In this document: positions 1 to 64,000 of the stretch, one piece after another
Layout: every line of letters begins with the position of its first letter
How positions within the stretch are numbered: position 1 is the stretch's first letter
NCBI RefSeq assembly: GCF_003918875.1
Contig: NW_025765431.1
Location: 1-64,000 of the forward strand
DNA length: 64,000 nucleotides
Direction of reading: 5' to 3'
Origin: Haliotis rubra
Taxonomy: Eukaryota
Notes under the pieces: generated by a model
What the model was told of the DNA's origin: nothing
Seen by the model: only the letters and a program-made list of their open reading frames with translations
Databases searched by the model: none
Program-made: the position numbers and the translations under genes

Positions 1-214
1 TTGGTATGCTGGATTCAGTTACGTATTGCTATTTGATAAGCAGAATTAGGTAAAACGAAGTAATCATCAGTGATGTATTTAAGAAATGTATTTATATCGA
101 GGAAACTAATTATTTAAAATCACTTATCTATGGCCTCGGTGCATGACCAAATATGGACAAAACTACAAAATATTTTTTTCAAAAAGGATGTGGCAAAATG
201 TGGTGCAACATGGA

Positions 215-392
215 TGCAAGAATCTACCTACAATGAATGAATATGTTGTAGCAGTTAGGGCTTGGTCAGGGGCGTATAAATGCACAGGGTTGTCTTGGGT
301 GGTAATAGCCGCTCTGTTTGTGCGCGCTTTTAGCCCTGCCACTTTGTGGAGTGGAATTATTGCGCGGTATAAGTACTGTCATTAATTATTAT
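215..392 (+). mobile_element. SINE remnant with L2-like 3' tail
   Basis: gtgcgcgcttttag...gcgcggtataagtactgtcattaattattat resembles the tail of the element at 41905-42251. Confidence 0.4.
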
Positions 393-436
393 AAAGATGG
401 CGTATCGAGGATACAGATATAGAGAGCTGTAGCGAT

Positions 437-1245
437 ATACTCTGCAGCAAAAAACCGTCAGTACGATGAATTCAAAATTAGATAGACACTGTAATCAAAT
501 CATTACAGAAATGGACATAATAAGCCGGATCAAAACTTTTTGTGTACGATATCTTTGCCACATCAATGAATAACTCGGCATGAATTTCAAGACATTACGT
601 GAACGTTTGTAGGAATTTCACCCATCGATTAGGATGAAGGCCATTGGCACCTGGAACCACACTCTGAGAAAAGGCCTGGCGCAATAAATCGGCTGGTATG
701 ACATATTCCAGTCTCCTCACCTTTCATCCCAAAGATGTTCAACTGGGTTTAAAATCAGGACTAAGGGCATTGCCGCATAATTATTTGACACCGTTCTGCT
801 GTAGGAAGTTACGTGTAGCTCTGGCAGTATGGGCCCGGGCGTTAACATGCTGGAAAATGTTTTTTTCGGTGACGTGCGAAATGTGGTATGACGTAGTCAC
901 TGGGCTTGCGGTCGATGAAAGCACCGCTGTGTATACCGCCTCCTCTCTCCCTGGACCAAGGTTCTGGAACACCACAGGACCGACATCTCTGGTTCAGGCC
1001 TATTCCACCCCGTAATACCATGATGCTTGCACCTTCCGTATGAGTCTCTTTCCATAACACATTGGTCTGAGTAACTGCTGGCCACGTCGTCGCCATATTC
1101 GCATTTCTGCCATCTGCAGTTGTTTACCTACGCACTGACCGACTCTCATCTGTGAACAGAACAGTTCTCCATTACCTGTATCGCCAGTTTAGGGTGTTGT
1201 GGAGAAGACAGAGCTGTAGACGTTCACGCCGATGACGAGGGTGAG
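437..1245 (-). mobile_element. Degenerate Tc1-family transposon fragment (catalytic domain)
   Basis: Minus-strand translation gives W.TVLFTDESR (~1140-1190), IFQH.NARAHTARATRNFLQQNGV and a SPD..P.EHLWDE-like motif, interrupted by stops and frameshifts. Confidence 0.85.
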
Positions 1246-2129
1246 GGTTATCCGTTTCTGCGAAGGGGAAAATTCAAACTGTCGTTGCTTTTTGCTGCTT
1301 AGTATATATGCCATAACATAAGATGCAGACCTTTATCATACGTCCATTTGATATATCTACGAAGTCTTCTGATGCGCACCTTTGACGTAAGTACTGACGC
1401 CATGAATGCTTGGCCATCAATATAGATAGTTGGCAAGAACCTTATGAGACGTACCCTTGAGGTAAAGGAATGCTGACACCCTATCGTACGCACCACTGAT
1501 TAAAATTTTAAAGGTTTCCCCACACGTACTGTTGGTAAATACTGGAATCGCCATTAAAAGAAAATATTACGGTAAAGCCTTCCCTGATGAGGAGAAATTG
1601 ACATAAATATTTTTTAGTAAAAGCAGCAATATGGCATATCTTCTTTCAAGGATAGCGATAAACAAGCGTATAGTTAGAGGAATATCACTTGAAAATATGT
1701 TTCATTGTCCATTGTGCTGTGTAACCGCAGGCCATGTAGATTTACAATCAGTCAGTCCGAATGGAATTAAATATAAAAATAATTACTAAAACAGCTGAAG
1801 CCCAAGCGCATTAGAAATAGGTACGGTTGTTCTGCTTGTTACAATATACAACAATATACGTTTGTCTGGACCCTGGATTAAACAGAAGCCGGTTTGCATA
1901 CACTTACATTTAGAGGCACGCTCATTTAAATAAATGCACGTGGCAGAAGTAATAATGTATCTTTAATCGAGATTGGTAACCACTATTATGATGTTATTTT
2001 ATTGTTATGCGAGTCCATCCGAAGCCATCGAACGCTGCATTGTAACAAACGCCCCAGCTATAGAGCCGTAATTTAGAATGATAGAATACTATATTAACTA
2101 GTACGACCAATGTCTTTGGGATTTTGCAG

Positions 2130-5100
2130 CGTCGGGACAAAGGGGAGATAACCCTTCTCTGCCGGCGGGACGTTATACATATCCCTTCCGATACCAACTG
2201 CCACTCGGACTCCCGACCTCGTTTGAGGGTTCCGTAGGAAGGGGTAAAATTACTGGCTCAAAGTACCATTGACAAGCCATGGAAGTTTGACCACACAACG
2301 AAAAGGGCTTTCACAGTGGTCAGTCTGTTGGACCCTCAACACACTGTACCTGGAGCTATGGTGAGTGAGTGAGGTGAGGTGAGTGAGTGAGTGAGTATGG
2401 AAGTTTGACCACACAACGAAAACGGCTTTCACAGTGGTCAGTCTGTTGGACCCTCAACACTGTAAGTACCTGGAGCTATGCTATGAGTGAGTGAGGTGAG
2501 TGAGTGAGTGAGTAAACTAAACTTAAGTTCTCCGTGGTATGCATGAATTATTGCAATGAGTGAAGATGTCATCAATTATTCACTACTACATACATTACAG
2601 ATGTCCCCTCGTTGTGGCAAGTGCTGTTTCATTAATGCTGTCGAGTTTAAAATTTTATTGAGTAAATGCCTATACTGCCAAATGTTGATTTAATTGTCCC
2701 TTTAAGGCTACGACCAATTCATAACCACGGTTTATCAACCCGTGAAGATCCGGGTTTGAATTGGTGTTTCAGCAACCTACGCTTGTCGAAAGAGACGACT
2801 AACCGGTTTGGGTGGTCAGGCTCGCTGACTTAGTTGGAGACATGTCATCGTATCCCAGTTGCGTAGATCGATGCTCAGGATGTCTGTTTGTCAATATATT
2901 ATTTGTCTTTTTTGTACGTTATCGTGTCTTTCAGCAATATTTTTTGAATGTTTGTGATCTGTGATTGTAGGAAAGTTCTTCAGGTGCAAATGAAAAGAAT
3001 CTGTGTTGCTTATGCTGTAAATCTGGACCAATCAGCTCCAGGTTTCAAATTGATCGACGTGGCTATGTTCCGGGGGAATCAATTCCTATCAAAGGCAGAA
3101 GTCACCAACCACAGCAACAGGAAAAAAATGACGAGATCATACGCTTCAAGATTGTACATGGTCAGTAACAAATTGTGTGATGGAAACATCGTATCCCTGA
3201 CAATACAGCTTTATGTTTTCCTTTAAATGTTCTTTTTTCATCGACATTACTACTGTATTTGGAATAAGGAAATTCAACTGTAAAAAGGTGTAAAAACTAT
3301 ATAATATTATAACAACGGTTAAAGGGGACTGCTTTAAAAAGTTTTTAACGGCATTGCTTATTTCTATTTTAAATATGGAAAATGAACGACTGTAAAAAGG
3401 TTTGAAACGTATATATGATGGTAATGTTTAAAGGGGGCTGTAGTCCATTGTCTAGATCGCCATAATTAGTACCATGTGTTTAACAGAGATATTGCCTGTA
3501 AGGACAATCAGGAACTCTCGGATTCCAATTGAATGAGGAATAATGGAACCAAAAGGTGACAGAGTTGATGTAAACATATCGCTAAGAATAAAACGTACCC
3601 TTCGAAATTGAATAATTCACTTCAGGTATGAAAATTTCCAGAAGATGAATTTAAAGTCATATTTGGTGAGTTTACACGTAACACTCTTAGCATTGTGTTG
3701 CGTCGGCTTTGCATCAGGACACTTGATATACATGCATTGCTATAGGTACTAGATATCATGTAAATTTTACTTCGTTCATGTGTTTTATTGGCTCATAATA
3801 TTTTGACTTCACATCTATTTTGTAGGTTGTTCGGTATCATGCAAGAGGCAAGACGCGAACAAACTTTGAGAAAATAGGGAAATATCGCATGGAGAAATCC
3901 TTCCTGGAGATTCTGATGTATGGAATGGTGACCTTCTAAGGGTACCGCCCGTACCGCCATCAGAGTTACAGGGTTGCAGAATAATCGAAATTAACTACTT
4001 TGTGCAGGTATGGCCATACTAAAATTCTGTGAAAAGTGTTTAGTGTAAAAATTTGTACTAATGTCATTGTGTATTTCAATAAGTTAAGCATTGAGAATTA
4101 ATGGTCAGGCCCGGAGAGGGTTTTATGCTGAGAAGGGTACACCGAATGTTGAATGCATTAAACAGACAAAGGAGATAGAATTTCGGTATACTTTGGACAT
4201 ATATTGAAACAATTAGATCATTAGGATATATGAAGGTTTAAGAAATCTATCGAAATGGTTAGCTCTATGGCACTATTAAAACAATCACAGTGTTGTGTTG
4301 TTATCAAAGGGTCGTCACTGCTTGTCACATGAACGAAATCCATCTCAGTATAGGCGCTCTGTGCATTTGGTAAAGGTAAACTGTGCTACCACGTTGTTTT
4401 AACTGAATCAGATGTCTCTAGTGGGGTGGATAAGGCAGGGTTTGGCAAAATGGGACACTGTGGCTTAACTTGCATCACACGCTTCACATTTATACATCGA
4501 ACAATTCTAAACTCTAGCTCAGTAAAGTGGCGGAAATCAAAGATGGCCGCCAATATAGCGAAACGGCTGTCAGTCAGTCATCATTATATCGTCAGACTTT
4601 GTATTTTATTCAGAATTATTCGTAACAGTGCTGTACGTGATTAACTATCTAGCGCCCCCACCCCACCACCCCCACCCCAATATATATTCTCAAAGCTCTC
4701 TCGCCCGTGTTGACCAAAATGCAAGACGGCCGTCAAATATATATTTTCAAATAAATTTTAGAATTTTTGTAGACATTATCAATATTATTGTTCAATGTTA
4801 TCAATTTGGGATTAAATCATTATGTCGGTAATGAAATAATACCAACATTATTCTACTCGGTCTTATGCAGTAATGTACCAACATTATCATACTTGGTCTT
4901 ATGCAATATTTTCGGTGGAAGTTCTGACCAACGTTTCATTTGAAACCGCTTGTGTTGAAGCATTGTTGAACGCTGACGGCTCAATCTAAAAGCAATGTTC
5001 TTTAGTTAATAAGGTTTCACCTTCATTCCGCTTAATTTCTGTTCATCCTCCACGGTCACGTCAGCTGAATAAGGAGCAACTTTTGACATTTATTTTTTGC

Positions 5101-5993
5101 TCTTCGGCAAATCAGATGACAGCTGTCTAAAATGTTCGACTTCATTGTTCGTTTCAGAGTTCTATAATCTGAACCTTGAATTTGTTATGGATATACCACT
5201 ATGTCTCGAATCTGAGAAATATTTGGTGTGGTTACAGTTTTGTGTGAGTCCTGCCGGACCCGCTTTCAAGCTAGAGATACCACTCGGGGTGACCATCGGG
5301 TCCATACCACTCCGTGCCACGCTCCAGCAGTACGGGTTCGCGCCTCCTTCCCAGGGCCTCGGCCATCCCGAGCGTTACCAGGAAGGGGCACATGCTACTG
5401 CCCCTCCTGAAGAAATAATGCGTGAGTTTACTTTGCAGTCATCGCACCTGTCACTTATAAGTTCTTGTGTTAAAGTTAATAAAACTGTTACAGCAATATT
5501 TACTAGAATATTTTATGTGTCCGTCGATTCAGCCCATGCAAAACTGTAAAAGTTCGTGTTTTCACACTTTGTCACCAGAAAGCATTTTGAATTCTTCACA
5601 TTATCAGTGTATCAGATGGTACACTGAAGCCCATGTAACTCCGACTGTCATATATGTACCGTGCTGCCATGTTTAACAATCATCAAAACACGTCATCTTA
5701 TTATTAACCTATTACAAGACTTTCTTTAACAGATCAAGAACACCGTTTGAAATTGTGCATAAATTATTACGTTGTGTTCCTTACGTAAGACAAATCCTTT
5801 GTGATTGTGTTACCCTGAAAATTAACGTACCGTTTGCCTTTTAGCGCCTCCATCCTACGCAGAAAGTGTGTTTGGTACTGTGAACATTAAGGACGATGCT
5901 GACACGGATTTTACCAAAGGAGACATGAACTATGCTCCTGTGTACACGTACTACAACTGGGAACAGAGGACACAGACCTCGGCGCCGATGTAA
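2130..5993 (+). CDS. Arrestin domain-containing protein (alpha-arrestin, ARRDC3/ARRDC17-like), 5'-partial; exons 2130-2360, 2971-3160, 3826-4007, 5238-5421, 5845-5993
   Basis: GT-AG exons translate to typical alpha-arrestin motifs: LPAGRYTYPFRYQLPLGLPTSFEGSVG, IDKPWKFDHTTKRAFTV, NEKNLCCLCCKSGPI, DRRGYVPGE, VPPVPPSEL.GCRII.INY, LEIPLGVTIGSIPL and a C-terminal PPSY (PPxY) motif. The first three exons contain several 1-nt indels, mostly in homopolymers. No first coding exon was found in the window. Confidence 0.88.
2398..2512 (+). repeat. Local duplicate of the 3' end of the ARRDC exon at 2130-2360 plus its (GTGA)n donor array
   Basis: tggaagtttgaccacacaacgaaaa...ggaccctcaacac...ctggagctatg repeats ~2280-2360 and is followed by GTGA repeats. 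Confidence 0.85.
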
Positions 5994-6490
5994 CAGATGC
6001 ATCTTAATCAAGAGCATCCGTAACGCCATGCAGCATTCAGCATAGGCTTCTTCGCAGAAGACACATCAGCCACCACATTCATGTCTTCTGCAGTAAATGA
6101 GTCTTCATCCATACCATCTGCAAACAGATGAGTTCCATGCAGAATTCAGCCCATCATCTCGACTGCAAGAGATGGAAGTTCATCCATACCACCTTAGCAA
6201 CATGCATTAATTCAGCCATCGCTGCCACTGCAACAGATGAAAGTTCATCCATACCATCTGTCACGCTATAGAATAATTACACCAGCGAGCCATCACTTCG
6301 ACTGCAACAGATGAAAGTTCACCCATACCACCGTAGCAACATGCATTAATTCAGCCTTCGCTGACACTACAACAGATGAAACGTCATCCAAAACATTTGT
6401 AACAACATGGAACAATTCACCCATCGCCTCCACTGCAACAGGTGCAACTTCATCCATACCAGTTGCATCAGCCATCACCTCTGCTGCAGT
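5994..6490 (+). repeat. Diverged ~60-65 bp tandem repeat in the ARRDC 3' UTR
   Basis: Recurrent ctgcaacagatgaa(a)gttcatccataccacc...aattcagccatc units immediately after the stop codon. Confidence 0.75.
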
Positions 6491-6602
6491 ACCACCACGT
6501 CGCGCGACGATGTTCACAATATTTCATTTGTCTGGACAAGACTACATGTATGCCCTAACAGGACGCTATGATACAGCTGTACTTTGCGGACAATTGTTTT
6601 AA

Positions 6603-8034
6603 AGGCACAATGTCACAATTTTTCGACAATATTTTGTTTTCAATTATCGATTTCAGGCGTAAGGGATAAAATAAGTGTCTTTATTGTAACACTAGAAGGC
6701 TAAAGTGAGTGCATCAGGCGTAAGGGATAATAAGTTCAAGCCTAAAGGCAAGGATGGCAAAAAGAATGAAACGACTCGCAGCAACCAAAACGATAATTAT
6801 AATTCACCCATCACCTCCACTATTATATATTGGGGCATATGCACTCACTTTAGCCTCCTATTGTTACAATAATAGACTTATTATCCCTTATGCCTGAGAT
6901 CGATAATTGAAACTTCGAGGCGAACAGCTTCCAAACAGATACCACTTGCCATATATGGAACGTAAACAATTGCTCCGTACACCGAAAACAGTCCCACGCG
7001 GTGTTGTCGGTGTTTGCCGAACGGGCGTCAATCACAAGTTGCGTTATAGGATATTCGTGAAGAGTGTTCCAAGGGACATAACTCTATGGGGGTTCGCTTG
7101 AAATAAAGTTCGGTCGGTAGAGGATGCGAGAGTCGATTTAATGCAACGTTGCCTTAATTCATTGGAACGTTTTAATTTAATATTGCAATTTTAATACGTA
7201 CTGTTTTCGGAATAAATTATAATCTTCGCCAGAGATATATACCTCTTAAATATTCTGAATTTCCAACTTTGACAAAGTTTAATTTACTAATGTCTTCTCA
7301 ACATGCCTCAAATCTTCGCCTCAAAGCTCTGGTATAGTATAAGTACCTTGTATTATGTATCACAATATTATTATAATCTCCTTTATGTCTCCTTTTTAAA
7401 ACTCTTGTATAAAATTTATGTTTTAGTATATATGGAATGCTAGGTCTTTCATGTCTTGATGCACTTGTGTAAGCGCTCGGTATAACTATGTATAATCGAA
7501 AGTGGCCTGATATATCTTCCATGCTGCAAATCTCCGACCTTCAAGCACTTGTTTATATACTGTGTAAAACTAATATCTCCATACCATGATGCATCTGTAC
7601 TTTGTTAAACCCATGGATTACTATATATAGACCGTCCTATTTTCCATGTCTTGATGTTCTTGTATAGGTATCATTGTAACAGGTAGCATTGGATATGGAC
7701 TGTTATATCCTCTAGGCCTTAAGACTTTGCCTTAAAAAGCTTCACATGTATAATTACCTTGTAAAATTATGCATCATTGTTCATGGATTGTTATATCTTC
7801 CATGCCTGGACACACCTGTATAAGTATTTTGCAAAATCTATTGTATCGTCACATAGCCTTGCTGTACTTGCATAAGTTCCCTTATCATGTATGGACCATG
7901 TTGTACATAGGGTGATGGCCCATACCACTGTCCCGAATAAAGAAATTTCAAATATGGTAGCTTCGCTAGGGGCTGGTAGTTAGGTTTAATGAGATAAATG
8001 CATTATTAGAGAAGTGTGGCGTGATAGTGTGCCT
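6603..8034. mobile_element. Non-autonomous Kolobok-like DNA transposon (TTAA target)
   Basis: TTAA|AGGCACAATGTCAC ... GTGATAGTGTGCCT|TTAA: imperfect 14-bp TIR flanked by TTAA on both sides; no coding capacity seen. Confidence 0.55.
6638..6912. repeat. ~75-bp inverted repeat (MITE-like hairpin)
   Basis: tcaattatcgatttcaggcgtaagggataa...gctaaagtgagtgcat (6640-6714) is the near reverse complement of atgcactcactttagcc...tatcccttatgcctgagatcgataattga (6839-6910). Confidence 0.8.
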
Positions 8035-10354
8035 TTAAGCAGAGAACAGAATTTGGTGCAGTTGGGGAAGCGGATTTGGCGGCACCATCTCCCGATCATA
8101 GTATGACAATGTTATCAAGCTGCATATAACGTTCGTATATCACTTTTTCGAACCACCAACACTATGAATAATGGACACTGTATACCATGACAACGGAAGG
8201 TAATGCTAGCTGTGTTAGTAGTCTAATACCAAAATGTGAGCATTCAAACATGTTTTATAACATGTTTTATTCTGGCTCCTGGATAGATATCACACACAAT
8301 AACCTCTCTTCAGTATGCAGTTTTTGTCACGGAGGCCGCGTGTAGCCATTTGCTACCTTTGTACAGCGCTTGTGTTCTGCGGAGATCTGCTTCCGTATAA
8401 TTTTGTGTTGTTGGCTTAACTTTGCCATTGTCTTGTCAGCTACTAACAGTACAAATCATTCTCTTTACATCTTGATGTACATTTTAGTATTAATCACGTT
8501 CTTTCTATACATGTATCACACTTACTGTACATATTCTTATAAAGTTGCTGCAGCTAATTCTGTCCGGCAAACATGCACATATATGTTGATCAGCCTGCCA
8601 GGTTAACTTAGACGACTACGAAGACAGGTTGTCTTCTCCGACGTCCGCACACGTTTGTTATATAAGACGGGTTGAGTCGAGTCAACATTGACTGTTAGGC
8701 CAGCTGCTATTTGTCTCCTGATGATCGCCACTGAAGTCTCGACCTGAAGCTTGGATGCAGATTGTTTAATTTAGAGACAGCTTTCTGTTTTCTGTACTGC
8801 TGAAGGTATTGTTTATGTATGTTTGATGTACATTGTTTTATAGCAGTTGCTTCAAATCTTAGACTATACATAATATATATGGGTTCAATTCTCCACATGG
8901 CTACAATGTGTGAAGCCAATATCCGGTGTCCCCTGCCGTGATATTGCTACTAACAGCGTAAAAGTAAACTCACTAACTCATTCACTCGATTATTTAATGT
9001 TTGTCTTAATAAACTGTGTTAACAAAATCCATTTGTATTCCTTGTTATTGCAATACAGATTACTTCTATTTGTTCATCTGGGAAAACTGATATTCAGATA
9101 CTGGTGTATTGACAGCTTTGCACAGTGCAGTTTCAGCCGTATAGTCAACGTCGGTTCTACTCGCGGGCAGACTGATGGTTTGTTTGACAAATCGGTTCCC
9201 AATTGCGCAGATACCGGGGTAGAATTGGCCTTCAGTAACCCATGCTTGTAAGTGCCGACTAACGGGATTGGGTGGTCAGGCTCGCTGACGTGGTTGACAC
9301 ATGTCATCGTATCCCAATTACGTTGATCGATGCTCATGATGTTAATCACTGGATTTTCTGGTCCAGAGTCGATTATTTACAGACCGCCGCTATGTATCTG
9401 GAATACTGCTGAGTGTGGGGTAAAACTAAACTCACTCACTCACCCACTGATGGTTTGTCATACGGAATCTGAAGTAAAGACGTTAATGTGATGCAATATA
9501 TGACTCCGATTGTAGTGACCTAGTCAATGACCTAAGTGCAACATTTGTAATGGAGATCACGGCCATCTACCAAAGAGAGCTTTCAATTTACAATTATGAA
9601 CAGTGAGAGGCATTATGCAAATACGATAAACATATGAACTCCATTTCATTCATAATCTCATGCATGTTTTCCAATGTTTTGCAATTCCTAATCAATCCCA
9701 ATATGTACTTACTAACATCTCACTTTGAAAAGGGCGGTGGGGTAGCCTGGTGGTTAAAGCGTTCGCTCGTCACGCAGAAGACCCGGGTTCGATTCCCCAC
9801 ATTGGTATAATGTGTGAAGCCAATTTCTGGTGTCCCCCGCCGTTATATTGCTGGCATATTGGTCAAAGCAGCGTTAATCCAAACTCACTCACTTATTTTG
9901 AAAAGATGTAAATGTCCATCTACTGTCCAGATTTGTAAATATCTTCACATTAATCTCCAAATGGAGGAAATAAAGATGATGATGATGATGGTGATGATGG
10001 TGATGATGAGGTATCTGAAAGATTTACGTGTACATGTAAGTCTATACTGTCTTTTGTTTGTCAGTACAAGCCAGACTTGCAATAGCTCGTTATAAACCAA
10101 GCTATGTGACCATCCTATCCACGTACACGCGTCTCACTCGCAGATGAGGGATCAGTGATCACTTGCGCAACAAAGGCACGAGGTATAAGGCCATGACAAG
10201 CAATACTGTGAACATCGAACCAGAAATGACCCCACTGTGTTACGGCAGCATGTTAATAATTCCAACCTGGGCACAGCATTCACTAAAACCTTCCACAGCG
10301 AACCACACTATTGCGGTTTGGCATACTAGCAGCCATGTTACCGAACTTTAAAAC

Positions 10355-10801
10355 TAGGGCTGTGTATTGGCAAATAAATTGTATTGCAATATATTGCGAT
10401 TCAGATACCCGTATTGCGATACGTATTGAGATATATTGGGAACTTAAGTGTTTGACATTAAGTGACACTAATTGTACATGTCGATCCAGTTTTCTATATT
10501 ATAAGTACCTACAAATATACGTTATGGTTCTAACAGCAATCGCAAACTTAAGTTGCATAGTCAGGGATTCTATTTCCTTTTTATACATATTTTTAATGGT
10601 ATGCCGTGTTGTCATTGAATGAAGAAGTAAAACATCTCTTGTGAAGGAAAGTCTGTATAGATTTTACTTTAAACCATAAAAATAAGCACAAAAACTTTTT
10701 ATATGTTCTTTACCCAATATACCGGTTCTCAGAAAAACATATTGCAATACGTATCATTTGAAAAGCGTATTGCGGTATACCGGTAATACCGTGCAACCCT
10801 A
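10355..10801. mobile_element. hAT-type MITE
   Basis: Ends TAGGGCTG...CAACCCTA, subterminal tattgc(a/g)ata motifs, and an 8-bp TSD tttaaaac/cttaaaac (7/8 match). Confidence 0.75.
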
Positions 10802-11071
10802 CTTAAAACGCAGTGTGTGTGGTTTTGTGTGAGGGTGTGTGTGTGTGCTTTGTTGGTTTTTTGTGTGTGTATAGAGACCGGTTTGTGCTTGAGTGGGTTG
10901 GTGTATTCCAGTGATGCCCAGCCCTGAGTGATGCTTTCTAAACCTCATTCGTGTAAGAATGTTCCAAATATAAAGCATTGTACATGCAGATAGTCAGTGA
11001 GGGACAGAGATCTTCTATATTCTGACCTAGGTAGTTGGATAATCTTCTGGAGGCTTTCTCTTGTGTGTACA

Positions 11072-11336
11072 ATGGGAGCTAACTCTTGCCACTCTCATAT
11101 TACATCTCAAGAATACCAGCAATCTTATCCTGGATATATATCCGGCCTACTTTTGGATACTTGATCATTGTTGCAGTGACGTGAATATTACCACCTTTGT
11201 CTATGGGAGATAACTCTTGCCTCTCTCATATTACATCTCAAGAATACCAGCAATCGTATCCTGGATATTCATGCTCGGCCTACTTTTGGATACTTGATCA
11301 TTGTTGCAGTGACGTGAATATTACCATCTTTGTCTT
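11072..11336. repeat. Two-copy ~131-bp tandem duplication
   Basis: tgggag.taactcttgcc...gtgaatattacca.ctttgtct occurs twice head to tail. Confidence 0.85.
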
Positions 11337-11937
11337 TAAAGCTATTACCACTGCTTTTTGCATAGTACTGCAGTTGAAATTGTACTACCAGTCTATTGCA
11401 TTGTATTATCACGGTAATATTTTATTAATATGTCCAAATATTCCCAACAAAGCTCTGATTGTTTGTCAATACATCTGACTCAACCACCGACAATTGAAAT
11501 CTTCATCAGATTGTTGTCATCGGACAATATACATATTTGAAAATCATTGAGTAAATATCTTTCACAAGTTTGCCGTAGAAGGAATGAATAACTGTAAAAC
11601 AAATCAATACTAAACTATACTCAGCCTTACTCAGTATGTATTTACTTTTGCCAAATGTATGTATTATGGGCCTTGGGCCTAAATTACCGAATAAACCTGT
11701 ATGTCTGGTAATGAATTTGTAGTAATTAGTATGAATTTGTTTACTTAGTTAATTTTAGTACACAGTTGTAAATTACATCAAGCTGCTTTGTTGCTTTCAC
11801 ACTTATTGTTTTACGGGTTGATTTCCGGTTCACTATTTGCATTTGTTTCTACTTCGGAATCAACACGTACTAAAAATCAACACAACTCTGTAATCAGCAG
11901 TATTGTTTTGTACGATAGATAACCAGCGCTTTACTCC

Positions 11938-14900
11938 TCATGCTTCCTTTTTCAGGGCATCAGCAATGGGTCCTCCTCCAAAATAATAGTCTACAACTTT
12001 GTCCATCCACGTCTCGGGAAGAACGCTATATAAGCGGGCACACAGCTGAAACGGACAATAAAGAATGTTAGTGAGTGAGTTAGTTAGTTTTACGCCGCCT
12101 TAGCAATATTCCAGCAATATCACTACGGGGTACACCAGAAATGGGCTTCACACATAGTACCCATGTGATGAATTGAAGTCTTCGGCGTGACGAGCCAGCG
12201 CTTTAACCACTAGGCTACCCCACCGCCCTGTGAAGAATCTTAAGGTAGTTAAGGAAGAACACGCAGTACGAAACTATGATTATTGGACAGTCGCTGGGAT
12301 ACAATAGGTAATCGTTGAAGGTTAGAGGAGGGGTACGCTGCATTGAGTTGCACGTGTCATATGTCCATGAGAATTTATCAGATAGTATGGAAGTAAAGTT
12401 TACCTGCCACTTCTTAAACTTGCAATTTGTGTTTGTCTGACATCTTAACTGAATACATTTGCCATTTCTCAACATGTTGCAGTCATATTCAAGACAATGG
12501 TGGCGGTGGGGTAGCCTAGAGGTTTAAGCGTCCGCTCGTCACTTCCAAAACCCTGGTTCAATTCCTCACAATTGTACAATGTGTGAAGCCCTTTTCTGAT
12601 GTACCCCGCTGTGTTTTTGCTGGAATATTAGTAAAAGCGGCGTATATGTAAACTCATCAACTCACGCAAGATAATAAATGACAATGTATACGATCAATTA
12701 TTCTTGTCTCTTCCCTTTCACACGTTTTGATCACCAAGGAGCCACGGAAGTGAAGCTACACTGTCTTTCCCAAGGTCAGATCGGAGTAAGATATTTTCAA
12801 TCACATGTTCTCGTACGGATGAGGATTTTGTTATTATTACATTTGCGTATGTCCACTGTGCACTTGGCAATGTGGATTTTATCAGCAGATTTGGTAGATA
12901 CAGCTGTTGTTTGTTTCTGCATTCTTTACGTTTGACTCCGCTCTGACCATTGGCCTTAGAGCGAGTTTGAGTGAGTGAGTTTAGTTTTACACCACTTTCA
13001 GTAATATTCCATATGGTGGCGGCCTCTAAATAATCGAGTCTGGATCAGACAATCCAGTGATTAATATATCATGAACATCCATCTATGCAAGTGGGATACC
13101 ATGACATGTGTCAACCAGGTCAGCGTGTCTGAACAACCGATCCCGTTAGTTACCTCTTACTGAAGACCAATTCTAACACGGATCTTCACGGGTCTGTGGC
13201 CTTAGAGGCGTGCATTAATGATTAAACCGATTAGGTCTCTGGAGTCAATCTTTGATCTATATGATCGTTAGTGTGATCACATGATCATAATATATCTAAC
13301 CTGAAGTACACTTCAGACATGACACCACATATTGTAGAAAATAATAGCAGTTGTGGGTTGTTGATTCTAATTGTATAATGTGTATGTGACGAAAATATGT
13401 TTCCTGAAGGAAAACCTTGTGATTGGAGGTATGTACTGGAAATACTTACACAATATGGGTCGTACAGGCCATTGCTACCATCAGTTAAATATCTTTTTTG
13501 TGGTTGCTCGTTCAACAGTGCATCCTTGAAAGCGACCATAATGGGATGAAGAGTAGGGAAGCTGGTTGAGGAAGAGGCAATGGCGGCCTGGAATTGCTCG
13601 TCAAGGTAGTCCTTCCCGTAGGTTTGTCTCACATCCTCAGACGCCTCCTCCCACTGCTCGTCCAGGTCCTTCCTGATACGGGCAATCTGGAGTCCAGGGA
13701 GACACAATGAATTACACCCATCTGAATGGCGGTTTATATGACATACATGTGTCTACAGTCTCGGGATAGGTGGGTTCGTGGATGGGTTTAATCCTAAAAC
13801 AGGAGAAGACTTTATCCAATCTTGTCGCGTTAACTTGACAGATGCTCTGTCGTAGACAACTGGCTGTATACCAGAACAGAGTATCGTGCAACAGTATTAA
13901 TGTGGCGAACACAGCGGATCATTGATGCTGAATCTTGATCAGAGTCTGGGTAGCCTAGTGGTTAAAGCGTTGGCTCGTCCCGCCGAAGACCTGGGTTCGA
14001 ATCCCCACATGGGTACAATGTGTGAAGCCCATTTCTGGTGTCCCCCGCCGTGATGTTGCTGGAATATTGCTAAAAGCGGCGTAAAACCAAACTCAGTCAG
14101 TCAGTTGATCAGAGTCTACAGATTTTCAGTTGCACTAACATGTATCGAATATTACACAACGTTTTCCAATTTCTGCTTTCAAACCCAAGGCGCAACACAA
14201 GTATGAAAAGTCAAAGTCGCCATTTCCAGGAATATGTATGTAGACTCGACCGGTAATGAAAATGCTTGTTTATTAAGGGAAACACATTCTTTTATGGATA
14301 GACAACTTCTTCATTGCTACAGATGCAACGTTTCGGCGTAGATGCTAACACCGTTATCAAGCAATTCATGAGTGTTAACGGTGTTACCATCTACACCAAA
14401 ACGTTGCATTTATTCCAAAAAGGAAGTTGTCTATACTTGACAGATTGTTCCTCTTCACCATACCAGCTTCTAGATGCCACTTGACAACATTTTATGCAAA
14501 TAATTTGTTTGAACTATTTTACATACCCCTTCTTTGTTAAGACACCCTGTGGCCCCACCAAAATGACCTGGTTCCATGATAATGACCTTGACCCCGAACC
14601 TCTTCATCTCCAGTCTAAGAGTGTCTGACAAATTTTCTCCTGCCCATTTGGTCATACTGTATGCAGCGTTGGAAGGCAAGGCGAACCTACCCTTGACGCT
14701 GGTTACATTCACTATGCGACCTGAAACCAATGGTACATAATCAAACAGAAAATTAGAACATATCGTCACCAGTTAAAACATTCAGATTATTCTACATAGA
14801 GATTTTAGTCTGAATACATTTACATACAACTGAATCTGTGCAAAGTGCAGCTCATACAATGTATGTCGTGATGTGATTCACACAACTATGCTACGGTCTA

Positions 14901-17900
14901 TATGTCGTACCTGCAATATGAGAAGTGTTTCACCCTAACTAATAAGAGCTGTCGTGGGGTACATCTTTCCCACTGGATAAGAAGGTTTCCGCCTGGTGAT
15001 GTCCTCCACAAAAGTTTGCAAAAGTCCAGCGCAAGTTTGGGAAGAGTTTGACACTTGAGAGTGCCAATTCTGGTGATTACGGATGCTGTTCAAAGAGTTT
15101 GAAGAAAGTTTATGGAACAACAGACCAATGCGCTGATGCATTTCCTTCATACAGAACGACATTAGTGCACTTTCTTCAACACTAATATTGCCATGCAAGT
15201 GCATAAGCAGATTAGTATATTAGTTTAGGCCAACAGTAGAATTCATTTGGAATCCTAAGAAAGAGAAGCCATATCCTTGTCAGCGGACGGAGCTGACTTT
15301 GCCTTCTTCAGAAGATACGTTAGATGTATCCACTGGCTTAGAGAGGTGAACTCATGAATAACTGACCCTGATAGTTTGATTTTACGCCGCTTTTAGCAAT
15401 ATTCCAGTAACATCACGGCGGGGGACACCAGAAATGGGCTTCACACATTGTACCCATGTGGGGATTCGAACCCAGGTCTTCGGCGTGACGAGCCAACGCT
15501 TTAACCATTAGGCTACCCCACCGCCCCTCATGAATAACTAGATTCACTAGGTTACTTACAGGTTAATCACCCTCACAAGCCCTACCGTAACTACCGTAGT
15601 GAGGGTGATTAAACGGCTTACGTATTTAATACGCGCGTAATGCATATGTATAAGGCATGATGAACATGTTTTCAAATAGAGTGAGTGAGTAAGTTTAGTT
15701 TTACGCCGCACTCAGCAATATTCCAGTCTATATGGCGGCGTTTTTAAATAGAAATAATTGCCCCAGGGCAGTTCATCAGTTATGCTAATAAAACACCTTC
15801 AAGAACAATGGACATAACTTTCCCTAGCGGTTTAACAGTTTTTTATAGTTTGCCCGTAGTTATTAATCACACAACAAAATCAATGCTTTGAAAAAGGACG
15901 AAGACTATCACAAGATGAACTGCTTTTATGAGGAGTCGTTAGCCTTGCTGAAACCTTGGTCATGCCCAGTTCAGTCCCCAGAATGTTCCAAACTTTTCTC
16001 AAGATAAAGCTAACAGTATTGGCTATGTGACAGAATCGTGTCATGCATGTTTGCACAGTTTGTGTTAGTGGTGACAATTACAGGTCTTTCTGACCCTGGA
16101 ACATCTTCGAGGCTCTTCCCCTCTTGGACCACGCAGCCCATTTCGTAACAGTGGCAGAGGAAGGGGAAGCATTCACTGAAGTTGACACAATGGTCGCATG
16201 GCTAGCTGACTGTTGCATGTAGCCGTTTCAGTTTAACATACTTGATGGGTAGGTTGCCGACTTGTACATATTCGTCAGCAGAAAGTTCCTAAATCACACT
16301 GATGCCTGCAGAATCGCTGCCGCGTTGTGCATTTGGTTCAAATGCAGTTTGTAAGCATGAAAATGAATGCACTTCATGTATATTGACAAATGATTAGTTG
16401 GTTATTGTTTTACGCAGCATTCGGCAATATTCCAGTTATATGACCAGACAACCCAGTGATCAACATCGTGAGCATCGATCCATGCATTTGGGTTACGATG
16501 ACATGTGAAGACAAATGAGGGTGTATTATTAATCCTTATAGTGATGGTCAGACGAGTCATATTGCAGCTACTGTATAACGTTGTACTGGTTTGTTTATAT
16601 AAATACACATTGGTGTACCTCTTGCCTTTCGTATAAGAGGAAGGAACGCTTTTGACATCCTTAGAGGACCAAAATTATTGACGTTGTTAATGTGGCTGTA
16701 CTGTTTCATGGTAGCAAGCTCTACATCGCCCAGAAAGTTTATTCCAGCGTTGTTGACGAGAGCCCACAATCCTGTAACCAGGAACATAATACTATCAGTA
16801 ATGTAACAACACAGTATTGGTACAGAATACATGGTATAGTATTAGAGGCAGGTTATGTAAATACATCTTATTATAATGTCAATCTCGATGTTTGCAAATG
16901 TATATATATCATATTTGTGTAAATATTGCGTTAATATTAATGTCGGAAACAGATAAAACTTTCAGAGTGAGTGTGTGTGTGAGTGGGTGAGTGAGTATGG
17001 TTTTACGTCGATTTTAGCAATATTTCAGCAATATCACGACGGGGGACACCAGAAATGGGCTTCACACATAGTGGGAGTCATAGACTGTGGTTAAATGTTA
17101 ATGTTAAATGTTCTCAGCGCAGCATTAAAGATTTACGTAAATGAGCTCACTCTGGTTTCAAAGGGCAAACAGAAGCGGGACTTCTAGCATTTGTATTATT
17201 ATCAACCGAGTCCATTAGAAAACTGTCAGCATATGGGTGCTTACATGTAGGTTTCGCTTAACCATTGTCTATACCAAATATTCTACACAGTTTCCTCTGT
17301 CCATCATAACCCATGGGCCATTCAGCGAACAGTTCCCTCTGAATTTAAGCCTCTTGGACAACAGAGGCCACCTCTGACCACAGGGACCAATTTGACAATT
17401 TGGCGTCAAACCAGTATAACATCAGTCCCTCTTGTACATCATTACAAGTGTGACTGACTTTGGATCCATACCAAGGCCCGGGAGAAAACATCTATACAAT
17501 TACATGATGTTATTCGGGAAAGGTCCGTTTCTGGAAAATGAAAAATATTAAAAAACCAATGCTTGCTAACCTGTCATTTTGCATTCGTTCTCGACATATT
17601 TCAGACTGTTTGCGACACTTTCATCACTTGAGATGTCCACCTCCAATACATGCATTCGTTTGGACCCCGCCTTTCTCAGCTGCTTTGCACCTTCTCCCTC
17701 TCCTCGCAGACATGTGGCTATCACACTGAACCCGATGTCATCTAACGTTATAGCCAAGCTGTGACCAATACCTGTAAATAATTGCAGGCTTTTGTGTGGT
17801 GACAGATACATAACACGTGTCTGAAAAATTAATACCTTTCCAAACTGGTATTTAGGGACTGTTCATAATTTATGGCTAGGGGGTGATGATGATTTTAAGG

Positions 17901-18723
17901 GGGGTCACCCAGTTTGTTATAGGGAGGCAGGGAGGTATCAACACTTCAATGTGATACATCATGCGTTTGGGATTTCTGAGAATGCTCTTTTGCATGACAA
18001 CTGCATCATCAACACTTAAGTGTGATACATCATGCGTTTGGGTTTTCTGAGAATGCTCTTTTGCATGGGAACTGTATCATCAACACTTTAGTGTGATACA
18101 TCATGCGTTTGGGTTTTCTGAGAATGCTCTTTTGCATGGCAACCGCATAATCAACACTTAAGTGTGATACATCATGCGTGTGGGTTTTCTGAGAATGCTC
18201 TTTTGCATGACAACTGCATCATCAACACTTTAGTGTGATACATCATGTCTTTGGGTTTTCTGAGAATGCTCCTTTGCATGGGAACTGTGTCATCAACACT
18301 TGTTTAGACCGAGGGGAATCTGTGTTTGAAGGAAGTCCCCAGCGCCATAAGCTTGTGTTAAGAGGCGACAAAATGGATAAGACAGACAGGCTGGCATCAT
18401 ACCAAATGCCAGGATCCATGGTTAGGATGGCAATCACTGCATTGTCTGGTCCAGAATGGAATTTTCACGGACCTGGAATACGGGGTTTATCAACACACTT
18501 CAAATTAACCTGTGTCACAGCCGGTGATGAGAACATATTTGTCTGTAGGCACTGCATATTTGGCAGTTCTCCTTCCGATGACCTGATACGTGTAGTAGAC
18601 CAGGGAAAAGAATACCAGAGACATCAGCATATGTAGGGTTAGGGCTGAGTACAGCAGCAACAGGAAGGAGAGGAAGAAAGTCACCTCAAATGCCTGTGGT
18701 CCCAGTGTCTGGAGCAGGTCCAT
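11938..18723 (-). CDS. SDR1: SDR9C-type short-chain dehydrogenase (BDH1/retinol/17b-HSD-like), ~368 aa; exons 18510-18723, 17571-17771, 16619-16771, 14527-14720, 13450-13686, 11938-12045
   Basis: N-terminal hydrophobic anchor, ITGCDTGIG Rossmann motif, [19 protein letters not shown], catalytic YSMTK, LRLEMKRFGVKV. All junctions are GT-AG and in phase; the protein ends KKEA*. Confidence 0.92.
13948..14104 (+). mobile_element. tRNA-derived SINE family A (~160-170 bp), representative copy with TSD
   Basis: A/B-box head (tagcctagtgg...ggttcgaatccc), tail ggaatattgctaaaagcggcgtaaaac+microsatellite, 13-bp TSD ttgatcagagtct. Other copies near 8880, 9731, 12070, 12503, 16966, 19700, 20960, 23165, 34930, 47545, 47822, 48188, 56740, 57128, 59068, 59418, 62900. 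Confidence 0.9.
14298..14434. repeat. ~59-bp inverted repeat, Penelope-like terminal remnant
   Basis: atagacaacttc...gcaacgtttcggcgtagatgctaacaccgtta is inverted against taacggtgttaccatctacaccaaaacgttgc...gaagttgtctat. Confidence 0.6.
15364..15526 (-). mobile_element. SINE family A copy
   Basis: Full-length reverse copy flanked by the 13-bp TSD ctcatgaataact. Confidence 0.9.
15890..16380 (-). mobile_element. Mariner transposase relic in SDR1 intron 3
   Basis: Translations ILGTELGMTKVSAR and SPSSATVTKWAA.SKRGR match mariner N-terminal motifs. Confidence 0.65.
17937..18301. repeat. 71-bp minisatellite, 5 copies (SDR1 intron)
   Basis: tgtgatacatcatg recurs at 17950, 18021, 18092, 18163 and 18234. 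Confidence 0.93.
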
Positions 18724-18877
18724 CTGCAGTGCACAAGGGTATATTGTTAGAGTGTCGCGGAGTATCACATGTCAGGTATTGACTTGTTACATTGACGGGA
18801 ACATTGTTTATTTGTCTATAGTTTTACGCCGCACTCAGCAATATTCCAGTCACGGCGGCGGTCTGTACCCGGCAATA

Positions 18878-19076
18878 CAATGATTTTGAGATTTTGCAGC
18901 GTTGGGAAAAGGGGGAGATAACTCTTCTCTGCCGGCAGGACGTTATACATATCCCTTCCTATATCAACTACCAACGTTTAAGGGTTCCGTGGGAAGGATA
19001 AGGTATTGGCTCAAAGGTACCACTGACGTTTGATCGCACAACGAGTGAGTGAGTAAGTGAGTGAGTGAGTGAGTTT
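18878..19076 (+). pseudogene. Orphan degenerate copy of the ARRDC exon at 2130-2360
   Basis: attttgcagcgt...ggggagataac.cttctctgccggc.ggacgttatacatatcccttcc matches 2121-2190; it encodes GSVGRIRYWLKGT, has internal deletions, and ends in a (GTGA)n array like the source exon. Confidence 0.85.
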
Positions 19077-21333
19077 CCTTTTGGAGAATGATGGATGCTT
19101 CAGGTAGAGCAGGACAAGCTGACCCTTCTTGCAAGCACCTGGTGTCATTACTACTTTCCCGTGATCCATTCATATAATTGCCACTGCTATTTTGTCCTTA
19201 CAGCTGTTTGTTGTTGTATTCCCATCACGAAAACAAGGATTTTTTCAGACGATAGTCAAGACTGGGTATTCTTTTCTACTGACTTTCTATATTTTGAAAC
19301 AATATATACATACTTTTATAGAATATTGTGTGACTTTCAGTACATAGACATTGTTGTCATACTTTAGTAGTGTTATGATCACGGTGTCTGTTGTTAGTAC
19401 ATAGTTATTACTTATGTGTGCGACGAAGTGACAAAATATTTTCCAGTTTTCATCACCAGCTTTGAATAGCGCTGTGGTAATGAAAACTGGGAAATAATAT
19501 AGGAACGCTTGAATATTCCGGTGATCCTTTATTGTTTTCTCTCAGTATATTTTTGCGAATTTTGTTATCGTGGATATTTTCAGATTAAATTAAAGAGTAG
19601 ATACGTGCAGGTATTTAGACACAACAGTGAGTATGTTACACACTATAGATTACAAAACTTCATATCATTATAAAATGTGTTAACATGAACTGGATTTTAA
19701 GTGAGTGAGTGAGTTTGGTTTTACGCCGCTTTTAGCAATATTCCAGCAATATCACGGCGGGAGACACCAGAAATGGATTTCACACATTGTAACCATGTGG
19801 GGAATCCAACCTGGGTCTTCGATGTGACGAGCGAACGCTTTAACCACTGGGCTACCTCACTGCTCCTGGACATCTTAACGTCTGTATAAATACAACAAAA
19901 TCATATAACTCGCAAGTCTAAATAAACTAACAAATTCGTGTTATATCTGTTTTAAAAATATAGTTAACTCCTTTGAAGTATTGATTTAGTTGACAGTATT
20001 TTTACCAAGGGTTCAGACCCTCACACCTTAACAAATATTTGTAAAGAATATGTGCCCCAAACTCCTTCAACGGCGTTATTTCATATCAACATGAGAACTA
20101 AATGCATGAAAGGAAAACATAATTCCACACGATACAAACAAGTCACATTGATCTCCCACGCTGTCCTTGACGATCAGGTTAGCGCGCCACATGAATGAGG
20201 TTTTTACGTTTGGCAAATCGCCTTTCGTCGACTCCCGGGTAGAGGTGATCATGGAACAAAACACAAGTCATCGACTGAAGTAAAGTACATAAAGGAAGTC
20301 TTACTTTGTTAGGTCTAACTAAGAAAATCACGCTTCCGAGAATGCTAGTGCATACAGGTGTTGTCAGGATACAGGTCAAGGATACAGCTGTTATCACTTT
20401 GAGGCTCTACATCTGGGGATCACTCCAAAATATTAACAATTTCAATAATAATTTACATATTATAGGACATACAATCGCACAAAAATCTATAAAATCCACG
20501 TGGTGGTATTTGTAATGGTTATTGTAATTCGGATTCGTTTTAATTGTGTTAACGAAGCATGGTCTGACTTAAGTGAGACGAGGAGACAGTCTAGATGGAA
20601 CGCACGTGTTTACTTTCCAGTGAGATTGAACCTCGACCCCTGTATCTCGCGTCACGCTCATGTGGAGATATACCCGATCGAAACAACGTAAGTAGACGTC
20701 AAATTGCACCGTGTTAATTTAATCTGGTGTTTACATAACGTACCAGCTAATGTTAAACATTTACCTTTGTCAAGTGTACGTGTGGAGTGCAAATAATGTT
20801 GTACATGTGTTTCTGTGTACGTGCTATCAACAACGTTGATCTCTATACTTTCACTGTACAGCGATCTTCATCATACTTATTACTTTACTGAACAGACACT
20901 GAAATACACGCACTGTATGTCCAGTTAAAATGACTATGTGTCGGTGTCAAGGATTAAACAGCGTGGTAGAGTTAAATCGCCCGTTAAATCGCCCGTTTGT
21001 CACGCCGAAGATCCGGGTTCGATTCCCCATGTGGATACAACATGTGGCGCTCATTTCGGCATTCCCCCCGCGGTGATACCGATGGAATATTGCGAAAAGA
21101 TGAAACTCACTCACTCATGAATTAGACATGTTGTTTCATATTTGTGGAATACATTACCATTTAGAGATGCACATTGTACTTCTTGGTTACGATAAATTAC
21201 CACAGAGCAGATCTATCAGTTGAGACGTGTGTGTCTTACATTCGCTGACACTGGCAGTATACACCATTTGCTACACTTCTATAAGTCAAACATTACTCGC
21301 CAAATCACATCGAGTTACCAGTATCTCTATTGT

Positions 21334-21575
21334 ACCCGTGAAGATCCGGGTTAGAATGGTCTTCAGCAACCCATGCTTGTCGTAAGAGGCGACTAACGGG
21401 ACCGGGTGGTCAGACTGGCTGACTTAGTTGACACATGTCATCGTATCACAATTGCGTAGATCGATGCTCATGTTGTTGATCACTGGATGGTCTGGTCCAG
21501 ACTCGATTATTTACAGACAGCCGCCATACAGCTGGAATATTGTTGAGTGCAGCGTAAAACTAAACTCACTCACTT
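21334..21575 (+). mobile_element. SINE-like family B (~245 bp), representative copy
   Basis: acccgtgaagatccggg...catgcttgtcgtaagaggcgactaacggg...gctggaatattg.tgagtgc.gcgtaaaac(ACTC)n; shares its 3' tail with family A. Other copies near 2738, 9205, 12970, 16400, 23040, 24065, 26655, 28710, 29355, 37695, 49425, 58160, 63150. Confidence 0.88.
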
Positions 21576-21752
21576 ACGCATTCAGTCAATTATGTGCAAC
21601 AGCAACAGCTCATGTATGTGTGCGTTGATCACTGGATTGTCTGGTCCAGACTCGATTATTTACAGACCGCCGCCATATAGCTGCAATATTGCAAAGTGCG
21701 GCGTAAACCTAAACTCGCTCACTCACTCACAGTGCACAATGTCTGTTTTAGA

Positions 21753-24700
21753 ATGGGGCTGCTTGAAACACTGGGGCTCCAGTTCTTCGAGATCACATTC
21801 TGTGGATGTATGGCGCTAATGGTCTACGCCTGTCTCCAGAAAGCCGTGCTCGTCAGTTGTTGTGTTGGCCTCATCTTATTTTACACCTTCCGAGTGATAC
21901 AGGAACGAGGCACGGAGCAGATAACGCCGGATGGCCGATACGTCCTTATAACGGGGTGCGACACAGGTATTGTATATGCCCCCTCGTACCATTCCATTGA
22001 AGGAAAGTTTGACCTTTCATTAATACAAATACCTCATTGGCAATGCTTTTCCCTTTATTGGTATGACAATGAAAAAAGGTGAATATAATAAAGGTGAATA
22101 TAATAAAGGTGAATACGTCAGATGAGAATGAAACAGACTCTCTTGGGACAAAATGTGTTACGACAATTTCGCCCTTTATTAACTGCAGCACGTGTTTACA
22201 TATCGACTATACGTCTTGCGATTTCGCTTTACATATGCTCACGATATTAAAGAGGTATGTGTAAAACATGCAATAACATCTGAAGCGATGCATGAAGTGG
22301 TTACAACGCTGGCTCGTCACGCCGATGGTCCGGGTCCGATGTTCCACATGAATGCACAACGCGGTGTCCATTCTTTGTTATGATTTCTTTTGAATGGTAC
22401 ATCTATTCGATATCATTTGACGACCAGTAATTAAATCCAAAATAAAAATAAAAGGGATTTATTACTAATCAATATATTGACTTAATTTGAACTTACTCAT
22501 AAATATGAACTTGTACTTACATTTAAATGTACCGTATTCTTCGATTTTGTAGCTGTTTCACTTTACAGAAGTTTGAGTCAAGCACATTTAAGTTTATTGA
22601 GGTTTAGACCTTTGTTGTTCTGTTTTACTTGTACTTAGGTATCGGTAAAGTTCTTGCCAAGCGCCTGGTCGCACAAGGCTTCAACGTACTGGCCACGTGT
22701 TTGGATGTTAATAGTAGCGGAGCATCGGAACTGAAGGAAGCTGGTGGTGAAACAATGCACGTGCTTCCTCTTGATGTCACTTCCGATGATAGCGTCGAAG
22801 CCTGCGTGAGAACAGTTCAACAGAACACTAGCGATAAAGGTAATGAACATATTCATACATGCAAGTCGACTAGTTCATACTAATCTGTAACATGTGTGCC
22901 TGCACTGTCCACCGGACTGTTAATTGATATGTTGTCAAAAACAGAAGATTTAAAACTTTTCACAATTTAAAAAAACACACTAGAAAAATGTATTCACAAA
23001 ATACACTATTGACTACAGGTATTTTAGAAATGATTTCGGTAACCCATGCTTGTCGTAATAGGCGACTAACAGGATCGGGTGGTCAGGCTCCTTGACTTGG
23101 TTTACACATGTCATCGTATCCCGATTGCGTAGATCGATGCTCATGCTGTTGATCACTTGATCACTTACGCCGCCTTTAGGCATATTCTAGCAATATCATA
23201 TCACTGCGAGGGACACCAGATATGGGCTTCACACATTGTACCCATGTGGGTAATGAATCGGTGAAGGATATATAGGCATAATAACATTTTGTTGAACATC
23301 ACAACAAATAACATAAATGGGGTGTTTCGCCTCTCGTTATTCTACCGTGTTCACTACAGCGCTTGTAGTGCAGGCGTAGTCGCCATGCTGGGGAATTCAT
23401 TACACATGTCATAGCAGAATAAGGACACAGAGCGGCAAGCATCCTAAGTCAGTTCCTATTGCAAATTCTCATTTCATGCACATATAAACCTATTACATAG
23501 AAATAATACCCGTTTTCAGGTCTTTGGGCCATCGTCAACAACGCAGGTGTGATAGGCATGGGGGATGTAGAGCTTCTGACAATGGACATGTATAAGCGAC
23601 TAGCTGATGTGAATCTCTTTGGAATGATCAGAACTACCAAGGCCTTTTTACCAATGATCCGAAAATGTAAAGGTAAGTCATTTACATGTTCCAGGTATGC
23701 TAGTGCTGACGTCATTGCGGATCAATGCATTGCTGATGTCACCCTCATGCGGGTGTTGTCCGGTGAGGTGATGAATCAAAAGAATGCCAATAGAGGAATG
23801 TTTGCATGAATACAAAATCAGGCTTCAAATAAATTGTTAAAAAGGTATAAGCTCAGTCTAGTTTCTGGTGCTATCCCATTCAATTCCGTTCTCGATTCCC
23901 CATCATGATTTGGTAGATCATGGATGACTCTTTCATACCGACCGCGACCATGGTGAGATCGATATGGTGTCTGCCGAGAGAGCGGAAGGTTCGATGTTCA
24001 GTTACTTGCGTAGGCAGTATGGGGATGGCACAAGAAGTAGGCGAGTCATTCGGGGTCAGTATACTGTTTGTTTGTTGTCTGGACCAGACAATCTAGTGAT
24101 CCACATCATGAGCATCAATCAATGCAATTGGGATACAATGACATGTGTCAAACAAGTCAGCGGGCATGATCACCCGATCCTATTAGTCCCCTCTTACGAT
24201 AAGCATGGGTTGCTGAAGACCAATTCTAACCCAGATCTTCACGGGTTCAGTATACTGTATCATGTACAACGGCGGCCTGGTCTTTCAGTGGTCTAGCATC
24301 AGTGAGGTGCCAATGTTACACAGAGGAAAGGTATGACAGTGAGCTAGACCCATGAAACCGCGGACAATTCACCACCACCGTAGCCAAATCATCCCCCTTA
24401 AGTGGGATTACTGAATTGATGCACGAAATATAGTGATGTCTCTTTTTCCTGAAAAGGTCGAGTCATCAATGTAACAAGTGTGCGAGGCGTTGTTGCATTC
24501 CCGGCCAACTCCACATACGTTGTCAGCAAGTTCGGCGCTGAGGGCTTCTCTGATTGCCTTCGTATGGAGATGAAGAGGTTCGGAGTCAAGGTCGTTATCG
24601 TCGAACCAGGGAACTTCGGTGGGGCCACAGCGCTGTGGGATGAAGCGAATGTAGGTAATTGGGACAGTATATCTCGGTACAGTAGTGATAATTCGAAAGA

Positions 24701-26014
24701 AATGGAAGACAATTAGTGGATATTTTATATTGCAGTGTTCATAGAAACAATATTCATACTGAAGTTTGTAGAGTTAAATCATCTGTTATGACTCAACCCC
24801 TCTAATTTTTTTATCATATTTGAGGACGATTAAGAAACGAATGTTTTCGGTTTTACATCATATTCCAACTTTTGTACACACCATGCCGTTTAACCAAGAA
24901 CTCGTCATACTTCGAGCAGTGAGTGAGACAGACAGACAGACAGTACAACTGTCTATTTATCGATTACTTCAGTAGATTTGTAACCTTCAAGTACAAAAAA
25001 TAAATAACAAATGCTTAGTCATGCATGTGCGATCCATTCAAATACATTTGCTTCAAACACTTCGGGTAAATACGTTTCCTTTCCAATGATCTCCAGTTCA
25101 TATTCCAAGCAGGTTTACAGGTGTAGATGAACTTCTACCTCAGGGTAATCCGGATTGACAAGCTCAAAGTTCACTATTACTCGCAGAAAGAGAAACAAGA
25201 AAGTAAGATACATAAAGACCCTGGAAAATACATGAAGAACTTGTTGTTGATGACGTCATTGTTCTCATCAATGACACCCTTCTGTCATGTAGGTTCAGAG
25301 GATGAAGAACGCCAATGCAGAAATGATGTCAGCAGCTAGTCATGACGTCATCACGGCGTATGGGCCCCAGTATCTTGACACGATGTTTGCAGGGGCTGTT
25401 AAAGGATGTTCTACCTCATTTCCCAATCTCGAGCCTGTCATGGCGGCCCTTGTAGCTTCTATAAGAAGCATTTCTCCTCAAAACCGTTACCTCGTAGACG
25501 GCAGCAACCAATGGTTCGACGTTGACTGTGTAAGAATGAATATTTCACCAGTGTAACAAATGCTTTTCGGACTTAGTAACAAACTAACGTTCCATTAACA
25601 GATGTTACTCTTTAACACCATGACGTGTTAGAGAGTTGGCCTAAAGTAATTATCAGGCACACGATACAATGGATATGGAATGAGCTTCAATCGAGTATAT
25701 GATGCAAAGCGTGGATTCAGATAAAAAATCATGTCATTAAATGATTAACACTGTCTTACCGTACATGTGAACAACACGAAAAATAAAAACATAGATTTAT
25801 TTACAATCATACAATATGGAGATCTGTGTCCGATACATTACTTCTCTTATATCTGATACAACACAATCTAGGTATTTTTACAAGTGTGTTATATTCCACA
25901 TGTTGACAGGTTATGGCCCGTCTTCGTCCTTTCGTGCCAGTCGGAATCCTGGACTATCTAATGCTGAAGGTGCGAGGACATCCTCCAGTTGCTGCGCAAC
26001 CAGAGTTCCATTGA
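21753..26014 (+). CDS. SDR2: SDR9C-type short-chain dehydrogenase, ~367 aa; exons 21753-21966, 22639-22839, 23520-23672, 24457-24650, 25293-25529, 25910-26014
   Basis: Exon sizes 214/201/153/194/237 as in SDR1; ITGCDTGIG, IVNNAG, NVTSVRG, YVVSK; intact reading frame. Confidence 0.92.
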
Positions 26015-27713
26015 TACTAAGAAATACTTGAAAATTTGGGGAACATCCTAGAGTGTGCCGAATATGACATATATCTACAGTGTACGTGTAAAATAGTGTT
26101 TGAATATACACCAGGGATATTGATTCCAATATATCCACATGAGTCTTAGTGCTGTGTGCAGATGTAGGCAGCATTTGACAGTTGCCTAAAACAGTGCTCT
26201 GATACTGAAAGGGGAACCAACAATTCAACCATTAGGAGATGCAGGGTATTAATGATATACATTTGCATTTTATTTATTAATGGTGTAGCATTCGTGTGCA
26301 CATTGTAGTAAAGCAAGCATTTAATTGCTGTTTATGTAATAATGTGTATATCACTGCGATAAAAGTAATTGATGAATACTTGTAATTATTAGTCTATGAA
26401 AGAGCTAATTTATTTCGAATATAAAGAAGTATGTTGTAGAATGTCGCAGTTATCGTCAGTTGTTTTTGACCTCATGTGCGCACCATGTCATTGAGACCAT
26501 TCACTGTGCAGAATTGTCTCACTGTTGTTGTGCAGAAACCAACGATCATGGGTTCGAATCCAAGTTCGCCCCGAGTTTGTGGTAAATACGCCAGTACTGT
26601 GCTGGTGTTTATTTTCTAAAGTCGTGACCTGTATCACTTCGGGCTTTCCTCAGTATGATTGATTGATTGATTGATTGTTGTTCACGCTTCACTCAGCAAT
26701 ATTCCAACTATTTGTTGGCAGTCTATAAATAATGGAGTCTGGACCAGACAATTCAGTGATGAACATCATGAGCATCGATCTACGCAATTTTGATACGATG
26801 ACATGTGATGCGAGCCTGACCACCAGGGTTGCTGAAGACCAATTCTAACCCGGATCTTCAAGGGTACCTCCCACAGTAAGCTGGCACGCCGTTTAAACTG
26901 GAGGACTAACCACACCTGTACTGTGTTATCGAACTCTCTCGGTCACTCATATTTATTTAGGACTAAGTGCTATCTCATACGAGATTGACAAACGTCTTTT
27001 AGAAGATATCGACTTGACTAAAAAGTAACAGAACTATTTTCTCTAATCATAAGAAAACCCTACTAAAGCAGAGGCTATTACACAGTGTTGAGTAGATTTG
27101 CTATATACAGAGACGACACCTAGAAAGGGTGGTCACATCTTGCCCCAGCACTGCCATCCGCCAATAACACATGCAAAGGAAAGTCAATTGTTCTTTCTTG
27201 AAAATACAGAACATACGGTACAAATAAAATTAGGGCATTGTCATGTACACGTTGTGTCACTGGTGACTAAAATATGGAAAGATGTTGGGAAGTTTAAATT
27301 TCAAACAGGAAAAATGAAGTATGATGCTTTATTCAGGTAAAGGGCCACCGGCCCATTATACAGGATTATAACATGAGCGCTGTATATAAATACACGTACA
27401 ATGCAATATTGAGAACATTAATGTAGCTTCAATATCATTTTACAGATATCCCGTTGAAAAAAGAATAGCAGCAAGAAATATATATTTTGTAAATTTATTG
27501 CAGATATTATGATTACTGGAACACAATAACAAAAACATTTTGGAAAAATAGTTAAGATAAAACGTAATATGCGATGCAGCAACATAATGTGTTTAAGAAT
27601 ATCCCAGTTCTGTTCATCGGCGAAACCGAAACCCCAGCTGTATAGCAAACCAACTGTAGTTATTATTCCAGTCAGAAAATGCATTGTATTGACCAGGTTA
27701 TTAACACCTCACT

Positions 27714-30700
27714 TCACGACGTAGTAGTGTAAAAGGCCTCTTTTGGCAGTGGCTGGAGCCAGAGATAAAGAGCATCCATCACCGACACCGGCAGAAAGTT
27801 GCGTAGTCGTGCCATCATCTACAAGAAATACTACAATCTGCAGTGACGTATATATAAGAGCATAAGTCGTCGATTCGTCTAACCTCAGGTGCTCAAGCAC
27901 ATATCATGGCCTCATAGATTTATAACCTGTTATCGTCGGATCACAGAATCGGAAAAGTGAACTTGAACTGTTGCACCCACTTGTTGATCTCTGTGTTGCT
28001 TTGAGTGAGTGAGTGAGTATGGTTTTTTAGCAATATTCCAGCAATATCAGGGCGGGGGATAGCAGAAATGGGCCTCATATATTGTACCCATGTGGGGAAT
28101 CAAACCCACGTCTTCGGCGTGACGAGCGAACGCCTTAACCACTAGGCTACCACACCAGCCCCCTGTGTTGCTTTGAACTGGGAAAGGGAACGGTTGCTTG
28201 CTTGCTAAATTTGCTATTTCTTGTTTAAGTTTTAGCTACAATCCAACTTCCGGGTATGGATTCTTTCTCCCCTCAACTTATAGTGTTGAGGAAATATAAC
28301 AATAAAACATTGTTAGACTTACACACAATACGTCAATCCTGTTATGAATTCCATCCACGAGGTATCGATTGTCTGGGGTTGTGCTCAGTATGGCATCCTC
28401 AAATGCATCCAGAACACCTTTTAGATCTTTGTCAGAGGATCCCCGGGATCATCTTAGGGACGCGCATATATGTATCCAAATATTGTTGTCCATACGCTGT
28501 TCGTATCTCGTCATCTACAGAGTCTAGTAACTTCTGGTACACTACCTTTTGTTGCTTAACCTGTGATGAAAGAACATAGCATTGTCAAACGAGTGAGATC
28601 GTTAGCCTAATTGGTTGAAACATATTCTGTTCTTCATAAATACATTTGATCTTTCCTTTCTCAAATTTGTAAACGGCCACTGGACAGCTGATTATATTGG
28701 TAGTGTAGTAAGTGAGTGAGTGGGTTTAGTTTTACGCCACACTCAGCAATATTCCAGCTACATGGCGGCGGTCTGTAAATAATTGAGTCTGGACCAGACA
28801 ATCCAGTGATCAACATCATGAACATCTATCTACGCAGTTGGTATACGATGACACGTGTCAACCAAGTCAGCGAGCCTGACCACCCGATCCCGTTAGTCGC
28901 CTCTTACGACATGGATGAGTTGAAGATCAATATTGTAACCGGGACCTTCACGGGTAGTAATTGAGTGGGTATGATTTTCACCATGTCTAGCCACATTCGG
29001 GGGCCATGTGGAATGGGATTCACACACTCCTATGTGGGGAACCAATCTTGGTCTATTGACATGACAACCACTTAGTGGCCCTACAATGATCGCATAGTGT
29101 GTGTATGATTGGTACACACAATTAAGCTTTGGTTGTTGGAGCTAAATAATATTTACCGTCATTCTCAATGGCTATATGAGTGTAACACAATGACACCAAT
29201 GACATGTATTCCGACTAATGGATTCCTGACACAAAGGGAGTGCTGCAGAAATCCCCGGTAAGTTTATATCTTTCGATGCACGTTTAATATTTCAAACTTC
29301 TGCTTAACACCGTTAGTTAGAAATATATTTTGCCAACCGTATAGCCCGAGATTGAGTGAGTTTAGTTTTACGACGCACTCAATATTCTATCTATATGGCG
29401 GTGGTATGTAAATAATCGAGTCTGGACCAGACAATCCAGTGATCAACAGCATGAACATCAATCTACGCAATTAGAATACGATGACATGTGTCAACCCAGT
29501 CAGCGAGCCTGACCATCCGATCCCGTTAGTCGCCTCTTACGACAAGCAAGGGTTACTGAAGATCAATATTCTAACCCGGACCTTCACGGGTATAGCCCAA
29601 GAGGTCATAATGTACGTGTCTGTACGAAGTGCATTGAGACGCCAAAATCAATCTGCGTTCAGATGCAGCTTGCAATACTACAAAGATGTTACACTTAAAA
29701 CGTTTTGGAATTGAACTCACTAGCTAGAACAAATAAAATCTTTTGTCACTTAAATGATATAATACATAAAATATATCGGGCATGAACTTTATGATTTACT
29801 ACATCACATCCACATTTCACACAGATTATTAAGCCAATCCCTATTAAAATGATGAATGCAAAATAACGTACACGTATGAAATGAATATTCATGTGTGATT
29901 CATTTAAGATAAAACCAGAATAGCACGTGAAAACGACACATTCGAATATCGATAATAATCATATGAATGTTGAATTGTTACAGTTACATGTACAAACTAG
30001 ACACTTTCACACCTATATTGGCAAATGACAGAATGTCTTATGGATCATTTACAGCACTGGTTGAGATGGTAAATATATGCGACCTCAGATAGAGTGCGAT
30101 CATTTACAGCACTGGTTGAGATGGTAAATATATGCGACCTCAGATAGAGTGCGATCATTTACAGCACTGGTTGAGATGGTAAATATATGCGACCTCAGAT
30201 AGAGTGCGATCATTTACAGCACTGGTTGAGACTGTAAATATATGCGACCTCAGATAGAGTGCGATCATTTACAGCACTTGTTGAGATGGTAAATATATGC
30301 GACCTCAGATAGAGTGCGATCATTTACAGCACTGGTTGAGATGGTAAATATATGCGACCTCAGATAGAGTGCGATCGTTTACAGCACTGGTTGAGATGGT
30401 AAATATATGCGACCTCAGATAGAGTGCGAATATGAATATTTATAACGTATCTCCGTTAAGCACAAATTGTATTGCAACGAGGGTAATGCAGATGATCATC
30501 TAATGGTAAAAAATAATTCCATCCGCATGAGATATTATTGCACGATGTGCGATACCGCCTTATGTTTATTAAACACCGAACATAAAAAAAACATATGAAC
30601 CTATTCAAAGTAATAATTTCAAACTTAAGAGTATGTGTGCATAGTTTTGAATGTCACGTCATAAATAGCGGCCCGTAGACGCTTACGTGTCTGTTAAAGT

Positions 30701-33700
30701 AACCGTTTTACAAGATACAACATGTAACAAATCGAGACCACCATTTAATATACAAATATTTACAGAAAACACTGCTATATATAATAAATATTGGAGGCGG
30801 TAAAAATAACATCACAACTATTTTGTAATAATATTGTATCGTTGATTCAACATGATATTATTGTTAATAAAGCAATATTTTTTACTGTTTTTATTGGTTT
30901 TATATAATTAATATATATGCTATTTATTCATTGTCACGTACTATTCACAACACAATATTTATTAACAGAATATGATTAATAAATCAATATTTAGTTATTT
31001 GGTCATGGTCAAAACCGTAGAGTGCGAAAAGTAATACCGGGGGGACTATATAAGTTGTAGATTATCCCTGGTAATACGTACGTTCTCCACACTAAACAAA
31101 CCAGTGCTGAGCCCATAACCGCCTGGTTCTATAAGGATGACCTTGACCCCGAATCTCCTCATCTCCAGCCTCAAACAATCTGTGAATCCTTCTGCGGCAA
31201 ACTTACTCATGACGTAAGCTGTGTGACCTTGACATGCTATCAGACCACGCACGCTGGTTACGTTGATTACGCGTCCTGAACAAAAGCAACGTTCTTAGGC
31301 CCGAAGCCGACTGAAATCCACTCGAACCCACAGCTTTTGTTTTTGCAGGTTCTTATGGACGACAGCTCTTTCATCCCCAATAACTAAGAGTATTATTTCC
31401 ATATTCAAATATAGAGCCTACACATTTTGATCAGGACCCACAACTTTGTATGGTTCTGGGTCCTTAGTGCCTGCAGCTTTTCAGAGTTAAGGGCAAACAC
31501 TGAACAAAAGGTCAAATGATTAGTCATTTATGGATATCAGCTCTTATAGATTATTTCTTTGAAATGTAATTGTCAAACAAACTGTGTTGATCCTTGCATC
31601 TGATGGCGGTTCTATCAGTATTGTAATAGTGCTTGTCATCACGTTGAAACCCTGGAACGGCTGACGCCGAATTTCCCCGTTGCAGTCAGCCGATGCCTTT
31701 GAGCTTCTGTCAGTCATGACATGTTTCAGTTTTCATTTGCTGTACAATTGTGATGGCAGACAAGTGAAAGCCCATCGTTTTCACAGACCAACAAATCATG
31801 ATGCACGTTCACTCCATGCCGGTGTGTTCGGCCGCATTCTCTGACATGGTTGCGTTTTTGCGTTCCCCACACGTTTTCGGTATATTTGTTGCTTAATTCT
31901 ACTCGCACAAATCACACCTCACGCATGCAGTCATGGGAATATCATATTTGGTATTCAATTTGTATGAATATCAGCAAAACCCATTTTACTACCTTGGCGT
32001 TTCATTATATATACACTCTGCAAATTCTAGATTCGTTCTCACAAATTCGAGTTATTTCTGCGGGATGCATAGTGTAAGTACAAAAGTGTTCCTAACCTTT
32101 TCTTTGCCTCACTAGAGGTAGAAACGTCTTGCACATTCGAACCATACCAAACAGAGGGAGACATAGTGACAAGGAATTGTTTGGTATGGCCGCGTGTAAT
32201 AACCGTCGTATTTACGTCAATATTTATTCTTAAATTCAATTCATATCAGTATGTAAACAATATATAAAAGCATATTTTTCTCACCTTTTCTTTGCCTCAC
32301 AAGAGGTAGAAACGCCTTGCACATTCGAACCATACCAAAGAGATTTACTTCTGCAACTCTCCTGTAGATATCCATTGTCTGTATCTCCACATCCCCTGTG
32401 TATTGTATGCCAGCATTGTTTACCAAGGCCCATAATCCTGAAAGGTAACATTACACTTCATAAGTAAAGATTTTAATCAGTATTGACATGTTAAAGAAGA
32501 TAGACAGTTTAAATTATGGCCTTACAACTGGTACAATTTTGTATCGTTGTCTATATTTTCTGCATTATCCACTGAGTGTTATTTACTTGGGCCAATAGTT
32601 TCAATCATAACATATCCATAGATTTAGACCTTGCTTTCTAATAATATAGCGAGATTTGGCTGTGCTTGTACTTGACCGGAATTATGCCGGTGCCAATATA
32701 AATACAATCTCGCAGCCCGGTCCGTATATTTTCACCCCAGGCAGGGTCACAAGCTTTTAAGTGCCATTATTCATCGTTATGTGATAGTACGTGGCCAGAA
32801 GATCCACCACACCAGGAAGGTGGTCAACCACACAGTGTTGTGTGACGGTCTTTTCTTGTGTAAGATCGTTCCAATTGTGTAATACTGTAACTTCTGCCGA
32901 CAGTCACTGAGTGTACTGTATATTGAGACTTGTGCTATGTGTAGACAGAGATCTGGAAGCTACTACAAGGTGCTACGATTTTATGAGCCTTTATATTTTG
33001 ACCCAAGGAGTTGGAGAATCTTCTGTAGTCGTGTTCTTATATATATAATGGAAGCTACTTATTTCCTTTCATCTAACATGATATACATCTGTACAGTAAC
33101 CAGGAGACCTGTAATTTTGTGGAGATCAGCCTTACCCTGGAAACAGGGTCTATATTGGAAACTTGACCATCGTTCCAATGAAGAGAATATTACATCTCTG
33201 TCTCTACTACTATAAACATTGCTTTTATATTTTATACTGCCCTTGAACTTGCACAGCCACTGTGATACATATGTCGAGATTTGTATTAATCTTTATCATA
33301 TCACATTGTTTTGTTGTTTGTTGGTTCCCCACTGAGTTTTTGTCCTTACTGATTTTTCAGTTAACTCCCCCATTAGTCTTTACTTGGGAATCAAAAAGTG
33401 ACTGAAGTAATCTAAAGATACCCCAATGTACCTTCTTTGTTACATAGCGTCTTCACCCTCTGAAGACATGAAGCAACACTTTCATCCGAAGTTACGTCTA
33501 GCTGTAAAACACACATGCGCCTGCTCCCTGTTGTCTTCAATTGTTTGGCACCGTCACTTTCCTCAGAGAGACACGCGGCGATGACGTTCAGTCCCTTGGT
33601 GTCCAGTAGTCTAGCGAGGCTATTCCCGAAGCCTGTGTATGGCAAAAGTCTATATGTTTGGCTTACAACAGGAACTTATGATTTGGGGTCAATGTCTTGT

Positions 33701-34250
33701 GTACCAATATTGCTGAATTATTATAATTTACCCTCTCTCTACCCGACAACATATCACATAAAGATAGTCAGTAAAGATACAGTCATACATTTTCTTTGTT
33801 TCCATGTATTCAATTCGAGTAACCACACACATGCCAATCTTCTCTTCGTGTGTTTGGGCAAATCCTTGACATTAGCCCTGACCTTGTAAGCTTTGGTAAG
33901 CAAATACAATTTAATACAGAACTGAAAGAAACATAAGGTTATTAGACTATTTCTTCTAATAAACACTTTTAGGCGTAAATATACATGTAATATCTAAAAT
34001 CGTACTATGTGTCAAAGAGACGTGGAGACTTACCTGTGTCACACCCTGTAATAAGAACATATTTCCCTTGTGTGTCGACCATCTTTGTGCCTGCTTTGCG
34101 TATAAACCAGTAACTAACAGAACACGCAAGACAGAGTAGACAAAGGTTGAGCACCTGTCCCCATAATGTGACAAATACCAGTACTACAAATAACACGCCT
34201 AAACTGGTCTCGAAGACACACAAACCAAGCATGTCCACCAAACTAGACAT
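27714..34250 (-). CDS. SDR3: SDR9C-type dehydrogenase with a +1 frameshift in exon 5; exons 34034-34250, 33432-33632, 32285-32437, 31082-31275, 28323-28560, 27714-27818
   Basis: ITGCDTGFG, LVNNAG and YVMSK are intact. Exon 5 is 238 nt (237 in SDR1/2), giving an in-frame TGA at 28432-28434; the conserved sequence continues in the +1 frame. Confidence 0.88.
28004..28162 (-). mobile_element. SINE family A copy
   Basis: Reverse copy flanked by the 14-bp TSD ctgtgttgctttga. Confidence 0.88.
30043..30427. repeat. 55-bp minisatellite, 7 copies (SDR3 intron 4)
   Basis: gatcatttacagcactggttgagatggtaaatatatgcgacctcagatagagtgc repeated almost perfectly. Confidence 0.95.
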
Positions 34251-36812
34251 AATCTACAAGAGAGAACAGACTTCCCATTCCACACATAAGTACCGGCACA
34301 TTTGCCAAAATAGGCTACACGAATTGTCTGCTGAAACGGCACCTGTTCATACTGCAATAGTTCTGTGACGCCTCTATGGCCTACTTCTTTTTTATCTCTT
34401 AAATTGCGTGATCTATTTGCTCACCTGAGGTCTTACCGTGATTGAATTTGGAGCAAATGTGATTTCTTCGAACACTCCAAGAACTGTGTGCACTCTAAAT
34501 CGAGGTACATGAATTTCATGTCTCTTTGTAAACAAAAAAAGAAGTGAAACGCCAATGTTGTGCCCGATATCATCACACATGATAAATACTACTTAGATAT
34601 TATGTAACAGTAATCGAAAACACAATGAGAATGCTATGTTTTGTCGTGAACCACGCAATCTTACACCATGACGAGGACGTCACGCTATTGTTGTTACAGT
34701 TGATTCTCAGCCAGGTCGTGGTGGTTTCAGTCGAAAAGACCATGGTTAAACCGAACCTTTCCTTCAGAGAAATCACTCAAATGTAATGCTTTCGGAAGGA
34801 GTGTCAATTCAAAGAACCAAGAGTTTGATAGGTTCTCCATTGCATAATTTGATATAAGACCGCCGTGGGAATCATATTTGAAATTCCATTGTGCTCGTGT
34901 CATTTCCTCATTTACTGTTGTAAAATTAAGTGAGTGAGTGAGTATGGATTTAGCAATATTCCAGCAATAACACGGCGGGGTACACCAGAACTGGGCTTCA
35001 CACATTGTACCTATGTAGGGAATCGAACGTGGGCCTTCGGCGTGACGAGCTAAAGCTTGAACCACTAGGCTACCTCACCGCCCCTGTAAAATTAAGAGAG
35101 TCTTCTAGAACAGCTACAACTGGGATGGGATGGTGCATCAACGAATACACCAAAAGAACTTTAATTGCACTAACACATACTAGCAATCAATCCTGTTAGA
35201 ACATTGGCTGCCTCTGAATCATAAGAAGTGTGTCAATCTTTGAATCGGTTAGTAGTGCAATAGTGTACATTACCGTAAAGCCTGCATCTTACTTGGAGAA
35301 TGAACCACATGTGAAGTATCCAGCAAACATATAAAATCATCTTTTGTTTTAAGACACTTGTGCTCGATCTTTTCCAGGTGGACAAGCTCCCTCGCATCGG
35401 CACTGATGTCAAGCTTTATAAACAAGGCAATTGATAGCTCCCCATCTTTTCCAATATTTTGGCACATTCACTCTGTGAACATATTCATCTTAAAAAACCC
35501 CATTCATTTACAATGACGCTGATGGGTGAAGATTTTTGTGTTGGCGTCGCTCGAAATGCAGGAATGTTGATCGATATTTTGTCTCTGAACACCGTAAACA
35601 CTGATACGTGTGTTTCTATAAGGCCTCTACAGACTGCGGGCATTTTCAGAAATTAAATATTGTGAATAAGGCAGAATGAAGGAAATGAATAATTTATAGT
35701 ATTACTCTTTTGTACCGATAACGTTACTTCAAGTACTGTGACCTGCGCTGAGTTGTAGATTGCCTAGGTCTGCAACAGTACAATCTGCATCATATCGTCC
35801 TGGAAATATTCGAGAAAACTAGATACCACCCACACGGCTAGTGGCCCTAGAGGTTGTGTGTCGAGTTGTCCCATAAGCCGAGCATGTGACATATCAGTAC
35901 ACACTGTAGTCCATGTCCTCAAAAAGCCGCGGCTGAAAAGAAACTTTGAATAGCCGTATCCCCGCTTGGGACAGCTCTCTACTGTTGCTTTTGGAATGTG
36001 CTGCGTGTCAACACTGTGTGTCATAAGTGTACGCTTACAAAAAGCCTGTTTGACGCATGAATCTAGATGTTACACCCAATGTGGGCAAATGCAATATTTG
36101 CTCGTTTCATGCAATGGACAGGTAATTGTTCTGCCCGATGCACGCAATCGGAAATTTGTATTGTTTTACATGTCTGTTTTTTGTATTAATCAAACGCTAT
36201 TATTAAATGAATTAACTGTAATTGATAACCACCAATCAGAAATGTGATCTCAAGAAAGTTTATTTTCTAACTAAAACACATATCAAGAAAAGTGTTACGA
36301 ACACGGTAGACATAAAGGGTCAATATGTAGACCGTCCCTATGTCCTCAGCCTCCTAGTCCTCCAGTTGTCTAAATGAGGATGATCCTCCTGTGTCTCCTA
36401 GTTGATCGTGCGGCATCACCACCAACGACGTTGATCATTGCTCATTCTGACTAGTACTGGCTATCAGTATACAGTATAAGGCCCAGATACAAGAATCTAG
36501 AGCTGGGGATCAAACCTGCATGTATCACCAACGTTATTCAATAGTAATCATGACACAGACACTAACGTATATCTTCTCAGTGACGTACGCTCGTACGTCA
36601 GCAGCTTATCCAGTTAGTCAAAAAGAAACGTAATAATAAAGACACGATACTTTATCGATGATAAAGTATCATATTATGATGAGACGTTTTGAAATAAGTT
36701 CTTATACCGTTGTCAAGCAAGAGCGAATTGTCATATCTTCAGCAAACCAACTGCAGTTTACTACTTAAACCGTCAACTAACATTGCATTGACCGGGTTAA
36801 TAACGCCTCACT

Positions 36813-39800
36813 TCACGACGTAGTTGTGTAAAAGGCCTCTTTTGGCAGTGGCTGGAGCCAGAGATAAAGAGCATCCATCACCGACACCGGCAGAAAGTTG
36901 CGTAGTCGTGCCATCATCTACAAGAAATACTACAAGCTACACTGACGTATATATATGGCGTTAGTTATAACCGTGGCTCAACTAAACCAGTTTCTAATGT
37001 GTTTATGCTATTATGAATGTGTGGTTTATCTCTTGAAGCATTCACTAAAGCTGTCACGATGTCAGTCCATCTTTCTCCTTACCTTTACTATGACGCTGAT
37101 ACGGCTTGATATATCATCGGATCCTCATACTCCAAAGGACTACAACTAACCTAAAGATGATGCTATTGAGGCGAAAAGGCCACCCATGGCTCCATTTGCC
37201 TTGTGACTGGGGTAAAAAGGGATTGCTTACCTGCAAGTGCAGCCATGTTTGCAGTAAACAAGTTTGGGAAAAAGTAGTTTCAAGACGAAGTTGTATGTCT
37301 AAGAACGGTGACCATGTAACAGGGTGTTACTTACGCACAATACGTCAATTCTGTTACGAATGCCATCGACGAGGTATCGATTGTCTGGGGTTGTGCTCAG
37401 TATGGCATCCTCAAATGCATCCAGAACACCTTTAAGATCTTTGTCAGAGGATCCCCGGGTTCATCTTAGGGACGCGCATATATGTGTCTAAATATTGTTG
37501 TCCATACCCTGCCCGTATCTCGTCATCTACAGAGTCTATTAGCTGTTGGTACGCCTTCTTTTGGCGCTGAACCTGTGATTATAAATAAAATGTATCTTGA
37601 TCTCACCCAACCTAAACGCCTCTGTGTTAAGGTACATGTACTGTATGTAATACTGGGTGCAGCTCATGAGACAATGCACCAGAACCTATACCTGTTGGTT
37701 TGGTTGGTTGGTTGTTTAACGCTGCACAAGGCAATATTCCACCTGTGTGGCGGTAATCTGTAAATAGTAGAGTCTGGACCAGACAATCCAGTGATCAACA
37801 GCATGAGCATCGATTGCTGAAGACCAATTCTAACCCGGATATTTACGGGTGTCCTCTACCTGTATGTACTTGCTGCTATTAACGCAAAGTCTGTGAATGC
37901 AAGATGATGTCACGTATGAACTGACATACCTAATAACAAGGAAGATACACACTGAACACTTCTGACATTCAAAACATCAATTTTTAACGGGTATGAATGC
38001 ATAGTTGTCAAAGAGGCGTCCTTCATTGCTGCATGTATACGTTATGTGAACAATTGTCGGACACACGTAACAAATAGAAATATAAAACACAATTTATCAT
38101 CAGAAAAATATTGGAATATTGTAGTCTTAGCGGCTGTACCAAATACATGCACTTTTTAATACGTTTTGTAAAAGATTATATCTTTAACGGAACGTGTTTT
38201 ATACAATTTCATTTAATTAATGTTTACTTAATTGGTCATGATTAAAACCATACTGTACACACTCCATATGTAAAACTTTAAGCAATACGTACGTTCTCCA
38301 CACTAAATAAGCCAGTGCTTTGGCCAAAACTTCCTGGTTGTACAAGGATGACCTTGACTCCGAACCTCCTCATCTCCAGCCTCAAACAATCTGTGAATCC
38401 TTCTCCAGCAAACTTACTCATGACGTAAGCTGAGTGACCTGGGCCCGCCAGCAGACCACGCACACTGGTCACGTTGATAACACGTCCTGAACAAAAGGTC
38501 ACAATATTGGTCATTTATGGAGATAAAAATCTGTCACTCCTCACAGGGAGACATGGTGACATGGAGTTGTGTGGAATGGCCTGGTGTAATGACCGTAGTA
38601 TTTATGTCACTATTACTTCAAAACTGTGATTCAACTCAGTATAGAAATAATATATAAAATCATATTTTCTCACCTTTTCTTTGCCTGACTAGAGGTAGAA
38701 ACGCCTTGCACATTCGAACCATACCAAAGAGATTTACTTCTGCAACTCTCCTATATATAGTCATTGTCTGTATCTCCACATCCCCTGTGTATAGTATGCC
38801 AGCATTGTTTACCAAGGCCCATAATCCTGAAACATAAAACCTGTATCAATATTACAGTTAGGTATACAATTTGATACATTGTGTATATTAGCTCAAAACT
38901 GGTATAACTTTAAATAATTGTCTGCAAAGTTTGCATTAACCATTTATAGATTGTAAGTTAATTATGTTGTTTTACTGAGTGACCTTTCGGTACACATAGT
39001 GGTTAACCAGGGGTAAGTGGGTTAGTTTGTCCCGCTCAAGACTCATGTTTGATTCCCCACAGGAGGAGCGTGTTCAGTTACAAGTGTCCCTTCAGGTGTG
39101 CCTTGAATACTGCTGAAAGCAGCGATAAACCACATCCACATCTAAATAGCTATTCATTGTCAGGAACCATCAAGATGATATTTTGACACAATGTACATAC
39201 ACATGAACAACGCCAATGAAATTAAGCTCAGGTCATTGTCAAGGTCTGAAATTGTCTGAAGCATGTATCAACAAAGAAAACGTTTAATCATGTTTTGCAA
39301 AATGGTGTATAATGTTCAGTCATACGTCAGCAATATGTGTTTTCAAAAGCCATTGATTTGAGGTATTTGGTTGTTAATTTGGCTCGGTACTTTATTAATA
39401 AATTATCCCTATGCTTTGAGGTAGTCAGTAGCATATTAACATATCAAATGTATTTAAGACACCCCAATGTACCTTCTTTGTTACATAGCGTCTTTACCCT
39501 CTGAAGACATGAAGCAACACTTTCATCCGAAGTTACGTCAAGCTGTAAGACACTCATGCGCCTGCTCCCTGTTGTCTTCAATTGTTTGGCACCGTCACTT
39601 TCCTCAGACAGACACGCGGCGATGACGTTCAGTCCCTTGGTGTCCAGTAGTCTAGCGAGGCTATTCCCGAAGCCTGTGTATGGCAAAAGTCTATATGTTT
39701 GGCTTACAACAGGAACTTATGATTTGGGGCCAATATCTTGTGTACCAATATTATTGAATTATTACATGCTACCCGTTTCCTACCCTACAACTACGTTTGG

Positions 39801-41075
39801 CTTAAAAACAATAACGTTTTGGACTCAATACACATAGTTTTATATACGAGGAGTGTTCAAGAAGTTTCCGGCCTTATCATGAAAAATACGATATGTATGA
39901 ATATCTTTCTACCTATGTTTCAACATAGTCATCCTTGACTTCTGTACACTTGATCCAATATTTCTCCAACATTTGTAACCCATCCGAAAACCACAGTTTG
40001 TCACGTGACCCTAAAATGTCCTCCATGGCAGTAATAATGTGTTCATGTGTCTTAAATGTGCTGCCTCGGAAAAAGCGGAAAGAGGAAACAGTCAGAGAGC
40101 GCTAGATCTGGAGAATAACCTGGACGTAGGGGGTGAATGAAAGCAAGGAAGGTAACTCCGCCAGTAGTTATTCTAGTGGACAGGTGATTCAAGAAGTATA
40201 TTTAGAGTTAACTCACCCGTCCCTTCACTCGGCTGAACAGGAAGCTGACAGGGGTAATGAAGACGAAGAACGATTTGATATGCCAAGAATGGCGCTTAAA
40301 ATGTTTAATGAAATATATTCACGTGAGTAATTATTAAATATGAGGTTGGAAATGTGTGTCTACCTTTGATATTTTATTTTGATATTAAAAATATTTTTCG
40401 AACTGAAGCGAGGGAAGTACGTTTCCAACCTATTGGCGCTACAGCTTGCCTGTGAATCAGCACAGCACTGATTTACTGTACTATATGAAGGGCAAGTATC
40501 ACCTAATGTTTGTGGCATGTCTTCATGAATGTGCTTGAGAGTATATACTTTTTTAAAATTTTGAGCAGCTGTTGAGAGTAAATGGAAAGGAAGTGAAGCT
40601 TGACAGGAGTATATATGCAGTTCTAGTTTGTGCAATTCAAGCTATTCATGTTACCGTCATGCTTTAATCCTGATCTATATACACAGGCAGTTTGGTTGTG
40701 TCTGGGAGATCCGTTCATTGTCAGGCCGGAAACATCTGGGACATCATTAGTAAATCACTGAATCACACGGTCCTGCTGTTACATTAGGTCTTCCAAACAC
40801 TGTTTTAATACACAGTCTAAACTTATACCTGTTTTTTTTAAGAGACGTGAAGACTTACCTGTGTCACACCCTGTAATAAGAACGTATTTCCCTTGTGTGT
40901 CGACCATCTTTGTGCCTGCTTTGCGTATAAACCAGTAACTGACAGAAAATGCACCACAGAGTAGACAAAGGTTGAGCACATGTCCCCATAATGTGACAAA
41001 TACCAGTACTACAAATAACACGCATAAAATGGTCACAGATACCACTGGACCAAGCATGTCCACCAAACTATGCAT
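36813..41075 (-). CDS. SDR4: SDR9C-type dehydrogenase, close paralog of SDR3 with the same +1 frameshift; exons 40859-41075, 39473-39673, 38674-38826, 38293-38486, 37335-37572, 36813-36917
   Basis: Same motifs as SDR3; exon 5 is 238 nt with an in-frame TGA at 37444-37446. Confidence 0.88.
39847..40750 (-). mobile_element. Degenerate mariner element in SDR4 intron 1
   Basis: TA-flanked imperfect TIRs sharing GTTTCCGGCCT; internal [19 protein letters not shown] resembles a mariner transposase N-terminus. Confidence 0.75.
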
Positions 41076-41904
41076 GGTCTACTTCGGAGAACTGCCTTCC
41101 CTTTCTCCACTATAAGAATCCTGTGTTGCGGCAACTGTCGTAAGGTTATTGCAACTGGGCTAATTCAGCGATAGGCGCACTGTAGTGACACATTGAATAC
41201 TGCAACAGTTCTGTTAAGCCCCTGTGACCTAATTCGTGTTATCTCGGCAAACTGCTTGATCTACTTTCAGCTCCCCTAAATCCAGGGTTACAAAGACCTT
41301 ATGCCTTGGCACGTTGTTCGAACCTTCGTTCGTCCGACTGTTACAACACCTGAATGAACAACACTTTCTCAGGAATTTATACCATATCATGAGCTGTGTG
41401 ATGTGGTCACAGGTTACTAATCTATTTAAGGATATTGTTCGGACAGCTCAGTTGAAAACTGCAATTTTCATATAAGAACAGCAAAGTTTAATTTATTGCG
41501 AATATGAGTTCCTGTAACAATGCTGATATCACAATTTCGAAAACTTCTTCTGGAAACCTAAAGGGTAGTGACACAGGAGTGTAACATCCATGGCAACCGC
41601 CATAGCGCGTATAATTAATGACGGTAAGTAAACTGAATTCCAAAAGAAACGTGGATATTACAATTGTTTGAAAGTATTTGAAATGAAACATGTTGAGGCA
41701 AAGTGGTATGTGTTCGATGTTCAGATAGGCATTCTGGTCACTGTTCTGATGATACCGAAGTGACTGCTGATGGAGGCCATATTCGACACTGAAATGTTCT
41801 TTCCCATGACCCATAAGTGACGTTACCAAATGACGATGTCATACTGACAACATCAAGACACAGTTCTGGTTATAAATATGATGTGGTAGTGTGTGGCCTT
41901 GTGC

Positions 41905-42251
41905 ATTGTGCTCAGGTCACAAATCAGTTGAAGTTAAGCAACGCTGGGCGCGGAGAGTTATTGCATGGGTGACCGTGTTTGGCAGCTTGACTCCTGAGAG
42001 TTTCTAGGATTTTAGTCCTGCCCGACATGTGATACATATAGTCTCACCTAAGGCAAGTGAGTTTGTTCAAAATTGCCTCTGTTTACCCAGCAGAACATGG
42101 GTACTTGGCGGGATATGATATGTGGCTATTAACCTTCTAGCGCCTCACAAACAGCTTGGGTTATCTGGGGTAATAATGATCTGATTGTGCGCTTTGAGCA
42201 GGATGTGAAGCCTGGAAAGGCGCGTTATAAATATTCACCATTATTTATTAT
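41905..42251 (+). mobile_element. 5S rRNA-derived SINE (5S head, Deu/Nin-like core, L2-like tail); duplicate at ~50812-51158
   Basis: gaagttaagcaacgctgggcgcgg...tgcatgggtgaccg (41930-41975) resembles the 5S internal control region; then ctctgtttacccagcagaacatgggtac; tail gcgctttgag...ggcgcgttataaat...tttattatt. Confidence 0.72.
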
Positions 42252-42521
42252 TTCAAAAGCAAACATCAATATCTTCATTCATCACTGTATCAAAGCTTTA
42301 CTTTATTCGCGTTCGTTTGGATTCGAGTATATATATATTTCCTCGAGAAGCCTACGCATGTATAATTATGTCATTGAGACATTTACAGTAGCAATAACAA
42401 CTATTAGTCACTTTTGTTAAGTTCACGTTACGGATAAACGATCACTCGTGAAGATATCCAGCTGCACATTTCCCCAGCCATCGTGTTGATGTGTCGGTCA
42501 CTTCGACGCCGTGTATATATA

Positions 42522-43493
42522 CTAGCCACATAAAGAAACTGTGCATTATCAAAATATTATCCCAGTTGATAAGTACGATAACAATGTCAAAGGTACATAT
42601 AAACTTTAATGGAGGGATCATGAGACCATAACAAGTCGGGATAATTTCAATTGAAAAGTCAATCACAATGACGTCACGAGTCCACAAGCGGGACAGGGGT
42701 CAAATGACCATGTCACAAGCTCAATAACGGGTATATCCACCATCGGCATTGAGAACAGCAGTGCATCGACGATGCAGAGAGCCTATCAAACGTGCATGGA
42801 AAGCTTGTGGGATGTCACGCCAGATTCTCGCAAGTTCTGTTGCAAGGCCAAGGATGTTATCTGACGTCGTGGTCTGATCCCGTGATGACGTAAACGTTGT
42901 CGAACTGTGTTGGGGTGGATACGGCGAAGTCCTGGGATGGTTCGGGCAGTCATCACTGCAGTCTGAAACCTGTGGCGAAGGTGGGTCACCCTTATCCATC
43001 TGTCCTGTCTTGGCGTTGTTACACGTGGACGTCCAGAACGTGGCCGATCGATGACGTCATTTGTGTTCTGATAGCGTCTCACCAGTGCAGAAATGGTGTT
43101 CCGGTGGCAGTGGAAATGTGCAGCCACTTGTCGTTGAGACATTCCCCCACGGACCATCCCAATGGCCTCATGACGTTGTGCAGTCGTGAGCCTTGGCATG
43201 CTATGCGTTTCAATAGCCGTTTAATTTTTTGAACGATTGCAAGGGCAGGGGTTGAGCTTTCCAAAGTGACGGAATTGTGGCGCATTCATTTGCTCTGTTT
43301 CTCTTTCCCGGAATGCACATGCAACAACGTACTGCACGTCTCAAGGACGAACCCACTGACGTCATGGAACGTGGCACGTGCATGCATGTTGGATACATGT
43401 CAATAATCTCTGAATTTAAATCCTTATGTGTCTACACAGGTTTGATAAATTTACATTTTAAATTTTTGTATGCACAGTTTCTTTTAGGCCTAG
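42522..43493 (-). mobile_element. Tc1-family internal-deletion derivative with TIRs and TA target duplication
   Basis: TA|CTAGCCACATAAAGAAACTGTGCAT ... ATGCACAGTTTCTTTTAGGCCTAG|TA. ORF 42786-43199 encodes the HTH DNA-binding region (GRPRVTT) joined out of frame to the C-terminal ...GGYTRY; the DDE core is deleted. Confidence 0.92.
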
Positions 43494-43633
43494 TATATTT
43501 GAAAGAAACTTAAAACAGGACGAGGCCACCCACACATGAAAAATGGATTCGGAAAATGATAAAATACCTTTATTAAGCACTCCTGAGCATTAACTAAATT
43601 CATTTACAAATGTTTATTTGCACGTCAGCTTCT

Positions 43634-46484
43634 TCAATGCCTAGAAGTTGTACTTGCATAGAAAGCTTCTTTTGGCAATGGACGCAGGTAGAAATACAAT
43701 GGATCCATAATAAATACAGGCAGGACATTTCTGAGGCGAGCCATCGTCTGAAAGGTTAAGACAAGTTTGGATCATGTACATGCATGTGGAAAGATATTAA
43801 GAAGCATTAAAGGCAAATACAACAAGAAATTATACCGGAGGTTCAGTACGTTTTCCAAATGATGTTTAAATACCAGAATATATTTCACAGATTTAGTTTT
43901 TACATGGTTGATGAGCAATCAAATTTGTCCATATTGAACATATACTTCATACACATTGTTCTTCACTCACACAGTCGCCGTCCACCCTCTGCCCATCAAC
44001 AAGGTAGCGACTGTCTGGCCGGCAGCTAAGTATGGCATCTTCAAAGGCATCAAGCATTGGTTGGATGTCCTGGTCGGAAGACCCTGGGCGCATTTTTGGC
44101 ACCCGCATGTATGTGTCCAGATAGTCTTGCCCATACGCTGTCCTTATTTCATCGCTGACATTATCGATCAGCTTCTTGCTCAAAACTTTGTATCGTTCAA
44201 CCTGTTTGGGGGGTGAATAAAATGCGAACATATAACTAGTTATCAACATAAACACATAAAGATATTAGCATGCATTTACCTGATGAAGGGGCAAGAAGTA
44301 GCCCAGAAACGGCGTGTTGTAAATAATGAAGAAGTTGTAAATCAACACCGCACGTTGTTATGTTACTCTTAAATGCCCATCAAACATGTATTGTTTGAAA
44401 GAATTCATGCCAAATCAAACTATATAGGAAGCGTAAACACCAGAGAATAACCATTCTCGAATTTCTGCCAATTCCATTTGACGTTATTGGCAAATTGGAG
44501 AGGGGGAAAATGATAGGAATAGATAACAACAGGTGTTCAATAAAGATATGGAACATATTCTATTGTAAATACATAGCATAGCAAAGAACCAACAACCGTA
44601 CGTTTTCTTCATTGAATAAACCAGTGTTGAGCCCAAACATTCCGGGTTCCACGTGAATGACCTTGACTCCAAACCTCCTCATCTCTAGCCTAAGACAGTC
44701 GGTAAAACCCTCAAGACCAAATTTACTCATGACATAGCCGGAATCCCCACAGAAGGCTTGTAATCCTCGGACGCTTGTGACGTTAATAACTCTGCCTAAA
44801 ACACAAACGTCATATGTTGGTAATCATTAATATGTGACTATCTGCATATCAATGGGCATTTTCAAAGAATAAATAAAATAAATCTTCAAAGTTGCTCTCA
44901 TATCCACAACTGAAAACAAGCAAACGTAGCTCACCTTTACATTTTCTAACAACTGACAGAAAGACTTTACACATTCGTACAGCCCAAAATATGTTGACGT
45001 CTGCAGTTCAAGCAAACGTAGCTCACCTTTACATTTTCTGACAAGGGGCAGAAAGGCTTTACACATTCGTACAACCCCAAATAAGTTAACTTCTGCAATT
45101 CTCTTATACGCTTCCATGGTCTGTATCTCCACATCGCCTTTGCAGATTATCCCAGCATTGTTTACCAAGGTCCACAAACCTGAAAAAAGAAACACAGCAT
45201 CACAATGACTAAAACGGTAATATTTTATTTGTCCTCTTCAAAATGTTCATATCAAAGGTTTGGATGTGAACGACCAAATGCGTGGTGTACCAGATTATCA
45301 TTTGGTGTCGAATGTAACAATTCGGCCAATATGCGAGGCAAAGTGGTTGGAACAAAAGTGATACATTCTTTTATGTACTGAATTGTTACAAAGAAAATGT
45401 TACAAACTTTGTAAACCAATTCAGCCATGGTATAATAGTAATGTACGTTTCGATGAAGGTTGCGTTTTTGTTATTCATGTGCGTGCTGCAAAAAGCTAGA
45501 TATGCCATAATCCAAAACGACGCGAACATTTCAATTCATCTACAATGATGTCTTCGAATTCATCCCAGAAATGCCCTAATGTACCTTCTTTAAAACATAT
45601 GGGCTTGATCTGTTCAAGGCAGGCAAGAACGCTCGCATCCGAACTGACATCCAGCTGTAAAACACGCATATTCTTGCTTCCATCTTTCTTCAATAGTTTT
45701 GCTCCTTCACTTTGTTCAGAAAGGCATGTAGCAAATACCTTTAAACCTTTGCTATCAAGGAGTCGAGCAAGACTATTTCCAAAACCTGAATCGAGAAAAC
45801 GTTCATGTAAAATCTCTATGCAATGACGCTGATAGATTACTTTGTACGTGCTCAGCTTCGGTGACTACGCCGACACACCATGTAACAAACGATCAAGCTC
45901 ATACAGTATAGATAAGATTAAATTGGAAGATATATTTTCACTGTCAGCACTTTGTTCATCTTCCTCTCTTTTAGAGTCTTGGTCATCGCTCTCACGTTTA
46001 TTAATTGTCATCACTCTCACGTTTATTAATTGTCATCACTCTCAAATCATTAATTGCCATCAGTCACAATTGTGTTTATTTGGCCATCATTCTTACGTTT
46101 ATTAATCGTTATCACTTTCACATATTTACCTGTCATCACTCTGACATTTTTATCATGTCGTTTAATCGGCTTCAGTCTCTTATGTTCATGAATGGTCATC
46201 ACGTTTAGAAGCTTATTCACAGTTATAATCCTATCGTTATGTGAGGTCGTTACAAACTAAACCTTACCTGTGTCACAACCTGTAATGAGTACATATTTCC
46301 CTTGTGCATCAATCCTTCTTGCTCTTGCTCTTCGAATTAGCCAGTAGCATACAAAAATGCCTCCGGTAAGAAGAAAACTAGCAATAGTCAGTCCACATGG
46401 TGACACGTACATCAGAAAAAGGGCTAACACACAGAAAAGCAGCTCGGTGGCGCCGAGACCAACCCTTTCAACACAGCGAGTCAT
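43634..46484 (-). CDS. SDR5: SDR9C-type dehydrogenase, intact; exons 46268-46484, 45585-45785, 45027-45179, 44602-44795, 43971-44201, 43634-43747
   Basis: ITGCDTGFG, LWTLVNNAG, NVTSVRG, YVMSK; in-phase GT-AG junctions; AATAAA on the minus strand near 43570. Confidence 0.92.
44274..44324 (+). ncRNA. Hammerhead-ribozyme-like motif, probably degenerate (duplicate at 53180-53230)
   Basis: ATTTAC-CTGATGA-A-GGGGC aagaagta GCCCA-GAAA-C ggcgt G-TT-GTAAAT: core boxes plus a 6-bp stem I and a 4-bp stem II; the stem II closing pair is mismatched. Confidence 0.45.
45980..46210. repeat. Degenerate ~25-bp tandem repeat in SDR5 intron 1 (copy at ~54890-55115)
   Basis: Recurrent gtcatcactctcacgtttattaatt variants. 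Confidence 0.7.
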
Positions 46485-49400
46485 CTTTAAACAGAAATGG
46501 GCCAGTATTATTCTTAATGAAATCATATATCCCTCTTTTACAATATGTAGTTCATTTCCACAATCGTTTTCAATTAAAGGTTGTGTTATGTCAATGAGGA
46601 ATATACGGACAATTCGTGTCAGAAAACGGGTCTATGTCAATGTCCTCATATCTGTCTCAACCTATTACTTATGAAGCAGAATTATTGCAATTTACCTGTT
46701 TCAACAATGAAAAGGGAAAAGCTGGTTCATCGACGATGAATTTGTAATGAATTGAAAACATTCGACTCAGCACAACTTCACGTCACCTGTGCTATTTTCG
46801 TATAACACTATCTATCACTTGCTAGATAAAACAACAAATACACAGTTTGTTCTTCTTAATAGTTCGAAGTTTGGAAGTAAATATGTGACAGTTAAGGACG
46901 CAACTCAGGCATGCAACTTTAATTTTAACTTGATAACAGATGTTTACAGAACACCTACAAAACACTTGAAAGAAGACTCACCTCGACATTCAACCGTCGT
47001 AATCAGTAACCGTTGACCTGCCAGATTAAAACCACCACGTACACCTCTATTAATAGCCGTTGACCTACGCATCTTAGCGGTCCGGGTTGGTGGGACAAGT
47101 ATTATGATCAACTAGTTCGCTCGTCACACCGAAGACCCGTTTTCGATCACCCAAATGGGTGTTTAGGTAAAATGACTCTACATATGTGTCAACCGGAGAG
47201 CGGAAGGTCGCGAGTACGATCCCCGACCACGTCATACCTAAAGACGTTAAAATATGGTACTTGTTGGTCCCTGCCTGGCGCTCGGCATTAATCGGTGCAA
47301 CAAGGACTGGTCGGCTCGGAGTCAGTATAATGTGTCTGAGTGGGGTATTCACGCTTCACTACGGCATGGTATCCCAGTGGGCTAGCACTATAAAACCTTC
47401 TTAAGTCTGGGCTAGTACAAGCAGCCGCACATACACATACACACGCATGCACGTCGTCATATGAGCGACATATTCTCAAGCACGACGTTAAACCCACTTT
47501 CACCTCACCTCACTTCACATATGTGTCAATAATTTAAAGGGGTGTTATAGAAGCTAAGTGGTTAAATCGTCTGTTTGTCACGCCGAAGGCCCGAATTCGA
47601 TTCCCCTCATGGATACAACACGTGGAGCTCATTTCGGTGTTCCCCGTTGTGATATTGCTAAAAGCGGCATAAAATCACATCCACTCACTCTTAGCATTCC
47701 ATTAGTATTAGACTCCACTCGGCATATTTCGTTAGCTATAGATATACCTCGCACACCAAAGGCGTAATTCACTGTAACCCGCTAGTGGAACAAGTAGGTT
47801 AAACAACGTTGCCACCTACCTTGAGTGGGTGAGTGAGTGAGTTTTACGCCACGTTTAGCAATATTCCAGCAATATCACAGCAGGGGACACCAGAAATGGG
47901 CTTCACACATTGTACCCATGTGGGGAATCGAACCCGGGCCTTAAGTCTGACGAGCAAACGCTCCCGGACATCAAGAAATGTCTTACTGGTAAATACCATC
48001 GAGTATGCAGCTTGTTACATAGCAACATTTAAGACGTAAACAAGACCCCCACACGGGGTTGTATGTTGAAAAGGCAGTTTATGGCTTCTAAAAGCACATT
48101 TGATATATGATCAATCAGTGCATTCGTATGCGGTGTCCATGAGGCGGGACTACGATGATAGTGCATGTATATTCCATTCATAATTGCAGTGAGTATGGTT
48201 TTAAGTCGCTTTTAGCAATATTCCAGCAACATCACAGCGGGAGGACACCAGAGATGGGCTTCACACTATGTACCCATGTCGAACGGCCTTCGGCGTCATG
48301 AGCGAACATCACACTCACTGGGCTACCCCACCAGCCCTCATATTTGGAGAAATTGGAACCAAGTAGTAACAAATCCATGTTACCAAACAGTGTTTTACAT
48401 GATATGATTGACACATGAATTAGTGAAACTAATCACAAGGATGCCAAAATGACAGAGATGAGTCGCAGGAAATGATCGTCAGGAGTTGACATTGTGGACA
48501 AACAAGTAAATATTTATATTATCGTAATAAACAGCAACTCACCCCCACCTGTACAATCTGTTCAGAATATACAAACACAATAGTGCCACGTGTAAGCGTT
48601 CTTCTACACGCGTTTCAATGATTTTAATATACCTATATAATGTGCTACAGTACCGCATGGTGAACGATGCATTCATTTGTCAACTCATCAATACGAGCTT
48701 TGCTCAGTCTCGATATATATACAAGTTTTGATATATTTAACACAACTAATCGTAGTGCTTATTTTGTGAACTGAAATTGCATATTTCAGCCAGATGTCGA
48801 AACCTCAATGAGAAATACATACTCTAATACAAGCACTCCTATTAAGCACATTGTTATTGGGCAAAATGTATCACTTTTTAATCATTGTTATACGGTAGAG
48901 ACAATAGGCACAAAGGCAGTTTCCACCTACTACCACATTGGTGCTGTTATTTGACTACGGGTACTCGGTTGTACAAGGCTTATTCAAGGAAATGCTGGAA
49001 TGCAGGTTTGGCCTCTGAGCGTGAGTGAGTGAGAGGATTGGATTTTACGCCACAGCAATATTCTTAGTCTGTCGTACAGACCCTGAAGTAAATATATCCA
49101 AGAAAGCCCATGCAAGTCTAGAAAATGTGGCAAGTCTAGATTTCCTCAGCTTCAGGATGAAGAAAGTCTCAGGGCTCTTTTTCATTATATTTTTTATTTT
49201 TTTACTATGAACTTTTTTTCAGTACAAATGTTCATTTTAGAGACTAGTTCATTTTAGAGACTAGTTGTTAGTCTACAATATTCTGTATACTGGGGGATCA
49301 CATTGTACCCATGAGGGGGAATCGAACCTGATCTTCGGCGGAACGCATTTAACAGAACAGTGCTGTCGATGACATTTATTTAGGACTTGTCTGCGTAGTT

Positions 49401-51428
49401 TTTCGATTGACTTAGGTATGATTTTGTTTGTTTAACGCCGCCTTTAGCTATATGGTGGAAGTCTGTAAATAATGGAGTCTGGACCAGACACATTAATCAA
49501 CAACATGAGCATCGATCTACGCAATTGGGATACGATGATTTGTGTCAAATATGTGAGCGAGCCTAGTCACCCGAGAGTTTCGAGGACTTCAGTCTTGCCC
49601 CACAACGAGGCACACGTGACACATGTGATCTCACCCAGGGCAAGTGAGTTTGTTCATAAATTGACTCCGGTCACCCAGGAATGAATGGGTACCCGGTGGA
49701 ATAAGTCATATGACTGTAAACCTAATCCGGGGTAATGTCGTACGCCTTGATCATGCACAAGTGCGTGGGAACAGGTGCTTTATGAGGAGCCATTATTATT
49801 ATGTACATAGCCAATGCTGCACAGAGATTCAGCGCTTCGGTTAAAACGAAAAACCCGCCTTCCACACTCACTGTCCTCTATATTGCTCGAACAGTGCCGA
49901 GACGACATTGCACTATTATCAAGGTAAATATGTTGGTAAACAGAGTAGAGAATATAAAGGGTAGTATATTCCACATTGTGCCCTTTGACAGCGCTCATAC
50001 AGTGTCGATGGCCGCAAAATCAACAACGGGGCTTATCAGAACGTGGCAAGCAGCTCCTCTTTATTGATTGTGTAGAACAGGAGCATGCTGTAGCTTAAAT
50101 TCACCTACATGAAACTATCAGGTGTTATAGAGATCACTTACTTCTCTTGTAAGGAGCATTATATAGTACATCAGCTCCCCTAAATCCAGGGTTACAAAGA
50201 CCTTATGCCTTGGCACGTTGTTCGAACCTTCGTTCGTCCGACTGTTACAACACCTGAATGAACAACACTTTCTCAGGAATTTATACCATATCATGAGCTG
50301 TGTGATGTGGTCACAGGTTACTAATCTATTTAAGGATATTGTTCGGACAGCTCAGTTGAAAACTGCAATTTTCATATAAGAACAGCAAAGTTTAATTTAT
50401 TGCGAATATGAGTTCCTGTAACAATGCTGATATCACAATTTCGAAAACTTCTTCTGGAAACCTAAAGGGTAGTGACACAGGAGTGTAACATCCATGGCAA
50501 CCGCCATAGCGCGTATAATTAATGACGGTAAGTAAACTGAATTCCAAAAGAAACGTGGATATTACAATTGTTTGAAAGTATTTGAAATATGAAACATGTT
50601 GAGGCAAAGTGGTATGTGTTCGATGTTCAGATAGGCATTCTGGTCACTGTTCTGATGATACCGAAGTGACTGCTGATGGAGGCCATATTCGACACTGAAA
50701 TGTTCTTTCCCATGACCCATAAGTGACGTTACCAAATGACGATGTCATACTGACAACATCAAGACACAGTTCTGGTTATAAATATGATGTGGTAGTGTGT
50801 GGCCTTGTGCATTGTGCTCAGGTCACAAATCAGTTGAAGTTAAGCAACGCTGGGCGCGGAGAGTTATCGCATGGGTGACCGTGTTTGGCAGCTTGACTCC
50901 TGAGAGTTTCTAGGATTTTAGTCCTGCCCGACATGTGATACATATAGTCTCACCTAAGGCAAGTGAGTTTGTTCAAAATTGCCTCTGTTTACCCAGCAGA
51001 ACATGGGTACTTGGCGGGATATGATATGTGGCTATTAACCTTCTAGCGCCTCACAAACAGCTTGGGTTATCTGGGGTAATAATGATCTGATTGTGCGCTT
51101 TGAGCAGGATGTGAAGCCTGGAAAGGCGCGTTATAAATATTCACCATTATTTATTATTTCAAAAAGCAAACATCAATATCTTCATTCATCACTGTATCAA
51201 AGCTTTACTTTATTCGCGTTCGTTTGGATTCGAGTATATATATATTTCCTCGAGAAGCCTACGCATGTATAATTATGTCATTGAGACATTTACAGTAGCA
51301 ATAACAACTATTAGTCACTTTTGTTAAGTTCACGTTACGGATAAACGATCACTCGTGAAGATATCCAGCTGCACATTTCCCCAGCCATCGTGTTGATGTG
51401 TCGGTCACTTCGACGCCGTGTATATATA

Positions 51429-52400
51429 CTAGCCACATAAAGAAACTGTGCATTATCAAAATATTATCCCAGTTGATAAGTACGATAACAATGTCAAAGG
51501 TACATATAAACTTTAATGGAGGGATCATGAGACCATAACAAGTCGGGATAATTTCAATTGAAAAGTCAATCACAATGACGTCACGAGTCCACAAGCGGGA
51601 CAGGGGTCAAATGACCATGTCACAAGCTCAATAACGGGTATATCCACCATCGGCATTGAGAACAGCAGTGCATCGACGATGCAGAGAGCCTATCAAACGT
51701 GCATGGAAAGCTTGTGGGATGTCACGCCAGATTCTCGCAAGTTCTGTTGCAAGGCCAAGGATGTTATCTGACGTCGTGGTCTGATCCCGTGATGACGTAA
51801 ACGTTGTCGAACTGTGTTGGGGTGGATACGGCGAAGTCCTGGGATGGTTCGGGCAGTCATCACTGCAGTCTGAAACCTGTGGCGAAGGTGGGTCACCCTT
51901 ATCCATCTGTCCTGTCTTGGCGTTGTTACACGTGGACGTCCAGAACGTGGCCGATCGATGACGTCATTGTGTTCTGATAGCGTCTCACCAGTGCAGAAAT
52001 GGTGTTCCGGTGGCAGTGGAAATGTGCAGCCACTTGTCGTTGAGACATTCCCCCACGGACCATCCCAATGGCCTCATGACGTTGTGCAGTCGTGAGCCTT
52101 GGCATGCTATGCGTTTCAATAGCCGTTTAATTTTTTTGAACGATTGCAAGGGCAGGGGTTGAGCTTTCCAAAGTGACGGAATTGTGGCGCATTCATTTGC
52201 TCTGTTTCTCTTTCCCGGAATGCACATGCAACAACGTACTGCACGTCTCAAGGACGAACCCACTGACGTCATGGAACGTGGCACGTGCATGCATGTTGGA
52301 TACATGTCAATAATCTCTGAATTTAAATCCTTATGTGTCTACACAGGTTTGATAAATTTACATTTTAAATTTTTGTATGCACAGTTTCTTTTAGGCCTAG
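51429..52400 (-). mobile_element. Duplicate of the Tc1 deletion derivative (in duplication unit B)
   Basis: Matches 42522-43493 except for 1-nt homopolymer indels. Confidence 0.92.
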
Positions 52401-52540
52401 TATATTTGAAAGAAACTTAAAACAGGACGAGGCCACCCACACATGAAAAATGGATTCGGAAAATGATAAAATACCTTTATTAAGCACTCCTGAGCATTAA
52501 CTAAATTCATTTACAAATGTTTATTTGCACGTCAGCTTCT

Positions 52541-55394
52541 TCAATGCCTAGAAGTTGTACTTGCATAGAAAGCTTCTTTTGGCAATGGACGCAGGTAGAA
52601 ATACAATGGATCCATAATAAATACAGGCAGGACATTTCTGAGGCGAGCCATCGTCTGAAAGGTTAAGACAAGTTTGGATCATGTACATGCATGTGGAAAG
52701 ATATTAAGAAGCATTAAAGGCAAATACAACAAGAAATTATACCGGAGGTTCAGTACGTTTTCCAAATGATGTTTAAATACCAGAATATATTTCACAGATT
52801 TAGTTTTTACATGGTTGATGAGCAATCAAATTTGTCCATATTGAACATATACTTCATACACATTGTTCTTCACTCACACAGTCGCCGTCCACCCTCTGCC
52901 CATCAACAAGGTAGCGACTGTCTGGCCGGCAGCTAAGTATGGCATCTTCAAAGGCATCAAGCATTGGTTGGATGTCCTGGTCGGAAGACCCTGGGCGCAT
53001 TTTTGGCACCCGCATGTATGTGTCCAGATAGTCTTGCCCATACGCTGTCCTTATTTCATCGCTGACATTATCGATCAGCTTCTTGCTCAAAACTTTGTAT
53101 CGTTCAACCTGTTTGGGGGTGAATAAAATGCGAACATATAACTAGTTATCAACATAAACACATAAAGATATTAGCATGCATTTACCTGATGAAGGGGCAA
53201 GAAGTAGCCCAGAAACGGCGTGTTGTAAATAATGAAGAAGTTGTAAATCAACACCGCACGTTGTTATGTTACTCTTAAATGCCCATCAAACATGTATTGT
53301 TTGAAAGAATTCATGCCAAATCAAACTATATAGGAAGCGTAAACACCAGAGAATAACCATTCTCGAATTTCTGCCAATTCCATTTGACGTTATTGGCAAA
53401 TTGGAGAGGGGGAAAATGATAGGAATAGATAACAACAGGTGTTCAATAAAGATATGGAACATATTCTATTGTAAATACATAGCATAGCAAAGAACCAACA
53501 ACCGTACGTTTTCTTCATTGAATAAACCAGTGTTGAGCCCAAACATTCCGGGTTCCACGTGAATGACCTTGACTCCAAACCTCCTCATCTCTAGCCTAAG
53601 ACAGTCGGTAAAACCCTCAAGACCAAATTTACTCATGACATAGCCGGAATCCCCACAGAAGGCTTGTAATCCTCGGACGCTTGTGACGTTAATAACTCTG
53701 CCTAAAACACAAACGTCATATGTTGGTAATCATTAATATGTGACTATCTGCATATCAATGGGCATTTTCAAAGAATAAATAAAATAAATCTTCAAAGTTG
53801 CTCTCATATCCACAACTGAAAACAAGCAAACGTAGCTCACCTTTACATTTTCTAACAACTGACAGAAAGACTTTACACATTCGTACAGCCCAAAATATGT
53901 TGACGTCTGCAGTTCAAGCAAACGTAGCTCACCTTTACATTTTCTAACAACTGACAGAAAGACTTTACACATTCGTACAACCCCAAATAAGTTAACTTCT
54001 GCAATTCTCTTATACGCTTCCATGGTCTGTATCTCCACATCGCCTTTGCAGATTATCCCAGCATTGTTTACCAAGGTCCACAAGCCTGAAAAATTAAACA
54101 CAGCATCACAATGACTACAAAGGTGATATTTTATTTGTCCTCTTCAAAATGTTCATTTCAAAGGTTTGGATGTGAACGACAAAATGCGTGGTGTACCAGA
54201 TTATCATTTGGTGTCGAATGTAACAACTCGGCCAATATGCGAGGCAAAGTGGTTTGAACAAAAGTGATACATTCTTTTATGTACTGAATTGTTACAAAGA
54301 AAACGTTACGAACTTTGTAAACCAATTCAGCCATGGTATAATAGTAAGGTACGTTTCGATGAAGGTTGCGTTTCTGTTATTCATGTGCGTGCTGCAAAAA
54401 GCTAGATATGCCATAATCCGAAACGACGCGAACATTTCAATTCATCTACAATGATGTCTTCGAATTCATCCCAGAAATGCCCTAATGTACCTTCTTTAAA
54501 ACATATGGGCTTGATCTGTTCAAGGCAGGCAAGAACGCTCGCATCCGAACTGACATCCAGCTGTAAAACACGCATATTCTTGCTTCCATCTTTCTTCAAT
54601 AGTTTTGCTCCTTCACTTTGTTCAGAAAGGCATGTAGCAAATACCTTTAAACCTTTGCTATCAAGGAGTCGAGCAAGACTATTTCCAAAACCTGAAACGA
54701 GAAAACGTTCATGTAAAATCTCTATGCAATGACGCTGATAGATTACTATGTACGTGCTCAGCCGGTGACTACGCCGACACACCATGTAACAACCGAATGA
54801 TCAAGCTCATACAGTATAGATAAGATTAAATTGGAAGATATATTTTCACTGTCATCAATTTGTTCATCTTCCTCTCTTTCAGAGTCTTGGTCATCGCTCT
54901 CACGTGTTTAGTAATGGTCATCACTCTCACGTTTATTAATTGTCATCACTCTCAAATCATCAATTGTCATCAGTCACATTTGTGTTTATTTGGCCATCAC
55001 TCTCACGTTTATTAATCGTCATCATTTTCACATATTTACTAGTCATCACTCTGAAATATTTATCATCTCTTTTAATCGGCTTCAGTCTCTTATGTTCATG
55101 AATGGTCATCACGGTTAGAAGTTTATTAACAGTTATAATCCTATCGTTATGTGAGGTCTTTACAAACTAAACCTTACCTGTGTCACAACCTGTAATGAGT
55201 ACATATTTCCCTTGTGCATCAATCCTTCTTGCTCTTGCTCTTCGAATTAGCCAGTAGCATACAAAAATGCTTCCGGTGAGAAGAAAACTAGGAATAGTCA
55301 GTCCACATGGTGACACGTACATCAGACAAAGGGCTGACACACAGAAAAGCAGCTCGGTGGTGCCGAGACCAACCATTTCAACACAGCGGGTCAT
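52541..55394 (-). CDS. SDR6: recent duplicate of SDR5, intact; exons 55178-55394, 54491-54691, 53933-54085, 53508-53701, 52878-53108, 52541-52654
   Basis: Near-identical to SDR5; amino-acid differences are in exon 1 and at KVFLSVVRK (vs KAFLPLVRK) in exon 3. Confidence 0.88.
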
Positions 55395-57647
55395 CTTTAA
55401 ACAGAAAGGGGCCAGTATTATTCTTAATGAAATCCTATATCCCTCTTTGACAATATTTTGTTCATTTCCACAATCCTTTTCAATTAAAAGTTGTGTTATG
55501 TCAATGAGGAATATATGGACAATTCGTGTCAGGAAACGGGTTCATGTCAATGTCCTCATATCTGTCTCAACCTATTACTTATGAAGCAGAATTATTGCAA
55601 TTTACCTGTTTCAACAATGAAGAGGGAAAAGCTGGTTCATCGACGATGAATTTGTAATGAATTGAAAACATTCGACTCAGCACAACTTCACGTCACCTGT
55701 GCTATTTTCGTATAACACTATCACTCGCTAGATAAAACAACAAATGCACAGTTTATTCTCCTTAATAGTTCGAAATTTGGAAGTAAATGTGTGACAGTTA
55801 AGGACGCAACTCGGGCATGCAACTTTAATTTTAAGTTGATATCAGATGGTTGTTTTTTGTAAATATTACAGAAACTTTACAAAACACTTGAAAGAAGACT
55901 CACCTCGACATTCAACAATCGTAATCAGTAACCGTTGACCTGCCAGATTAAAACCACCACGTACACCTCTATTAATAGCCGTTGACCTACGCATCTTAGC
56001 GGTCCGGGTCGGTGGGACAGTATTATGATCAAATAGTTCGCTCGTCACACCGAAGAGCGAAGGTTCGATCACCCACATGGGTGTTTAGTTATAATGACTC
56101 TACATATGTGTCAGCCGGAGAGCGGATGGTCGCGAGTTCAATCCCCGACCGCGTCATACCAAAAGATGTTAAAATGTGGTACTTTTTGGTCCCTGCCTGG
56201 CGCTCGGCATTAATGGGTACAACAAGGACTGGTCGGCTCGGAGTCAGTGTAATGTGTCTGAGTGGGGTATTCATGCTTCACTGCGGCGTGGTATCTCAGT
56301 GGGCTAGCACTATAAAACCAGCTTAAGTCTGGGCTAGTACAAGCAGCCGCACATACACATACACACGCATGCACATCGTCATATGAGCGAAATATTCTCA
56401 AGCACGACGTTAAACCCAATTTCACCTTACCTCACATATGTGTCAATAATTAAAAGGGGTGTTATAGTAGCTAACTGGTTAAATCGTTTGTTTGTCACGC
56501 CGAAGGTCCGGATTCGATTCCCCTCATGGATACAACACGTGGTGCTCATTTCGGTGTTCCCCGTTGTGATATTGCTAAAAGCGGCATCAAACCACATCCA
56601 CTCACTCTTAGCATCCCATTAGTATTAGACTCCACCCGGCATATTTCGTTAGCTATAGATATACCTCGCACACCAAAAACGTAGTTCACTGTAACCCGCT
56701 AGTGGAACAAGAAGGTTAAGCAACGTGGCCACCTACCTTGAGTGAGCGAGTGAGTGAGTTTTTACGCCACGTTTAGCAATATTCCAGCAATATCACAGCG
56801 GGGGACACCAGAAATGGGCTTCACACATTGTACACATGTGGGGAATCGAACCCGGGCCTTAAGTCTGACGAGCAAACGCTTTATCCTCTAGGCTACCCAC
56901 CGCCCCCGACATCACGAAATGTCGTACTGGTAAATACCATCGGGTATACAGCTTGTTACTTAGCAACATTTAAGACGTAAACAAGACCCCCAGACAGGGT
57001 TGTATGTTGAAAAGGCAGTCTATGGCTTCTAAAAGCACATTTGATATATGATCAATCAGTGCATTCGCATGCGGTGTCTATGAGGCGGGACTACGATGAT
57101 AATGCATGTATATTCAATTCATAATTTGAGTATGGTTTTAAGCCGCTTCTAGCAATATTCCAGCAACATCACAGCGGGAGGACACCAGAGATGGTCTTCA
57201 CACAATGTACCCATGTCGAAGGGCCTTCGGCGTCACGAGCAAACATCACAGTCACTGGGCTACCCCACCAGCCCTCATATTTGGAGAAATTGGAACCAAG
57301 TAGTAACAAATCCATGTTACCAAACAGTGTTTTAGATGATATGATCGACACATGAATTAGTGAAACTTATCACAAGGATGCCAAAATGACAGAGATGAGT
57401 CGCAGGAAATGATCTTCAGGAGTTGACATTGTGGACAAACAAGTAAATATTTATATTATCGTAATAAACAGCAACTCACCCCCACCTGTACAATCCGTTT
57501 AGAATATACAAACACAACATTGCCACGTGTAAGCGTTCTTCTACACGCGTTTCAATGATTTTAATATACCTGTATAATGTGCTACAGTACCGCATGGCGA
57601 ACGATGCATTCATGTGTCTACTCATCAATATGAACTTTGCTCAGTCC

Positions 57648-57649
<2 letters not shown>

Positions 57650-57682
<33 letters not shown>
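57650..57682. repeat. (AT)n microsatellite
   Basis: About 16 AT units; only about 4 at the paralogous site near 48713. Confidence 0.9.
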
Positions 57683-57684
<2 letters not shown>

Positions 57685-60178
57685 AGTTTTGATATATTTA
57701 ACACAACTAATCATAGTGCTTATTTTGTGAACTGAAATTGCATATGTCTGCCAGATGTCGAAACCTCAATGAGAAATACATACTCTGATACAAGCAATCC
57801 TATTAAGCACATTGTTTTTGGGCAAAATGTATCACTTTTTAATCATTGTTATACGGTAGAGCCAATAGGCACAAAGGCAGTTTCCACCTACTACCACATT
57901 GGTGCTGTTATTTGACTACGGGTACTCGTTTGTACAAGGCTTATTCGAGGAAATGCTGGAATACAGGTTTGGCCTCTGAGCGTGAGTGAGTGAGTGGATT
58001 GGATTTTACGCCACAGCAATATCTGTATACTGGGGTATCACATTGTACCCATGAGGGGAATCGAACCGGGTCTTCGGCGGAACGCATGTAACATAACAGT
58101 GCTGTCGATGGCATTTATTTAGGACTTGTCTATGTAGTTTTTCGGTTAACTTAGGTATGATTTTGTTTGTTTAACGCCGCACTTAGCTATATGGTGGAAG
58201 TCTGTAAATAATGGAGTCTGGACCAGGCACAGTAATCAACAACATGAGCATCGATCTACGCAATTGGGATACGATGATTTGTGTCAAATATGTGAGCGAG
58301 CCTAGTCACCCGAGAGTTTCTAGGACTTCAGTCCTGTCCCACAACGAGGCACACGTGACACATGTTATCTCACCCAAGGCAAGTGAGTTTGTTCATAAAT
58401 TGACTCCGTTCACCCAGCAATGAATGGGTACCCGGTGGAATAAGTCATATGACTGTAAACCTTATCAGGGGTAATGTCGAACGCCTTGATCATGCACAAG
58501 TGCGTGGGAACAGGTGCTTTATGGAGCCAATGATGCACAGAGATTCAGGGCTTCGGTTGAAACAAAAACCCGCCTTCGACACTCACTGTCCTCTGTATTG
58601 CTCGAACAGTGCCGAGACGACATTGCACTATTATCAAGGTAAATATGTTGGTAAACAGAGTAGAGAATATAAAGGGTACAATATTCTACAGTGTGCCCTT
58701 TGACAGCGCTCATACAGTGTCGATGGCCGCAAAATCAACAACGGGGCTTATCAGAACGTGACAAGCAGCTCCTCGTTATTGATTGTGTAGAACAGGAGCA
58801 TGTTGTAGCTTAAATTCACCTACATGAAACTATCAGGTGTTATAGAGATCACTTACTTCTCTTGTAAGGAGCATTATATAGTACATCGTACAGTATAAGT
58901 AACGCATAAGCGGCCGTTGTCCCCGTGGGAAATAGACAGTGTGTTATTGGGCACAATCCGTCTTTAAAAACGATCAAAACCAACACTGGCCACATTACGC
59001 AGACATTTTGTCCGACCGATCCCAATGCATAACATTATTTGGCTTTAACGCTGCTTTGAACAGGATTCGGGGCTGTGGGTTAGCCTAGTGGATAAAGCGG
59101 TCGCTCATTACGCCGAAGACCGGATTTCAATTCCTCATATCGGTACAAAGAGTGAAGCCCATTTCCGGTTGCCACCAAGCCGCAAGATTGCTGAAATATT
59201 GCTAAAATCGCGTAAATTCGTACTCACTCACTCATTAAACAGGATTCTAGTTACATCCCGACGTGTCGGTTTAATGCGCGCGGAAAGATAGACATTATAC
59301 AGTTTATGCAGAGGTTTGTCATGTGCATGGTGCTAACAAACCCATAACCGGGGATAGAACAAGCATTGGTTTCTGGCGTGCCTAAGGGATGCAACTCTGC
59401 ACAGCGATTTTCTGTACGAGTGAGTATGAATTTACGCCGCGCAATATTCCATCAATATCACGGCGGGGCACACCAGAAATGGCCTTCACACATTGTAACC
59501 ATGTGGGGAATCGAACCCGGGTTTTCGACTCGACGAGCGAACGCTTTAACCATTAGGCTACCCCACCGCTCCTTTTCGGTACGAAAGAAGGAACACATCA
59601 CACAGACATATAAAGTCGTTTAAGTAGGTGTATAAAACATAGATATATCCAGCAGTTCATACACAGATTTCAAGCATTCACACATTAAGATTATGAGAAA
59701 AAGGAGAATATTTCATAACGTTTATTACCTAAAGCCGTTGATCTTTAATGTACAATACTGTTAATTCATTATTTACACACCCATCAAACATAACAAGTCC
59801 ACAGTTAAAACAGAGGAAAAAAACATGTACCTAAAATACATAAAGGAAAACACATATATATTGAAACTTAAACGGTGCCTTCGTCTCTTTAACCAACTGA
59901 TGTCTTCAGTAGTCACTTCCAGTGATGGAACAGCTCCAAGATAGAACAGGTTTCACACACTGTATTGTGGTAAATAGACGACACATATTTGGTCAGGTAG
60001 TCATTTACTTGATTATTTACAATCCGCTGTTTTATAGCTGGAATATTTCTGAATACCTGTTATGATATTCATCATACTGTAGACATGTTTCAACCTGAGA
60101 ACAGTTCAAGCAATATTATGCATTAAGAAACATATCAGCGTCTTCGTACTGACCTCATCCTCAGCGTGTAGTGAACAG

Positions 60179-60271
60179 GGCCTAGATTTTCGAAGCTCTC
60201 TTAGCGCTAAGGTAGTCGTAAATGGCACTTACAACTATCTTAGCGCTAAGAGAGCTTCGAAAATCTGGGCC
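60179..60271. mobile_element. 93-bp palindromic MITE (PIF/Harbinger-like, 3-bp TSD)
   Basis: cag|GGCCTAGATTTTCGAAGCTCTCTTAGCGCTAAG...CTTAGCGCTAAGAGAGCTTCGAAAATCTGGGCC|cag. Confidence 0.8.
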
Positions 60272-60650
60272 CAGGTCAGTGAAAGGAACAGTTTTATCAG
60301 TTGACCACGCTCAGTATCAATGTAATCAGGTTCCAGGTCACGTTAGGTTAAGCCGCGTCTTCCCGCACAATACATTACAATCCTTGTAGATTGTATCAAC
60401 ATAGACTCCTTGTTGAAATGCTGTTTGCGAAAAATCTAAGATGACACCTGTTGTCAGTGTAATGGGATGAGATACCCAGCGGTGAACATGAGTCATGTTA
60501 GGACGACACCTGTGACATGCGTGTGAGTAATACCACCAGGACACCGTTAACATGGACATCAGGAATACCACGGTGAGACGTCACCTGTACATGTCACGTG
60601 TATATGTGTAACACCGAAATGAACCTTTAATATGGACACATGGGTATTTC

Positions 60651-61030
60651 CAGGAGGAGATATATCAACTGGTCAGGAGGAGACGTCACCTGGACCGGAG
60701 TATTGCCAGGAGGAGACGTCACCTGGACAGGAGCATTGTCAGGATGAGACGCATCACCTGGACAGTATTGTCAGGAGGAGACGTCACCTGGACAGGTATT
60801 GTCAGGAGGAGACGTCACCTGGACAGGAGCATTGTCAGGAGGAGACGTCACCTGGACAGGAGTATTGTCAGGAGGAGACGTCACCTGGACAGGAGCATTG
60901 TCAGGAGGAGACGTCACCTGGACAGGAGCATTGTCAGGAGACGAGACAGGAGCATTGTCAGGAGGAGACGTCACCTGGACAGGAGTATTGTCAGGAGGAG
61001 ACACATCACCTGGTCGGGAATATTGTCAGG
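60651..61030. repeat. 33-bp minisatellite (~11 units) directly after the Ly6-like stop codon
   Basis: ttgtcaggaggagacgtcacctggacaggag(c/t)a repeated; this accounts for the repetitive ORFs in several frames. Confidence 0.93.
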
Positions 61031-61040
61031 TTACGTCCTG

Positions 61041-62735
61041 TCACCTGAGCCCCATTAAAGCCAGCATGACACATAACGTGATGATTGTCCCTGCAGGACA
61101 GAAGGGTTGGTTTGAGTTAGGCACTGAGTTACATCCATCTGTGTCGCATGTTTCGTAGCAGACTTCCGTCTTCTGGTTCTCCATCAGCTGGCTCCTGCAG
61201 ATGCTGTGCATGTCCACGTAGCTGCAGTCGCGGAACACAACACGACCTGTTGGAGAAAACGTGGACTTCAGATTGCAATGGAATATACGTGTACAGAAGC
61301 TGATCATAGTCAAGGGATTGAGTTTCGGTTTAACGACGCTTTGAACAATATTTCAGTTATACCAGGGTCAGCTATATGAAGGATAAGGTGATCCAGATGT
61401 TAGACGTGTACAACTTTCATGAAAATGGGAACCACGGCTATAGTAAATATAACAGGTCGAACTGGGATTCAACTAAGTACCATTGGTTTCTGCCACGCCT
61501 AAGACCCGCATCACTGCAGGGCGAATTACATCGCCTCAGACGACAGCGACAGCCGGGCCCCGGATTTGGGCTGAAGCATTTTTCAGTTACGGCACTGCAC
61601 TTAACCAAATGACAAAGTAAAGTCTAAATGCATCAGAGTGCTGTCGTTTACCATGAAACCCGGGCGAATGGGTAGGGTGTAGACGAATGACTGGTTATAA
61701 TCGAGGCGATTCTAGGATTCGACTTCGAAACAAGCTCTACACATAAATGCGGGCCTTATTACTTAAGTCACTTAGACCCTACAACATCTGCACACTGGAT
61801 GATTTAACAATGACAATTTATCACAGTAAAACACATTTATCTAACACATGTTATAGATGGGATTACACTGTCTCAGTAAAGTACAGATTCTGGTACTTCA
61901 GTTTAATTGAGTACCATTCGGGATTCGAACACACACCCTCAGAGTCCGACACCTAATCGCCAGCACACAAAGTCACATATGGAAGCCGCGGTGAATGAGT
62001 GGGTTTGCGGCTAAATTTGACCACTTTCTATTGTCAGGACAATCATTGTGTATTCATAACACATTTATCATCCAAGTGGGTTATATGCCTGCAGAGGTGA
62101 GGTGAGGTGAAATTGGGTTTTACGTCGTGCTTGAGAATATTTCGCTCATATGACGACGTGCATGCGTGTGTATGTGCGGCTGCTTGTACTAGCCCAGACT
62201 TAAGCTGGTTTTATAGTGCTAGCCCACTGAGATACCATGCCGCAGTGAAGCATGAATACCCCACTCAGACACATTATACTGACACCGAGCCGACCAGTCC
62301 TTGTTGTACCCATTAATGCCGAGCGCCAGGCAGGGACCAACAAGTACCATATTTTAACGTCTTTAGGGATGACGTGGTCGGGGATCGAACCCGCTACCTT
62401 CCGCTCTCCGGGTGGACGCTCTAACCACTACACCACGGAGGCGGTTTATATGCCTTCAGACCCCACACATAGCTACGCATACCAGTTGTAAACAATACTC
62501 TCTGAATATACCTCGCATTACTTCGTGACATGGAAACAGACTCTTATAACACCTGACACTACAGACATGGAGATGACCCGGTTGCTGTACAGCCTACCTG
62601 TTCTGATAGTGCCCGAGTAAGTCACACAAAACTGGGCTCCTTGATATAGTCCCATGCAGTCTGTCGGCTCGACTCTCCCGTTCGCACAGGGTCGGGTGTG
62701 GATTGATGTGCACTGGGCACACTTTAGGCTCAGCA
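61041..62735 (-). CDS. Ly6/three-finger (quiver/sleepless-like) predicted GPI-anchored protein, 5'-partial; exons 62598-62735, 61041-61246
   Basis: Spliced product LSLKCAQCTS...C...C...FCVTYSG...RDCS...IC...VCYETCDTDGCN has 10 Cys ending in the CN motif, followed by a hydrophobic C-terminal tail. The signal-peptide exon was not confidently located; ~63606-63680 is a possibility. Confidence 0.82.
62095..62445 (-). mobile_element. tRNA-derived SINE family C (~340 bp, Meta/MESC-like central domain)
   Basis: tRNA-like head, aaagacgttaaaatatggtacttgttggtccctgcctggcgctcggcattaa core, (CACCT)n tail. Plus-strand copies at ~47185-47517 and ~56110-56435. Confidence 0.82.
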
Positions 62736-64000
62736 CTGAAAACTCAACAGAAACAAATACATCATATCTACGTGCAGTCCTCAGTAAACGCGTTGGTGCT
62801 TCAATAACACGTATCCATATTATTCTGCGTCGCCCAGAAGGCGGTGTCAAACTATACTCACGCTCTACAGCTTACATGCAATCCAGGCTTCAGAAATTAA
62901 AGCGGTTAAAGCGTTCGCTCGTCAAGCCGAAGACCCGGGTTCGATTCCCCACATGGGTGCAATGTGTGAAGCCCATTTCTGGTGTCCCCCGCCGTGATGT
63001 TGCTGGAATATTGCTAAAAGCGGCGAAAAACTAAACTTACTAACTTAGAAATAACTTTTCAGGCAAAGCCAGTGGTAATTGTAACATTCAAAGAAATCAG
63101 ATGATTATGTTACAGTGTTGGTCCGAGGTTGGTTCGGACCATATCCTAGGTTTGGTTTAGTTTGTTGTTTTACGCCGCACTCAGCAATATTCCAGCTATA
63201 TGGCGGTGGTCTGTAAATAATCGAGTGTGGACCAGACAATCCAGTGATCAACAGCATGAGCATCGATCTGCGCAATTGGGAACCGATGACATGTGTCAAC
63301 CAAGCCAACAAGCCTGACCACCCGATCCCGTTAGTCGCCTCTTACGACAAGCATGGGTTACTGAAGGCCAATATTCTAACTCGGACCTTCACGTGTCTTC
63401 ACACCATGAAACATGTGGGCATATATGTAGTACTTCAATTCGAATTCAGCGTCGTCGTGAATGACAACCTAGCACAACAAGAACGTCAGACTGGTAACGA
63501 GTACCTATCTCACTGTATCAGTAGACATACCATAAGTCCCAGTACAAACGTTCGAATTTCAAGAAACGAACAACGATTGTCAGCTTTTAAAACTCACTCA
63601 CTTACTGAGAAAAACACAAAGGTACCATACCACATCCTTATACGATACACCAGTTCCGTATTCACTCTCGTTGGTTCGAACTGAGTAAATCACGTTAATT
63701 TGGACCCCATCAACGAGGTATTTTAGGGCCGCTTCTTAGAGCAAACAGATTTGTACTTTGCACAGCCACTTGCTCAAAAAGCAGTGACTCTCCAACTGAT
63801 CCCAGATGACATTTGTGTGTATCCGTAACTGAACTGAAATGCTAGTTTCACTAGTTCGCAACGCAATACTGTGGAGGAAGCGATCCTTTCTTTCAGAGTA
63901 CACATTGATGCATACTATGCAATAATACAATACAGCTCTATTTCTGTAACTACATGGGTTCGGTCGATATCCGGTTTACAGTGAAAGTATGCAGTATCTC

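What the first reader, a model, noticed from the sequence alone, without database searches (positions are those of the whole stretch)
28323..37572. Identical +1 frameshift with a 'shifty-stop'-like context (CUC UGA C) in two SDR paralogs whose downstream frame is still conserved
Seen: SDR3 reads ATG ATC CCG GGG ATC CTC TGA CAA (stop 28432-28434) and SDR4 reads ATG AAC CCG GGG ATC CTC TGA CAA (stop 37444-37446). Both exons are 238 nt versus 237 nt in SDR1/2. Skipping one base restores [28 protein letters not shown], collinear with SDR5 [28 protein letters not shown]. After the stop, SDR3 and SDR4 differ in the +1 frame by CTA/CTT, GTG/GTC, GGA/GGC, AGG/AGA, TGT/TGC and ACT/ACA (exon 6), all synonymous, and by a single replacement (CAT/CGT); splice sites are intact. 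A lesion inherited from a dead ancestor should not show this pattern. Known: +1 programmed frameshifting at a codon-UGA junction occurs in antizyme (UCC UGA) and bacterial RF2 (CUU UGA C). Inference: either regulated +1 recoding giving 297-aa and ~368-aa products, which I do not know of in this family, or one extra G called in the same context in both genes. The artefact explanation is at least as likely: deleting one G gives PGSSD exactly as in SDR5, the site is a homopolymer beside a CpG, and indels occur elsewhere in this assembly. A recent real mutation copied between paralogs by gene conversion is a third option.
Basis: partly seen in the sequence, partly recalled or inferred. Interest (0 to 1): 0.72.

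Follow-up and report, generated by a model that had tools for sequence, protein, structure and literature searches.

The report
Likely assembly-error frameshift in SDR paralogs
Two neighbouring dehydrogenase genes look broken by the same extra base in this assembly, but independent sequencing runs and a related species carry the unbroken version, so this is most likely a consensus error and not a new case of ribosomal frameshifting.

Summary
SDR3 exon 5 (28323-28560) and SDR4 exon 5 (37335-37572), both on the minus strand, are 238 nt long. Both read ...PGIL then UGA, and the conserved C-terminal frame continues one base further on.

The extra base does not hold up outside this assembly. Contigs of three public DNA runs (three samples, two studies) were laid on SDR4, and each lacks one C of the CCCC run at 37453-37456. 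It is the only form seen in two runs. In the run closest to the assembly, three contigs carry it. One of these contigs is anchored in SDR4's own intron.

A related genome holds the SDR4 ortholog with a 237-nt exon 5. It has no G4 run and no stop, and exon 6 keeps the same reading frame.

The downstream frame is under strong purifying selection (dN/dS 0.05 between the paralogs, 0.09 against the ortholog). No RNA element that stimulates frameshifting was found.

Best reading: a context-specific consensus error (about 0.7). A real, non-fixed null allele copied by gene conversion is the main rival (about 0.25). Recoding is about 0.02.

SDR3's own site could not be read separately. Earlier notes of this scan report similar homopolymer frameshifts, judged to be assembly errors, elsewhere in this genome.

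The parts
37453..37456 (-). SDR4 frameshift site: CCCC on the plus strand (GGGG in the gene's sense), beside a CpG
   Evidence: One letter is left out here in contigs of X1 (3 contigs), X5 (the only contig) and X3 (the only contig, placed at 37455).
28441..28444 (-). SDR3 frameshift site, same 10-letter context as in SDR4
   Evidence: SDR3-type contigs were co-laid on the SDR4 exons.
37444..37446 (-). In-frame UGA of SDR4 as assembled (context CUC UGA C)
28432..28434 (-). In-frame UGA of SDR3 as assembled
37335..37572 (-). SDR4 exon 5, 238 nt as assembled; 237 nt in the other runs and in the ortholog
28323..28560 (-). SDR3 exon 5, 238 nt as assembled
36813..36917 (-). SDR4 exon 6 coding part (34 codons plus stop), reached only in the shifted frame
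   Evidence: The same open frame and the same stop are kept in ortholog L001.
27714..27818 (-). SDR3 exon 6 coding part; 1 synonymous difference from SDR4
38293..41075 (-). SDR4 exons 1-4: 40859-41075, 39473-39673, 38674-38826, 38293-38486. They hold the N-terminal membrane anchor, the glycine-rich NAD(P) motif, NNAG and Y-x-x-x-K.
   Evidence: Pfam adh_short matches exons 2-4. Best solved relative is DHRS9.
31082..34250 (-). SDR3 exons 1-4: 34034-34250, 33432-33632, 32285-32437, 31082-31275
43971..44201 (-). SDR5 exon 5, 231 nt, in frame, P-G-S-S-D. Its twin SDR6 lies at 52878-53108.

Best explanation
SDR3 and SDR4 are intact, selected genes for membrane-anchored short-chain dehydrogenases of about 368 residues. 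They belong to a tandem array of six. Their true exon 5 is 237 nt and reads P-G-S-S-D. The fourth C/G at 28441-28444 and 37453-37456 is a consensus error of this assembly. It was made twice because both genes carry the same letters there: a short G/C run beside a CpG. Short-read correction is also weakest where two paralogs are nearly identical. Shown: the three-C form exists in every run that covers the site, and the ortholog is in frame. Inferred: that the assembled individual itself has three Cs in both genes, and the way the error arose.
For: -: one letter is left out at 37453-37456 in X1 (3 contigs, 327.7 of 506.8 summed depth), X5 (the only contig) and X3 (the only contig). These are 3 samples from 2 studies.
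- X5's contig spans 37329-37681, so it is anchored in SDR4's own intron.
- In X1, the three-C depth is about twice the single-copy depth of the flanking contigs (134-167). That is enough for both genes. The tool warns that depth is a weak measure.
- every alternative letter inside the exons equals SDR3's letter. So SDR3 contigs were laid too, and no third close paralog shows up.
- One search also shows the assembly disagreeing with the runs elsewhere. At 40884 the assembly has G where all contigs of all four runs have A. At 39269 the only X1 contig has T where the assembly has C.
- the SDR4 ortholog (L001, L002) has a 237-nt exon 5 with no stop.
- dN/dS downstream is 0.05 between the paralogs and 0.09 against the ortholog. 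There is no other lesion in either gene.
- (leads only): other pieces of this genome have homopolymer frameshifts that were judged to be assembly errors.
Against: - In X1, the run most like the assembly, about a third of the summed depth at the site (179 of 507) carries no counted deletion. A four-C form may therefore really exist in that individual. The tool also says that some differences in X1 were not counted.
- All runs are Logan contigs, not raw reads. They drop rare variants and hide which paralog a contig belongs to.
- SDR3's site was never read on its own.
- X5's depth is low (5.8).
- A run of four is short for a homopolymer error.
Confidence: 0.7

Rival explanations
1. A real but non-fixed null allele. 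A one-base insertion arose recently in one of the two genes and was copied to the other by gene conversion. The assembled haplotype carries it in both genes, while other haplotypes and individuals keep the intact 237-nt exon. The products would be truncated at 297 residues, or the transcripts removed by nonsense-mediated decay.
For: Gene conversion in exactly this 3' part is evident. Exon 6 differs by 1 of 105 letters between SDR3 and SDR4 but by 13-14 from the SDR4 ortholog, whose intron flanks clearly pair with SDR4. The second half of exon 5 differs by 6 between the paralogs against 12 from the ortholog. Some X1 depth at the site shows no counted deletion. In a six-gene array, loss of a copy is tolerable.
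Against: In X1 the three-C form has about two copies' worth of depth. The flanking introns show one haplotype only, with no alternative letters. That fits a homozygous region poorly if both genes were heterozygous for the indel. The assembly is wrong at other single positions nearby.
Confidence: 0.25
2. Programmed +1 ribosomal frameshifting at CUC UGA C (or at GGG A), giving both a 297-residue and a 368-residue product from a gene that truly has four Cs.
For: A stop codon in the A site directly after the shift window resembles antizyme (UCC UGA) and RF2 (CUU UGA C); this is established knowledge. The downstream frame is strongly constrained. Both paralogs carry identical lesions.
Against: The shift is absent from the contigs of three runs. 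It is absent from the ortholog, which also lacks the stop and the G run; programmed sites are normally conserved. There is no Rfam frameshift element. The 100 nt after the UGA fold no better than shuffles (z = 0.06 and -0.26). A leucine tRNA on CUC cannot re-pair well on UCU (inference).
Confidence: 0.02
3. Both are old pseudogenes that inherited the lesion from a dead common ancestor.
For: The lesion is identical in both copies.
Against: Neither gene has any other lesion, and all splice sites are intact. Downstream dN/dS is 0.05. The ortholog that split off after the duplication is in frame. Intact alleles exist.
Confidence: 0.01

Closest known systems
Single-base consensus indels of long-read or hybrid genome assemblies, which break reading frames at short homopolymers and methylated CpG contexts (own knowledge, e.g. 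Watson and Warr 2019; not looked up here)
   Same: One extra base in a G/C run beside a CpG. The identical context gives the identical error in two genes. Independent short-read contigs lack it. Other single-letter disagreements between assembly and runs lie nearby.
   Different: The run is only four long. The sequencing platform of this assembly is not known to me. A four-C form in the assembled individual is not excluded.
Antizyme (UCC UGA) and bacterial RF2 (CUU UGA C) programmed +1 frameshifting
   Same: In the assembled letters, a sense codon is followed by UGA and the conserved frame continues one base on.
   Different: The site is not fixed in the species and not conserved in the ortholog. 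No stimulatory structure or Rfam element was found, and the P-site codon does not allow re-pairing.
SDR9C-type short-chain dehydrogenases (DHRS9, retinol dehydrogenase and 17-beta-HSD6-like enzymes)
   Same: adh_short matches on exons 2-4, with the glycine-rich motif, NNAG and Y-x-x-x-K. There is an N-terminal hydrophobic anchor. The best solved relative is DHRS9. A weak collinear match of exon 5 to DHRS9 residues 232-283 runs across the site.
   Different: Substrate unknown. The lineage-specific tandem array of six has a longer C-terminal tail encoded by exon 6.
Concerted evolution (gene conversion) of tandem paralogs
   Same: Identity between SDR3 and SDR4 is patchy. Differences per exon are 21/217, 5/201, 7/153, 25/194, 23/238 and 1/105. 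The 3' part is closer between the paralogs than to the ortholog.
   Different: Here it matters only as a possible way to copy a real lesion. It is not needed if the extra base is an error.

Membership tests
Programmed +1 ribosomal frameshift site | The frame break is a fixed feature of the gene in all individuals | tested here: not met
   Contigs of X1, X5 and X3 lack one C at 37453-37456. It is the only form in X5 and X3.
Programmed +1 ribosomal frameshift site | The shift site and the stop are conserved in orthologs | tested here: not met
   Orthologs L001 and L002 read in frame, with no G4 run and no stop, in a 237-nt exon.
Programmed +1 ribosomal frameshift site | A slow A-site codon after a P-site codon whose tRNA can re-pair or occlude one base | tested here: inconclusive
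   UGA is present as assembled. Re-pairing from CUC to UCU is poor; GGG-A could re-pair but has no slow A-site codon. This is inference from the letters.
Programmed +1 ribosomal frameshift site | A stimulatory RNA element near the site | tested here: not met
   No Rfam match other than a tRNA-like repeat. The downstream folds have z = 0.06 and -0.26.
Programmed +1 ribosomal frameshift site | A trans-frame protein product or ribosome density past the stop | not testable with these tools
   No RNA run was offered. No profiling or proteomics data were on hand.
Short-chain dehydrogenase/reductase (classical SDR, SDR9C-like) | Match to the adh_short profile across the Rossmann core | tested here: met
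   Exons 3 and 4 pass Pfam's cut-off on their own (33.5 and 47.0 bits against 26.6). Exon 2 scores 23.3 bits, below the cut-off but collinear.
Short-chain dehydrogenase/reductase (classical SDR, SDR9C-like) | Glycine-rich cofactor motif, NNAG, catalytic Ser and Y-x-x-x-K | tested here: met
   Seen directly in the exon translations of both genes: ITGCDTG-FG across the exon 1/2 junction, LVNNAG in exon 3, VTS and Y-V-M-S-K in exon 4.
Short-chain dehydrogenase/reductase (classical SDR, SDR9C-like) | Closest solved relative is an SDR9C member | tested here: met
   DHRS9 (9b2f) is the best match for exon 4, E = 2.8e-09.
Unitary or processed pseudogene | Relaxed constraint and further lesions | tested here: not met
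   dN/dS is 0.30 upstream and 0.05 downstream. There is no other stop or shift, and the borders are GT-AG.

The most novel reading that the evidence does not exclude
The four-C form is real on the assembled haplotype in both genes, having been copied by gene conversion, and a fraction of ribosomes shifts +1 at CUC UGA C. The allele would then yield both a truncated and a full-length dehydrogenase. This would be the first +1 recoding in the SDR family and in a mollusc gene other than antizyme.
Probability: 0.02. Interest if true: 0.7.

Novelty: not a real feature. Interest (0 to 1): 0.07.

Why it matters
If the recoding reading were true, it would add a rare eukaryotic +1 frameshift. The evidence instead says the frame break is not a property of the gene. 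The practical value is a warning. In this assembly, identical single-base frame breaks in paralogs can come from context-specific consensus errors, so 'the same lesion twice plus a conserved downstream frame' is not evidence for recoding here. Gene annotation of this array should use a 237-nt exon 5 and products of about 368 residues. The patchy gene conversion between SDR3 and SDR4 is a minor but real feature of the locus.

Tried and rejected
It was redone with coordinates only.
- Looking up plus-strand ORFs that span or adjoin the sites, to fetch independent contigs of the four-C form, found nothing on record.
- The word search with the 53-residue shifted-frame piece gave a single candidate. 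So no SDR3 ortholog fragment and no ORFs from the laid runs could be obtained.
- A paper search for the accession numbers of the ortholog's contigs gave only irrelevant hits.
- No run on record as RNA held the stretch, so expression, splicing and the transcript's letters at the site could not be examined.
- Depth arithmetic on X1 (three-C about 2 copies, the rest about 1) was considered. It is kept only as a weak argument, because contig depths are per-contig means, overlapping contigs are counted twice, and the tool says some X1 differences were not counted.
- An alternative internal intron or splice site that would restore the frame was considered and dropped. It would delete conserved residues and is not needed.
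- The costly all-against-all protein search was not used, because the family is clear from Pfam and PDB.
Exons were searched one by one by reference. Across-exon sums of synonymous and replacement changes were made by adding in-frame exon pieces inside scripts.
Full report
**What is in the window.**
The window holds a tandem array of six paralogous genes with the same six-exon plan:
- SDR1, about 13.4-17.8 kb, minus strand.
- SDR2, 21.7-25.5 kb, plus strand.
- SDR3, 27.7-34.25 kb, minus strand.
- SDR4, 36.8-41.1 kb, minus strand.
- SDR5, 43.6-46.5 kb, and SDR6, 52.5-55.4 kb, both minus strand.

Exons 2-4 match Pfam adh_short. The cofactor motif, NNAG and Y-x-x-x-K are all present. The best solved relative is DHRS9. 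Exon 1 encodes a hydrophobic N-terminal anchor. These are SDR9C-like membrane dehydrogenases. Earlier notes of this scan say the genome is an abalone; I did not test that.

SDR3 and SDR4 have identical exon lengths (217/201/153/194/238/105) and GT-AG borders. Exon 5 starts in phase 0, reads 42 codons and meets UGA at 28432-28434 and 37444-37446. The family's conserved C-terminal sequence continues one base further on, to the donor site and through exon 6. The plus strand reads GATCCCCGGG at both sites. SDR5 and SDR6 have one base fewer there and read P-G-S-S-D. Every other paralog's exon 5 that could be measured is a multiple of three: 237 nt in SDR2 and 231 nt in SDR5/6.

**Constraint.**
Nei-Gojobori counts between SDR3 and SDR4 are:
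- Upstream of the site: 35.3 synonymous and 39.7 replacement changes (dN/dS 0.30).
- Downstream, in the shifted frame: 6 synonymous and 1 replacement (dN/dS 0.05, binomial P = 0.001).

So the last 73 residues have been translated in that frame for most of the genes' history. This rules out an old inherited lesion. It does not by itself call for recoding.

**Independent DNA.**
The run search listed 11 runs that hold the stretch or part of it, all kept as contigs and none on record as RNA. I laid four of them on the whole SDR4 gene at 90% likeness, so that SDR3 contigs would be laid too. X9 has no contig over exon 5. Results at the run:

| Run | Sample, study | Result at 37453-37456 |
|---|---|---|
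| X1 | S1, P1; no differences from the assembly across 3 kb of introns | one letter left out in 3 contigs, 327.7 of 506.8 summed depth |
| X5 | S3, P1 | one letter left out in the only contig; it spans 37329-37681 and so includes SDR4's own intron |
| X3 | S2, P2 | one letter left out in the only contig, depth 70.4 |

Every alternative letter reported inside the exons equals SDR3's letter at the matching place. This shows that SDR3 contigs were indeed laid, and it gives no sign of a third close paralog.

In X1 the three-C depth is about twice the single-copy depth of the flanking contigs (134-167). The remaining 179 has no counted deletion, but the tool states that some X1 differences were not counted and that contig depth is a poor measure.

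The same call shows the assembly disagreeing with the runs at other single positions. At 40884 the assembly has G where all contigs of all four runs have A; this is a CpG in SDR4 exon 1. At 39269 the only X1 contig has T where the assembly has C.

**Ortholog.**
A word search with the 53-residue shifted-frame piece found one protein, P0001. It is a 90-residue ORF that runs through the site in a single frame. It lies on a Logan contig (L001) and on a contig of another NCBI assembly (L002).

The intron flanks pair it with SDR4: 12/55 and 13/49 differences, against 32/55 and 21/49 for SDR3. Its exon 5 is 237 nt and reads N-S-G-S-S-D, with no G4 run and no stop. Exon 6 keeps the same frame and the same stop. 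SDR4 against this ortholog, downstream of the site plus exon 6, gives 18 synonymous and 7 replacement changes (dN/dS 0.09). A programmed shift site would be expected to be conserved here, and it is not.

**Gene conversion.**
Exon 6 differs by 1 letter between SDR3 and SDR4 but by 13-14 from the ortholog. The second half of exon 5 differs by 6 between the paralogs against 12 from the ortholog. Differences per exon are patchy: 21, 5, 7, 25, 23 and 1. So the 3' parts of SDR3 and SDR4 were homogenised after the split from the ortholog's lineage. This keeps alive the rival in which a real recent insertion was copied from one gene to the other.

**Recoding signals.**
No Rfam family matched other than a tRNA-like repeat. 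The 100 nt after the UGA fold no better than shuffled sequence (z = 0.06 and -0.26). CUC offers no good +1 re-pairing; that is inference.

**Verdict.**
The frame break is not a fixed property of these genes.
- Most likely (0.7), it is a consensus error made twice in an identical G/C-run-plus-CpG context, in a stretch where the two paralogs are 95% alike.
- A real, non-fixed null allele on the assembled haplotype is the main rival (0.25).
- Programmed +1 frameshifting is very unlikely (0.02).
- An old pseudogene pair is excluded.

**Limits.**
- All read evidence comes from contigs, not raw reads.
- SDR3's own site was not read separately.
- No RNA data were available.
- Earlier notes of this scan report homopolymer frameshifts judged to be assembly errors in other pieces of this genome, including breaks in genes expected to be essential. 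I used them as leads only.

Exons were searched one by one by reference.

Noticed in passing
window 40884 and 39269: The assembly disagrees with the public runs at single letters. At 40884 it has G where all contigs of all four runs have A; this is a CpG and a synonymous TAC/TAT in SDR4 exon 1. At 39269 it has C where the only X1 contig has T.
   Followed up: partly
window 32098-32160, 44936-45004, 53842-53910: A second copy of the 3' half of exon 3 (the ...FG-VRMCK-FLP-VR... part) lies in frame about 25-125 nt downstream of exon 3, in intron 3 of SDR3, SDR5 and SDR6. It is absent from SDR4. It may be an alternative exon end or a relic duplication.
   Followed up: no
window 41267-49061 vs 50171-58022: An 8-kb direct duplication at 96.5% identity carries SDR5 and SDR6. 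The identity is close to the allelic divergence seen between individuals. It could therefore be a true young tandem duplicate or two haplotypes placed side by side.
   Followed up: no
window 33633-33750 vs 39674-39791: The last ~90-120 nt of intron 1 plus exon 2 are about 94-97% identical between SDR3 and SDR4, while most other intron sequence is unalignable. This is probably a gene-conversion tract, possibly a conserved intronic element.
   Followed up: no
window 28001-28162 and more than 20 other places (e.g. 9732-9893, 13948-14098, 15373-15528): A dispersed repeat of about 150-160 nt occurs in both orientations. It has a near-threshold Rfam tRNA match at 28092-28149 (28.5 bits against 29). 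It is probably a tRNA-derived SINE. A second repeat of about 240 nt (e.g. 9209-9446, 21333-21577, 28712-28956) is also abundant.
   Followed up: no
window 30043-30429 and 17937-18301: Tandem arrays with periods of about 55 nt and about 71 nt lie inside SDR3 intron 4 and near SDR1.
   Followed up: no
window 37443-37456 and 28431-28444: From memory, unverified: in the four-C form, the 14 letters from the CCC of the proline codon through CTCT equal a stretch of the pUC18/19 polylinker (SmaI-BamHI). The three-C form does not match it. About a handful of such matches are expected by chance in a genome of this size, so I take it as coincidence.
   Followed up: no
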